From assembly GCF_963921235.1 (NCBI RefSeq), contig NC_086097.1:172796001-172860000 (forward strand): 64,000 nt of DNA, written 5' to 3'. The position numbers and the translations under genes are program-made. The notes under the pieces were generated by a model. The model was not told where the DNA came from. It saw only the letters and a list, made by a program, of their open reading frames with translations, and did no database searches. Shown one piece after another: positions 1 through 64,000 of this stretch (positions within the stretch are counted from its first letter, which is position 1; every line of letters begins with the position of its first letter). The DNA comes from Mobula hypostoma. Its lineage: Eukaryota.

Positions 1-695
1 CAAAACTGGGCTGAGAAGTGGCAGATGGAGTTCAACCCAGATAAGTGCAAGGTGGTTCATTTTGGTAGGTCAAATATGATGACAGAATATAGTATTAATG
101 GTAAGACTCTTGGCAGTGTGGAGGATAGAGGGACATAGGACACTCAAAGCTGCTTGCAGGTTGACTCTGTGGTTAAGAAGACATATGGTGCATTGGCCTT
201 CATTAATCATGGGATTAAGTTTAGGAGCCAAAAGGTAATGTTGCAGCTATATAGGACCCTGGTCAGACTCCACTTGGAGTACTGTGCTTTGTACTGTGGT
301 CGTCTCACAATAGGAAGGATGTGGAAACCATAGAAAGGGTGCAGAGGAGATTTACAAGGATGTTTTCTGGATAGGGGAGCATGCCTTATGAGAATAGGTT
401 GAGTAAACTCAGCCTTTTTTCCTTGGAGCGACGGAAGATGAAAGGTGATCTGATAGAGGTGTATAAGATGATGAGAGGCATTGATCATGTGGATAGTCAG
501 AGGCTTTTTCCCAGGGCTGAAATGACTAGCACGAGAGGGCACAGTTTTAAGATGCTTGGAAGTAGGTATAGAGGAGATGTCAGGGGTAAGTTTTTTATGC
601 AGAGAGTGGTGAATGCGTGGAATGGGCTGCTGGCGACGGTGGTGGAGGCGGATACGATAGGGTCTTTTAAGAAACTCCGGGACAGGTATATGGAG
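1..695 (+). mobile_element. CR1 LINE 3' part (ORF2 C-terminus), decayed, continues at 1589
   Basis: Frameshifted CR1 motifs WAEKWQMEFN, LVRLHLEYC; ORF 381..710 LFSLERRKMKGDLIEVYKMMRG...FFMQRVVNAWNGL. Confidence 0.93.
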
Positions 696-1588
696 GTCTT
701 ACTAAATTGAATAAACAAATGATAAATCCAATAATTAAATATGCAATACGAATATGGTTTCAATTTTGTAAATTTTTTAGATTGAACAAATTTATCCCAT
801 CAAGTTCTATTATATCTAATTTTTTCTTTCAACCATCTAGAATTGATCAAGCTTTTCTTCTATGGAAAACAAAGGGAATAACATGTTTTCATGATTTATT
901 CATGGATGATTGTTTTATGTCTTTTGAACAGTTGTCTAATAAATATAATTTGCCAAGATCACACTTTTTCAGATACTTACAGATTCTGAATGCTACTTTA
1001 TCTACCTTTCTGATATCGCATCAAATTGAAGTTACGGAAAAAATTTTAGGTTTAAATCCCTATCAGAAGAGTTTAATAGCAATTATTTATGATCTGATTA
1101 CAAAAATATGTCTAGGTACATCTGATAAAATTAAGAATGAGTGGGAAAGAGAACTTCAAATATCTTTATCTACAGAGAAATGGGAGAAAATTCTTCAATT
1201 AGTTAATACTTCCTCAATGTGCGCCAGACACGCTTTGATACAATTTAAAGTGGTTCTCATAGGGCTCATATGTCCGAGGATAAGTTAGCTCGTTTTCACT
1301 GCTTTGTGATAGATGCAATTCTAAGGTAGCTTCCTTGACACGTATGTTCTGGTCTTGTCGTCTTCTAGAAAAATATTGGAAAGATATTTTTGATATTATT
1401 TCAGTAGTTCTGCGTATTGATTTACAACCTCATCATATTACTGCAATTTTGGGACTACCAGTGATAGACTCCAGTCGTTTATCCTTGTCAGCGTGTCGTC
1501 TAATTGCATTTGTTACATTAATAGCCAGAAGATCATTACTATTATGTTTATTAATTTTGAAACAATAAAAAGATTGAAAAAGAAAGAA
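696..1588 (+). mobile_element. L1-clade LINE, 5'-truncated ORF2 C-terminal (cysteine-rich) region
   Basis: ORF 707..1288 WKTKGITCFHDLF..SFEQLSNKYNLPRSHFFRYLQI..CARHALIQFKV, then CDRC..LTRMFWSC; AT-rich; ends AATAAA plus A-rich tail (1564-1590). Confidence 0.85.
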
Positions 1589-1828
1589 AGGAGATATCCA
1601 GGGGTAAGTTTTTTACACAGAGTGTGGTGAATGCATGGAATGGGCTGCTGGCGACGGTGGTGGAGGTGGATACGATGGGGTCTTTTAAGAGACTCCTGGA
1701 TAGGTATATGGAGCTCAGAAAAATAGAGGGCTATGGGTAACCCTAGGTTATTTCTCAGGAAAGGACATGTTCGGCACAGCTTTGTGGGCTGCAGGGCCTG
1801 TATTGTGCTGTAGGTTCTATGTTTCTAT
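1589..1828 (+). mobile_element. CR1 3' end (continuation of the element at 1-695)
   Basis: FFTQSVVNAWNGL-type sequence, 3' UTR and (ttctatg)-type tail. Confidence 0.9.
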
Positions 1829-2850
1829 GGTGGAGTAAAGGGAATTACAGAGGTATGAGAGAGAAGCTGGCTAAAATTGATTGGAAGGGGATACTAGGAG
1901 GAGTGACGGCCGAGCAGCAATGGTTGGATCTGTCGATTCTTGAAAGACCATTACTAATGCCTCCACAATCTCTTTAGCTACCTCTTTCAGAGCTGTAGGG
2001 TGTAGGCCATCTGGTCCAGGTGACTGTTCTACCTTCTCCCTTGTAATGGTCTTCCAAGAATCAGTAGATTCTGACATGGTTCCAGAGGACTGGAAGATTG
2101 CACATGACACTCTGGTCTTCAAGAAGGGAGAGAGGCAGAAGAAAGGGAATTATAGGCCAGTTAGTATAGCCTCAGTAGTTTAGAAGAAATTGGAGTCCAT
2201 TTTTAAGGATGTGGTTTCAGGGTACTTGGAGGCACATGATAAAGTAGGCCGTAGTCAGCATGGTTTCCTTAAGACAAAATCTTGCGGACAAATTTGTTGG
2301 AATTCTTTGAATAAATAAAATGCAGGATAGACAAAGGAGAACTGGTGGAGGTTGTGTACTTGGATTTTCAGAAGGCCCTTGACAAGGTGCAACACATGAG
2401 GCTATGGTACTAGATGAAAGATATTTTCATGGACAGAGCATTGGCTGATTGAACTGAGGCAGAGAGTGGGAACAAAGGGAGTGTTTGATGGCTTTGGGCC
2501 TGTATTCACTGGAATTCAGAAGAATGAGGAGGGATCTCATTGAAACCTATCAAATACTCAAAGGCCTTGATAGAGTGGATGTGGAGAGGATATTTCCTTT
2601 GGTGGGAGAATCTAAGACCAGAAGACACAGGCTCAGAATAGAGGGATGTCTATTTAGAATGGAGATGAGCAGGAACTTCTTTAACCAGAGAGGAGTGAAT
2701 CTGTGGAATTTGTTGTACAGGCAGCTGTGGAAGCCTGTTCATTGGGTATATCTGTATATAAGTCAGAGCCTGATAGATTCTTCATCAGTTGGGGCAGAAA
2801 GGGATACAGGTAGAAGGAAGGAGATTGGGGCTGAGAGGGAAATGGGTTCA
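1829..2850 (+). mobile_element. Rearranged CR1 ORF2 fragment with internal inversion (about 1928-2047) and deletions
   Basis: Minus-strand ORF shows SPGPDGLHPTALKEVAKEIVEAL; plus strand shows VPEDWKIA..FKKGERQKKGNYRPVS and ORF 2485..2859 LGLYSLEFRRMRRDLIETY. Confidence 0.85.
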
Positions 2851-2935
2851 GTGTGTTAGTTGGAGTGTGGGAACTGGGGTCCCAGTGTGTTTGAGTGATT
2901 GTGGGAATTGGGTCCTGTTGTGTTAGAGGGAGAGT

Positions 2936-3064
2936 GGGAACTGGGTTCCCGGTCTGCCAGAGGGAGAGGAATGGGAACTGGGTTCCCGGTCTGCCAGAGG
3001 GAGAGGAATGGGAACTGGGTTCCCGGTCTGCCAGAGGGAGAGGAATGGGAACTGGGTTCCCGGT
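2936..3064. repeat. 37-bp minisatellite, 3 identical copies plus partial, degenerate copies on both flanks
   Basis: Unit gggaactgggttcccggtctgccagagggagaggaat starts at 2936, 2973, 3010, 3047. Confidence 0.95.
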
Positions 3065-3249
3065 GTGTAAGAGGGTGAGTGGAGTAGGGGTGCCATTATG
3101 TTGGAGGGAGCATGAAAATTAGCACCCAGTAAAACATGTGACAAACAATCAGAATCTCCAGATAATCAGATAGCAGTCTGTTGGAGTTTTACTATACATG
3201 AAAAGTATCACTTCCTACAACATTCTGAACTTAATCCTGCAAACAAGAT

Positions 3250-3965
3250 TATCACAGGAACTGCAGAATATTATGGACGCAGCTCCACACATCATGGAAA
3301 CCAGCCTTTCTTCTATGGACTCTGTCTACACTTCTCATTGCCTTTTTGAAGTAGTCTGCATATTCAAAGAACCCAAACACCTGGGAAGTATTCTGTTCAT
3401 ACCCCTCTTATCAGGCAGAAGGTACAGAAGTCTCAATGTATATACATTAGGCTCAAAAATAAATTCTATCCCATTGTTATCAGACTGTTAAACAGTCCTC
3501 TATTCCAATAAGATTGGCTCTTAACCTTATAATCTACCTTGTTGTGGCCTTGCAGCTTATTTTCTGCACTGTACTTTTTCCCTACAGGAGGACATTGCTT
3601 TAGAACAGAGACGAGAAGAAATTTCCTTAGCCACGATCTGTGGAATTCATTGCCGTAGATGGCTGTGGAGGCCAAGTCATTGGGTATATTTAAAGCAGAG
3701 GTTGATAGATCCTGGAATAGTAAGGCAGATTGAGAGGGGAAACAAATTGGACATAAGGGAATGGTGGAGCAGACTGGATGGGCCGATTGGCCTAATTCAT
3801 TGCCTCAGTCGTGTGGTCTTATGGTCTAACTATAACATCTTATTCTGCATTATGTTTACCCTTGCTCTACCTCAATGCGCTGTTGTAATGAAACAATCTG
3901 TTTGAACAGCATGCCAAAATAAAGTTTTTCACGGTACATGCGACAACAATAAACCAATTTAACAG
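3250..3965 (+). mobile_element. Rex1/Babar-type LINE 3' remnant interrupted by a CR1 3' fragment (about 3586-3830)
   Basis: ORF 3198..3491 LQNIMDAAPHIMETSL..LLSGRRYRSL; inner piece has FLSHDLWNSLP and a (tggtctta) tail. Confidence 0.7.
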
Positions 3966-4124
3966 CTTACAAATATTTAATTAGAAAAATCACATGTGCT
4001 GATATTGAAGCTGGCAATGTCATCAATGTTTTTGATTTACTTGGGCACAAGGTGAACAGTAGACCTAAAAGAGAGAGGGAGTTAGAAGTGCATAATCCAC
4101 CTTTCCCCAGAGTTTGCACAATCG

Positions 4125-4855
4125 ATGGTGGAAGAATACAGCATGCTGTTGTGCAGAGGGACTTGGAACTTGTACATGAATCACAGAAAGGTTGATTTGC
4201 AGGTGCAACAAGTTATCAAGAAGGCAAATGGAATGTTGGCCTTCATTGCCAGAGGGATTTTATTTAACAGCAGGGAGGTTATGCTTCATCTCTACAGGAT
4301 ACTAGTGAGGCTGAACCTGGAGTCTGCATGCAGTTCTGTTCTGTTCTTCCTTGAGGAGATATATACTGGATTTGGAGGCAGTGCAGAGAAGGTTCACCAG
4401 TTGATTCTGGAGATGAAAGGGTTAGCCAATGAGGAGACCTTGAGTCGTCTGGGAATATACTTGCTGGAATTCAGAAGAACATGAGGCGATCTTATAGAAA
4501 CATAAAATTATGACAGGGTGAGATAAGATAAAGGTAGAAAAATTGTTTACACTGAAAGCTGAGACCAAAACTAGGGGGCATTGATTCAGGGGAATAGACT
4601 CGGGACAGAGATGAGGAGAAACGGCTTTTCCCAAAGAGTAGTGAAGCTGTGGAATTCTCTATCCAGTGAAGTAGTAGAGACTACCTCATTAAACACATTC
4701 AAGACACAGTTAGATTTTTACAAAGCACAGGAATTAAGGGTGGAGGGGAAAAGGCAGATCAGTGGAGCTGAGTCCACGGCCTGATCAGCCATGATCTTAT
4801 TAGGCTTAATGCCCCAGATGGCCATTAATCTTGCTCCCATTTCTTTTGTTCTTAT
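4125..4855 (+). mobile_element. CR1 3' fragment
   Basis: VIKKANGMLAFIARGI..LYRILVRLNLE; FSQRVVKLWNSL. Confidence 0.88.
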
Positions 4856-5666
4856 TTACTCCTGGTACCTGTTCTGTCATTTGATTAAACACACCACTGG
4901 TGAGAAAGACAAAATAAATTCCATTTTCTTCACTGCAAATGTTTGGGGAGTTTGTACTCTGTGCAGAAAACCTATTTTCATTACTAATGCCCACCGTTGG
5001 AGTAAATTGCTCATTTTCCCTGCAATTCCATCTCTGAGGATACTGCTCTGATCCTTCTTTCAAATCATCCTCACTTAAAACATACTGTTGCTTTTATTAT
5101 GGATTGTTAGAGCTAGAGATGCTCTGGGGTTTACAGGTTTTAATTTCCTGAATGATATAACAACATACCTCTTGCAAAAAAGCAATGAAGATCAGAAAGT
5201 GTTCCTGTACCACATATCTCACGTTCTCTTCAAGATGTCACATAGCACATCCATGAAATAATCTTGCTGCATAATGCAAGAAACCAGGCTGCCAACTTGT
5301 GCACAGAAAGATCCCACAAACAGTAATCGGAAGAGGGGCTGAATTGAGCTTGACTGGGCCTGCGATATTGGCTCACTTCTGAGTCCTGGACCAATGCAAT
5401 GGAATTGGAACTGGAGTTGAAATTGGTTTATTACTGTCACATGTGCCTCGATTCAGTGGCATCCTTGTAGAAGAGATCCACCAGGATATTTCCGGGAATA
5501 GATGGATATAGTTATAAAGAGACAGTGGATAGTTTGGATTTGCCCTCACTGGAATGTAGATGGCTGAGGGAAGGGGCTTATAGAGGTTTACAAAATAATG
5601 CGGAACATAGATGGGAACAATAGTCAGAATCTTTTCCTCAGGGAAAGAAAGTCTTGAAGTATAAGG

Positions 5667-5859
5667 TGCAACACACAAAATACTGGAGGAACTCTGTAGG
5701 TCAGGCAGCATCTGTGGAGAGAAATAAAATGAACAGATTTTTCAGGACTGATGAAAAGTCATTGTGTCCATTTCCCTCCATAGACGCTGCATGACCTGTT
5801 GAGGTCCTCCAGCATTTTGTGTCTGTTATTACTGTTTTCGAGCATCTGCATTCTTCTGT
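5667..5859. mobile_element. Head-to-head pair of Penelope-like termini inserted in a CR1 fragment
   Basis: tactggaggaactc..aggtcaggcagcatct versus agacgctgcatgacctgttgaggtcctccagca; flanked by gtcttgaagtataagg (5651-5666) and gtccagaattataagg (5860-5875). Confidence 0.7.
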
Positions 5860-6126
5860 GTCCAGAATTATAAGGCACGGGTTTTAGGTGAGAAAAATTC
5901 AGAAGGGCTCTGAAGGGTAAGTTTGTCCACATAGAGATTGGTATACAGAAAGAGGAATTAGTAGAAGTGAATACACTTATAATGTTTAAAAGGCATTTGA
6001 AGAGGGAGAGGAAAGGAATAGAGAGATATGGGCATAATACAGGCAAATGATATTAGCATTGGTAGTTATCATGGTTGGCATGGACGAGGTGGTCACAAAG
6101 GACTCATTTAGTAAGACCATAAGACA

Positions 6127-6752
6127 GTAGATTATGAAGACCCACAGTCCTCTTTTATTGTCATTTAGTAATGCATGCATTAAGAAATGATACAATATTT
6201 CCTCCGGTGTGATATCACAAAACATAGGACAGACCAAGGCTGGAAAAAAAACTAACAAATCCACATAATTATAACATATAGTTACAACAGTGCAACAATA
6301 CCATAACTTGATGAAGAAGTCCATGAGCATAGTAAAAGTTCAAAGTCTCTCAAATGTCCCACATCTCACGCAGATGGGAGAAGGAAGAAGAACTCTCCCT
6401 GCCATGCCCGACCACGGTCCAACTCTGAATCATCCGAAAACTTCGAGCTCTGATCAGCTCTCTGACACCGAGTACTGAGCGCCATCTCTATTCGAACGAT
6501 TCGATCTCCATCTCGGTCGCCAACAGCAGGCAAAGCCGGGGATTTTGAGGCCTTCTCTCCGAAAGATTCTCAACCGCGCAATAACGACAGCAGCAAACAA
6601 GCGTTTCAGAAATTTTTCCAGATGTTCCTCTGTGCTTTCACGTCCATCTCCATCAAATCAGAATTGTCTATGGCCCCTATTTAATGGATACGATATCATT
6701 TTTCACCAGAGGGCTGCGCACACGTGGCATGCGGCTTCTCTCTCCTCCTGCC
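6127..6752 (-). mobile_element. Non-coding, CpG-retaining SINE-like retroelement (about 625 bp) inserted in a CR1 tail
   Basis: Splits agaccataagaca|ttggagcagaattag; gaca duplicated at 6123-6126 and 6753-6756; minus-strand 3' end has AATAAA and a short taatct tail. Confidence 0.7.
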
Positions 6753-6756
6753 GACA

Positions 6757-7460
6757 TTGGAGCAGAATTAGACTATTTGGCCCATCATAACAGATTTATT
6801 TTCTATCTTGACCTCATTCTCCTTCATTCCTTGCATAACCTTTAATGCCTAATACTAATCAAGAACATTTCAACTTTTTCTTTAAATATATCCAATGTCT
6901 TGGGCTCTACAGAGTCACCACCCTCTTCCCTCTTCCTCCTCATCTCTGTTCGAAAATGATGTGTCCTCTGTTCCTGGACTGTCCCACTATAGGAAACATC
7001 CTCTTCGCTTGCAATCTATCCAGGTCTTCCAATATTTGGTAGATTTCAGTGATATCCCCCCTCATTCTTCTAAACTCCAGTAGTACAAACTCAAATCCAT
7101 CAAATGCTCCTCATGTGTAAACCCTTTCATTCTGGGATCATTCTTGTAAACCTCCTCTGAACACTCTCCAATCTGTCCTTGGATATGGGCTCCAAAACTG
7201 CTCACAGTGCTGCAATGCAAGTTGACCAATGTCTTAGAAAAAGTCAGCATTATATTCCCGTTTTCATATTCTAGTCTTCTTAACAAAATGAATGATAACA
7301 TTGCATTTGCCTTCTCTACCACTGACTCAACCTGCAAGTTAATCTCTCGGGAATCTGCACTAGGACTCCCTATACACCTCTGATTTGTGAATATGCTTCC
7401 TGCTTAGAAAATAGTCTATGCTTTTATCCGTTCTACCAAAACGCACGACCACACACTTCC
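6757..7460 (-). mobile_element. CR1 3' fragment
   Basis: ORF 7062..7337 QVESVVEKANAMLSFI..FSKTLV. Confidence 0.85.
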
Positions 7461-7836
7461 ATTCAAGTTGTTGGCAGTTTCAATGTCATATCTCATGTCT
7501 TGTCTGGCTAGGAAGGTATCGGGGGCGGGAGGGGTGGGTGCGGTGGTAAATTGCCCAGCGTAACATTAGGGTATCCTACATGATTAGACATCACTGCCAG
7601 ACTCCATATGGAAACTAATATAAAGTGTAAAATCGGGTGACAGATGGACTGGCATTTGTCACTCAGCTCAGCCCAGCCTTACAGCATTAAGTTCTGGTTA
7701 TCTTCATCTTCAACTCAATGCCAAATAATCCTTTCAGAATCACAGGCACATCCAGCACAATCCAGCCCTTTTATGATATTTTCTGAGGAAAGAAATTCCA
7801 AGCAGGACAAAGGGAAAAAAATCTCTTTCTTAGAAG

Positions 7837-8485
7837 CAATGTTCCCTCTAATTTGTAATCACCTGTTTGCACAAAAATCTTGTGCTGTGCATTTTTTTGC
7901 CCAGTGACAACACCATGTGTGCACTATATTTTATATATAGGTGTATTCATTTTTAACAAAATGAATACATGCCAGCAAAACACTGTCAATAAGAATTTTG
8001 ATCTCCTCTGGATTTGATCGTTTTGGCTCGCATTCATTTGCATTCTTACAAAACATACGTAGCAGGTCTGTAGTAGGTTATGAAGGATTTTCTCACCAGA
8101 GCTATGGAACACCATCCACATGTGATTTGCTTGCTAAATGACACTTTAAAAAGTCCAGTTTCCAAATATCACTCTACTTCTTCCCAGTTGCAAATTCTTC
8201 AGCAACTTTTGCACCGTGACAATACACACAGGAAACACCAGTTATTGTACATAAATAAATACTGTAGCTGCACATTCCTGACCTCATGAGCTTTCGGTGT
8301 AGCAGCTTCTACTGTTTCATTAAGCCATTCTGCTATAAGTGCTATAAATAAGCAGTTCTTTTGCACTTTACACCCTTTACTACTTCAGATTTGACATAGT
8401 GAATCAATAATTTACTCAATAAAAACAGGATAAATAAGCCAGTTCTAAAATCTGCAGACAAATCATTACAAGCTCCAAGTTGTCA
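7837..8485 (-). mobile_element. Decayed hAT DNA transposon fragment (TTF-type zinc finger, ZNF862-like transposase N-terminus) with one terminus
   Basis: Manual minus-strand translation GVSCVYCHGAKVAEEFATGKK*SDIWKLDFLKCHLASKSH with stops; terminus-like caatgttccctctaa at 7837; other end lost at the CR1 starting about 8488. Confidence 0.65.
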
Positions 8486-8487
8486 AC

Positions 8488-8835
8488 ATTGAAACCTACA
8501 GAATGTTGAAAGGACTAGATAGGGTGGATGTGGAGAGGATGTTTCCTGTGGTGGCCGTATCCAGAACTAGACGGCGGAGCCTCAAAATTGAGGGGTGACC
8601 TTTTAGAACAGAGGTAGGAAGGAATTTTTTTAGCCAGAGAGTACTGAATCTGTGGAATACTCCACCACAGTCCACAGACTGTGGTGGAGGCCAAGTCCGT
8701 GGGTGTATTTAGGGCAGAAGTTAATCGTTTCCTGATCAGTCGGGGCATCAAAGGATATGGTGAGAAGGCATGCCGGGATCAGGCATGGTGGAATGGTGGA
8801 ACAGACTCGATAGGCTGAATGGTCTTATGGTCTTA
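8488..8835 (+). mobile_element. CR1 3' fragment
   Basis: IETYRMLKGLDRVDVERMFP..FFSQRVLNLWN; (tggtctta) tail. Confidence 0.88.
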
Positions 8836-9350
8836 ATGCCGTCCACATCAGAAACCAGAAAAGGAAATGTGATTATGAACCTGAAACTCATACTCAGTGT
8901 TTTAGGAACAGCCTTTTCCCCTCTGCCATGAGATTTCTGAATGGACCCATGAACACACCTCATTATTCCTCTTATGCACAAATTATTTATTTTTGTAACT
9001 TATGGTAACTTTTATTCCTTGCACTGTACTACTGCCGCAAAACAAGACTTCATGCCATATGTCATTGATAGTAAACCTAATTCTGAAAGGCATGATCAAG
9101 AATATCTGTTACATTGGTAAAGATGGGAAAATGGGATTGATGGAAGTCAAATTGAAATGGGTTACCACAAGATACCCTGCCTTTTGCAACAGCCAGAGTG
9201 TGCTTACAAGACATTTAGACAGGCACTTAAGTAGAAAGGCATGGGAGGATAATGTGGGCAATTAGGAGTTGTGTAGATAGGTAAGTTTGTGGTGGGCTGA
9301 AGGGCCAGTTTCTGTGTGCATGACTCTGACTTCGTGCATTGTGATGTTTA

Positions 9351-9369
9351 GGCCAGTAGAGGGTGCTAA
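9351..9369 (+). promoter_or_regulatory. Candidate CTCF-binding motif
   Basis: ggCCAGTAGAGGGTGCtaa matches the CCASYAGRKGGCRS core with one C>T difference. Confidence 0.45.
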
Positions 9370-9719
9370 CAGTCTATTAATGAACAGGGAACTTGGTCTC
9401 GGCTGTTACGTTGAAATTCAAAAACTAACTCTGTTAGTATAAATTGAAAACCTAGAGATCCTGACAGGGTTCAAGGGAACCTCTTAACTTATTTTGAGGG
9501 TGGAACTCACTGCCATGCTTAGTGGCTGGAATGAGGAGCAAAAGTGCCAACACGTACAGTTTATAAGGGCATAAGGGAATATGGTTATACTTTCATTTCT
9601 GTAGTATCTTTCACAGTTGCAGACTCTATGACGTGCTGTACAGCTCTGGATTCGATTTGAGGCTCTGGGGTGTTGTCTTGTTTGGGATTTCAGCAATGAA
9701 CTGGCAAATTGTTTTATTT

Positions 9720-10310
9720 TGTGCCATCTACATTTGTACAGTGAAAAAACATCCATTCAGATAATTTCATCACATTGGTACATCAAGACAGTACATTGGA
9801 AAGCCAATAACAGAATGCAGAATATAGTGTTATAGCTACAGAGAAAGTGCAGTGTGCAGGTAGACAACAAGGTGCATGGCCATGATGAGGTCGTTGTGAG
9901 GTCAAGAGTCCATCTTATTGTACATGAGGTCCATTCTGTAGTTTTGTAACATTAGGATAGAAGCTGTCCTTGTGCCTGGCTTTTGTATCCTCTGCCCGAT
10001 GGGGGGAGGGGGGTTGGGGAAGAAAAGGGAATGTCCAGGGTGGGTGGGTGTTGGATTTTGTTGAGTGCTTTACCGAGGCAGTGGGAAGTGTAGACAGAGT
10101 CTATGGAGGGAGAGCTGATTTGTTTTTTCTGTCACTGAGCTGTGTCCACAATTCTCTGCAGTTTCTTGCAGTCACAGGCCAGGCAGTTACCATACCAAGG
10201 CATGATGCATCTGGATAAGATGCTTTCTGTAATGCACCTGTAAAAATCAGTCAAAAGGGACACATTAAATGTCCTTAACCTCCTGAGGAAGTTGAGGCAC
10301 TGGTTAAAAC
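9720..10310 (-). mobile_element. Rex1/Babar-type LINE 3' fragment
   Basis: ORF 10132..10584 C-terminal half: FLRRLRTFNVS..FYRCITESILSRCIMPWYGNC..KLQRIVDTAQ. Confidence 0.8.
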
Positions 10311-10719
10311 AGGATGCAGCATATACTGCCTTACCCAACATCCAGAGCTCCAACCCGACATCCAGTACTGTGTGTGTGGAGTTTGCACATTCTAACAGAG
10401 TGCTCCAGTTTCCTCCTACAGCTTGGGGACACAGGAGACTGCAGATGCTGGGATGTGGAGCAACAAACAATCTGTTGGAATGACTCACTGAGTTCCCCTT
10501 AACACATTGTTGCTCCAGTTCGCCACTGTAAACTGTTCCTTGTGTAGGAAGGCAGAGGGTGGTAGGAGAATCAGAGGGAATCAATGGTCATGTGAATTTG
10601 CAGTAGAATCAATGTGCAATGAGACTGATGGGGATGCTGTAAGACTTGATGCTCCAATTGACCTCCTTCAGTGACAAGAGAAAATATAAAATAAGAGTCC
10701 ACAGACAGCAAAGTTCTTT

Positions 10720-11110
10720 CCTCCAGAGCAGAGGCTGAGGGGAGAACTAGTAGAGGTGGATAAAATTATGAGAGGTATAGATAGAGTAGATGGATTGCTT
10801 TCCTCTGGGGGGAAATATCAAAAACTAAGGGGGATAGTTTGAAGATAAGAAGTGAAAAGTTTAAAGGGGATTTATAAAGCAGTTTCTATACACAGAGAGT
10901 GGTAGGTGCCTGGAATGTGCTGCCACAGGTACCTGTACTGGTGGAAGCAGATACAAAAGGTATTTAGACAGATACACGAACATGCAAGGAACGGGGAGAT
11001 GTAGACTTCTGTATGTGCAAAGAGATGGGATTAGTTCAAATTGGCAACTTGGTCAGCACAGACACAGAGGGCCAAAGGACCTTTTCCTGTGCTGTAGAGT
11101 CCAATGCTCT
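10720..11110 (+). mobile_element. CR1 3' fragment
   Basis: aggctgaggggagaactagtagaggtggataaaattatgagaggtatagatagagtagat; acacagagagtggtaggtgcctggaatgtgctgcca. Confidence 0.8.
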
Positions 11111-12012
11111 GAGCTCTCTGTTCAAAACAATAGCGGACAGATAACATGAACCTTGGTATGTTGATTGAAGGACAAATACTGATCAGGAGTCCTGGATAAG
11201 GCCGAGTGCTTGGTTAACACCTCATTGGAGAGACAGAAACTCCAGCAGCATGACAGCACTACCGGGGAACTTCATCAGCCAGGGTTCAAAAGGATGTGGT
11301 GTTGAATGAGGGTAAAACAAAACTGCAGATACCAGAAATATAAATTTTATTTATTTAGAGATATAACAAGGTAACAGACTCTTCCAGACTAAGGACCCCG
11401 CGCTGCCCAATTACACCCATGTGACCTATTAACCTTCTGTCTTTAAAATGTGGGAGGAAACCAGAGCACCCAAAAGAAATCCACATGGTTACGGAGATAG
11501 CATACAATCTCATAACAGACAGCCGCAGGAATTGAAATTAAGGTGAAAATTAAAAACAGAAGGTTTTGGAAATGCTCAGCCAGTCAGGCAGCAAATGTGG
11601 GAAGAGAAACAATATTAAAGACATTTCATCAGAATGACTCAGTGGGCCAAATGGCCTCCTTCAGTGGCATGAGAAAATATTAAATAAGCTTCCTCAGATG
11701 GCAAAACAGTAACATGAAATTTGGGGTAAAAGATTCTTCATTAGAAAGTATCTTCCAACTGCATCAACAACTCTATTCCTCTGCCCACCGATGTGGTTCG
11801 ATCTGCTGGGTATTTCCAGCATTTCCTGAGATGGGCTGAAGTAGTTTCTGTCAACCAAGAATATTTTGGGCTCAATGGCTTGGTTTCTATCCTGTTAACT
11901 GAAAGAAATCCTCACCTGGCCCCCATCAATGGAATCCCAAACCTAACTCACCGATCCTGAACTGTCACTGGATCAGTTCAATGGACTCTGTCTGCATTCT
12001 GGTTATTGCTAT

Positions 12013-12472
12013 CAGAATCAAAATATAGTGGTACAGTGTGAGACATAAAAATCACTGTGTGTTACAAAAATAAATAAATAGTGTAAAAGTGGAATGGTGA
12101 GGTGTTGTTCATGGACCATTCAGAAATCTAATGGCAGTGTGGGTCTTCACCTGTACCTTTTCCCTAATGGTAGTAATAAGAAGAGAGCATGTCCTGGATA
12201 GTGAGAGTCCTTAGCGATGGATGCCATCTTCCTGAGGCACTGCATCTTGCAGATGCCCTCGAAGGCGGGGAGGTTTGTGCCCGTGATGAAGCTGGTTGAG
12301 TCTCCAGCCAGCCTCTTGTGATTCCTGTGCCTTGGAAGCTCCCTACCAGGCTGTGATGCAACGTCAGAATGCTCTCCACCATACATTTGTAGAAATTTGC
12401 TAGAGCCTTTGTTGACATACCAAATCTTCTCAAACTGCTAATGAAGTAGAGCCACTGGCATGCCTCCTTCAT
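12013..12472 (-). mobile_element. Rex1/Babar-type LINE 3' fragment
   Basis: KEACQWLYFISSLRRFGMSTKALANFYKCMVESILT; HPGHALF-like motif. Confidence 0.82.
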
Positions 12473-12984
12473 AGGAAAATTATTTTCTTGTGGATTCAGA
12501 GCCGGTTGTGAGCACTAGGAGCACTATTGACCAAGCAGTAAATGCAACACTATAAATTAATCCAAAGGTCAAGATGATGTGACAAGACATGACAGCGAAT
12601 CCTGATCGTTTTATGCCTGGGATTGCATTACTGCTTAAATCCTTCACAGTCAGTCTCTTTTATTTATACTAGTTAAAGGAGAGTGATTTTTAAAATATTT
12701 TCATTAGAAATGCTGAGGGCAGTAAGTTTGTTTAATGGTGAAGGTCTTTTCATTACAATGGTGCCCCATGACATGAGATGTCATATGATAGGGCTTTTAT
12801 GATTAGAGCCCAAGTGTGCTTGGCCATTTTCAACCACAGACTGCATTAAAATCCACTCTCAGCTCTGCAGTATAAACTCATGCTTTTCCAAGATATTTAC
12901 AAGCTCTTTCTGCCACAATCTCTCAAGCTCTCAGCTTTCCCAGTTGTTTATTAACAGCAGCCTTCTGCAGTTTTTGATTTTCAC

Positions 12985-13165
12985 AGCTGAAAGGCCGCTT
13001 TTCAATTCAAGATTTGGGCTGGGCTGTTGGACGTTCCACTCCCACTCTAAAAACTTAGGTAACAAAATCTCGGCTGACACTTTGGTACAGTGCTGAGAGA
13101 GTAATCCGCTGCTGGTTCTGACAGCACTGAATGAATTGTTAAACATGAATAAACCTCGGCCAAAC
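12985..13165 (+). mobile_element. Old SINE central-domain remnant (Deu-domain-like)
   Basis: aaaatctcggctgacactttggtacagtgctgagagagt resembles the DeuSINE core as recalled; similar remnants near 20740-20900 (+) and 11130-11280 (-). Confidence 0.45.
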
Positions 13166-13169
13166 TAGC

Positions 13170-14085
13170 GTTGCTTTCTCTGGAGCAGTGGAGGCCAAGG
13201 GAAATCTGAAAGAAGCTTATAAGGTTTTCCCAGGGTCAAAATGTCTGATTCCAGAAGGCAAGCATTTAAGATGACAAGGGTTAAGTTCAAATGGGATGGG
13301 CGGGTCATGTTTTTCTCCATATGGAGTGTGGAGGTTGCCTGGAACGCACTACCTGGAGTGGGGGGTGCAAATATGATGAAGGTGTTTAAGCGGCTTTTGG
13401 ATGAGCACATGAATGTGCGGAGGATGGAGGGATATGGACATGTATAGGCAGAAAGGACTCACTTAGTTAAGTTTTTAATTACTAGTTTAATTAGGAAGGC
13501 ATAATATCATGGGTCGAAGGACCTGTTTCTGAGCTGCACTTTTCAATGTTCTCTCTGGCATTGCTTTGTGGAAGAGTGGGATGATTTTTACAATTGCATC
13601 CTATCTGGATGCCTCACATGTTGCTACGACAGCTGCTCCGCTCAAAACCGCAACAATTTGCAGGGAGTTGTGAATATAACCCAGTCCATCACACAAACCA
13701 GCCTCCCCTCCTTCGACTCTGTCCACACTTCCCGCTACCTTGGGAAAGCAGTATAATCAAAGACTCCATCCACTCTGGTCATTCTCGCTTCTCCCCCTCC
13801 CATCTGCCAGACGATACAAAAGCTTGAGAATGCGTACCACCAAGCTCCAGGGCAGTTTCTTTCCTGCTGTTATAATATTCTTGAATAGACTTCTCATAGG
13901 CTGAGAGTGGAACTCTGATCTACCTTGTCATGGTTCTTACACAATGTGTTTACCTGCAGTACATTTTCTCTGTAATTGCAGCTCCTTCTTATGCGTTTTA
14001 CTGCTTCAGTATAATAATGCCTAGCATGATCTTTCTGGGTAGCAGGTGAAACCTAAGCTTCGTACAATTCAAACCAATACCAAGT
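13170..14085 (+). mobile_element. CR1 3' fragment (to about 13555) followed by a Rex1/Babar-type 3' fragment
   Basis: AWNALPGV..FKRLLDEHM; then ILSGCLTCCYDSCSAQNRNNLQGVVNITQSITQTSLPS. Confidence 0.78.
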
Positions 14086-14127
14086 ATCTTGGATGTCCTG
14101 GCTAACACTTATCCCTCAGTCAAAACT

Positions 14128-14200
14128 GGGTGTCACAGTGGTGCAGCTGATACGAGTGCAGTCTCACAGCTCCAGTGACTCAGGTTCAATCCTGACCTCC
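14128..14200 (+). mobile_element. tRNA-derived SINE head
   Basis: A-box-like agtggtgcagctg and B-box ggttcaatcc. Confidence 0.6.
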
Positions 14201-14840
14201 CATAAGACCAGAAGTCAGAGGATCAGTTTTATGCCATTCAGCCCATCGATACTGCTGCACCATTCAATCATGGCTAACTTATTTTCCTTCTCAACCCTAT
14301 TCTTCTGCATTCTCCCCATAACATTTGACACTCTCACAAAGCAAGTTTCTATCAACCTTCGCTTTAAAAACACTCAATGACTTGACCTCCTCAGCCCTCT
14401 ATGCCAACAAATTCCACATTTTCGCCATGCTCTTTCCAAGAAATTCCTCCTCATCTCTGTTCTTCTATTCTGAGGCCATGCCTTCCAGTTGTAGATTCTC
14501 CTATTATTGGAATCATCCTCTGCATATCTGCTTTATCTAGGCCTTTCAATATTTGGTAGGTTTCAATTAGATCCACCCCCTCATTTTTCTAAAGTGCAGT
14601 GAGTACAGGACATGCTCTTACTACTCTCTATGTAAAAAACCTATTTCTGACATCTCCTCTAATCCTTCCCCAGTCACGTTAAATGTAGGTCCTTTCGTAA
14701 TAGCGATTGCCACCCTGGGAAAAAGACGCTGGCTCTCCACTCTATCTATGCCTCTTATCATCTCATACACCTCCATCAAGTCACCTCTCATCATAGTTTG
14801 CTCCAAAGAGAAAAGCCCAAGCTCACTCAACCTTTCCTCA
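14200..14840 (-). mobile_element. Two CR1 3' fragments
   Basis: ORF 14621..14830 ELGLFSLEQTMMRGDLMEVYEMIRGIDRV. Confidence 0.8.
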
Positions 14841-14856
14841 GGCTTTGCAAGTAGGC

Positions 14857-15297
14857 AGAATCAGAATCCAGTTTATTATCACCAGCATGTGACATGGAAT
14901 CTGTTAACTTCACAGCAGCAGTTCAATGCAATACATAATCTAGTAGAGAAAAAAAATTATAATAATAAATAAATCAATTATGTATATTGAATAGATTTTT
15001 TTTAATGTGCTATACAGAAATACTGCATATTAAAAAATATTGAGGTAGTGTCCAAAGATTCAATGTCCATTTAGGAATCGGGTGGTGGAGGGGAAGAAGC
15101 TGTTCCTGAATCGCTGAGTGTGTGCCTTCAGGCTTCAGTACCTCCTACCTAATGGTAACAGTGAGAAAAGGGCATGCCCTGGGTGCTGGATGTCCTTAAT
15201 AATAGATGCTGCCTTTCTGAGACACCACTCCCTGAAGATGTCTTGGGTACTTTGTAGGCTCGTGTCCAAGATGGAGCTGACTAGATTTACAACCTTG
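14857..15297 (-). mobile_element. Rex1/Babar-type LINE 3' end, same subfamily as 17847-19290
   Basis: agaatcagaatc tail; near-identical to 18710-19090; contains the MITE-free site ttcaatgcaatacataatctag (about 14922-14943). Confidence 0.85.
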
Positions 15298-17175
15298 CAT
15301 TTCCTCCATAATCATAGTCAGCAGGCCTCTAAAATACTTTAATGGGCTGTGGAGCTCATCAGGTTTGGAACAATGGAAACAGGAATATTAGTCTATCCTT
15401 CTATTAGATTCCTCCTCTTCTGAAGCCCCATACTCAGTGTTTCGGGAACAACTTCCTACTCTCGGCCATCTGGTTTCTGATCGCTCCATGAACACCACCT
15501 CACAATTCCTCTTTTGCATTATTTATTTGCTTGTTTATTGTAACATAGTAACTTCTTATGTCTTGCGTTGTACTGCATCACTCAACAACAAATTTCACGA
15601 TAAATGGTGTAGTGATAATAAATCAGACTCTGATCCTGATTCTGTAGCATTTAGCAAGGGTTGTTGTTGAGTTACTCTTTGGTTGTGCAGCGTCTTTGTC
15701 TGACCCCACTGGAGGAGCTCAATGGATCGTGCAGCCCTGGTGGGAGGAAAGAATTGTTTGATGTTTCTGGTTGGAACCCAGCATCAGCGCTCAACGAGAG
15801 ACCTCTTGTCCTCCCGATGACAGTGAGTACAACCTCTTATGTCCTCTGTCTGATGATACCTGGACGTGAGCAAACAGTTCTAGGCAGCAGATTCAGTAAT
15901 TTTGTTACTTACTTAACACTAGAAAATAGGAGCAGGAGGAGGCCACTTGGTCTCTCAAGCCTGCCCTGTCATTTAATATAATTGTGGCAAATCTATGAAC
16001 ATTACACAAAACACTGGAGGAACTCAACAGATCATGTAACATCTATGGAGAGAAATAAAGAGTCAATGTTTTGGGTTTTCATCAGGCCCTGACGTCTCCA
16101 ATGTTGCTACATTCCTTTATGTAAGGGGATCAAAGTTGTGCACAGTATTCCATCTGTGGCCTCACCAACACCCTTACAACTGTAACAAAACCTTCCCATT
16201 CATAAACTCCAACCCCTTTGTAATAAAGGCCAACAAGTTGTATACCTTCTGTACTACTTGTTGCCTTTGTCACGGTCATACAGCAGGGAAACAGGCCCTT
16301 CAGCCCAACTTGTCCATGCTAGTCCCATTTGCCTATGTTTGGACTATATCCTCCAAAACCTGTCATTCAGGGTTACTCATGGGATAAATTATAAAGATCA
16401 GGTTACAAGCGTTTAGCTTGAATTCCCATGAATTTTGCCAGCTGATCTTTCTTACTGAGATGTGGAAAGAGGTCGTCTGGCCCATAGAGATCATACCAAT
16501 GCCCAGCAAAGCAATCTCATTCATCTTATTCCCCTCTCCATACTTCCATCAATCCCTACAAATTCTACTCTTGCATATGCTCGTCAATATTCCTTTGATT
16601 CCTTTGTCAGTCATCCACACTAAAGGGCATTTTACAGTAGCCAGCATGAAGGATACTTGAGGAAATTGAAGTATGCAGGAAAAGCCCACGTGATCATGGA
16701 GAGAAGGTGCAATCTGAACACACACAGCACCAGTTGTCAGGGTCAGATTTGGATCCATGGGGTAGCAACTTCAGCCTCCTTGATGAGCTTAATAATTCCG
16801 GGATCCTGGCTTTGTTATTGGTTTATTATTATGTGTAGCAAGATACAGTGTCAAACTTTGCTTTTTATGTCATCCAGGCAGAACAGGCTATACATGAATA
16901 TAAAGAGATAGTAAAAATAAAATTGAATGTAAAATATAGTGTTGTAGTTACAGAGAAAGTACAAATAGAGTGTAAGGGCCACAATAAGGTCAATTGAGAG
17001 ATTGAGCTAAGAGATCGAGAGCTCATCCTTCAGTGTAAGAGAGCTCCATTCAAGAGTTTGATAACAGCAGGATAGAAAGAGCAGAAGTTCCTACACCCAT
17101 GCTGAGCTCATCAATTTCATAACTGCTTCCACGTTCCACCTTACCCTCAAGATTACTTTGTCCATCTCAAATGAA

Positions 17176-17845
17176 AGTTCAAAGTACAAAGTAAGTTTAT
17201 AAGCAAAGTACATATGTGTCACGATATACGATCCTCAGATTCATTTTCTTGTGGCCATTCACAGTAGATACAAAGAAACATACAACAAAGATGGACAAAC
17301 AACCAATGTACAGAAGGCAACAAACTATGCAAAGTCAAAAGAAGAAGAAATAAATAATCAAATAATAAATATTGAGAACACGAGTTGTAGAATCCTTGAG
17401 AATGAGTCCATAAAATGTGGAATCAGTTTAGAGATGGGGTGAGTGAAGTTATCTCTCTGATTCAAGAGCCTTATAGTTGAGAGGTAATAATTGTTCCTGA
17501 ACCTGGCGGTGTGGGTCCTGAAGCTCCTGTATCTCCTTCGTGATGGCCGCAGTGAGAAGAGAGTATGACTTGGATGAGTATGGTGGGGGTCCTTGATGAT
17601 GGATGCTGCTTCCATACAACAGCACTCCATGTAGATGTGCTCAGTGGTGAGGAGGGCTTTACCTGAAATAGACTGGGCCATATCCACTACTTTTGGAAGG
17701 TTTTTCCATTTAAGGACATAGGTGTTCTCATACCAGGCTTTGACACAACCAGTCATGTATCTATAGAAGCTTGTCAAAGTTTTAGCTGACATGCAAAATC
17801 TATGCAAATCTCTAAGAAAGTAGAGGCACTGCCATGCCTTCTTTG
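17176..17845 (-). mobile_element. Rex1/Babar-type LINE 3' fragment
   Basis: ORF 17358..17879 KKAWQCLYFLRDLHRFCMSAKTLTSFYR..IIKDPHH..HPSHTLFSLRPSRRRYRSFRTHTARFRNNYY. Confidence 0.87.
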
Positions 17846-17927
17846 TCAGAATCAGAATCAGGTTTATTATCACCGGCATGTGACGTGAAACTTGTTAACT
17901 TAGCAGCAGTAGTTCAATGCCATACAT

Positions 17928-18701
17928 CAGGGGCCCCCAACCTTTTCTGCACTGCAGACCGGTTTAATATTGACGATATTCTTCTGGACCGGCCGACCGG
18001 GAGTTGTGGGGGGGGGGGGGGCGGGGTTGTGGCAGTGTTCAAGTAGGGTTAAACTCACCTCAACATGTCTTTTACAGTTAGGGTTGCCAACTTTCTCACT
18101 TTCAAATAAGGGACAAAAGTAGCATTCAAATCCCAGGACACTTTACCCCAGGAAAGACTACCATGACCATGAAGCTTTGTGCGGGCACCTGTGCGCGCAT
18201 GTGCGTACGTGCTGATTTTTTTCCTCACAAATTGGTTTTGCCTTCATCTTCCCAACTATACTGTACATATATTATTTCTACTTTATATAGGCTGTGTATT
18301 TATCATATCATTCCTGCTTTTACTATATGTTAGTGTTACTTATTTTTGGTTTTGTGTGTTATTTGGTATGATTTGTTAGGTTTTTTTTGTGTCTGGGAAC
18401 GCTCAAAAATTTTTCCCATATAAATTAGTGGTAATTGCTTCCCTGCTTCATGCTATTTCGGCACGAAATGTTTCATAGGAACGCTGTACCTTAGTGGGGG
18501 AAATACAGGACAAACCAATTTAGCCCAATATATGGGATGTCCCGGCAAATACGGGACAGTTGGCAATCCTATGTTCAAGTTCAACAGTGCGCGACAGGGA
18601 ATGAGGAAAGGTGCAGCTGACTCGTATCGTTTCCTCGCGGCCTGGTAGCACATGCTTTGCGGCCTGGTACCGGTCCACAGCCCGGTGGTTGGGGACCGCT
18701 G
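17928..18701 (+). mobile_element. Non-autonomous hAT (Charlie/Buster-like) MITE, copy 1, composite
   Basis: TIRs caggggcccccaacc / ggttggggaccgctg; TSD ccatacat (17920-17927) / caatacat (18702-18709); empty site seen at about 14922-14943. Confidence 0.92.
18044..18571. mobile_element. Nested DNA element within MITE copy 1 (TAGGGTTGCCA-type termini)
   Basis: tgttcaag at 18036-18043 and 18572-18579; termini tagggtt / ggcaatccta; inner tagggttgccaact at 18079-18092 pairs with agttggcaatccta at 18558-18571. Confidence 0.75.
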
Positions 18702-19314
18702 CAATACATAATCTAGCAGAGAGAGAAAAATATAATAAATAAAATAAAACATAATAAATAAACAAGTAAATCAATTATGTATATTGAATAGATTATTTAA
18801 AAATGTGCAAAAACAGAAATACTGTATATTAAAAGAAGTGAGGCGGTGGCCAAGGCTTCAAAGTCCATTCAGGAATCGGATGGCAGAAGGGAAGAAGCTG
18901 TTCCTGAATCACTGAGTGTGTGCCTTCAGGCTTCTGTACCTCCTACCTGATGGTAACAGTGAGAAAAGGGCATGCCCTGGGTGCTGGAAGTCTTTAATAA
19001 TGGATGCTGCCTTTCTGAGACAGTGCTCCCTAAAGATGTCCTGGGTACTTTGTAGGTTAGTGCCCAGGATGGAGCTGACTAGATTTACAATCTTCTGCAG
19101 CTTCTTTTGGTCCTGTGCAGAAGTCCCCCCATTACCAGACAGTGATGCAGCCTGTCAGAATGCTCTCCACGGTACAACTATAGAAGTTTTTGAGTGTATT
19201 TGTTGACATACCAGATGGTTTCAAACTCCTAATAAAGTATAGCCGCCATCTTGCCTTCTTTATGACTACATCAATGTGTTGGGACCAGGTAAATGGTATT
19301 TACATGCTGGACTT

Positions 19315-19895
19315 AGGACTAGATCCTCTGAAAAGATTACACCAAGGAACTTAAAGTTGCTGACCCTCTCCACCTCTGATCACTTGATGAGGACTGGCTC
19401 AAGGACCTCTGGTTTCCTCCTCGGATAGTCAATTATCAGCTTTTTGGTTTTGTTGAAATTGAGTAAGAGGTTGTTGGTGTGGCACCACTCAGCTAGATTT
19501 TTAATCTCTCTTCTATTAGCTGATTCACCACCACCACCTTCAATTTGTCCCCGAACCGTGGTGTTGTCAGCAAATTTAAATATGGCATTGAAGCTATACT
19601 AAGCCTCACATTCATTAACTGTACAGCAGGGGGCTAAGCACACAGCCTTGTGGTGCTGCTGACTGTGGAGGAAATGTTGTCAATCCAAAATAACTGGAGT
19701 CTACAAATTGAGGATGCAGTTGCACAAGGACGTATTGAACCTAGGTTTTGGAGCTTATTGATTAGTTTTGAGGGGACGATAGCATTGAATGCAGAGCTCC
19801 AGTCAACAAAGAGCATCCTGATGTATGCACCTTCACTGTCCAAATCTTCCAGGGTTGAGTGAAGAGCCAATGAAATGGCATCAGCTATTGACCTG
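19315..19895 (-). mobile_element. Rex1/Babar-type LINE RT fragment
   Basis: ORF 19634..20047 RSIADAISLALHSTLEDLDSEGAYIRMLFVDWSSAFNAIVPSKLINKLQNLG; KFADNT-like motif near 19560-19580. Confidence 0.85.
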
Positions 19896-19899
19896 CTCA

Positions 19900-20240
19900 A
19901 GAGATGCTCTAACAGCTCTTTCCCCTTTCTTGATCTATTGACATCTTTTACAAGCCCACTGACCTTCACAGTTAGTGTAGCTATACCTCTTCCCACCCTG
20001 TTACCTGTAAAAATGATGTTGCCTTCTCTCAGTTCCTCTTCCTCCACTGCATCTGTTCTCAGGATGAGGTTTTCCAGCTGGTTTCACCTATCATCTTGCA
20101 GCCTGTAATCCTTCCCCTGCCCCCACCTCTTATTCTGGCTTCTAGTCCTGATGAAGAGTCTCAGCCCAAAATGTTGACTGTTTACTTCCTTCCATATATG
20201 CTACCTAACTTCTGAGTTCCTCCGGTATTTTGGGTGTTTC
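19900..20240 (+). mobile_element. Penelope-like element remnant: post-RT segment fused to 3' terminus
   Basis: Frameshifted YKPTDLHS*CSYTSSHPVTCK..FSQFL..CICSQDE, then terminus with agtcctgatgaagagtctcagccc. Confidence 0.72.
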
Positions 20241-21287
20241 AACAGAATAGAACCCGACCTTGAGTCAGATACAGATAAATTGTTTCCTCTGGTAGACGGA
20301 TGTTGATGGAAGCCAGAGCAACCAGAAGAAATCCACATGATTACAGGGAAAACATGCAGACTCCACATGGACAGCACCTACAGAGGTCATGGCAATAGAG
20401 ATGTAAGGCAGCACCTCTCATAGTTGGGTCGATGCAGGACTATGAGCAGTTCTGTGCCTTATACAGCCAGATTTTAAGAGTTAAATTAACAGGAGATTTA
20501 CAGTACATTAGATTCCACTCCCTGAAACTTGTGAGGATAAGTTTTCTTTTCCCATGGCTCTTGTTCATAAAACGTTTGTATCGGAATCTTGGTCTTGAAT
20601 GTCAGTTATCGCTCAGTAGCTCCACAATAAGCCTCATGGGCCAGATGACCTTCTCTGTGCTGTAACGTTTCTGTGATTCCATTCTATGATGTAGTAAATT
20701 TCCTCTGTATCAGTGAATTTAGATTCAGTTCTCACCTCAGCCCCTACAGCATGACCTTAGGCTGACATACCCTGTGCGGTTCAGGGGAGAGCTGCAAGGT
20801 CAGAGCTGTTTGTTTCGGGTCAGCTTTTGAAATGAGGCCACACCTGCACTTATAGTAAAAATTCCAAAACATTATTTTGAAGAAAGATAGCACAGTTTAT
20901 TTTCTCATGTTTGTGTTCCTCATTCGATCTTCAAATAGATATTCAACTCCACATCATTTTGTAGTATTTCTTCTTTTAAAACACAATTGGCTGTCTCAAC
21001 TGATCGAGACAGCACAGGCTTCCACAGACACATCTACCACGACCTGATTGTCTCCATGGTATCTGTTTTGAGATGGGCAATAAAAGGTGACAGAAAATGT
21101 ATGACCTTACTGAATGTCAGGGCAGGCTCGAGGTACTGAGTTGCTTACTGATCTCAATTCCAAGGTTAGTGCATTTTCACTGAGCATTTTCAGTGTCCAG
21201 TTATTGTCTCTCTCAAATGCCCCTAAAGAGGCAGTTAAGGCCATTGACGGGTCTGTAATCACACAGGAGCCAAACTAGGTAAGGATG

Positions 21288-23148
21288 ATTGAAGTGAGTT
21301 GAATTGACTTTATTTCTTACATCCTTCACATACATGAGGATTAAAAATCTTTACATTACATCTGTCTAAATGTGCAATGTGCAGTTTATAGTAATTTATA
21401 ATAAAGAGCATGTACAACAGGACAGTCAATATAGCATAGAAATACAGTCGTATCAGTGTGAATTAATCAGTCTGACGGCCTGGTGAAAGAAGCTGTCCCA
21501 GAGCCTGTTGGTCCTGGCTTTTATGCTGTGGTACCGTTTCCCGGATGGTAGCAGCTGGAACAGTTTGTAGTTGGGGTAACTCAGGTCCCCAATAATCCTT
21601 TGGGCCCTTTTTACACATGTGTATCTGCAAATGTCCTGAATAGTGGGAAGTTCACATCTACAGATGTGCTGGGCTGTCCACACCACTCTCTGCAGAGTCC
21701 TACGATTGAGGAAAGTACAGTTTCCATACCAGGCAGTGATACTGCCAGTCAGGATGCTCTCAGTTGTGCCCCTGTAGAGAGTCCTTAGGATTTGGGGACT
21801 CATACCAACTTCTTCAAGCATCTGAGGTGAAAGAGGCGCTGTTGTGCTTTTTTCACCATACAGCTGGTATGTACAGACCATGTGAGATCTTCGGCGATGT
21901 GTATGCTGAGGAATTTAAAGCTGTTCAGTCTCTCAGCTCCAGATTCATTGATGTCAATAGGGATCAATAGCCCGTTTCCATTCCTCCTATAGTCCACAAA
22001 CAGCTCCTTTGTTTTTGCGACATTGAGGGAGAGGTTGTTTCTGGACACCGATGTGTCAGGGTGATGACTTCTTCTCTGTAGGCTGTCTCGTTATTATTTA
22101 AGATAAGGCCAATCAATGTAGTATCGTCAGCAAATTTTAATTAGCACAGTGGTCCCCAGCCACCAGGCCGCAAAGCATGTGCTACCGGACCGCGAGGAAA
22201 CAATATGAGTCAGCTGGACCTTTCCTCAATCCCTGTCACGCACTGTATCACTTGAACATAGGGTTACCAACTGTCCTGAATTTGCCGGGACGTCCCGTAT
22301 ATTGGGCTAAGTTGGTTTGTCCCATACAGGACCACCCTTGTCCTGTATTTCCCCCGCTAAGGTAGAGCGTTCCTATGAAACGTTTCATGCCGAAATAGCG
22401 TGAAGCGAAGAAGCAGTTATCATTAATTTATATAGGAAAAATTTTTGAGCGTTCCCAGTCCCAAAAAATAACCTACCAAATGATACCAAATAACACATAA
22501 AACCAAAAATAAATAACACTAACATATAGTAAAAGCAGGAATGATATGATAAATACACAGCCTATATAAAGTAGAAATACAGTATAGTACAGTATAGTCG
22601 GGAAGATGAAGGCAAAACCGATTTGTGGGGAAAAAAATCGGCACGTACGCGCATGCGCACATCACATGCACACGTCATGCATGCGCACACAGGTGCCCAC
22701 GCAAGGCTTCATGGTCATGGTAGTCTTTCCTGGGGTAAAGTGTCCCGGGGTTTGACTGCTACTTTTGTCCCTTATTTGGGAGTGAGAAAGTTGGCAAAGC
22801 TAACTGTAAAAGACATGTTGAGGTGAGTTTAACCCTACTTGAACACCCACCCCCGGTTGGCCAGTCCGCAAGAATATTGTCAATATTAAACCGGTCCGCG
22901 GTGCAAAAAAGGTTGGGGACCCCTGAATTAGCAGATTGGGACTGTAGGTGGCAACAGAGTCGTGGGTATACAGAGAGTAAAAGAGGGAGCTTAGGACATA
23001 GCCCTGAGGGACACCTGTGTTGAGGGTCAAAGGGGCATAGGTGAGGGAGCCTACTCTTGCCACCTGCTGGCAATCTGACAGAAAGTCCAGGATCCAGCTG
23101 CACAAGGCAAGGTGAAGGCTGATCTTGTCAAGCCTGGAGGGAATTATG
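21288..23148 (-). mobile_element. Rex1/Babar-type LINE RT plus C-terminal fragment interrupted by a hAT MITE
   Basis: WILDFLSD..LTLNTGVPQGYVLSSLFYSLYTHD; NNLSLNVAKTKELFVDYRR..KFLSIHIAEDLTW..KKAQQRLFHLR; LYRGTTESILTGSITAWYG. Confidence 0.92.
22147..22925 (-). mobile_element. Non-autonomous hAT MITE, copy 2 (inverted relative to copy 1), composite
   Basis: TIRs cagtggtccccagcc / ggttggggacccctg; perfect TSD aattagca (22139-22146, 22926-22933); nested element 22259-22837 flanked by cttgaaca. Confidence 0.94.
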
Positions 23149-23544
23149 ACAACACTCTTCCAGGCTTTGTCATGGTCACAGCTACTGCTGTTGGTGCATT
23201 TTTGTATAATTTATTAAAAAGAGGTGGGATAAAGCTAACAACAGGTTTGGAGAGTGTTCTGTGCACTTTAATTATTTGGCGTATGGTTAATAAGCACCTG
23301 CCTACCTTTGCCAAGTCTTTGCAGGAGATTTCCACATTGTGGTCAGGTTGCTGGACCATGTGTTGACCTGACAAATTCCAATGCTGAAACTGCAGCTCAA
23401 ACATAAAATTAGTATAAATTTCCACATTACAACAATGATCACACTTCAGAAATGCTCCATTGGCTGTGAACCACCAATAAAATGCAAATAAATTGGGAAT
23501 TTAGAAACTAGCATCAGGAATTGTAACCAGAACACAACCTGAAA

Positions 23545-24310
23545 CAGTTTCAAGTTTATTGTCATGGGCATATATATCCAAAATATAAATGCCATGTGAA
23601 TTAGCTTTTTGCAGCAGCACAAAACTGTTACAAACATGACAACATATTATATATAAATAAATTAACATAAACTAAAAATGACTTACACAACAGAATAAAC
23701 AAAATTAAGCACAACAACATCAGTGTAAGCTGAGAAATATAGTCCATCTCAGAATTAGGGTTTTTTCAGGTCGATTCAAGAACCAGATGGCAGTGGGAAG
23801 GAAGCTGTTTTTGTACCTTGAGATATGGGTCTTCAGGGTCCTGTACCACCTCCTAGCTGCTGGTAGCAATATGAAGAGGGCATTGCCTAGATGGTGGGGT
23901 CCTTCATGAAGGATGTTGCCTTTTCTGAGACAGTGCCTGCTGTGGATTTACTCAGTGGTATGGAGATCTGTACCTGTGATGGAACTGGCCGAGCCCACTC
24001 CTTTCTGCAGCCACTTGCGTTCCTCTGTGTTGGAGTTCCTATACCAGGCTGTCATACAGCCAGTCAGAATGCTTTCCACTGCATATCTGTAGATGTTTGT
24101 CAGAGTATTTGAAGACATACTGCATCTCCTTAAATGTTTTAGGAAGTTGGAGTACCTTCTTCACAGTTGCATCTCTGCGTCTTGCCAGGATTGGTCCTCC
24201 AAGATGATGACACTCAGAAACTTAAAACTGCTCACCATTTCCACCAGAGGCCCTTCAATAAGGACTCACAGCCATTCTCCTGACTTCCCCTTCCTAAAGT
24301 CATCCAGTTC
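23545..24310 (-). mobile_element. Rex1/Babar-type LINE 3' fragment, old
   Basis: Minus strand VSSFKFL..FLKHLRR..IYRYAVESILTGCMTAWYRN. Confidence 0.75.
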
Positions 24311-25825
24311 TAGTGTTACTCACACGTGACTATATATCCATCATAGTTGTTGTTGGAGCAGAAGAATTTCCTAGCCCGTTCTATCTGATTTCCAGAGTCA
24401 AGGCAATATATCCGTGATCATAACAGAGCTTCACATTCAATTGGTTGATGCTCCTCAAACAAAATACTGTTAAATTTGCTAAACTGGTTTATTACTGTCT
24501 TATATGCCAAAGTACGATGACAAACTTTGTTTTGCATGCTATCCATCCATATCATTTTACTACAAGTTGAGTTGAGGTACTACAAGGAAAAAAAAATATC
24601 AGAATGTAGAATAAAGTGCTACAGTTACGGAGAAAGTGCAGGTAGTCAATGAGCAAGGCCATAATGAGGTCAGGGATCCACTTTATTGTACTAGGGGATC
24701 ATTCAGTAGACTTGTAACAGTGGAATAGAAACTGTTCTTGAGCCTGGTGGTATATGCTTTTAAGCTTTTGTATATTTTGTCTGATGGAAAATGGGCAGAG
24801 CCTACCATCAGGAGCTTGTCGAGCTGTTGCTTCCTTTTTGCTCTGCAGATGCACTGTTGTGATCCACTAGACCACAACAATACATTTTATTGTAAAACAA
24901 AATCACATTCTCTTCACTTGTGTAACCCCAACATCACTAAACCTGCCTAATTATATTAATTGACCATCTTATTGTCCAGAGACTACTTAATTATATCATT
25001 TCCCTAGATGCCCCTCTTACAATTATTAACCTTAACTACCTTGTTAGGGGCATTTGGAAGGGGCAGTAAATGCTGACAGAGAACCATAAAGCACTCAGTG
25101 GGTAAGACGACTCTTGTGAGAGAAACAAGGGTAGGATTTCTGATCAAAGACTGACAACAAAGTTATGATGAGAGGTCTTGAGCTGAAACACTAGCCTTGT
25201 TTCTTTTCTCACAGATGCTGCCTGACAGCTGATTGTTTCCAGCACTTTCTGTTTTGGTTTCATGTTTCCAACATCTGCAGATTTTATATTTGCAAAATGC
25301 ACTGACATTCAGTGAACGAATAAAGAGAAGCAGCATCTGACATTCAGATTTCCTACTTGTCTTTGTTCCCCCATCGTAATATATAGAAATCATGAGATTA
25401 CAAGTCCATTCAGCATTTGGTATACCCGGGAGATGCATATCAAATTCGTGCTGATGCTGATGTTTGCCTATTATCGGACCCATGAAATATTCCTGCCCAT
25501 ATTCTGTTAAAGCACAATGGGGGCCTCTACTCCAGCCTACATCCCTGTCCAAGGACATGCTGTAAGTTTGTCTTCTAACACCAGCCAGTTTCTGGATAAC
25601 AATCCAAAAATGATAAAGTTGTAACATCTGAGAGACTGCCTGCTGGGTTGCGGGAATCTCAGTGAGTCAGATCTTCTGCCACGGTGCCAGGACTCAGCTG
25701 GAGACCTTGGCGGAAGCCCCAGTTTCTCATTTAAACCGGGTATAAGCACAATATTTCCATCTTCATAAATGGGAAATATTATCAGCCTGGAGGAAACTGA
25801 AGCAGAACTTTGTAAGTAATATAAA

Positions 25826-26020
25826 TTGGTGGCTCTGCTTCACGGCTGCCGAGACTTGGGTTTGATGCTGACTTCTCGCGCTGTCTATGTGAAGGAGTTC
25901 TCCCTGTGACCATGCATGTTAGCACTGGGTGCTACCGTTTGTTCCCACATCCCAAAGATGACCTGGCACTTTAATTGGCATGCTGTAAATTACCCCTAAT
26001 GTAGGTGAGTGGCAAAAGAA
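25826..26020 (+). mobile_element. tRNA-derived SINE (V-SINE/HE1-like core)
   Basis: gggtttgatgc B-box-like; ttctccctgtgaccatg..ttcccacatcccaaaga core; taaattacccctaatgtagg; related copies at about 11390-11530 (-), 16610-16750 (-), 29780-30045 (+), 36770-36970 (-). Confidence 0.65.
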
Positions 26021-26340
26021 TCAAAGAGCAGGTGGTCACGGTAGAAATGACAGTTCCTGGCGAAGATGGGATTGAGGAGGTGTTTGAACATAAGAAAGTC
26101 AAATACCAGGAGCTGGTAGAGCCATCAGGACCATCCCAGAGGCTGCTGAGTGAGCCTCCAAATGGCTATGGATCAAGAGGTGTGACCCATGGACCAATGC
26201 TGCTGGGACAAGCCAGGGCCTGATCAACTCCGGCTGGGTTGTCTGGACAAGAGTGTATGATGTTGAAAGACCCGAAACACCCAATGACCCCAGGTTACAT
26301 CACTGGTGATGTGTCCCAGCACGTCCCAGGATGTATCTCG
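26021..26340 (+). mobile_element. Restriction-like-endonuclease non-LTR retrotransposon 3' end (HERO-like)
   Basis: QVVTVEMTVPGEDGIEEVFEHKKVKYQELVE (ELTVPWE..KK.KY..L motif) and IRTIPEAAE*ASKWLWIKRCDPW. Confidence 0.72.
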
Positions 26341-26656
26341 GCATTGGTGAGCTGCCCCTCCAGTAATTCTGTCTAAACTTCCCTCTGCCTCAGGAAACCA
26401 GCCATCATAATTATGGACCCCTCCCACACTCCATTCCTCCCCCCACACTCCATTCCTCCCCCCCCCCAATCAGGCAAATGACACAAAGCTTCAGAACATG
26501 CACCACCAGGCTCAAGGCCTGCTTCTACCCTGCTGCTGTCAGTTAAAGGTGTTCTCCCAATCTGCCTGCATTGAGCTTTCTCTATTATGGTAACACTATA
26601 TTCCACATTCTGTTTTTCATTTTTACTACCTCAGTGTAGCTGTTCTCTGGAATGAT

Positions 26657-26783
26657 GAAGGATCTCAGCCTGAAACATCGACTATTTACTCTTTTCCATG
26701 GATGCTGCCTGGCCTGCTGAATTCTTCCGGCATTTTGCGTATGTTGCTTGGATTTCCAGCATCTGCAGATTTTCTTGTGTTCA
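26657..26783 (+). mobile_element. Short Penelope-like terminus with 9-bp TSD
   Basis: tggaatgat at 26648-26656 and 26784-26792; gatgctgcctggcctgctgaattcttccggcattttg core. Confidence 0.75.
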
Positions 26784-27694
26784 TGGAATGATCTGTCTGG
26801 ATTGCACACAAACCAAACACTTTTCACTGCATCTCTGTGTATGTAACAATGATAAACTAATTACAATTACACTTCAAATAAAGGGAGGCTGGACAGGCTG
26901 GTGCTGTTTTCTCTGGAGGCTAACAATAACCTTTCAGAGGTTTATAAAATCATGAGGGGCAGAGTTATGGTGGATAGTCACGGTGTTTTTCCAAGGTTGG
27001 GCATAGGTGAAAAGGAAAAGATTCAGGGGATCTGAGAGGCACATTTTCACACAGAAGGTGGTGGATCTAAGGAACAAGTTGCCAGTGGAAGTGGTAGAGA
27101 TGGGTACGGTTACAACACGTAAAAGGCAATTAGAGATTGAGCAGTAAGGTTTAGAGGGATATGGACCAAACCCAGGTAAGTAAGACTAACTCAGGTCGGT
27201 ATGGATGAGTTAGACCAGGCTACATAAATCTCAGCATATAAATTAGTCAGGGTAACAGACAAGTTGGGGCAGAGCGATGGGTGGGATAGAAGGAATTTCA
27301 CCGGAAGGATAAAATAAGATGACTAAGCTGTTTCTCTTTCCACTGATGTTCTATGACCCGCCAAGGGTTCCAGCATTTTAGACTTCTTTATTCAGAGTTT
27401 TCAGCATTTGCAATATTTTACTCTCTCGTGGTTGGAGTTGTTGTGTCAGGAACGCAGGGGACCAAGGAGAGGTGGATAAAATGATGAGAGGCTGAGAGAC
27501 AAATTACAGGAAGATTATGTCTCTATTGGCAGAGAGAAAATTAAGTAGATGGAGATGGGTTCATATTAATTGGTGTAAAGATGAGAGGGGAGTTGAGGAA
27601 AACAATTCCAACCAATGAATGATGGAGATCTGGAGCTCACAGGTGACAGAGGCAAAAAAACACCCACTGCACTTAAACAGCACACGAATACGCA

Positions 27695-28170
27695 TATGGC
27701 CCATTGCACCAGTTGTGTGGAGGAAAGAATGCTAACTGATTGCATCACCACCTGGTTATAGAGGCGTCAATGCACAGGATCAAAAGCGGATTGTAGACTC
27801 GGCCAGTGTCATCATAAGCACAACCCTCCCCACCATCGAGGAGATCTTCAAAAGGTGACACCTCAAGAAGGCGGTATCAATTACTAAGAGCCTGCACCAC
27901 CCAGGGCATGCCCTCTTTTCATTACCACCGACAGGGTGGAATGGAGGTACAGGAGCCTAAAGACTCACACTAAATCTCAACCTTTTAGGAACAGCTTCTT
28001 CCACTCTGCCATCAGATTTCTGAATGGTCCGTGAACCCATGAAGGTTATTCCTCTTTTGCACGATTTACATATTTATTTGTAACTTGTAGTAATTTTTTG
28101 TCTTCCACTGTACTACTGCCACTAAATAGTAAATTTCAGAACATAGGTCAGTAATGAGAAAGCTGATTAT
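27695..28170 (+). mobile_element. Rex1/Babar-type LINE 3' fragment
   Basis: LTDCITTWL..TTLPTIEEIF..HHPGHALFSL..RYRSLKTHT. Confidence 0.75.
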
Positions 28171-30488
28171 CATTACTGACCTATGATGACCACACATTGA
28201 GAGCAGCAGTGAGAAATTGCTAATGGCTGATTTTGTCTGGCATGGGTGTAATGGGCTGAATGGCTTCCCTCTTCACCATTTGTAGTATCTTCATGTTTTG
28301 CTCCCACTTTAGTTGGAGTGTTGGCATAATCCAGCAACTGTAGGCTTCAGCTTCAGTGTGACAATAGGATCTGCCGCCTTCACCTCCCAGTGGAAGAATT
28401 CCAGGAGAGTAGTTAGGTAATATCTGAAAGGAGAACAACATTTTGGAAATATTGGGCCAGAGTGTTTCAGCCCTTAGGGTAATACTTTCAAACCATACCA
28501 GAATCAAAGATGAGACTGGGACTGGAGAGCTTCAGTCAGAAGGAGCCTGTTTTTTCCCCGCAGGAGCATAGAAAGCTGAGTGGTGAACTTATAAGGGTTT
28601 ATAATGTCATGGGGAAGCATAGCAAGGGTGAATGGTCACTGTCTTTTTTGCCCAGGACAGGGGAGGGTCTAGAATGAGAGAGCATGAATTTAAGGTGAGA
28701 GGGGGAAATTGATAAGGGGACAGGAGGAGTAAGTCTCTCACACTGAGGGGGACGGATATGTGGAATGAAGTACCAGAGGATGTGGTAGAGGTGGGTACGA
28801 TTACAATGTTTTTAAAAAGCATTTAGAAAGGTAAATAGGTATGAAATGTTTAGAGGGATATGGGCCAAAAGCAAGTAAATTGTTCTAGCTGAGGAAGGCA
28901 GCTTGTTCAGCATGGATGATTTGGGCCAAAGGGCTGGTTTCCGTGCTGTATAACTCTGTTACCCTGTGACTTGTTATAAGAGGGGGTTGCAGTGAAGTGC
29001 TGCCAATATAATTATTTTCTCACCAGTAATTATCAACTGGAGATTGAATCCTAATGTGATCTGTGGTAATTTGTCAAAAGGCAGGTTCATTTTCAAAAAC
29101 AGACTTTACAGGAGATTGAATCTGTAGATCATACCCCCAGCCATTCGGTGCTGCAGTGATAGCTGTGGCTTAAATCATTGCAAAATCATCCAAAATCAAT
29201 TCCTTTTTTAAGAGTTTGCATGGAGGGAAAGGCACAATTGCACCTTGGACAACAGATGTGAACACAGTTCATTAACAGGTTCATAATCTCAAATGTTTGC
29301 AGTTTGCCCACCAGTCACCATCTGGTAGTTTAATCACCATCCATAGATCCGGAAACATTGACTCTGTTGAAATGAAAGCATTGAATATGATCCAAAGGGA
29401 ACTTTGTACACTTGCCATTGCTAGGGGCTCCAGTTCAAACAGCAGGTGCGGGAGATCTCGTCAAAGGACTTCCACACTTTAAGGGAATTTCTTTGTGGGG
29501 GAAAGAACGTCATGAACAAGGATTTATTTATTGCCTGCTCTTGATTTTGCTTGGTGGTGAGCTTCCTGCTGCCCATCTGGTGAATGTGCTCCCACACTAC
29601 TGTTAGCTGAGAGTGTTCCTAGTCAGTTACTCACTAACCATAAAGGGACAGATCTGTGGCCCAAATTTTGTAAAAGAAAGTAAAATATTCCTGTCTGCTG
29701 TGATCACACCAAATGCACTATGTGCAACCTTTGTCTTGCGACCCGTGGACAAACATTAACTTGAAGTTAAGATATTGGGTGCCACAGTGGCAACGCTATT
29801 ATTGTTTGGGGCATTGGGGTACAGAGTTCAATTCCGGCATCCTCTGTAAGAAAGTTTGTACACTCTTCCCATGTGAATGTGGGTTTTCTTCAGGTTCTCC
29901 AGTTTCCCCCCAAAGTCGAAAGACATATCAATTAGTAGGTTAATTGGTCATTGTAAATTGTCCCGTGATAAGGCTATATTTAAATAGGTGGGTTGCTGAG
30001 TGGTGTGGCTCAAAGTGGTCTGTTCTGTGCTGTATGTCTAAATAAATTTTAAAAATCATAGAGTAGTCCCACTCAGAAACATTACAAAGTCGATCTTTTT
30101 TTACCCAAGTTCAATCAAATTTAAAGAGGCTCTTTGTTTTGGTATTGGAATTTCTAAGTTTTTAATCATCATTTTAATTGATTTAACACTATTTGTGTTT
30201 TATTTAGAAAGATACTGGCAAACATTCAATATCAATGTCAGCCTTAACAGCTAGTGAGCCTGAAGTGGTGGGTCCTCTTCAACTGTTAAAGTTAGGACAC
30301 AGGAACCCAAGAAAATAGGAGCTGGACTAGGGCACTTGACCCTTGAAGCCTGTCCCAGCATTCAATATGATGATGATAAATTGGTAAATTGGTTTATTAT
30401 TGTCAATAGACAATAGGTGCAGGAATAGGCCATTCAGCCCTTCAAGCCAGCACCACCATTCACTGTGATCATGGCTGATCATCCACAA

Positions 30489-33482
30489 TCAGTACCCTTT
30501 TCCTGCCTTCTCCCCATATCCCTTCACTCCGCTATCTTTAAGAGCTCTATCTAACTCTTTTTTGAAAGAATCCAGAGAATTGGCCTCCACTCCCTTCTGA
30601 GGCAGAGCATTCCATAGAACCACAACCCTCTGTGTGAAGAAGTTTTTCCTCAACTCCTTTCTAAATTGTCTACCCCTTATTTTTAAACTATGGCCTCTGG
30701 TTCTGGACTCCCCCAACATCGCAAACATGTTTCCTGCCTCTAGCGTGTCCAATCCCTTAATAATCTTATATGTTTCAATCAGATCCCCTCTCATCCTTCT
30801 AATTTCCAGTGTATACAACCCCAGTCGCTCCAATCTTTCAACATATGACAGTCCCGCCATCCCAGGAATTAACCTCGTGAACCTATGCTGCACTCCCTCA
30901 ATAGCTAGAATGTCCTTCCTCAAATTTGGAGATCAAAACTGTACACAATATTCCAGGTGTCGTCTCACCAGGGCCCTGTACAACTGCAGAAGGACCTCTT
31001 TGCTCCTATACTCAATTCCCCTTGTTATGAAGGCCAGCATGCCATTAGCTTTCTTCACTGCCTGCTGTACCTGCATGCTTACTGTCAGTGACTGATGAAC
31101 AAGGACACCTAGATCTCGTTGTACTTCCCCTTTTCGAACTTGACACCATTCAGGTAGTAATCTGCCTTCCTGTTCTTGCCACCAAAGTGGATAACCTCAC
31201 ATTTATCCACATTAAACTGTATCTGCCATGCATCTGCCCACTCACCCAACCTGTCCAAGTCACCCTGCATTCTCATAACATCCTCCTCACATTTCACACT
31301 GCCACCCAGCTTTGTGTCATCTGCAAATTTGCTAATATTACTTTTAATCCCTTCATCTAAATCATTAATGTATATTGTAAATAGCTGCGGTCCCAGCACT
31401 GAGCCTTGCGGTACCCCACTAGTCACTGCCTGCCATTCTGAAAAGGACCCATTAATCCCTACTCTTTGTTTGCTGTCTGCCAACGAACTTTCTATCCATG
31501 TCAGTACCCTATCCCCAATACCATTTGCTCTAATTTTGCACACTAACCTCCTATGTGGGATCTTATCAAAGGTTTTCTGAAAGTCCAGATACACTACATT
31601 CTCTGGCTTTCCCATGTCCATTTTCATAGATACATTCTCAAAAAATTCCAGAAGGTTAGTCAAGCATGATTTCCCCTTCGTAAATCCATGTTGACTCGGA
31701 CCTATCCTGCCACTGCTATCCAAATATGCCGCTATTACATCTTTTATAGTTGATTCCAGCATCTTCCCCACCACTGATGTCAGACTAACTGGTCTATAAT
31801 TGCCTGTTTTCTCTCTCCCTCCTTTCTTAAAAAGTGGGATAATATTAGCTACCCTCCAATCCGCAGGAACTGATCCTGAATCTATAGAACATTGGAAAAT
31901 GATTACCAATGCGTCCACTATTTCTAGAGCCACCTTCTTAAGTACCCTGGGATGTAGACCATCAGGCCCTGGGGATTTATCAACCTTCAGTCCCATCAGC
32001 TTACCCAACACCATTTTGTGCCTGATGCAAATTTCCTTCTGTTACCCTAGGTCCTCTGGCCACTATTACATCTGGGAGATTGTTTGTGTCTTCCCTAGTG
32101 AAGACAGATCCAAAGTACCTGTTCAGCTCGTCTGCCATTTCCTTGTTCCCCATAATAATTTCAGCCGTTTCTGTCTTCAAGGGCCCAACTTTGGTCTTAA
32201 CTAATTTTTTCCTCTTCACATACCTAAAGAAGCTCTTACTATCCTCCTTTATATTTTTGGCTGGCTTACCTTCGTACCTCATCTCTCCCCCCCCGCCCCC
32301 CCATATAGCCTTTTTAGTTATCTTCTGCTGCTCCTTAAAAGTCTCCCAATCCTCTGGCTTCCCACTCATCCTTGCTATGTTCTACTTCCTCTCTTTTATT
32401 TTTATACTGTCCTTGACTTCCCCTGTCATCTACGGTCGCCCCTTACTCCCCTTAGAACCTTTCTTCCTCTTTGGAATGAACTGATCCTGCAACTTCTGTA
32501 TTATTCCCAGAAATACCTGCCATTGTTGTTCCACTGTCATCCCTGCTAGGGTATCTTTCCAGTCAACTTTTGCCAGCTCCTCCCTCGTGTGTCCATAGTC
32601 CCCTTTGTTCAACTGTAATACTGACACTTCTGATCTTCCCTTCCCCCTCTCAAATTGTAGATTAAAACTTATCATATTATGGTCACTACCTCCTAATGGC
32701 TCCTTTACCTCGAGTTCCCTTATCAAATCTGGCTCATTACACAACACTAAATCCAGAATTGCCTTCTCCCTGGTAGGCTCTAATACAAGCTGCTCTAAGA
32801 ATCCATCTCTGAGGCATTCCACAAACTCCCTTTCTTGGGATCCAGTGACAACCTGATTTTCCCAGTCTACCTGCATGTTAAAATCCCCCATAACAACCGT
32901 AGACTTACCTTTGCGACATGCCAATTTTAACTCTTGATTTAACTTGCACCCTATATCCAGGCTACTGTTTGGGGGCCTGTATAACTCCCATCAGGGTCTT
33001 TTTGCCCTTATAGTTTCTCAGTTCTATCCATACTGACTCTACATCTCCTGATTCTATGTCCCTCCTCGTAAGTGACTGAATTTCATTCCTCACCAACAGA
33101 GCCACCCCACCCCCTCTGTCAACCTGTCTGTCCTTTCGATAGGATGTATACCCTGAATATTCATTTCCCAGCCCTGGTCCTCTTGCAGCCATCTCTCTGT
33201 TATTCCCACAACATCATACTTGCCAATTTCCAACTGAGCCTCAAGCTCATCCATTTTATTTGTTATACTCCGTGCATTCGTATACAATACTTTTAATCCT
33301 TTTAAAGTAATACTTTTACTCCCCTCACCTTTCACATCGATTCCTATTGCATTTGTCCATACTCTCCGATCCCTTCCTGATCTTTCTGCCCCTTTAATTC
33401 TGTTGTCTTTCTTAACTTTTCTTATTCTCTCATTCCCTTTAACTCCATTCTTATATTTCCTGTTCATCCCCTCCCCCCCCAA
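30489..33482 (-). pseudogene. CR1 ORF2 (APE endonuclease + reverse transcriptase), frameshifted
   Basis: LYTNARSI..VGITE; GGGVALLV; MGDFN; LGGSDHNM; KSPGPDGLHPRVLK; NYRPVSLTS; YLDFQKTFDK; GVPQGSVLGP; KFADDTK; split over at least 6 ORF pieces. Confidence 0.95.
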
Positions 33483-33486
33483 CTAC

Positions 33487-34491
33487 TTAGTTTAAACACA
33501 CCCGTGTAGCAGTGGCAAACCTGCCTGCCAGAGCGCTGGTCCCCCGTCTGTTAAGGTGCAACCCGTCCCTTCTGTACAATTCATCCTTACCCCAAAACAG
33601 ATCCCAGTGGTCCAAGAATCTAAATCCCTGCCTCACGCACCAGCTCCTCAGCCACACATTCAGATCCCCTATCTCCCTGTTCATGTCCTCTCCAGCACAA
33701 GGTACTGGAAGCAAACCCAAGATAACCACCCTGGAGGTCATGCTTTTCAGTCTTCTTCTGAGTTCTCTGAAGTCTTGCTGCAAAATGTCTGTCATCTTCT
33801 TCCCGACATCATTTGTGCCGACATGCACCACCACCTCCGGCTGATCACCTTCTCCCTTGAGGATGCCCTGCAACCGGTCCGTGATGTCCTGGATCCTGGC
33901 ACCAGGGAGGCAACACACCATCCTTAAATCTCGCCTGTTGCCGCAGAAACCCCTATCTGTACCTCTCACTGTGGAATCCCCTACTACCACGCCTCTGCCT
34001 TACGTCTGTATCCTCGGCTTTATTTCAGCGCCAATTTTTGACTCACAGACCCGTCCGCCTCTCAGACTGGCACTGTCTTCTGTCCTGACAGCTTCCAAGA
34101 GGGTGAACTTGTTTTCAAGAGTCACATCCCCCGTGGTCTCCTGTACACCAAGCATCCATCCCTTCCTCATCGTCACCCCCCTTCTCTCTTCTGGTATCTT
34201 CGGTGTAACGATCTCGCTGCAGGCCCTGTCCACAAAAATCTTGTTTTCCCGGATGAACCTGAGGTCATCCAGTTGCCTCTCCAGTGCCTCAACACGGTCC
34301 TTCAGGAGCTGAACCCGGACACACTTTCCACATTTGTAGCAGCCAGAGGCGCCATCAATGTCCCTGACCTCCCACATCATGCAAGCAGCACACTGAATCA
34401 GTTGACCTGTCATCTCTTCACCACTTCTCACCCTCTCCAACTGTGGCATAGTCTCCTCCCTCAGCCTCCTCTCTGAAGACTCTCGAGCCAA
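33487..34491 (-). pseudogene. CR1 ORF1 (Cys-rich finger, coiled coil, SGNH esterase); one in-frame stop at 34000-34002
   Basis: CAAC..CGKC, VEALERQLDDL, then VVGDS, CLPGA, HVGTND, DGLHL; ORFs 34000..34491 and 33487..33990 share a frame. Confidence 0.93.
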
Positions 34492-34814
34492 AGACTCGCA
34501 CTTTTCTCACAAGGCACTTCCCTTGACAAGGTCGCTCCCCTAGAGCAAACCTTGATTATATTGGCTGATATTTGACTAATTCGTTCCAAGTGTCGCACCT
34601 CGGCTGACCTCGAACGTTTGTCTTGCAGGCTGGTCTCGACCGGGTTTTAAATCAACCGCTCCTTCTCAGCCAATGCCCTCACTCACTCCTTCAATTGTCG
34701 CACCTTGGCCGACCTCGAACGTTGTCACATATACTGAGGTAAAATGAAAACCTTTGTTTTGAATGCCATTCATATAGATTATTTCATCACATCACTACAC
34801 TGAAAAAGTGTACC

Positions 34815-35453
34815 TGGGGATACGAATTGACAATAAACTGGACTGGTCAAAGAACACTGAGGCTGTCTACAAGAAGGGTCAGAGCCGTCTCTATTTCCTG
34901 AGGAGACTGAGGTCTTTTAACATCTGCCGGATGATGCTGAGGATGTTCTACGAGTCTGTGGTGGCCAGTGCTATCATGTTTACTGTTGTGTGCTGGGGCA
35001 GCAGGCTGAGGGTGGCAGACCCCAACAGAATCAACAAACTCATTCGTAAGGCCAGTGATGTTGTGGGGATGGAACTGGACTCTCTGACGGTCGTGTCTGA
35101 AAAGAGGATGCTGTCTAAGCTGCATGCCATCTTGGTCAATGTCTCCCATCCACTACGTAATGTACAGGGTGGGCACAGGAGTACATTCAGCCAGAGACTC
35201 ATTCCTCCGAGATGCAACACAGAGCGTCATAGGAAGTCATTCCTGCCTGTGGCCATCAAACTTCACAACTCCTCCCTTGGAGGGTCAGACACCCTGAGCC
35301 AATAGGCTGGTCCTGGACTTATTTCATAATTTACTGGCATAATTTACATATTACTATTTAACTATTTATGGTTCTATTACTATTTATTATTTATGGAGCA
35401 ACTGTAACGAAAACCAATTTCCCCCGGGATTAATAAAGTATGACTATGACTAT
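34815..35453 (+). mobile_element. Rex1/Babar-type LINE 3' end, relatively young
   Basis: Open ORF 34808..35305 YLGIRIDNKLDWSKN..KKGQSRLYFLRRLRSF..; aataaagtatgactatgactat tail; gtgtacc at 34808-34814 and 35454-35460. Confidence 0.9.
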
Positions 35454-35659
35454 GTGTACCATGGAACAACTAAAAACATTAGTTGAATACCATCCATATA
35501 AATAATTTCAGAACATAAGTTCTCTGAGATAGTACAAGTGAAAACTAATAGTAGAATGCAATGTGCACTGCGAAGGTTAGATTTACAGAGAAAGTATAGT
35601 GCAGGTAGATAATCAAGTGCAAGAGCCATGGTAATGTAGATTGCTTCAAGAGTCAAGAA

Positions 35660-35812
35660 TCCAGGCCGTGCCATCTTCTTGATGACTCATCAGCTCTGAT
35701 GAAGATGGGGGAGTCTGTCATTGAAACGTTGGTCTTGATCGATAGCTGTATCCAACTGGAAGCCCGAGACGTTTTATTTGTCATAAACGCTGGGAAAGCA
35801 CTAGATCCTTTA
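35660..35812 (+). mobile_element. Second type of Penelope-like terminus with hammerhead-like core
   Basis: CTGATGA agatgggggagtctgtcatt GAAAC GTT at 35696-35730. Confidence 0.5.
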
Positions 35813-38679
35813 ACACTTTGATCTCTTAGCACTAAAGTTGACTATTTTCATTCGAATTGCATTCCTTCTTGTAGAAGTTACATACAATTTATGTTCGGTT
35901 TACATTGTTTTTTTTTGTAAATGCTGCTTATCTGATGCGACGTGCCTGTGTTGCTGAAGTAAGTTTTATGTTGCACCAGTGCAAAACTACACTCGTGCAT
36001 TTGACAATAAACTCGACTTTCTTTAACTTTATGAGGCTGATTCACTTAAACTTCTGGGTGATAGTGACTCCCATAATATTGATGGTGGGGAACACAGTGT
36101 GCTAATGTCCACCATCTCCAGACTGAAAAGATGTACTTCAAGCTCTGTTAAAAAGCCATGCGCTTGTATGGTAACAGTAAATGCAGGTTTCCAAGTCAGA
36201 CTCCCGGAGTACTCAGCATTTCATTGTACATCTCATCCCCCTTCACCAACAGCCTGCCTCAACCATATTTACTGGCTAAAAGGTTGTGGTTGTGGTTCAG
36301 GATCTGTTTGGAAGAGCTGACCACAAATCCAGCTGTGGTACTGGATTCTATGTTACTGAAGGTGCCTTTATTCGGACCGGCAATTATATTTTTATGTAAA
36401 AGGTCTGCCACTTCTCTGAAGAAGAGCAGTAGTGTGAGAGAGTCAGCAAGAGATAGAGCTGAGGCACCCCCTGTCTGTGTGTGGGTGGGAGGATGGCAGA
36501 AGGGAAGGGGTTTGTTTTGCTGATGTGAGTTGTTGAACATTGTGGGCATGCTATACTGGCAGCAGAATATGGGGCAACACATGTAGGCTGTCCCCAACAC
36601 ACCCTCAGATTATATTGGTTAATGCAAATGATGCATTTCACTGTGTTTTGATGTACATGTGATTAATAAATAAATCTAATCTAATCTGAGTCCAACGTGA
36701 TGTACCCATTTACAATTATCTCAATACTAACATCATTTTTCTCTCCACCCAGATTCTACTACTTGCCTACATAGATGGGACAAGTTACAGTGGACAATTT
36801 AACCTACCAACACCCTTTGGGATGTAACAGAAAACAGGAGGACCCAGGGCAAAATCACAGAGTGACAGGGAGAACGTGCAAATTCCACACAGACATACCT
36901 GAGGTTAGCACTGGACAAGAGTCACTGGAGCTGAGAAGTGATGGAACTGCTAAATGTGCCACTATATCATTGCAAGGTAGTGTATAAAAACTATGGCAAA
37001 ACATTTTAATGTTTTTTAAAGTCTCAAAGAGCTACTTACTAACAGTAGGAATGAGGTTCTACAGTTGCACATAATTGTCTGGTCCCCTGGTTGAATGTAA
37101 CAACAGAAATATGAATCTATTTGTTGTAAAGTTGCTACAAACAATCTGCTTGAGGAACTCAATGTATTGAGCAGCATCAGTGAAAGTAAATGAATTGCTG
37201 ATGTTTTGGTTCAAAACCCTGCTTTAGGATCTATGCAGGGTCCCGATGTATAGTGTTAACATCAACGGTTCCTTTCTTCCCACAAATGCTGTTCAACCCG
37301 CTGAGTTCCTCCGGCAGGTTAGTTGCTGTTCCAAATGCCAGCATCTGAACTCTCTTGTGTCTGCGTTGAAAGGGTGCTGGTCCAGTTGAATACCAATCTG
37401 AACTTCATTTGGAGGAATTAATCGGTAACTAATGTGAACAGCCAGGAATTTCTTGAAGCACACGAGAAGGCTGAGTGCAAGTTGCTGTTTTCTTGTGCAG
37501 CACTGATATGAGTTATCCAGCAACTTATTTTTAGGGCCATAAATCGGTATGCAGATTTCATCACTGAGCATTTACAATACAAAGGCTCTCCCATCACTAT
37601 TAGGTTTCAGGGTCACTACATCAAAGCATTAGCAGCAAATTCTGGGTCAATGATAAGGAAGAGTGCAGAATAAAGTGCAATGCACTGTGCATCAGAATCT
37701 CCCAGTGTGCAAAGGAACAAGGCTACGTGACTGGAGTAGTGATAAGTATTCAAATATTAAAACTTAATTCAAGTGGTCACTAGAATTCTTCAAGAATTTC
37801 CTCACAACATACAAAAGCTTGGTAATAAAAAAACTCCAGCCAAATTCATTGGATGGAGATCATTCTGTTAAAATGTCTATAGTTAATCTCTTTCAGAAGT
37901 TACAAGAACTAAATTGCAAAGGCTCAATAATAAATCAGGTTTCAATGTGAACTTGCTCTTCATATTTATTTGTGGGTCCAGTAGTTGCAACATGAGGAAT
38001 GTAAGGTTCCAAATGACAAACAAAAGATAAACTTAAAGGGATGCACTCTGGATGGTGAACTTATGATTGTTCTTTGTATAAAAACATACATATAGGTGGT
38101 AAGTAATATAGGATAAGTGATATAGGATAAATGAAGTATCAGCAGGGAGTAATAAAATCTGAACTGCTTGCACACGTTGCACTTACAGATGGTGACAGGT
38201 GTACTAACTCTCTCCCTCTAGAGTAGGTTGTGCAGTGCACGCCCCAAACCCTACATCAGGACTGAACATAGAGAAGACAGGAGGAATTTGGGTCATTCAC
38301 ATTTATTTCAGAAGATCCAGGTATGCTTGTCTTCTGCAGGGAGAGGAAAGGAAGTAGAAGAAATCAAAATCCAGTGGAAACCAATTGATCAACTTGTGCT
38401 CGATCCAGACCATCTTTCCCACTCACTGCACCCTTCGTATGATGCCCATTATCACATTGACTTCTTACGGTGGGATCTATTCTATCAGAGGGCTCCAATA
38501 TATGACCCTTCTAAAGGTAGGGCCTTAAGTACCTGAGGCTCCATCCACTAGGGCTCCTCTGATTGAGAGTTTTAAAGGATATTTTCAAAGACAATTTAAA
38601 AAAAAATCTAATTATGTTTAAATAATCACTTAAAACACTTAAAATGACTGTAAATTGGTAACATAAAAGGGAAGACCTG

Positions 38680-39050
38680 AAGGAGTTTATAAGATTATGA
38701 GAGGCATAGATAAAGTAGAAGTCACTTTTTCCCGCAGAGTTGAAATACCTAAACTAAAGGGAATGTACTTAAGGCAAGAGGCTGAAAGTTCAGATGAGGT
38801 TTGCACACTTTTACGCATGGCAGACTCCTGCAAAGCACTGCCAAGAGTGATGGTAGAGGCAAATACAATAGAGGCATTTAAGAGGCTGTTCGATAGACAC
38901 ATGTGCAGAGAATTGAGGGATATGGGTACCATGTGGGCAGAAGGGACTAGTTTAGGTAAGTATTTAAATGTTTGCTTAATTAGTTCAGTGCAACAGCTTG
39001 GGTCAAAGGGCCTGTTCCTGTACTGTGCTGTTCAATGTTCATTGTTCTAT
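38680..39050 (+). mobile_element. CR1 3' fragment
   Basis: ORF 38697..39059 MRGIDKV..ALPRVMVEANTIEAFKRLFDRHM. Confidence 0.8.
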
Positions 39051-39127
39051 CTTCCATAAATAAAGAAAAATAAACAAACAATAAAATAACTAACCCTTGT
39101 AATGAAGGTTACATGAATGGGGAAGCA

Positions 39128-39365
39128 ATGCACACAAAATGCTGGAGGAACTCAGCGAGTCAGGCAGCATCAATGGAGGGGAATAAACAGTCAACGCTTC
39201 AGGCGGAGACCCTTCACCAGGACTCCTGATCCTCGCCAATGGAAACTTGCCACTTATCAATAGGAAGTCCTAATTCAGGGTCTCGATCGGAAACATCATC
39301 AGTCTCTCCACTTCCCCAGATGCGACCTGACCTGATAAGTCCCTTCAGCAGTTGGTTTTTTGCTT
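39128..39365. mobile_element. Head-to-head Penelope-like termini
   Basis: gctggaggaactcagcgagtcaggcagcatc (-) and agatgcgacctgacctgataagtcccttcagca (+). Confidence 0.65.
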
Positions 39366-40250
39366 CAGTAGAGAAAGCTGAACTGTATTTACCAACCTAT
39401 GCGGCATTACAAAGGGCACCACAGTTAAGTCATTATGTGAAGTGATTCTCTCTTCTTATGTGGCAGGGATAGGGCAACTTGCACTATATGTTAATATTAA
39501 ACTTTTTCAAAGTTCACAGTTACATCAACTTTGTATGCGAGTATGGATTAATTTTTTTGGGCTAACTATTTCCCTTCCTTCACAAATTTTAACCCAGAAT
39601 TAGCAACAGGTTCCTCTCACCTATAAGTTGAGGCAGGAAGCAAACAAAGAACTTACTTTGCCCACATTTATGTCTTTGTTAAATGCAGTTATGAGCTTAA
39701 GGCATGCTTGAGGCCTTCTCTCCAGGACTAGCTTGCCCCTCAGGCAGCCACCTGAACTTGTCCCTCCTACACCATACAGTTGGAGAAGTGAGAACCCAGA
39801 TTCACTGCAACAAATGGACAAACCTGATCTGAATCTGTAGCACAACCACTGATTTCCAGTTATTGATTCACACGACGAGTAATCTGCTGGAGGAATGCAG
39901 TAGCTCAAGCAGCGTCAGTGGGGGTGGGAGGAATTATTGACATTTTGGGTCAAAATCCCTGAGGACCGAGGGTATGCATCTCTACTGATCCGCACACATC
40001 CATCTGCTTGTGACTCTCCTCCTCACTTAACCCTCAATTGCAACCCCTGTTGTATACTCACCTAATCTTTCATTGTAGATACTTCCTTCATTGCCTCCCA
40101 TTCTAATCCCAATTTCCACAACCCTGGGGTACTGCCTACATTTTCAATGATATCTGCCCCATGCCCCTGCCTCAGAGTCGACTTGCATTCACAGTGGGTG
40201 AATTACACCTCTCTAATCTTCACCAGTTACAGAGCATCAGGCTCTAATCC

Positions 40251-40486
40251 CAAACACAAGAAATGTTGCAGATGCTGGAATTGTTGAGCAACACACACAA
40301 AAAAAAGAGCTGGAGGAACTCATTAAGTCAGGCAGCATCTATGGAGGGAAATAAACAGTCAGTGTTTCAGGCCGAGACCTTTCATCAGTCCTGATAAAGG
40401 GTCTTGGCCAGAAATGTTGACTGTTTATTCGCCTCCATAGCTGCTGCTTGACTTGGTGAGTTCCTCCTGCTTTTTGTGTGTGAAGT
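40251..40486. mobile_element. Palindromic (head-to-head) Penelope-like terminus pair with 8-bp TSD
   Basis: tctaatcc at 40243-40250 and 40487-40494; inverted arms centred near 40388. Confidence 0.8.
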
Positions 40487-41906
40487 TCTAATCCTCTTCC
40501 GTCCATATCAACACCTAGTCCCTGCAATATTTTAATATTACAACCCTAAGACTGCAAAACTGATAAACTCAATATGCCATTGAAGAGAAGTTGATGTAAT
40601 TTTTGGAAGCTTACTAGGCTACAGAAATTGCTGTTCAGATGACTTGACTTCCCAGAGATGATTATCTTGAATTTGCTCTTGGTGTAAGGATGTTACTGGC
40701 AAAGCTAGATTTATAGCACACCCTCAGATCAAGAGGATGCTTACACTGATGGGGGAATCTGAAGCCTAAGGCTGTTAAACATGAAGTGGGTTATTAACAG
40801 TCCAGTAAAAAACAGTAGCAGGAGTATCATATCACAATTCAGGGAGTCTATCTAGCCATACATATTAGGAGCACTTCAAGCCTATCCTGCTATTCAATAA
40901 AGATCTTGGCTGATCAGACTGCAAACTCATCACGTTCCCACCTCTCTGCATCATCTTTCAATCTATTCAAGAACCTCCCCTCCATATATTCTATCTACAC
41001 TTTTGCTGACTTTATAACATTAGCAAAGACCCCACCCAGCTTGCAATTCTCTCTTTTCCCCTCTCCCATCCGGTTGATGACATAACAATCTGAAAGAATG
41101 TACCATCAGGCTCAAGGACAGTTTTTATTATGCTGTAATAAGACTATTTAATAGACCTCTTGTATGATAAGATGGAGTCTTTATCTCACGATCTACCCTG
41201 TCATTATCTTGCACCTTACCATTTGCCTGCACTGCACTTTATCTGTAATTATAACACTTTAATCTGCATTCTGTCATTGTATTTTCCCTTGTACTACCTC
41301 AATGCACTGATGAGAGGAAATGACCTGTATGGGGGCCATGTAAAACAAAGTTTTTCATGTACATTAGTACGTGTGAAAATAATAAACCAATTTACCAATT
41401 AAAATAACAAGTGCTTACATGTTCAAGGTTATGAGAATAAAAACAAGGTGAAACAAGAACAATGGAGAATAAAATGTAAAAGCTACAGAGGAAATCCAGT
41501 GCAGGTATTAATGTGCAAGATCATAACGAGGTAGATTGTGAGGGTGAAAGTCCATCTTGTTGTACAAGAGATCCAATCAATAGTCTGATAACTATGGGAT
41601 AGAAGCTTGAGGTGAATTATTACCTAAATGGAGAAAGACTGCAAAGTTCAGAGGGATTAGGTGTGTTAGTGCATGAATCACAAAAGTTAGCAGGTAGGTC
41701 CAGTGGCGTATCTAAGGTATGGCAGGTATGGCATGTGCCCTGGGCGCCACTTGAAGGGGGCGCCACTGAGCAGTTTCTATTAAAATCAGACAAGCTAGCC
41801 TCAGATAGTGAAAAAAGAATTTTCTTCAGATCTATGATCTGTCTTTGATTATCATGGGTAAGAAGCACTAGGATGGCCTTATTTCAGACCATTGTGTAAG
41901 AAGACC

Positions 41907-44900
41907 ATGAAACATTTCTTCATGAAGAAGAAGGAAAGTGGAGCTGAAGGGCAGAAGAGATGAAAGTTGGAGGCAGAGGAAGCCAAAAAGTTGAGCAAGT
42001 TCTTCATGCCCTACTTTGAAAAGCCCGGAACAAGTAGTTTGACACGTTCCATGAACGTTTCATAGCCTGCACTTGCTACAAGTTTGCTAGAATATGAAGG
42101 TGGAGCAAGTACAAATGCGTCACAAGCCGTGGAGGAAGTCAAGTCAGATAAATACGAGTATGATGAGATTAAGAGTGAGGCTGCCACAGAGAGCGTGGAC
42201 GTGACTGGAGGGGAAGATGGTGGTGGTGGTGGTGATGTTGAGTTTATTGACGAGATTTTGCCTGACGAGGTTGAACCTTACGACACTGAACCTAGTGAAC
42301 TGGATGATGTCAAAGAGCCTCGAACTGTCATACCATGACATTGGACTTCAGGTCACAGATCTCTCAGTGGGTGAGCATCTGGGGGACAGTGACCACTGCT
42401 CCCTGGCCTTTAATATTATCATGGGAAAGGATAGAATCAGAGAGGACAGGAAAATTTTTAATTGGGGAAGGGCAAATTATGAGGCTATAAGGCTAGAACT
42501 TGTGGGTGTGAATTGGGATGATGTTTTTGCAGGGAAATGTACTATGGACATGTGGTTGATGTTTACGGATCTCTTGCAGGGTGTTAGGGATTAATTTGTC
42601 TCCGTGAGGAAGATAAAGAATGGTAGGGTGATGGAACCATGGGTGACAAGTGAGGTGGAAAATCTAGTCAGGTGGAAGAAGGCAGCGTACATGAGGTTTA
42701 GGAAGCAAGGATCAGATGGGTCTATTGAGGAATATAGGGTAGCAAGAAAGGAGCTTAAGAATGGGCTGAGGAGAGCAAGAAGGGGGCATGAGAAGACCTT
42801 GGCGAATAGGGTAAAGGAAAACCCCAAGGCATTCTTCAATTATGTGAAGAACAAAAGGATGACAGGAGTGAAGGTAGGACCGAATAGAGATAAAGGTGGG
42901 AAGATGAGCCTGGAGGCTGTGGAAGTTAGCAAGGTCCTCAATGAATACTTCTCTTCGGTATTCACCAATGAGAGGGAACTTGATGACGATGAGGACAATA
43001 TGAGTGAGGTTGATGTTCTGGAGCATGTTGATATTAAGGGAGAGCAGGTGTTGGAGTTGTTAAAATACATTAGGACGGGTAAGTCCCCGGGGCCTGATGG
43101 AATATTCCCCAGGCTGCTGCACGAGGCGAGGGAAGAGATTGCTGAGCCTCTGGCTAGGATCTTCATGTCCTCGTTGTCCATGGGAATGGTACCGGAGGAT
43201 TGGAGGGAGGCGAATGTTGTCCCTTGTTCAAAAAAGGTAGTAGGGATGGTCTGGGTAATTATAGACCAGTGAGCCTTACATCTGTGGTGGGATAGCTGTT
43301 GGAAAATATTCTTAGAGATAGGATCTCAGGGTATTTAGAGAATCATGGTCTGATCAGGGACAGTTAGCATGTCTTTGCGAAGGGTAGATTGTGTCTAACA
43401 AGCCTGATAGAGTTCTTTGAGGAGGTGACCAGGCATATAGATGAGGGTAGTGCAGTGGATGTGATCTATATGGATTTTAGTAAGGCATTTGACAAGGTTC
43501 CAAACGGTAGGCTTATTCAGAAAGTCAGAAGGCATGGGATCCAGGGAAGTTTGGCCAGGTGGATTCAGAATTGGCTCACCTGCAGAAAGCAGAGGGTCGT
43601 GTGGAGGGAGTACATTCAGATTGGAGGGTTATGATTAGTGGTGTCCCACAAGGATCGGTTCTGAGACCTCTGCTTTTCGTGATTTCTATTAACGACCTGG
43701 ATGTGGGGGTGGAAGGGTGGGTTGGCAAGTTTGCAGACGACTCAAAGGTTGGTGGTGGTGTGAATAGTGTAGAGGATTGTTGAAGATTGCAGAGAGACAT
43801 TGATAGGATGCAGAAGTGGGCTGAGAAGTGGCAGATGGAGTTCAACCTGGAGAAGTCTGAGGTGGTACACTTTGGAAGGACAAACTTCAAGGCAGAGTAC
43901 AAAGTAAATGGCAGGATACTTGGTAGTGTGGAGGAGCAGAGGGATCTGGGGGTACATGTCCACAGATCCCTGAAAGTTGCCTTACAGGTAGTTAGGGTAG
44001 TTAAGAAAGCTTATGGGGTGTTACCTTTCATAAGTCGAGGGATAGAGTTTAAGAGTTGTGAGGTAATGATGCAGCTCTATAAAACTCTGGTTAGGCCACA
44101 CTTGGAGTACTGTGTCCAGTTCTGGTCGCCTCACTATAGGAAGGATGTGGAAGCATTGGAAAGGGTACAGAGGAGATTTACCAGGATGCTGCCTGGTTTA
44201 GAGAGTATGCATTATGATCAGAGATTAAGGGAGCTAGGGCTTTACTCTTTGGAGAGAAGGAGGATGAGAGGAGACATGATAGAGGTATACAAGATATTAA
44301 GAGGAATAGATAGAGTGGACAGCCAGCACCTCTTCCCCAGGGCACCACTGCTCAATACAAGAGCACATGGCTTTAAGGTAAGGGGTGGGAAGTTCAAGGG
44401 GGATATTAGAGGAAGGTTTTTTACTCAGAGTGGTTGGTGCATGGAATGCACTGCCTGAGTCAGTGGTGGAGGCAGATACACTAATGAAATTTAAGAGACT
44501 ACTAGAGGGGTATAGGGAGGAATTTAAGGTGGGGGGTTATATGGGAGGCAGGGTTTAAGGGTCGGCACAACATTGTGGGCCAAAGGGCCTGTACTGTGCT
44601 ATACTATTCTATGTTCTATGTTCTGAAGTTCGACATGAACACTGGAAAAGCAATTCTGCCTGACACTTTGAGAACAGAAATAATAAAGCTGGGTTCGAAG
44701 TATTTCCAGAACAGTGAGGGGCCTTTCCTACCAATAAATAACTGCTCAATGAACAAAACTTGGTTCAAGAGGAAATTGGGAAATGGTCGTGGCGAGGAAG
44801 TGACTCGCTCATGGCTGGTCCATTCCCCTTCTAAAAAGTCAGCATTTTGTATCTGTTGTCTTCTCTATTCCCGGTCAGACCATCAATCCTCATTGGAGCA

Positions 44901-46849
44901 GGAAAGTGGATTCAACTAGTGGAAAGAACTAGTGGAAAGCACCTGAAAGGTTTAGTGTTCATGAAAATGCCAAGAATCATTGGGAATGCTTCACACAGTG
45001 GAAAGAAATTTAGCTGGAAACAGAGGAGTTATTGACGCGGTATTTCAGTCACAGATTGAGAAGGAAAAGCAGAAGTGGTGTGATATCTTGACGAGAATCC
45101 TTCACTGCATAAAATTCCTTGTGAGTCAGAACCTGGCTTTGCAAGGGCACAGGGAGTCACTTCAGCTAGACGCTGACTCCAATGTGGGAAATTTCCTTGG
45201 CTTACTGAAACTACTGGCCATTTTTGTCCCTGCCATAAAAGAACACCTCACTCATTTGGAAAGTCATCCTGGATCCACGTCTATCTTTCACCGGGTGTCC
45301 GAAACGAATTCATCCACGTGATGGCATCCACTGTTTGCCAGAGTTTACTGAGAAGCATTCGTAAAGCCAAGTACTATGGTCTCATGTTCAACTCGACTCC
45401 TGATCAGGCACACTATGAGCAGATATCAGAAGTAATGAAGTACATGGAAGTTGATTCTGAGAGGAAAACAGTCCGTGTTAGAGAGTCCTTCCTTGGTTTT
45501 ATCCAGGTAAGCCAGAAGGATTCTGAGAGCTTGGTTGAAGACATCTTGAAACAGCTAGAGAAGGACGAAATGGAGCTGTAAGATTGTCGGTCACAGTGCT
45601 ATGACAACGCTGCTGTGATGACTGGACACAGGAGTGGTGTTTACCAAAGAATAAGTGAGAAAAACAACCTGGCAGTGTTTGTGAATTGCAACAATCACTC
45701 ACTCAACTTAGTGGGTGTACATACAGCCAAGCAGGATACAATGATGGTCACGTTTTTTGGAACCACCGAAGCTCTCTATGTGTTTTTCTCTCATTCAACA
45801 CAGCACTGGAAAAAACTCAAAAATGCCGAGCCTGTGGTTGTTAAGTCGGAGTCCGAAACCAGGTGGAGTGCAAGGACAGAAGCAGTGAAGCCTGTCAACA
45901 AGTAGCTAGGGAGATACTTCAAGTTCTGCAGGCCATGATAGGCAATGAAAACGAGACCAGTGAAACAAGAAGTGACGCAAGGCAGCTATACAACCGCATG
46001 TTGAGTTACAATTTTCTGATTTTGCTAGGACTTTGGAACAAAATACTCATTCGCATTCACCATATTCAAAAGAGGCTGCAGGATCCTAGCATGAACTTCC
46101 ACGATGCTGCCCTGGATTTGAAAGCCCTCCAAGATCATTTTTATGATGAAAGAGAAGTGTTAGTCAGTGAGTCACTGGAGGAAGGAGTCGGTCTCTGTCA
46201 AGAATGGAATATTGAAGTTGAAAGACGTCAGAAACGAAAGAAACAAATGGCTAATAAGAACTCGAGAGATGCTGGGTTAACAGCGAAGGAGGAAATGAAA
46301 AGAGTCATGAAGGGAACACTCGACCGTCTTCACAGGGAAATGGACAAAAGGTTCGCTCGTTTGCACGACACTGACGCCAAGTTTGGGTTCCTTCTCTATG
46401 TCAAAGGACTGTGTTACGGCACCGACAGTAGCGACCTAAAGAAGAAGTGCAAAAATCTGGGCGAATTGTACGGCTCTGATGTCGATGGACAGCAGCTATT
46501 TGAGGAGATTTTGGATTGCAGAATGTTGCTATCCAGGTGGGTCAACATGAAAATATCAAGACTTGAAGAGCTTCTTGAATTTATTATTCAGTATGGAGAT
46601 GAGAGCGTCTTCCCCAATCTTCGCATTGCTATTCAGATAATGCTAAGCATCGCAGTTTCCATCTCCAGCTGTGAGAGATCATTCAGCAAGTTAAAACTAA
46701 TACTTTCGTATTTGAGAGCCTCCATGGGTCAAGGCAGACTCTGTGATCTTGCTCTGCTGAGCGTAGAAAGAGAAGAAACTGAAAAAACTGACTTCGATCA
46801 CATCATAGACCAATTTGCATCAGTGAAGGCAAAGAAGGTGCAGTTATAA
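41907..46849 (+). pseudogene. hAT transposase pseudogene, split by a CR1 insertion and frameshifts
   Basis: RSWLVHSPSKKSAFCICC (TTF finger), LALQGHRE..GNFLGLLKLLA, FNSTPD, CYDNAAVM, CNNHSLNL, ETRWSAR, C-terminal FPNL..SCERSFSKLKLILSYLRASMGQGRL dimerisation motif. Confidence 0.93.
42349..44622 (+). mobile_element. 5'-truncated CR1 inserted in the transposase gene
   Basis: GEHLGDSDH, KSPGPDGIFPRLL, YMDFSKAFDK, GVPQGSVL, KFADD, ORF 43787..44458; tail ttctatgttctatgttct; transposase reads HDIGL|LKFDMNT across the junctions. Confidence 0.95.
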
Positions 46850-47714
46850 TTTTAATGTAGTTCCATAATTTGTTAATTAAAAGATTAACGAGCTTAAATT
46901 GTATTTTTGAGCTGATATTATGGTAAAGTTATCTAAAAGATGGGTGTCAGATGTTTGGACAGGAACGCAGTTTCAGTACTTGTGTAGGTGCTATTTTCTG
47001 TAGATACGCCCCTGGGTAGGTCCAACAAGAAATTCAGAAGGCAAAAGGCATTTGGTATTTACTACAAAAGGATTGGTTTGTTACATTGTGCAAGGTTTTG
47101 GGAAGCCCATATCTGGAATACTATGCATAGATTAGGTCCCCTTAACTGTAAAAGGATGTAGTAGCATTGGAGGAAGGCCACAGGAAATTCACCATGGTAG
47201 CACCTGGATGGGAGGGTTGACCTATTAATAGGGGCTAAAGAATTTGGGTCTACTCCTTTGAGTTTAAAATGATGTGGGAGTGACCGGATTCAAATAGATA
47301 AGGTGACAACAGGGTAGATAATAATATGCTTCCACTAGCAGGAGGGTTATGAGCAAGGAAACCCAGCTTCAAAATAGGGGGCCAGTCATTTAAAACTGAA
47401 ATACTTGGAAATTCCTTCTCTAAAGGGTGGTGAATCTCTGGCATTATCTGCCCCCAAGAGTGGTGGAGGGTCCACTCAATCTATGCTGTTCATCATCTTA
47501 TACATCTCTATCAAGTCACCTGTCATCCTCATTCACTCCAAAGAGATCATTTGATATATTTGAGGTAGAGTTAGAAAAATGCCTGAAAGATCGAGGAATT
47601 AAGGGTTATGGGGGAAGTGGTTCTGAAGGAGAGCTAATGACAGCATGTCAGTCATGATCTTATTGAGTGGCAGGGCAGGCTTGCGAGGTGTGCGTGGCCT
47701 ACTTCTGTACTCCC

Positions 47715-48160
47715 CCCTTTTTCTCTCCTCTTCCCCCCCCCCCCAATTTTTATTTTTTCCCCATTCTGGTGGCCTTCTCACCCCTTCTCTTCCTCTCGCT
47801 GGCCTCATGACCTGCCCAACAGTCCCCTCTGGTTCCCCACTTCCTGCCCTTTATTCCCTTTAGGATTCTGATCTACTATCTTCGCTAATCAGAATCCTTC
47901 TTCTACAGCCATTTACTTCTTCCACAATTACCTCCCAGTTTTATTACATCATCCCTCCTTCCCCACCCACCAACGTTCCTCCTCATCTAGTTTCACCTAT
48001 CACCTGCCAACTTGTACTCTTCCATTTCCTCACCCCACCATCTTATTCTGGTTTCTGCCCCCTTTTCAGTCCTGCTAAAGGGTCTTGGCATGAAATATCG
48101 ATTGTTTCTCTCCATGGATGCTGCCTGACCTGGTGAGATCCCCCAGCATTTTGTGTGTTA
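47715..48160 (+). mobile_element. Penelope-like 3' region
   Basis: Pyrimidine-rich segment shared with 20078-20240, ending cagtcctgctaaagggtcttggcatgaaatatcgattg..gatgctgcctgacctgg. Confidence 0.7.
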
Positions 48161-49149
48161 CTGAAAATAATGTCTCATATGAAATGAAGCGCCACCATTA
48201 GTGCTACACACCCTCCGTCTCTCAGTGAGATTTGGACTCAACATCTTCTGACACAGAGCTGAGCAACCCACCAACAGTTTCAATTACTGTAAATACAGCT
48301 GAATGTGGATTGACAGTGTTACTGGAACCGAACCAATTAGCTGTGAAACAATTACTATGATAAAGCCATTGTCATCTGCCTGAGTAAAACTGTGGCTGTA
48401 TCTCTGAGATACAATCTTATCAGACAAAACAAAGAAGTTGGCCAGATATATGTGAAGCTGAGCTGAGCTGCATTAGCCTACAGTCAAAATCTCCATAGTT
48501 TGCAGATTATTTAACATAAATACCATAGGAATAGCTTTTGTTTTTACATGGGTGTTCAGCTTGTTACATGTGCCAAATGTCAAACACTGATACATAACTC
48601 TGAGGGGATCACCAGTAATTTATGGTGTTGTAAGATTCTCAGCATTAAATTTCATTTTGCTCATACAAACTTCAAGGTTATTTTCAGGAACTATATATAT
48701 TGTTATGTATTATTGCCAACAATCTGAAAAGCTTTGCTTTAATTTATTTTTCAGAGGATGTGGATATCTCCGACACTACTGGCATTTACCCCAGACAGGC
48801 ACCAAACCGTGGAAGCAGCTATGAATCAACCACGTTGTTGGGTGTAGAGTCACATGCAGACCACTTAGAGTAAAGCAAAAAATTTATTTTTCTGATGGGT
48901 TCATATTGCAATCTCATAGTTCCATAATAAGAATTATTCTTGATTTAACTTCTGTAAATCCTGTGGTAGAATTCAAATTCAAGTCCTCAGATCAATTACC
49001 TGGATCTTTGGCTTGTACATTGATGACACTAGTCCATTAATCTAACATATTTTGCCGTACCTCAATTAGACAGAGTTGAATTGACTTGTATAATCATTCA
49101 GAGAAGTTTTGAATGATTATAGCAATGGGGAAGGTTGAGGGGATTCAAA

Positions 49150-49700
49150 ATGTCATCAAGCACTCTGACAAACTCTTACAGATGTACTGTAGAAATATCC
49201 CGACTGTTTGCATCATGGTTTGATTCTAGCAATTTGAATGCATAGGAAAGTATGAAGCTGCAGAGAGTAGTGGACTCAGCCCGACATATCACATCTCTTG
49301 CCATCATCGGTAGTATCTACATGAGACATTACCTCAAGAAGGATCTGTCACCAAAGATCCCCACCATTTTAGCCATGACTTCTTCTCACAGTTACCATCA
49401 GACAAAGAGGTGCAACAGCCTGAAGTCACATTCCACCAGGTTCAAGAACAGTTACTTTCCTTCAATCATTTGGTTCTTGAACAATTGGCACAACAGCAAT
49501 CACTATCTTAGTACTCCTGTTATCACTTTGCAAAAAATTGACTTTTTTGTTCTAGTTGCATTCTTTCTTATAAAAATTGTGTATAATTTATGTTTTAATT
49601 AATGTTTTTCTTGTGAATCTTGCTTGTGTAATACCATGTGCCTGTGAGACTGCTGAATTAAGATGTATACATGACAATAAACTTGATTTTAACTTTGTTT
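49150..49700 (+). mobile_element. Rex1/Babar-type LINE 3' fragment
   Basis: KLQRVVDSARHIT..SLKSHSTRFKNSYFPS; aataaa plus tail. Confidence 0.75.
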
Positions 49701-49829
49701 TCACCCCATCAAAATGACCAGTATTGTTCCTTCCACACCTTCAACAATCCTGCAACATCATCTTTCTCTCAAATGAATATACAATTCCTTTACGAAGGCA
49801 TCAATTGATTCTTCATCCACTACCAAATT

Positions 49830-50792
49830 TAGAGTATTGTGCACAGGATAGATATCAATAAATTTAAGAGAGTGCAGAGAAAATTTACAAGGATGTAGTT
49901 GGGACTTGAGGACCTAAGTTACAGGAAAAGGCTGAATAGGTCAGTACTTTATTTCCGTGAGTGGAGTGCAATGAGGGGAGACCTTATAGAGGTACACAGA
50001 TTTATGAGGGGTATTGATAGGGTAAATGCATGCAGGCTTTTCCTGCTGAGTTTGAGTGAGAATAAAATTAGATGTCATCGGTTTAGGGTGAAATAGTCAT
50101 AGTCATACTTTATTGATCCCGGGGGAAATTGGTTTTCATTACAGTTGCAGCATAAATAATTAAATAGTAATAAAACCATAAATAGTTAAATAGTAATATG
50201 TAAATTATGCCAGGAAATAAGTCCAGGACCAGCCTATTGGCTCTGGGTGTCTGACCCTCCAAGGGAGGAGTTGTAAAGTTTGCTGGACTCAGGCAGGAAT
50301 GACTTCCTATGACGCTCTGTGTTGCATCTCGGTGGAATGAGTCTCTGGCTGAATATATTCCTGTGCCCAAGCAGTCCATTATGTAGTGGATGGGAGATAT
50401 TGTCCAAGGTGGCATGCAACTTGGACAGCATCCTCTTTTCAGACACCACCGTAAGAGAATCCAGTTCCATCTCCACAATATCACTGGCCTTACGAATGAG
50501 TTTGTTGATTCTGTTGGTGTCTGCTACCCTCAGCCTGCTGCCCCAGCATTTGAGAGGATTCTTCTCACAGAGGGTGGGGCAGGTGTTGAACAGCTGCCAG
50601 CGGAAGTGGTAGATGCGGGTTCAATTGTAATATTTAGAAGTTTGGATAGGTATGTGGATGAAAAAGATATGGAAGGATGTAGTCTTGTTGCAGGTAGATG
50701 GGACAAAGCTGAAAACCAAGCCAGTGCAGTCTAGATGGGCCAAAGGGCCTTTTTCTGTGCTGTAGTGCTGTATAACACTGTGACTCTATGAC
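49830..50792 (+). mobile_element. CR1 3' fragment interrupted by a Rex1/Babar-type element
   Basis: MRGDLIEVHRFMRGIDRV before 50094; FFSQRVG..LPAEVVDAG after 50548. Confidence 0.8.
50094..50548 (-). mobile_element. Rex1/Babar-type LINE 3' end, same subfamily as 34815-35453
   Basis: ELDSLTVVSEKRMLSKLHA..RHRKSFLP; tagtcatagtcatactttatt tail. Confidence 0.9.
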
Positions 50793-51619
50793 TACCTCAC
50801 AGACAGATAATTTCAAATTTTAATGTGCCTGTATTTAACAAAATCCCCACATCCACCCTGTGCATTTGACCAATATTTCATATTTCATATCTATTTTTTC
50901 CATTATCTTGCACTCAGTTTTGAACATCCTTTCCACAACATGGATTCTATCAGTTCCTTGTGGACCATTTAATCCCTTCAAACACTTAGTTTTACAGTTC
51001 TCCCCACATTCTTATTAGCTCCACCAGGTTCCTTCCCTCACCCAAACCCTCGGGGAGATTTAGAAACAGAATCAGATTTATTATCATTGATTTACATTAT
51101 ATGGAATGAAATGTGTTGTTTTGTGGCAGTAATACAGAGCAAAGGCATAAAGTTACTAAAATAAATAGTGCAAAAAATAGAATAATAGGATTGTGTTCAT
51201 CAGCTTATAGATTTATGGGTTTATGGATCGTTTTGAAATCTGCTGGATGGAAAGAAGCTGTTGCTGAAATATTGAGTGTGAGTCTTCAGGCTCTTGTATC
51301 TCCTCCCTCATGATAGTAAAGAGGGGTGTTGGACTGAAACGTTAACTGTTTGTTCATTTCCATGGATGCTGCCTGACCTACTCAGTTCCTCCAGTATTTT
51401 TGTATGTTGGTAATGAGAAGAGGGCATGCCCTGGATGGTGAGGGTTCTTGCTGATGGATGCCACTGTCTTAAGATAGCCTTGATGGTAGAGACGGTTGTA
51501 ACCGTGATGGAACTGGCTTACTCTATAATTCTTTGCAACTTCTTGTAATCCTGTGCATTGGAGCTTCCAAACCAGGCTGTAATGCAGTCAGTCAGAATTT
51601 ATAGCAACTGATTAACTGC

Positions 51620-52540
51620 ATTTGGTGCTGTTAATGCAGTCTCCTCTGCATCAGTGATATCAGTGCAGACTAGGTGACCATTTCGCAGAGCCCTTATGCT
51701 CAATCCACAATGGCCACCCCGAGCTCCCAGTTGAAGGCCATTTCTACTCCAATAAGACCAGAGACAATAAAACATCAGAGCAGAATTAGGCCACTCAGTT
51801 CCATGAGTCCGTCCGTCATTTAATTATGGCTGATTTATTTTCTCCCTCAACCCTGTTCCCCTGTCTTCTCCATGTAACTTTTGATACACTTTATAAACAG
51901 GAGTCTATCAACCTCCTCTTTAAACACAGTAGTCCCAATAACTTTGCCTTCATAAATTCCTCCTCATCTTGGTTCTGAAGGGATATCCTTGTATTCTGAG
52001 GCTGGGGTCTTTGATCCTACTACTATTTAAAACATGCTCTCCACGGCCACTCTATCTAGACCTTTCAATATTTCTGTACTTTTCAATGAGTTCTTCCTGT
52101 ATTCTTCTAAACTTCAGTGAGGCAGACCCAGAACCATCAAATGCTCCTCATACATTGATCCTTTCATCCACGGAATCATTTTGTTAACATTCTCTGGATC
52201 CTCTCCAATGTCAGCACATTATTTCTTAGATATGGGACCCAAAACTGCTCAAAATACTCTTTAAGTATGGTGTGACCAATGCCTTATAAAACCTAACATT
52301 ACATCCTTGCTTTTATATTCTAGTCCCCTTTCCATTTCCACAGTGACCTGGCAATCCCTGACCTTCTCCACTGCAGGATGAGGTCAAATATAAATTGGAG
52401 GAACAATACATCATATTCCACCTGTGTAGGAGTGTTCTACGTCCTATGTTCCAGTCTACCAGAGCACAGACTGATCATGGTTTGATCATTGACATTTCCA
52501 ATTTCAGGTAACTCTTACCTCCTGTCTTCCTCTCATTTCC
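51620..52540 (+). mobile_element. Penelope-like GIY-YIG endonuclease remnant interrupted by a minus-strand CR1 (about 51752-52330)
   Basis: Frameshifted LLCISD..RLGDHFAEPLCSI..ELPVEGHFYS, resuming with KLEEQYIIFHL. Confidence 0.62.
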
Positions 52541-52544
52541 GCCT

Positions 52545-55500
52545 CCACCACCACCGCCGGCAGCCTATTCCAAGCACTCACCACTCTCTGCGTAAAAAAC
52601 TTACCCCAACATCTCCTCTGTACCTATTTCCAAGCACCTTAAAATTATGCCCTCTTGTGCTAGCCATTTCAGCCCTGGGAAAAAGCCTTTGACTATCCAC
52701 ACGATCAATGCCTCTCATTATCTTGTACACCTCTATCAGGTGTGACATACCTCATGGATGCCTTGTGACTGTCTTATGACCATGATGTAATTGAGTGTCT
52801 TATGAGCATGATGTAATGGTCTTGCGGAGGTCACATGATGTAATTTTCCCGCCAGTGTGGTCACATGATGATCTGTTCTCAACAGGTATATAAAAAGGAG
52901 ACCCCTGGTGATGCAGTTAGTTTTCAGTTTAGTTTTGTTGTTAGATACTCCGATTTGCTGCGTGTTCAGCTTATGACGCAGTTTTGTTTTAAAATGGAGT
53001 TCTACTTTCTGTTGTAAGTAGTATTGGAGAGTGAAGACCTTAGCAAAGTACAGGAACTCGCCGAGTCAAGTAAAGCTGATATCGTTTGGCGGTTTCGGAG
53101 AGGATTGACCTTTATTGAATCTTTGTTCAAGAAAGAGTGACCTGCAACTGAGATATCCCCTGCTAAAGTAGGAAGGATAGTGCAGTGTCTATTCTCCAGA
53201 GGAAAAGGTCAGTTCCTTTAAACCGTTTTATTTCCGTTGTTGTGAATCCTGCGGACAAGGCAGGTTCCGGATGGGATCAGCTGTAACGTCACGTCTTGGG
53301 AGGAATTCTTTACTTCAGGAAAGACTCTCCTAATTGACTTTATAAATCTCTTGGACTTTCGAATTTACCATTCTAAGAACTGTTTTCGCATTTACCCTTT
53401 TGAAGAACTGATCCAGAGCTGCCGTATAGCAGTTAACTTCCGGTTAAATTAGTCATTTGAATATTTTTCGCTATGGTTGATCAGAGTTTAATAAATGTTT
53501 GTTTGTTTTTATAAAACCTGACTCAATTGATATATTCATTGTTGCCGGTCACATGACACAGGTCACCTCTTATCCTCCGTCACTCCAAGGAGAAAAGGCC
53601 GAGTTCATTCAACCTATTCTCATAAGGCATGCTCCCCAATCAAGGCAACATCCTTGTAATTCTCCTCTGCACCCTTTCTATGGTTTCCACGTCCTTCCTG
53701 TAGTGAGGTGACCAGAATTGAGCACAGTACTCCAAGTGGGGTCTGAACAGGGTCCTGGTGACTTATCCAACTTGATGCTTTCCAAAAGCTCCAGCACATC
53801 CTCTTCCTTAATATCTACATGCTCAAACTTTTCAGTCCGCTGTAAGTCACCCCAACAATCACCAAGATCCTTTTCCGTAGTGAATACTGAAGCAAAGTAT
53901 TCAGTAAGTATGTCTGCTATCTTCTCCGGTTCCATACACACTTTTCCACTGTCACACTTGATTGGTCCTATTCTCTTGCGTCTTATCCTCTTGCTCTTCA
54001 TATACTTGTAGAACACCTTGGGGTTTTCCTTAATCCTGTCCGCCAAGGCCTTCTCATGGCCCCTTCTGGCTCTCCAAATTTCATTCTTAAGCTCCTACCT
54101 GCTAACCCTATAATCTTCAAGATCTCTATCATTACTAGTTTTTTGAACCTTTCATAAGCTCTTCCTTTCCTCTTGACTAGATTTACAACAGCCTTTGTAC
54201 ACCACGGTTCCTGTACCCTACCATCCTTTCCCTGTCTCATTGGAACATACCTATGCAGAACCCCACGCAAGTATCCCCTGAATATTTGCCACATTTCTTC
54301 TGTACATTTCCCTGAGAACATCTGTTTCCAATTTATGCTTCCAAATTCCTGCCTGATAGCTTCATATTTTCCCTTACTCCAATCAAACATTTCCCTAACG
54401 TTTCTGTTCCTATCCCTCTCCAATGCTATGGTAAAGGAGATAGAATTTTGATCACTAGCTCCAAAATGCTCTCCCACTGAAACCTGACTCCTAACCAGGT
54501 TCATTTTCCATAACCAGATCAAGTATAGCCTCTCTCCTCTTGTAGGCTTATCTACATATTGTGTCAAGAAACCTTCCTGAACACCCCTAACAAACTCCAC
54601 TCCATCTAAACCCCTCGCTCCAAGGAGATGCCAATTAATATTTGGGAAATTAAAATCTTCCACCACAACAACCCTGTTATTGTTACACCTTTGCAGAATC
54701 TGTCTCCCTATCTGCTCCTCGGTGTCCCTGTTACTACTATTGTGTAGTCTATAAAAAACACCCAGTAGAGTTATTGACCCCTTTCTCTCCTAACTTCCAC
54801 CCACAGAGACTCCTTGGACAACCCCTCCATGACTTCCTCCTTTTCTGCAGCCATGACACTATCTCTGATCAGCAGTGCTATACCCCTACTTCTTTTGCCT
54901 CCCTCCCTCTCCTTTCTGAAACATCTAAAGTCTGGCACTTGAAGTAGCCATTCCTGCCCCTGCATCATCCAAGTCTCTGTAATGGCCACAACTTCATAGC
55001 TCCAAGTGCTGATCCACACTATTAGCTCATCCGCTTTGTTCATAATACTCCTTGCTTTAAAATGGACACATCTCGAACCATCTGTTTGAGCACGTACCTT
55101 CTCTGTCACCTGCCTGTCCTCCCTTTCGCACTGTCTCCAAGCTTTCTCTATTTGTGAGACAACCTCCCCTTCGTCTGTTACATCAGTTTGGTTCCCACCC
55201 CCCAGCAGTTCGAGTTTAAACTCTCCCCAGTAGCCTTAGCAAACCTCCCCGCCAGGATATTGGTCCCCCTGGGATTCATGTGCAGCCCATCCTTTTTGTA
55301 CAGGTCACACCTGCCCCAAAAGAGATCCCAATGATCCAGAAATCTGAATCCCTACCCCCTGCTCCAAACCCTCAGCCGCGCATTTATCCTCCACCTCATT
55401 CTATTTCTATACTCACTGTGGTGTGAGATTATTCCTTTGAGGTCCTGCTTCTCAACTTCCTTCCTAACTCCCTATAGTCTGTTTTCAGGACCTCCTCCCT

Positions 55501-55712
55501 TTTCCTACCTATGTCGTTGGTACCAATATGTACCCACTTCAAGATTCATGGACGCAATCAGGAACATTCCGGACCCTGGCACCTGGGAGGCAAACTACCA
55601 TCCATGTTTCTTTCCTGCATCTGCAGAATGGCCTGTCTGACCCCCTAACTATAGAGTCCCCTATCACTGCTTCCCTCTTTTTTTCTTTCCCTACCCTTCT
55701 GAGCCACAGGGC
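52545..55712 (-). mobile_element. CR1 (ORF1 esterase part, endonuclease, 3' part) lacking the RT core and carrying a solo LTR
   Basis: VIGDSIVRG..VVCLPGARV; HFKARSIMNK..VAITETW; DFNFPNINW; KLDKSPGP joined directly to L(F/V)RPHLEYC at about 53750. Confidence 0.9.
52741..53558 (+). mobile_element. Solo LTR (818 bp), probably Ty3/Gypsy-type
   Basis: TGT...ACA ends; TSD cagg (52737-52740, 53559-53562) splitting CR1 ctctatcaggtcacctct; TATATAAAAA at 52887; AATAAA at 53490. Confidence 0.88.
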
Positions 55713-56264
55713 CATACTATGTTGCATTCTGTATTTCTTTTCCTTTTGTACTACATTGATGTACTAATTCGTCAAAATGATCTGTATGGATGGCATGAAA
55801 ATCCTAGTTTTTCACGGTACCTCAGTACTTGTGACAATAACAAACCAACTTCTACCAATTTACCAATTAAATATGTGGTTCCATGTTGCTGCCATTACAG
55901 GGTAATACCTGAAATAGAAGGGTTAAGTTTTGAGAACAGATTTTGCAGACAGGTTTATCGTCCTCAAAATATATAATATTAAGCAGGGATCTAAGATGAT
56001 GAAAGTTACTGTTAGGGTGGAAAGACAGAAACTATTTCCTCTGGTGACTGGAGACCGGAACATTAAAATTAGATCCAGACCCATCCAGCAGTGATGCCCG
56101 GAAGCACTTCACACAAACAGTGATGTAAGTTTTACTTATTCATTCACAGGACATGCACACTATCAGCAAGGCCAGCAGTTATTGCCTATTCTGAAATGCC
56201 CTGTACTGAGTAATTTGTTTGGCCATTTTAGAGGCCAGTTAAAAGCCTGGAGTCACATACTCAA

Positions 56265-57040
56265 AAGAATGCAGAGAGGATTTATGAGTTGTTGCTGGTA
56301 CGTGAGGCCTTGAGTTATAGGGAGAGGTTGGGGAGATTAAGACTTTATTTCTTGGAGCGTAGGAGACTGAGAGGTGACCTTACAGAGGTGTATGCTGGTG
56401 AGGCTGCATTTGGAGTATTGTGTTCAGTTTTTGTTGCCATGCTAGAAGAAAGATGGTGTTAAACTGGAAAGAGTGCAGAAAAGACTTACAAGGTTGTTGC
56501 CAGGTCTCGAGGGACTGAGCTACAGACAGAAGTTGGACAGGCTAGGAAGTTTTTCCTTGAAGCATAGGAGACTGAAAGGTGATCTAATAGAGATGTATAA
56601 AAACGTGCAACACACACAAAATACCGAAAGAACTCAGCAGGCCAGGCAGCACCTATGGAAAAAAGGTACAGTCAACATACCAGCCCGAAACCCTTTGGCA
56701 GGACTGGCAGGACTCTCTTGTTCGTGATGTATAAAATCATGAGGGGTATAGATAGGGTGAACATTCAGTATTCTTCCCAGGGCTGGAGAAGCAAGGAATA
56801 GAGGACATTGGTTTAGCGTGAGAGGGGAGAGATAATAGGAACCTTAGGGATAACTTTAATCCAGAGGGAAGTCAGCATATGAAATGAGCTGGCAGAGGAG
56901 TGGTAGAGTCAGGGACATAAATAAAATTTAAAAGACACTTTGACTGGTTTAAAGGGGTGTGGACCTATTGCAGACAAATGGGACTAGTTTAAACAGGGTT
57001 CTTGGCATGAATGAGTTGGGGGTAACAGTCCCGTATTTGT
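56265..57040 (+). mobile_element. Tandem CR1 3' fragments with a Penelope-like terminus (56603-56725, -) inserted
   Basis: QKRLTRLLPGLEGLSYRQKLDRLG..KGDLIEMYK; gatgtataaaa duplicated at 56592-56602 and 56726-56736. Confidence 0.78.
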
Positions 57041-57724
57041 GTGCATACAGTGGATTTCCTTCTCTGGAGGAGATCAGTGAATCTAGTGGATTATTATTTC
57101 CAATATTTTCATTGTCTCCATATTGATACCAGTCATTATTTTAATTCCAGATCTAATTATTTGAATTATGTATTGTCTGGCTGTTAGGGTGGGATTTGAA
57201 CTAGTGTTTCCACATTAATATGTAGCTTTGGGTATCCATCAAATCACTATAAAGAACTCCTACTCCAGAAACTTGCATTTGGTAGTTGGTTTATTATTGT
57301 CACATGATACAATGAAAAGATTTTGTATATATGCATCCAGACAGTTCATTCCAAATATAAGTCCATTAAGGTAGTACAGAAGGAAGTGGAAAACAAAAAC
57401 AGAATACAGAAAATAGTGTTACAGTTACAGAGAAAGTGCAGTGTAGGCAGAAAAAAATGCAAGGGCCATGATGAGATAGATTGGGAGATCAAGACTTCAT
57501 CTTTTTCACTGTTCCTAACTCTTTTATCATTGGGCTAGTAGCTGTCCTTGAAACTTGTGTTACCTGTTCTCAAGCGTTTATATATTCTGCCTGATGGAAG
57601 ATTGAAGAAGAGAGATTAACGAGAGTGGAAAGGCATTGATAATGTTGGCTGCTTTCCGAAGACGTTTTGCTAATTAAAGCATTCATTAATTGCTGATTAA
57701 TGCATCAAGGAAAACTGAGACATC

Positions 57725-58317
57725 AAGGTGAGTGCAGAAGGCGAGCGAGAGTTCAGTGCCAACTACCTTTCTTTTGATCACTGCCGAGGAGGAGTCTGTG
57801 AGGGGCCTATTGCTGTGTGACTCGCTGTGACAGGTGGATAGATGTCTCAAGTGGTTTCCCCCTCTTCCAGTGTTGAAAGAGGATGTTACTGTGGTTCTGC
57901 ATTATGTATTGGACTATTTTGTTTATGGACTGTGGACTTTCTCAGACGGTTTATATTTTCTGTGGTATTTTTACCGATTTCTTTCCATTTTGTTGTGCAA
58001 GGGGAGGGGGTTCAGGAATCGATGTTCTTGTTCCATTGTGTACGGGGGAGGGGGTTTGGAGTTGATGTTCTTGTTGAGCTTGGTTAGCTTTTTGTGCGAG
58101 AGGAGTGGTTTTGGGAGTTGATGTTCTTGTTTTGAGCACGAGGAGTGGGGTTTGGCGGTTGATGATCAGGATACCATTCTTTTATGTGAGGGGTTTGATG
58201 TTTCTCTCTGAATGACTTTCATGTCTGTCTTTGTTTTGTGGCTATCTGGAGAAGACATGTAACAGAGTTGTATACGGCTACATACGTTGATAATAAATGA
58301 AAATTTGAACCTTTGAA
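57725..58317 (+). mobile_element. Non-coding SINE-like retroelement with GT-rich internal repeats
   Basis: Repeated ggggtttgg..gttgatgttcttgtt units; ends gataataaatg..tttgaacctttgaa; no credible ORF. Confidence 0.5.
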
Positions 58318-58520
58318 TATTGGGAAGTGAAGGCAGAGTCAATGGAGGGGAGGCTAATTTTTGTGATTGACTGGGCTGTGTTCACAACTCCTAAAGTTTC
58401 TTGTGATGCTGGGCAGAGCAGTTGCAATCTGTGATACATTAGGTTAGGATGCTTTCTATGGGGCACCTGTAAAAACTGGTGAGAGTTGTGTATTTAATAT
58501 TTCAGTAACATTTTACAAGG

Positions 58521-59439
58521 ATTGAGGCATGACTGGGCAGGCGCGTGGACGTCAGCAAGTTAGACTGGCAGGAAGAGTTTAAAAGGAGATAATTTTTTCT
58601 TCAGCGGTTTGATCGATGCATGAATGTGCGGGTTTGTGGACGTCAGTGAGTTAGACCAGCGGGAAAAGTGTAAAAGATCATTTTTTTGTTCAGCAGTTTG
58701 ATCGAGGCACGAGGTGAGTGGACGTCAGCGAGTTAAACGGGCGAGAAGAATTTGAAAAGAAGACAGCTTTATAGAGCGGGCAACAGAGTAGAGGGAGTCA
58801 GAGTAGGAGGCCTTTGGCTCAACAGGGCTTCGGCGATAACAGGTCGAGGCGAGGTCAGTTACTTGTGAAGAATAGGAATGGGAAGTGTGTCTGTGTAGCC
58901 GGTGTTCTGCACTGGGTGTCAGATGTGGGATGTCTGGGAGACGGCCATCCTCCTGGACGGCCACATCTGTGCCATGTGCATTGAGCTGCAGCTCCTTAGG
59001 GACTGGGTTAGGGAACTGGAGATGCGGCTTGATAACCTTTGTCTGGTCAGGGAAAGTAAGGAGCTGATAGAGAGGAGCTACAGGCAAGTAGTCACACCGG
59101 GGCATCAGGAGACAGATAAGTGAGTAACAGGAGAGGGAAGGGCAAGAGTCAGAAACTAGAGAGTACCCCTGTTGCTGTCCCTCTTAAAAATAAGTACTCC
59201 TGTTTGAGTACTGTTGGGGAGGGGGACCTATCTGGGGTAAGCAACAGTGGCCACACCTCTGGCACAGTCTGGCCCTATGGCTCAGAAGGGTAGGGAGAGG
59301 AAGAGGATGGCAGCAGTGATAGGGGACTCTATAGTTAGGAGGGCATACAGGCGATTCTGTGGATGCAGGAAAGAAACACAGATGGTAGTTTGCTTACCAG
59401 GTACCAGGGTCCGGGATGTTTCTGATCACATCCACGATA
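58521..59439 (+). mobile_element. CR1 element A, 5' portion (tandem-monomer 5' UTR and ORF1 N-terminus)
   Basis: CTGCQMWDV..CAMCIELQLLRDWVRELEMRLDNL; VIGDSIVR..MVVCLPGTRVRDVSDHIHD. Confidence 0.9.
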
Positions 59440-62400
59440 AGGATACCTGGATGGTGTGTTGCCTCCCTGGTGCCACAGTACGGGATGTCTCAGATCAGGT
59501 CCAGAGTATTCTGAGGAGAGAGGATGAGCAGCCAGAAGTCTTGGTACATGTTGGTACCAATGGCATAGTTAGAAAAAGAGAGGTCCTGAAGGAAGATTAC
59601 TAGGAGCTAGGAAGAAAATTGAAAAGCCGGACCTCCAGAGTAATAATCTCAGGATTACTGCCTGAGCCACATGCTAATGAAGGTAAGAATAGCAGAATTA
59701 AGCAGATGAATATGTGGCTAAGTAACTGGTGCAGGGGGCAGGGCTTCAAATTCTTGGATCATTGGGATCTATTTTGGGGAGGTATGACTTATACAAAAAT
59801 GATGGGTTACACCTGAACTGAAAGGGTATTAATATCCTGGTGGGATTGTTTAATATAGCTGTTAGGGAGGGTTTAAACTAAGTTGGCAGGGGGAAGGAAA
59901 CCAGGGTATTAGGGTCGAGGAAGAGGAAAATAGAAATAAGTCAAAGATACTGTGCAGTAAAGATGGTAAGAAGGACAGGCAGGTGAATAGACAGGATAAT
60001 TTGCTGTGTGACAGAAATAAAGCAAAATCGGTAACAGATACTGATCTAAATGTACTGTACTTAAATGCACGCAGCATTGGAAATAACGTGGATGACCTTC
60101 TTGTACAGCTATAGTTTGAAAGATATGACATTGTGGCCATCACCGAGTCATGGCAAAATGATGGATGTGATTGGGAGCTGAATGTCCAAGGATACACAGT
60201 GTATAGGAAAGATAGGAAGGTAAGTAAAGTGGGTGGCGTGGCCCTGATGGTAAGCAACAATTTCAAATCACTAGAAAGAAGGGACATAGGATCAGAAGAG
60301 ATAGAATCCTTATAGGTCGAGTTAAGAAATGGCAAGGGTAAAAAGACACTAACAGCAGTTATATACAGGCCTCCAAACAGCAGTGGGATGTGGACTACAA
60401 GTTACAGCTGGAATTAGAAAAAACGTATCAAAAGGAGAATGTCAAGATAATTATGGGGGATTTTAATATGAAAGTGGATTGAGAAAGTCAGGAAGATACT
60501 GGATCTCAGGAGGGGGAGTTTGTAGAATACCTACAGGATGGCTTTTTGGAGCAGCTTGTCCATAATCCCACCAGGGGATCGGCTGTTTTGGATTGGGTGC
60601 TGTGTAATGAACCTGAGGCGATTAGGGAGTTGGAGGTAATGGAAGCCCTTGGAAGTAGTGATCATAATATGACTGAGTTCAGTTTCAAATTTGAAAAGGA
60701 GAAGCTGGTATCAGGTGTATCGATATTTCAGTGGACACAAAGGAAATTACTGTGGTATGAGAGAGGAACTGGCCCAAGTCGATTGGAAAAGTAAGCTAGA
60801 TGGAGGGACAGTAGAGCAGAATTGGATGAAATTCCTACAAGAAATAAGGAAAGTGCAGGAAAAATATATTCCAAGAAAGAAGAAAATCATGAGTGGAAAA
60901 ATGGCACAAATGTGGCTAACGAGAGAGGTTAAGGCTAAAATAAAAGCAAAAGAGGCGGCGTACAAGGAAGCAAAAATTAGTGGGAAAACTGAGGACTGGA
61001 CGACTTTTAAAAACTTACAGAAGGAAACTAAGAAAGTCATTAGGAAAGAAAAGATGAGTTATGAAAGGAAATTGGCAATTAATGTAAAAAAGGATACTAA
61101 GAGTTTTTTTTTAAATATATGAAGAGTAAAAGAGTGACATGGGTAGATATAGGACCAATTGAAAATGGTGCTGGAGAAATTATAATGGGTAACAAAGAGA
61201 TAGCAGAGGAACTAAATGAGTATTTTGCATCAGTCTTCACAGTGGAAGACATTAGCAACATACCTGATAGCCAGAGGTCTCAGGGAATAGAATTAGGTAC
61301 AATCAAGATTACTAGAGAGAAAGTGCTTGGGAAACTAAATGGACTAGGAATAGATAAGTCTCCTGGACCAGATGAGGTGCACCCACGGGTTCTGAAGGAG
61401 GTGGCTTTGGAGATTGTGTAAGCATTGGAAATGATGTTCCAGGAATCAATAGACTCTGGCATGGTTCCGGAGGACTGGAAGGTGGCAAGTGTAGTTCCGC
61501 TGTTTAAGAAAGGAGGGAGGCAGCAAAAAGAAAATTACAGACCTATTAGTCTGACATCAATAGTTGGAAAGTTATTGGAATCAATCCTCAGGGACGAGGT
61601 TATGAAATACCTCGAGGTGCATGACAAGATAGACCCAAGCCAGTATGGTTTCATGATGAGAAGATCCTGCTTCGCCAACCTATTGGAATTTTTTGAGGTA
61701 ATCTCAAATAAGATTGACAAGGGAGAGGCTGTGGATGTTGTATATTTGGATTTTCAAAAGGCCCTTTGATAAGGTGCTGCATAAGAGGCTGCTTAATAAG
61801 ATGAGAGCCCATGGAATTACAGGAAAGATATTGAAATGGGTGGAGCATTGGCTGATAGGCAGAAAGCAAAGGGTTGGAATAAAGGGATCCTATTCTGATT
61901 GGTTGCCGGTTACTAGTGGTGTTCCGCAGGGGTCGGTGTTGGGGCCACTTCTTTTTCCAATATATATTGATGATTTAGATTATCGATTAAATGGTTTTGT
62001 GGCTAAGTTTGCGGATGACACCCAGATAGGTGGAGGAGCAGAGTGTGTTGAAGAAACAGAAAGGTTGCAGGGAGACTTGGTCAGTTTAGGAGAGTGGGCA
62101 AAGAAATGGCAGATGAAATGCAATGTTGAGAAATGTACTGTTGTACATTTTGGAAGAAGAAATAATTGGGCAGATTATTATTTGGATGGGGAGAAAATTC
62201 AAAAATCGGAAGTGCAAAGGGACTTGGGGTTCCTCGTGCAGGATACCCTAAAGATGAACCATCCAAGTTGGATCAGCAGTAGGGAAAGCGAATGCTATGT
62301 TGGCATTCATTTCAAGAGGAATAGTGTATGAGTAAGGAGGTGTTGATGAGGCTCTATGGGGCATTAGTGAGACCTCATTTGGAATACTGTGTGCAGTTTT

Positions 62401-62931
62401 GGGCCCCCTATCTTAGAAGGGATGTATTGATGTCGGAGAGAGTTCAGAGAAGATTTACAAGGATGATTCCTGGAATGCAGGGCCTAACATATGAGGAGCA
62501 TTTGTCAGCTCTTGGACTGTATTCATTAGAGTATAGAAGAATGAGAGGGGATCTCATGGAAACATTTCGAATATTGAAAGGGTTGGACAGAGTAGATGTG
62601 GAAAGGCTGTTTCCCTTGGTGGGTGAGTCCAGGACAAGAGGCCAAAGTCTAAGAATTAGAGGGTACCCATTTAAAACAGAGGTGAGGAGAAATTTTTTTA
62701 GCCAGAGGGTCGTGGATTTATGGAATTCGTTGCCACATACAGCTGTGGAGGCCCGATCATTAAGGGTGTTTAAGGAGGAGATTGATAGGTATCTAATTAG
62801 TCAGGGTATCAGGGGATGTGGGGAAAAAGCTGGAAATTGGAAGTAGATGGGAGAATAGTTTAGCTCATGGTGGAGTGGTGGAGCAGACTCGATGGGGCAA
62901 ATGGCCTACTTCTGCTCCTTTGTCTTGTGAA
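59440..62931 (+). mobile_element. CR1 element B (ORF1 C-terminal half, ORF2, 3' end) inserted into element A
   Basis: HVGTNG, LYLNARSI, AITESW, GSSDHNM, KSPGPDEVHPRVLKE, YLDFQKA, GVPQGSVLGP, KFADDT, ORF 62328..62846; tail tcttgtga; gata at 59436-59439 and 62932-62935. Confidence 0.93.
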
Positions 62932-64000
62932 GATATCCTGAAATGGGAAGGTGAACAGCTAGAGGTCGTGGTATATTTTGGTACAAATGACATAGGTAGG
63001 AAAAGAGGGTAGGTCCTGGAAACAGACAACAGGGAGTTAGGAAGGAAGTTGAGAAGCAGGACCTCAAAGTAATCTTGGGATTACTGCCTGTGCCACGTGA
63101 CAGTGAGTATGGGAATAGAGTGATGTAGAGGATAAATGTGTGGCTGAGGGATTGGAGCAGGGGGCAGGGATTCAGATTTCTGGATCATTGGGACCTCTTT
63201 TGGGGCAGGCGTGACCTGTACAAAAAAGATGGGTTGTACTTGAATCCAAGGGGGACCAATATCCTGGCGGGGAGGTTTGCTAAGGCTGTTGAGGAGAGTT
63301 TATACTAAAATTGCTGGGGGGTGGGAACCAAACTGAAGAGACGGAGAAAGGAGTGGTTGGCTCACAAATTGAGAAAGCTTGTAGACAGTGAGAGTGGGAG
63401 GATAGGCAGCTGATAGAGAAGGGATCCGCTCAGGCTGATGGTTTGAGATGTGTCTATTTTAATGTGAAGAATCATGAACAAAGCGGATGACCTTAGAGTG
63501 CAGATCAGTACTTGGAGCTATGATGTTGTGGCCATTACAGAGACTTGGATGGGTCAGGGCAGGAATGGCTACTTCGAGTGCCAGACTTTTCCGAAAGGAC
63601 AGAGAGGGAGACAAAAGAGGTGGGGGCGTGGCACTGCTGATCAGAGATAATGTCACGGCTGCAGAAAATGAGCAAGTCATGAAGAGATTGCTGAGTCTCT
63701 GTGGGTGGAAGTTAGGAACAGGAAGGGGTCAAAAACTCTACTGGGTGTTTGCTATAGACCACCCAATAGTAACAGGGACATCGAGGAGCAGATAGGGAGA
63801 CAGATTCTGGAAAGATGCAATAATATTAGGGTTGTTGTGGGAGATTTTAATTTCCCAAAATTGATTGGCATCTCCCCGGAGCAAGGGGTTTAGATGGGGT
63901 GGAGTTTGTTAGGTGTGTTCAGTAAGGATTCTTGACGCAATATGTAGATAACCCTACGAGAGGAGAGGCTGTATTTGATCTGATATTGGGAAATGAACCT
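62932..64000 (+). mobile_element. CR1 element A, continuation (ORF1 esterase C-terminus and endonuclease), runs off the window
   Basis: DILKWEGEQLEVVVYFGTNDIGRK; FLDHWDLFWGR; GGGVALLIRD; GVCYRPPNS; VGDFNFP. Confidence 0.92.

Follow-up and report, generated by a model that had tools for sequence, protein, structure and literature searches.

Does the short sequence at positions 20144 to 20180 derive from a hammerhead ribozyme of a Penelope-like element (PLE), and, if so, how did it arrive and does it still act as a ribozyme? The question comes from a preliminary description of the window (the whole 64,000-nucleotide stretch of DNA analysed here), which had aligned seven such strings by eye and proposed a dispersed, high-copy family of minimal hammerhead motifs in PLE termini. 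Our analysis indicates that the copies are very probably 5'-truncated, dead insertions of the end module (a pseudo-LTR, pLTR, with or without a tail) of an endonuclease-positive PLE (probably Neptune/Nematis) in a genome like that of a myliobatiform ray, and that this module starts with a predicted minimal type I hammerhead of the kind known from metazoan PLEs.

A family of terminal repeats

All seven quoted strings are present in the window with the positions and strands reported for them, and the homology among them extends over about 95 bp, not 37: they make up the initial ~38 bases of a terminal repeat that measures 95-135 bp. Two of them, 40356-40390 on the minus strand and 40386 on the plus strand, are correctly placed but are not separate copies: they form a single head-to-head insertion (40253-40481), and the 'ga' with which the minus copy was quoted as starting is part of the partner arm.

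An nhmmer profile built from eight copies and searched on the 64-kb window gave 31 matches at E ≤ 10, 20 at E < 1 and 18 at E < 1e-3 (the eight seeds and ten non-seeds), and the reversed window, used as a control, gave eight matches with a best E of 4.8. The proposed high copy number is borne out. Nineteen of the 20 forward matches at E < 1 were retained (53043-53072, E 0.88, was omitted) and 17 of these were aligned; a longer profile from twelve seeds found 22 matches at E < 1 in the window. With its attached parts the family occupies 2,682 bp, and its relics occur about once per 3 kb in a window that is CpG-poor (observed/expected 0.28) and rich in LINE fragments. Patterns specific to the family had no match in viral contigs and none in metagenome contigs. 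The copies other than the flagged one, which is listed with its surroundings below, are as follows.

5664..5861, no single strand: head-to-head pair with internal deletions in both arms and a tail on the right one (8-copy profile and anatomy)
10429..10493, minus: tail-end relic without hammerhead (longer profile, E 9.4e-6)
11567..11641, minus: old, deleted copy (both profiles)
11766-11824, plus: weak relic near the 11567..11641 copy (longer profile)
15708..15796, minus: old diverged copy, 61% to consensus (longer profile)
15985..16087, minus: copy with stem II deleted (alignment and longer profile)
25159..25288, plus: older copy with tail (longer profile)
26652..26781, plus: copy starting within the first core box, full tail (longer profile)
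27329..27418, plus: old relic with tail, hammerhead unrecognisable (longer profile, E 5e-7)
37137..37362, no single strand: old head-to-head pair whose right arm has the tail (8-copy profile)
39117..39226, minus: copy nearest the consensus (88%), with A6>G and A15.1>G (alignment)
39261..39363, plus: older copy facing away from 39117..39226 across a spacer of ~40 bp (alignment and longer profile)
39881..39960, minus: old copy (both profiles)
40253..40481, no single strand: head-to-head pair joined at the hammerhead 5' edge, tail on the left arm (anatomy)
47715..48159, plus: longest copy, with ~350 bp of pyrimidine-rich upstream part, hammerhead at 48067-48104 and short end (left edge set by eye)
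51308..51409, plus: copy without an intact first core box, quoted earlier as 51323 (alignment and longer profile)
56603..56710, minus: copy with 8/12 core positions (alignment)

Target duplications of 9-13 bp flank four of the 17 unit definitions tested. They are an exact 9-bp duplication at 26648/26784 and, each with one mismatch, duplications of 11 bp at 5656/5865 (around the first pair, which sits nested in a CR1-like fragment), 10 bp at 40241/40485 and 13 bp at 56592/56726. At the 5' junction of the last of these copies (56706-56725, minus), a short stretch of the motif's first bases is duplicated, and some twelve additional bases precede the target duplication. The copy at 39261..39363 may be an insertion independent of its neighbour at 39117..39226.

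A hammerhead-like consensus and its decayed copies

In the family consensus, the majority letter is the hammerhead core letter in all 12 core columns (10-16 of the 17 copies per column), and CUGANGA, GAAA and UH occur in this order. The TG/CA pattern left by decayed CpG is seen in four column pairs, and restoring CpG there yields the ancestor that had been proposed by eye, its one ambiguous position (c/u) being resolved as c. The minimal type I hammerhead described earlier, with stem I, a short stem II and a palindromic ACGU, is therefore found in the consensus of the family as a predicted RNA: helices I and II of 5 and 4 bp (pair probabilities 0.90-1.00), a palindromic 15.2-16.2 in the place of helix III, an extra base after A9, and G10.1-C11.1. 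To judge from these predicted features, the consensus fits the published consensus of minimal hammerheads (min-HHRs) feature by feature, within the portions of PMC4209133 considered here. The minimum free energy (MFE) fold of the monomer mispairs the core, with the open-core fold making up 2% of the ensemble, and the predicted dimer differs from the active arrangement, the palindrome contributing only -1.7 kcal/mol.

None of the 17 aligned copies has an intact 12-position core, and six keep 11 of the 12 positions. An Rfam scan of the window returned no hammerhead among its 13 matches at E ≤ 10, and a family-independent descriptor found 0, 0 and 1 matches at 0, 1 and 2 core mismatches, versus 0, 0.12 and 0.8 in 25 shuffles. 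Stem covariation is absent within the decayed family, its score being reached by 292 of 500 shuffles. Taken one by one, none of the copies qualifies as a significant hammerhead; the evidence is weak for each copy and strong for the family. Matches to microRNA families at 37146 and 40329-40450 lie far below the Rfam gathering scores and arise from the inverted pairs, and they were rejected. The predicted fold of the 40253..40481 pair is one long hairpin (-136.7 kcal/mol, z -16.75).

The substitutions suggest how the copies decayed. As had been proposed, many are CpG transitions: among the seven copies first described, CpG sites account for 25 of 39 differences and CpG transitions for 23, with 25 of 56 CpG cells changed versus 14 of 184 others. 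Outside CpG, the core has diverged as much as the downstream flank (10/73 vs 45/339 in eight copies, p = 1.0), which, together with the lack of stem covariation, is the pattern expected of unselected copies. Identity to the consensus ranges from 61 to 88%. The suspicion that most copies are dead agrees with the absence of intact cores and with a core decaying as fast as its flank, and we consider the copies in the window probably dead.

Contigs from public runs that align on the 48067 copy number at least 15,429-16,000 per DNA-type run, a depth that gives no copy number. A6 is restored at 48075 in 78-88% of the depth in three organisms, and the loose-end consensus in run X5 has the second core box and the palindrome intact. 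These ancestral letters support the consensus core independently of the window alignment; run X1 may be the source sample, and the independent weight rests on X5 and X9. No loose ends lead into an open reading frame (ORF) among those listed. The 48067 insertion itself is common to organisms B and C, contigs of B bridging both junctions and a contig of C the left one, so that this insertion is old.

The same core in metagenome contigs

A generic core pattern occurs at 117 loci in metagenome contigs and at none in viral contigs. Stem I extends at least 3 pairs beyond the pattern in 27 of 70 distinct metagenome motifs (against a mean of 6.2 and at most 14 among 2,000 controls), and stem II is extended in 60 of the 70 (control 28.5, maximum 43), counts in which related copies are not independent and which describe other animals' families, different from the one in the window. 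Only the core is common to these loci and the window family. Among the ORFs neighbouring the motifs (24 scanned of 87 listed), four encode a reverse transcriptase (RT) and a GIY-YIG domain on the same strand as the motif, and four more encode an RT. One of these ORFs led to the 120 PLE-type proteins that served as queries against the window. At L005:260-3406 (plus), a stop-free PLE frame of 1,049 codons starts 62 bp before its hammerhead.

The flagged locus and its link to Penelope

The flagged motif lies at the end of the following series, all on the plus strand.

19908..19937, plus: probable remnant of the C-terminal 'FLD' motif of PLE RT (E 0.19-0.20 in a 631-bp subject; colinear with 19934..20077)
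19934..20077, plus: PLE RT thumb-region fragment, 48 codons, one in-frame stop (hmmsearch iE 9.5e-14)
20071..20143, plus: final ~70 bp of the pyrimidine-rich stretch that precedes the hammerhead (77% to the upstream portion of copy 48067 over 74 nt)
20144..20239, plus: flagged hammerhead-bearing terminal repeat, with the motif at 20144..20180 and the remainder (20181..20239) reaching the short, tail-less 3' end

The thumb fragment is matched by 101 of 130 PLE queries at E < 1e-3, and those queries match nowhere else in the window. It is 62-70% identical to the Hypanus/Mobula proteins P0135-P0137, which carry PF26215 (HTH_animal). The FLD-like remnant is in a different frame, with a short deletion between the two. 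At ~20071 the RT fragment joins directly to the upstream sequence of the repeat, ~70 bp before the flagged motif and on the same strand, and 20071..20143 may represent the end of the PLE 3' UTR. The endonuclease region is absent from this copy, probably through an internal deletion of about 1 kb. We therefore read the locus as, most plausibly, an internally deleted PLE copy comprising RT thumb, 3' UTR end, hammerhead and short end, with the endonuclease lost. What is new here is that the flagged hammerhead copy is joined on the same strand to a PLE RT-thumb fragment.

The motif itself keeps 11 of 12 core positions, with G12>A at 20168, stem I 5/5, stem II 3/4 and a broken palindrome; the position equivalent to the cut site is 20175/20176. 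Its MFE fold is not hammerhead-like, and it folds no better than shuffles (z -0.12). A search found no target duplication around the copy, and none was seen by eye at the edge of the RT fragment.

The Penelope origin assumed from the start gains support from the abutting RT fragment, the tails, the inverted pairs and the target duplications, with the link from RT to hammerhead provided by one copy. Of the expected connection of the termini to elements with both RT and GIY-YIG, the RT part was found (19934-20077, in that copy) and the GIY-YIG part, deleted from it, was not. The window contains no full-length element and no full pLTR-ORF-pLTR partial tandem, and a Pfam scan of its 250 stop-to-stop frames of at least 70 aa gave no GIY-YIG or PLE domain. 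The RT fragment escaped that scan because of its in-frame stop and emerged only with PLE proteins as queries; Pfam had no match for the 51-aa RT fragment or for the relative P0139. In the ray relatives P0135, P0136 and P0139, the RT region is followed by a Cx4CxxC linker and then by GIY-YIG-like motifs, which were seen by eye in the 67%-identical P0139 and matched by Pfam in the more distant P0072. The Neptune/Nematis assignment is probable and is drawn from the Cx2-5CxxC linker, which was seen in these ray relatives and not in the window.

Two isolated PLE coding scraps of ~100 bp have no terminal repeat beside them: one from the RT region at 17071-17178 (plus, E 7e-5) and one from the GIY-YIG region at 51667-51759 (plus, E 1e-3). 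On the minus strand, a further RT-like fragment (~19700-19890, by eye) abuts the PLE piece at the flagged locus.

A PLE ORF starting at an ATG in the second half of the repeat was considered and rejected: no stored PLE protein matches the peptide motifs that the repeat encodes, and the 13 proteins that do match are host or unnamed proteins without PLE domains, the ten with a species name being from Mobula, Hypanus or Hemitrygon, an indication that the host is a myliobatiform ray. In predicted ray proteins P0001, P0002, P0004-P0008 and P0010-P0012, repeat-encoded peptides occur terminally or internally amid unrelated host sequence, reflecting either exonisation or an annotation artefact. For annotation, such repeats are to be treated as PLE ends and not as genes for ribozymes or microRNAs.

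Insertion anatomy and 5' ends

The copies have two alternative 3' ends, five of 19 carrying an extra tail of ~35 bp (two of these being references), and in all three clear head-to-head pairs the tail is on one arm only. Two separate head-to-head insertions have the same junction (5740-5750 and 40383-40394), in which one arm starts from C3 and the other from stem I, with a 3-base overlap.

With the longer profile, 11 of 22 matches begin between -4 and +5 relative to the base that opens stem I. Setting both arms of 40253-40481 by hand raises the number that start at the motif's upstream edge to 13 of 22, a count biased by the fact that most seeds start at the motif edge and that the upstream part of the profile rests on two copies. 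Two short copies starting at this edge are bounded by target duplications. The other 5' ends are at +11/+12 (two), near the cut site at +33 (three), at +65 (one) and upstream (three, one of them weak, E 0.05). The three starts within 6 nt of the cut site (11766, 27329, 37258) are all old or at an inversion junction and were not counted as evidence. If cut RNA were the template, starts at +33 would be expected; this is mostly not so, which fits, and hints at, uncut RNA copied up to its 5' end.

Other features of the window

A broken hAT-type transposase lies at 44965-46849 (plus), with DUF4371 (E 1.6e-4) and a hAT dimerisation domain (E 8e-10), and no terminal inverted repeats are evident for this element. 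Four long LINE copies, which we take to be CR1, retain endonuclease and RT pieces (30489-34506, minus; 42205-44458, plus; 53559-55871, minus; 59241-62846, plus), two of them with a GDSL-esterase-like ORF1. Fragments of another LINE family match Pfam ALKBH8_N (10135-10587, 17361-17894, 21803-22090, 34778-35302). A weak Pfam Daxx match at 8077-8286 (plus; E 2.2e-4, below the curated cut-off) may be due to chance or to an exon, and a 37-bp minisatellite of about 7.5 copies occupies 2837-3110.

Discussion

The end-module reading suggests a sequence of steps, drawn from published PLE work. The RT-GIY-YIG protein of the element would nick the DNA, and reverse transcription would start internally, at either of two sites that lie ~95 and 135 nt downstream from where the motif begins at its 5' edge; this choice would explain the optional tail. 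Synthesis would mostly stop early, often with a fold-back that gives rise to inverted pairs. In the parent RNA, the motif without helix III would cut after GUC only as a dimer formed through the ACGU palindrome, or with the help of a protein; its self-cleavage is likely weak and may be dispensable for transposition, and the genomic copies would be passengers under no visible selection.

We propose tentatively, and with more doubt than confidence, that the short copies are strong-stop-like cDNAs, extending from one of the two internal RT start sites to the true 5' end of the RNA. This end would coincide with the hammerhead's upstream edge, and retrotransposition would bypass the ribozyme. On this view, the transcription start is preserved in the genome, as is evidence that the in vivo template is uncut RNA; longer copies could arise only by a template jump or from a tandem transcript. 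By analogy, these strong-stop-like products might be linked to the internal RT initiation described in the parts of PMC11167929 considered here.

The concentration of 5' ends at the motif (13 of 22 matches starting at -4 to +5 of its first base, two of them set by hand) and the identical fold-back junction in two insertions could also be explained if the short unit were a non-autonomous SINE- or MITE-like family with its own master copies, moved in trans by the PLE. We consider this unlikely, given the variable 3' ends and internal deletions, the spread of identities to the consensus (61 to 88%), the two copies that continue into upstream PLE sequence, and a tRNA gene search of the window that found none. 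That each copy is a monomer of a non-LTR retrozyme, in which hammerhead repeats stand in tandem and spread via circular RNA, would agree with the derivation of such elements from PLE ends and with their report in one chondrichthyan genome (in the portion considered of bioRxiv 10.64898/2026.07.22.740005), but none of the nine tandem-repeat rows in the window overlaps a copy, neighbouring copies are head-to-head and not head-to-tail, and one carries PLE coding sequence, all of which makes this very unlikely.

Function and chance can be judged from the hammerhead core. G12 is the general base of the hammerhead, and the flagged copy has G12>A. This substitution, the lack of any intact core among the 17 copies, the equal divergence of core and flank (p = 1.0) and the fact that no host gene was identified in the window make it extremely unlikely that some copies are active or domesticated ribozymes regulating a host transcript, in spite of the 48067 insertion being found in three organisms and of the six copies with 11/12 core positions. 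Chance resemblance of the consensus to a hammerhead would be in line with the missing Rfam match, the lack of a descriptor excess for single copies and the lack of covariation in the family. Nevertheless, none of the 12 core letters is missing from the consensus, which also has both stems and the palindrome and occupies the position that the motif has in PLEs, and the same core, with covarying stems, adjoins PLE ORFs in other contigs; chance resemblance is thereby largely refuted and retains almost no probability. The reading of the copies as dead PLE end modules is the one we retain.

Comparison with known systems

The comparisons below refer to portions of each cited work. Min-HHRs of metazoan PLEs were described by Cervera and De la Pena 2014 (PMC4209133), and the predicted motif of the window family resembles them in CUGANGA with one extra base, G10.1-C11.1, GAAA, the two-base palindrome, UH, the lack of helix III, the 5-bp helix I and the U-rich flanks, as well as in occurring mostly as dispersed, single, truncated PLE copies, some of them close together on opposite strands. 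Helix II differs, with 4 bp including one G-U in the window family, whereas the published min-HHRs often have 5-8 bp. Thousands of hammerhead copies per genome are given there for coelacanth and Xenopus, and the portion of its alignment considered here includes no cartilaginous fish, while four terms for sharks or skates had no match in the supplements covered. Among the papers listed by our literature search, none was specifically about hammerheads of shark or ray PLEs, and the part of the main text of the Mobula genome preprint considered does not mention Penelope.

Insertion units of endonuclease-positive PLEs comprise a pLTR, an adjacent inverted truncated copy and an optional tail of 30-40 bp (PMC8557442, PMC3846280), and the window units share with them overlapping head-to-head inverted ends, a tail on one arm and internal deletions. 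Target duplications are 9-13 bp in the window and 8-10 bp in PMC3846280. A Cx2-5CxxC linker between RT and endonuclease is given for Neptune and Nematis (PMC8557442), and the ray relatives carry it. In contrast to the published units, most units in the window are just 95-230 bp long and lack any ORF. Non-LTR retrozymes likewise carry a type I hammerhead, and the non-coding repeat that contains it is also derived from PLE ends, but they are defined by head-to-tail tandem units (bioRxiv 10.64898/2026.07.22.740005), of which the window has none.

The Poseidon element PAc of Anolis (Frangieh et al. 2024, PMC11167929) also has a hammerhead at the pLTR and a tail downstream of the motif. Two internal RT start sites flank the tail of PAc, mutants of the hammerhead leave insertion unaffected, cleavage requires protein, and uncut RNA is the main template, which would fit the 5' ends seen in the window. 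The PAc ORF begins inside the hammerhead, and the hammerhead likewise overlaps the start of the frame at L005. The PAc start sites are AC-rich, whereas the two ends in the window are UG-rich on the hammerhead strand.

Motifs of this kind have thus already been published (PMC4209133, in the portions considered), and the finding at 20144 is correct but ordinary. The addition made by the ray is one of scale, a single family taking up 4.2% of the window. At this scale, a genome-wide tally of 5' ends, tails and inverted junctions could test two points of PLE mechanism: whether the template is cut in vivo by the hammerhead, and what process creates head-to-head ends.
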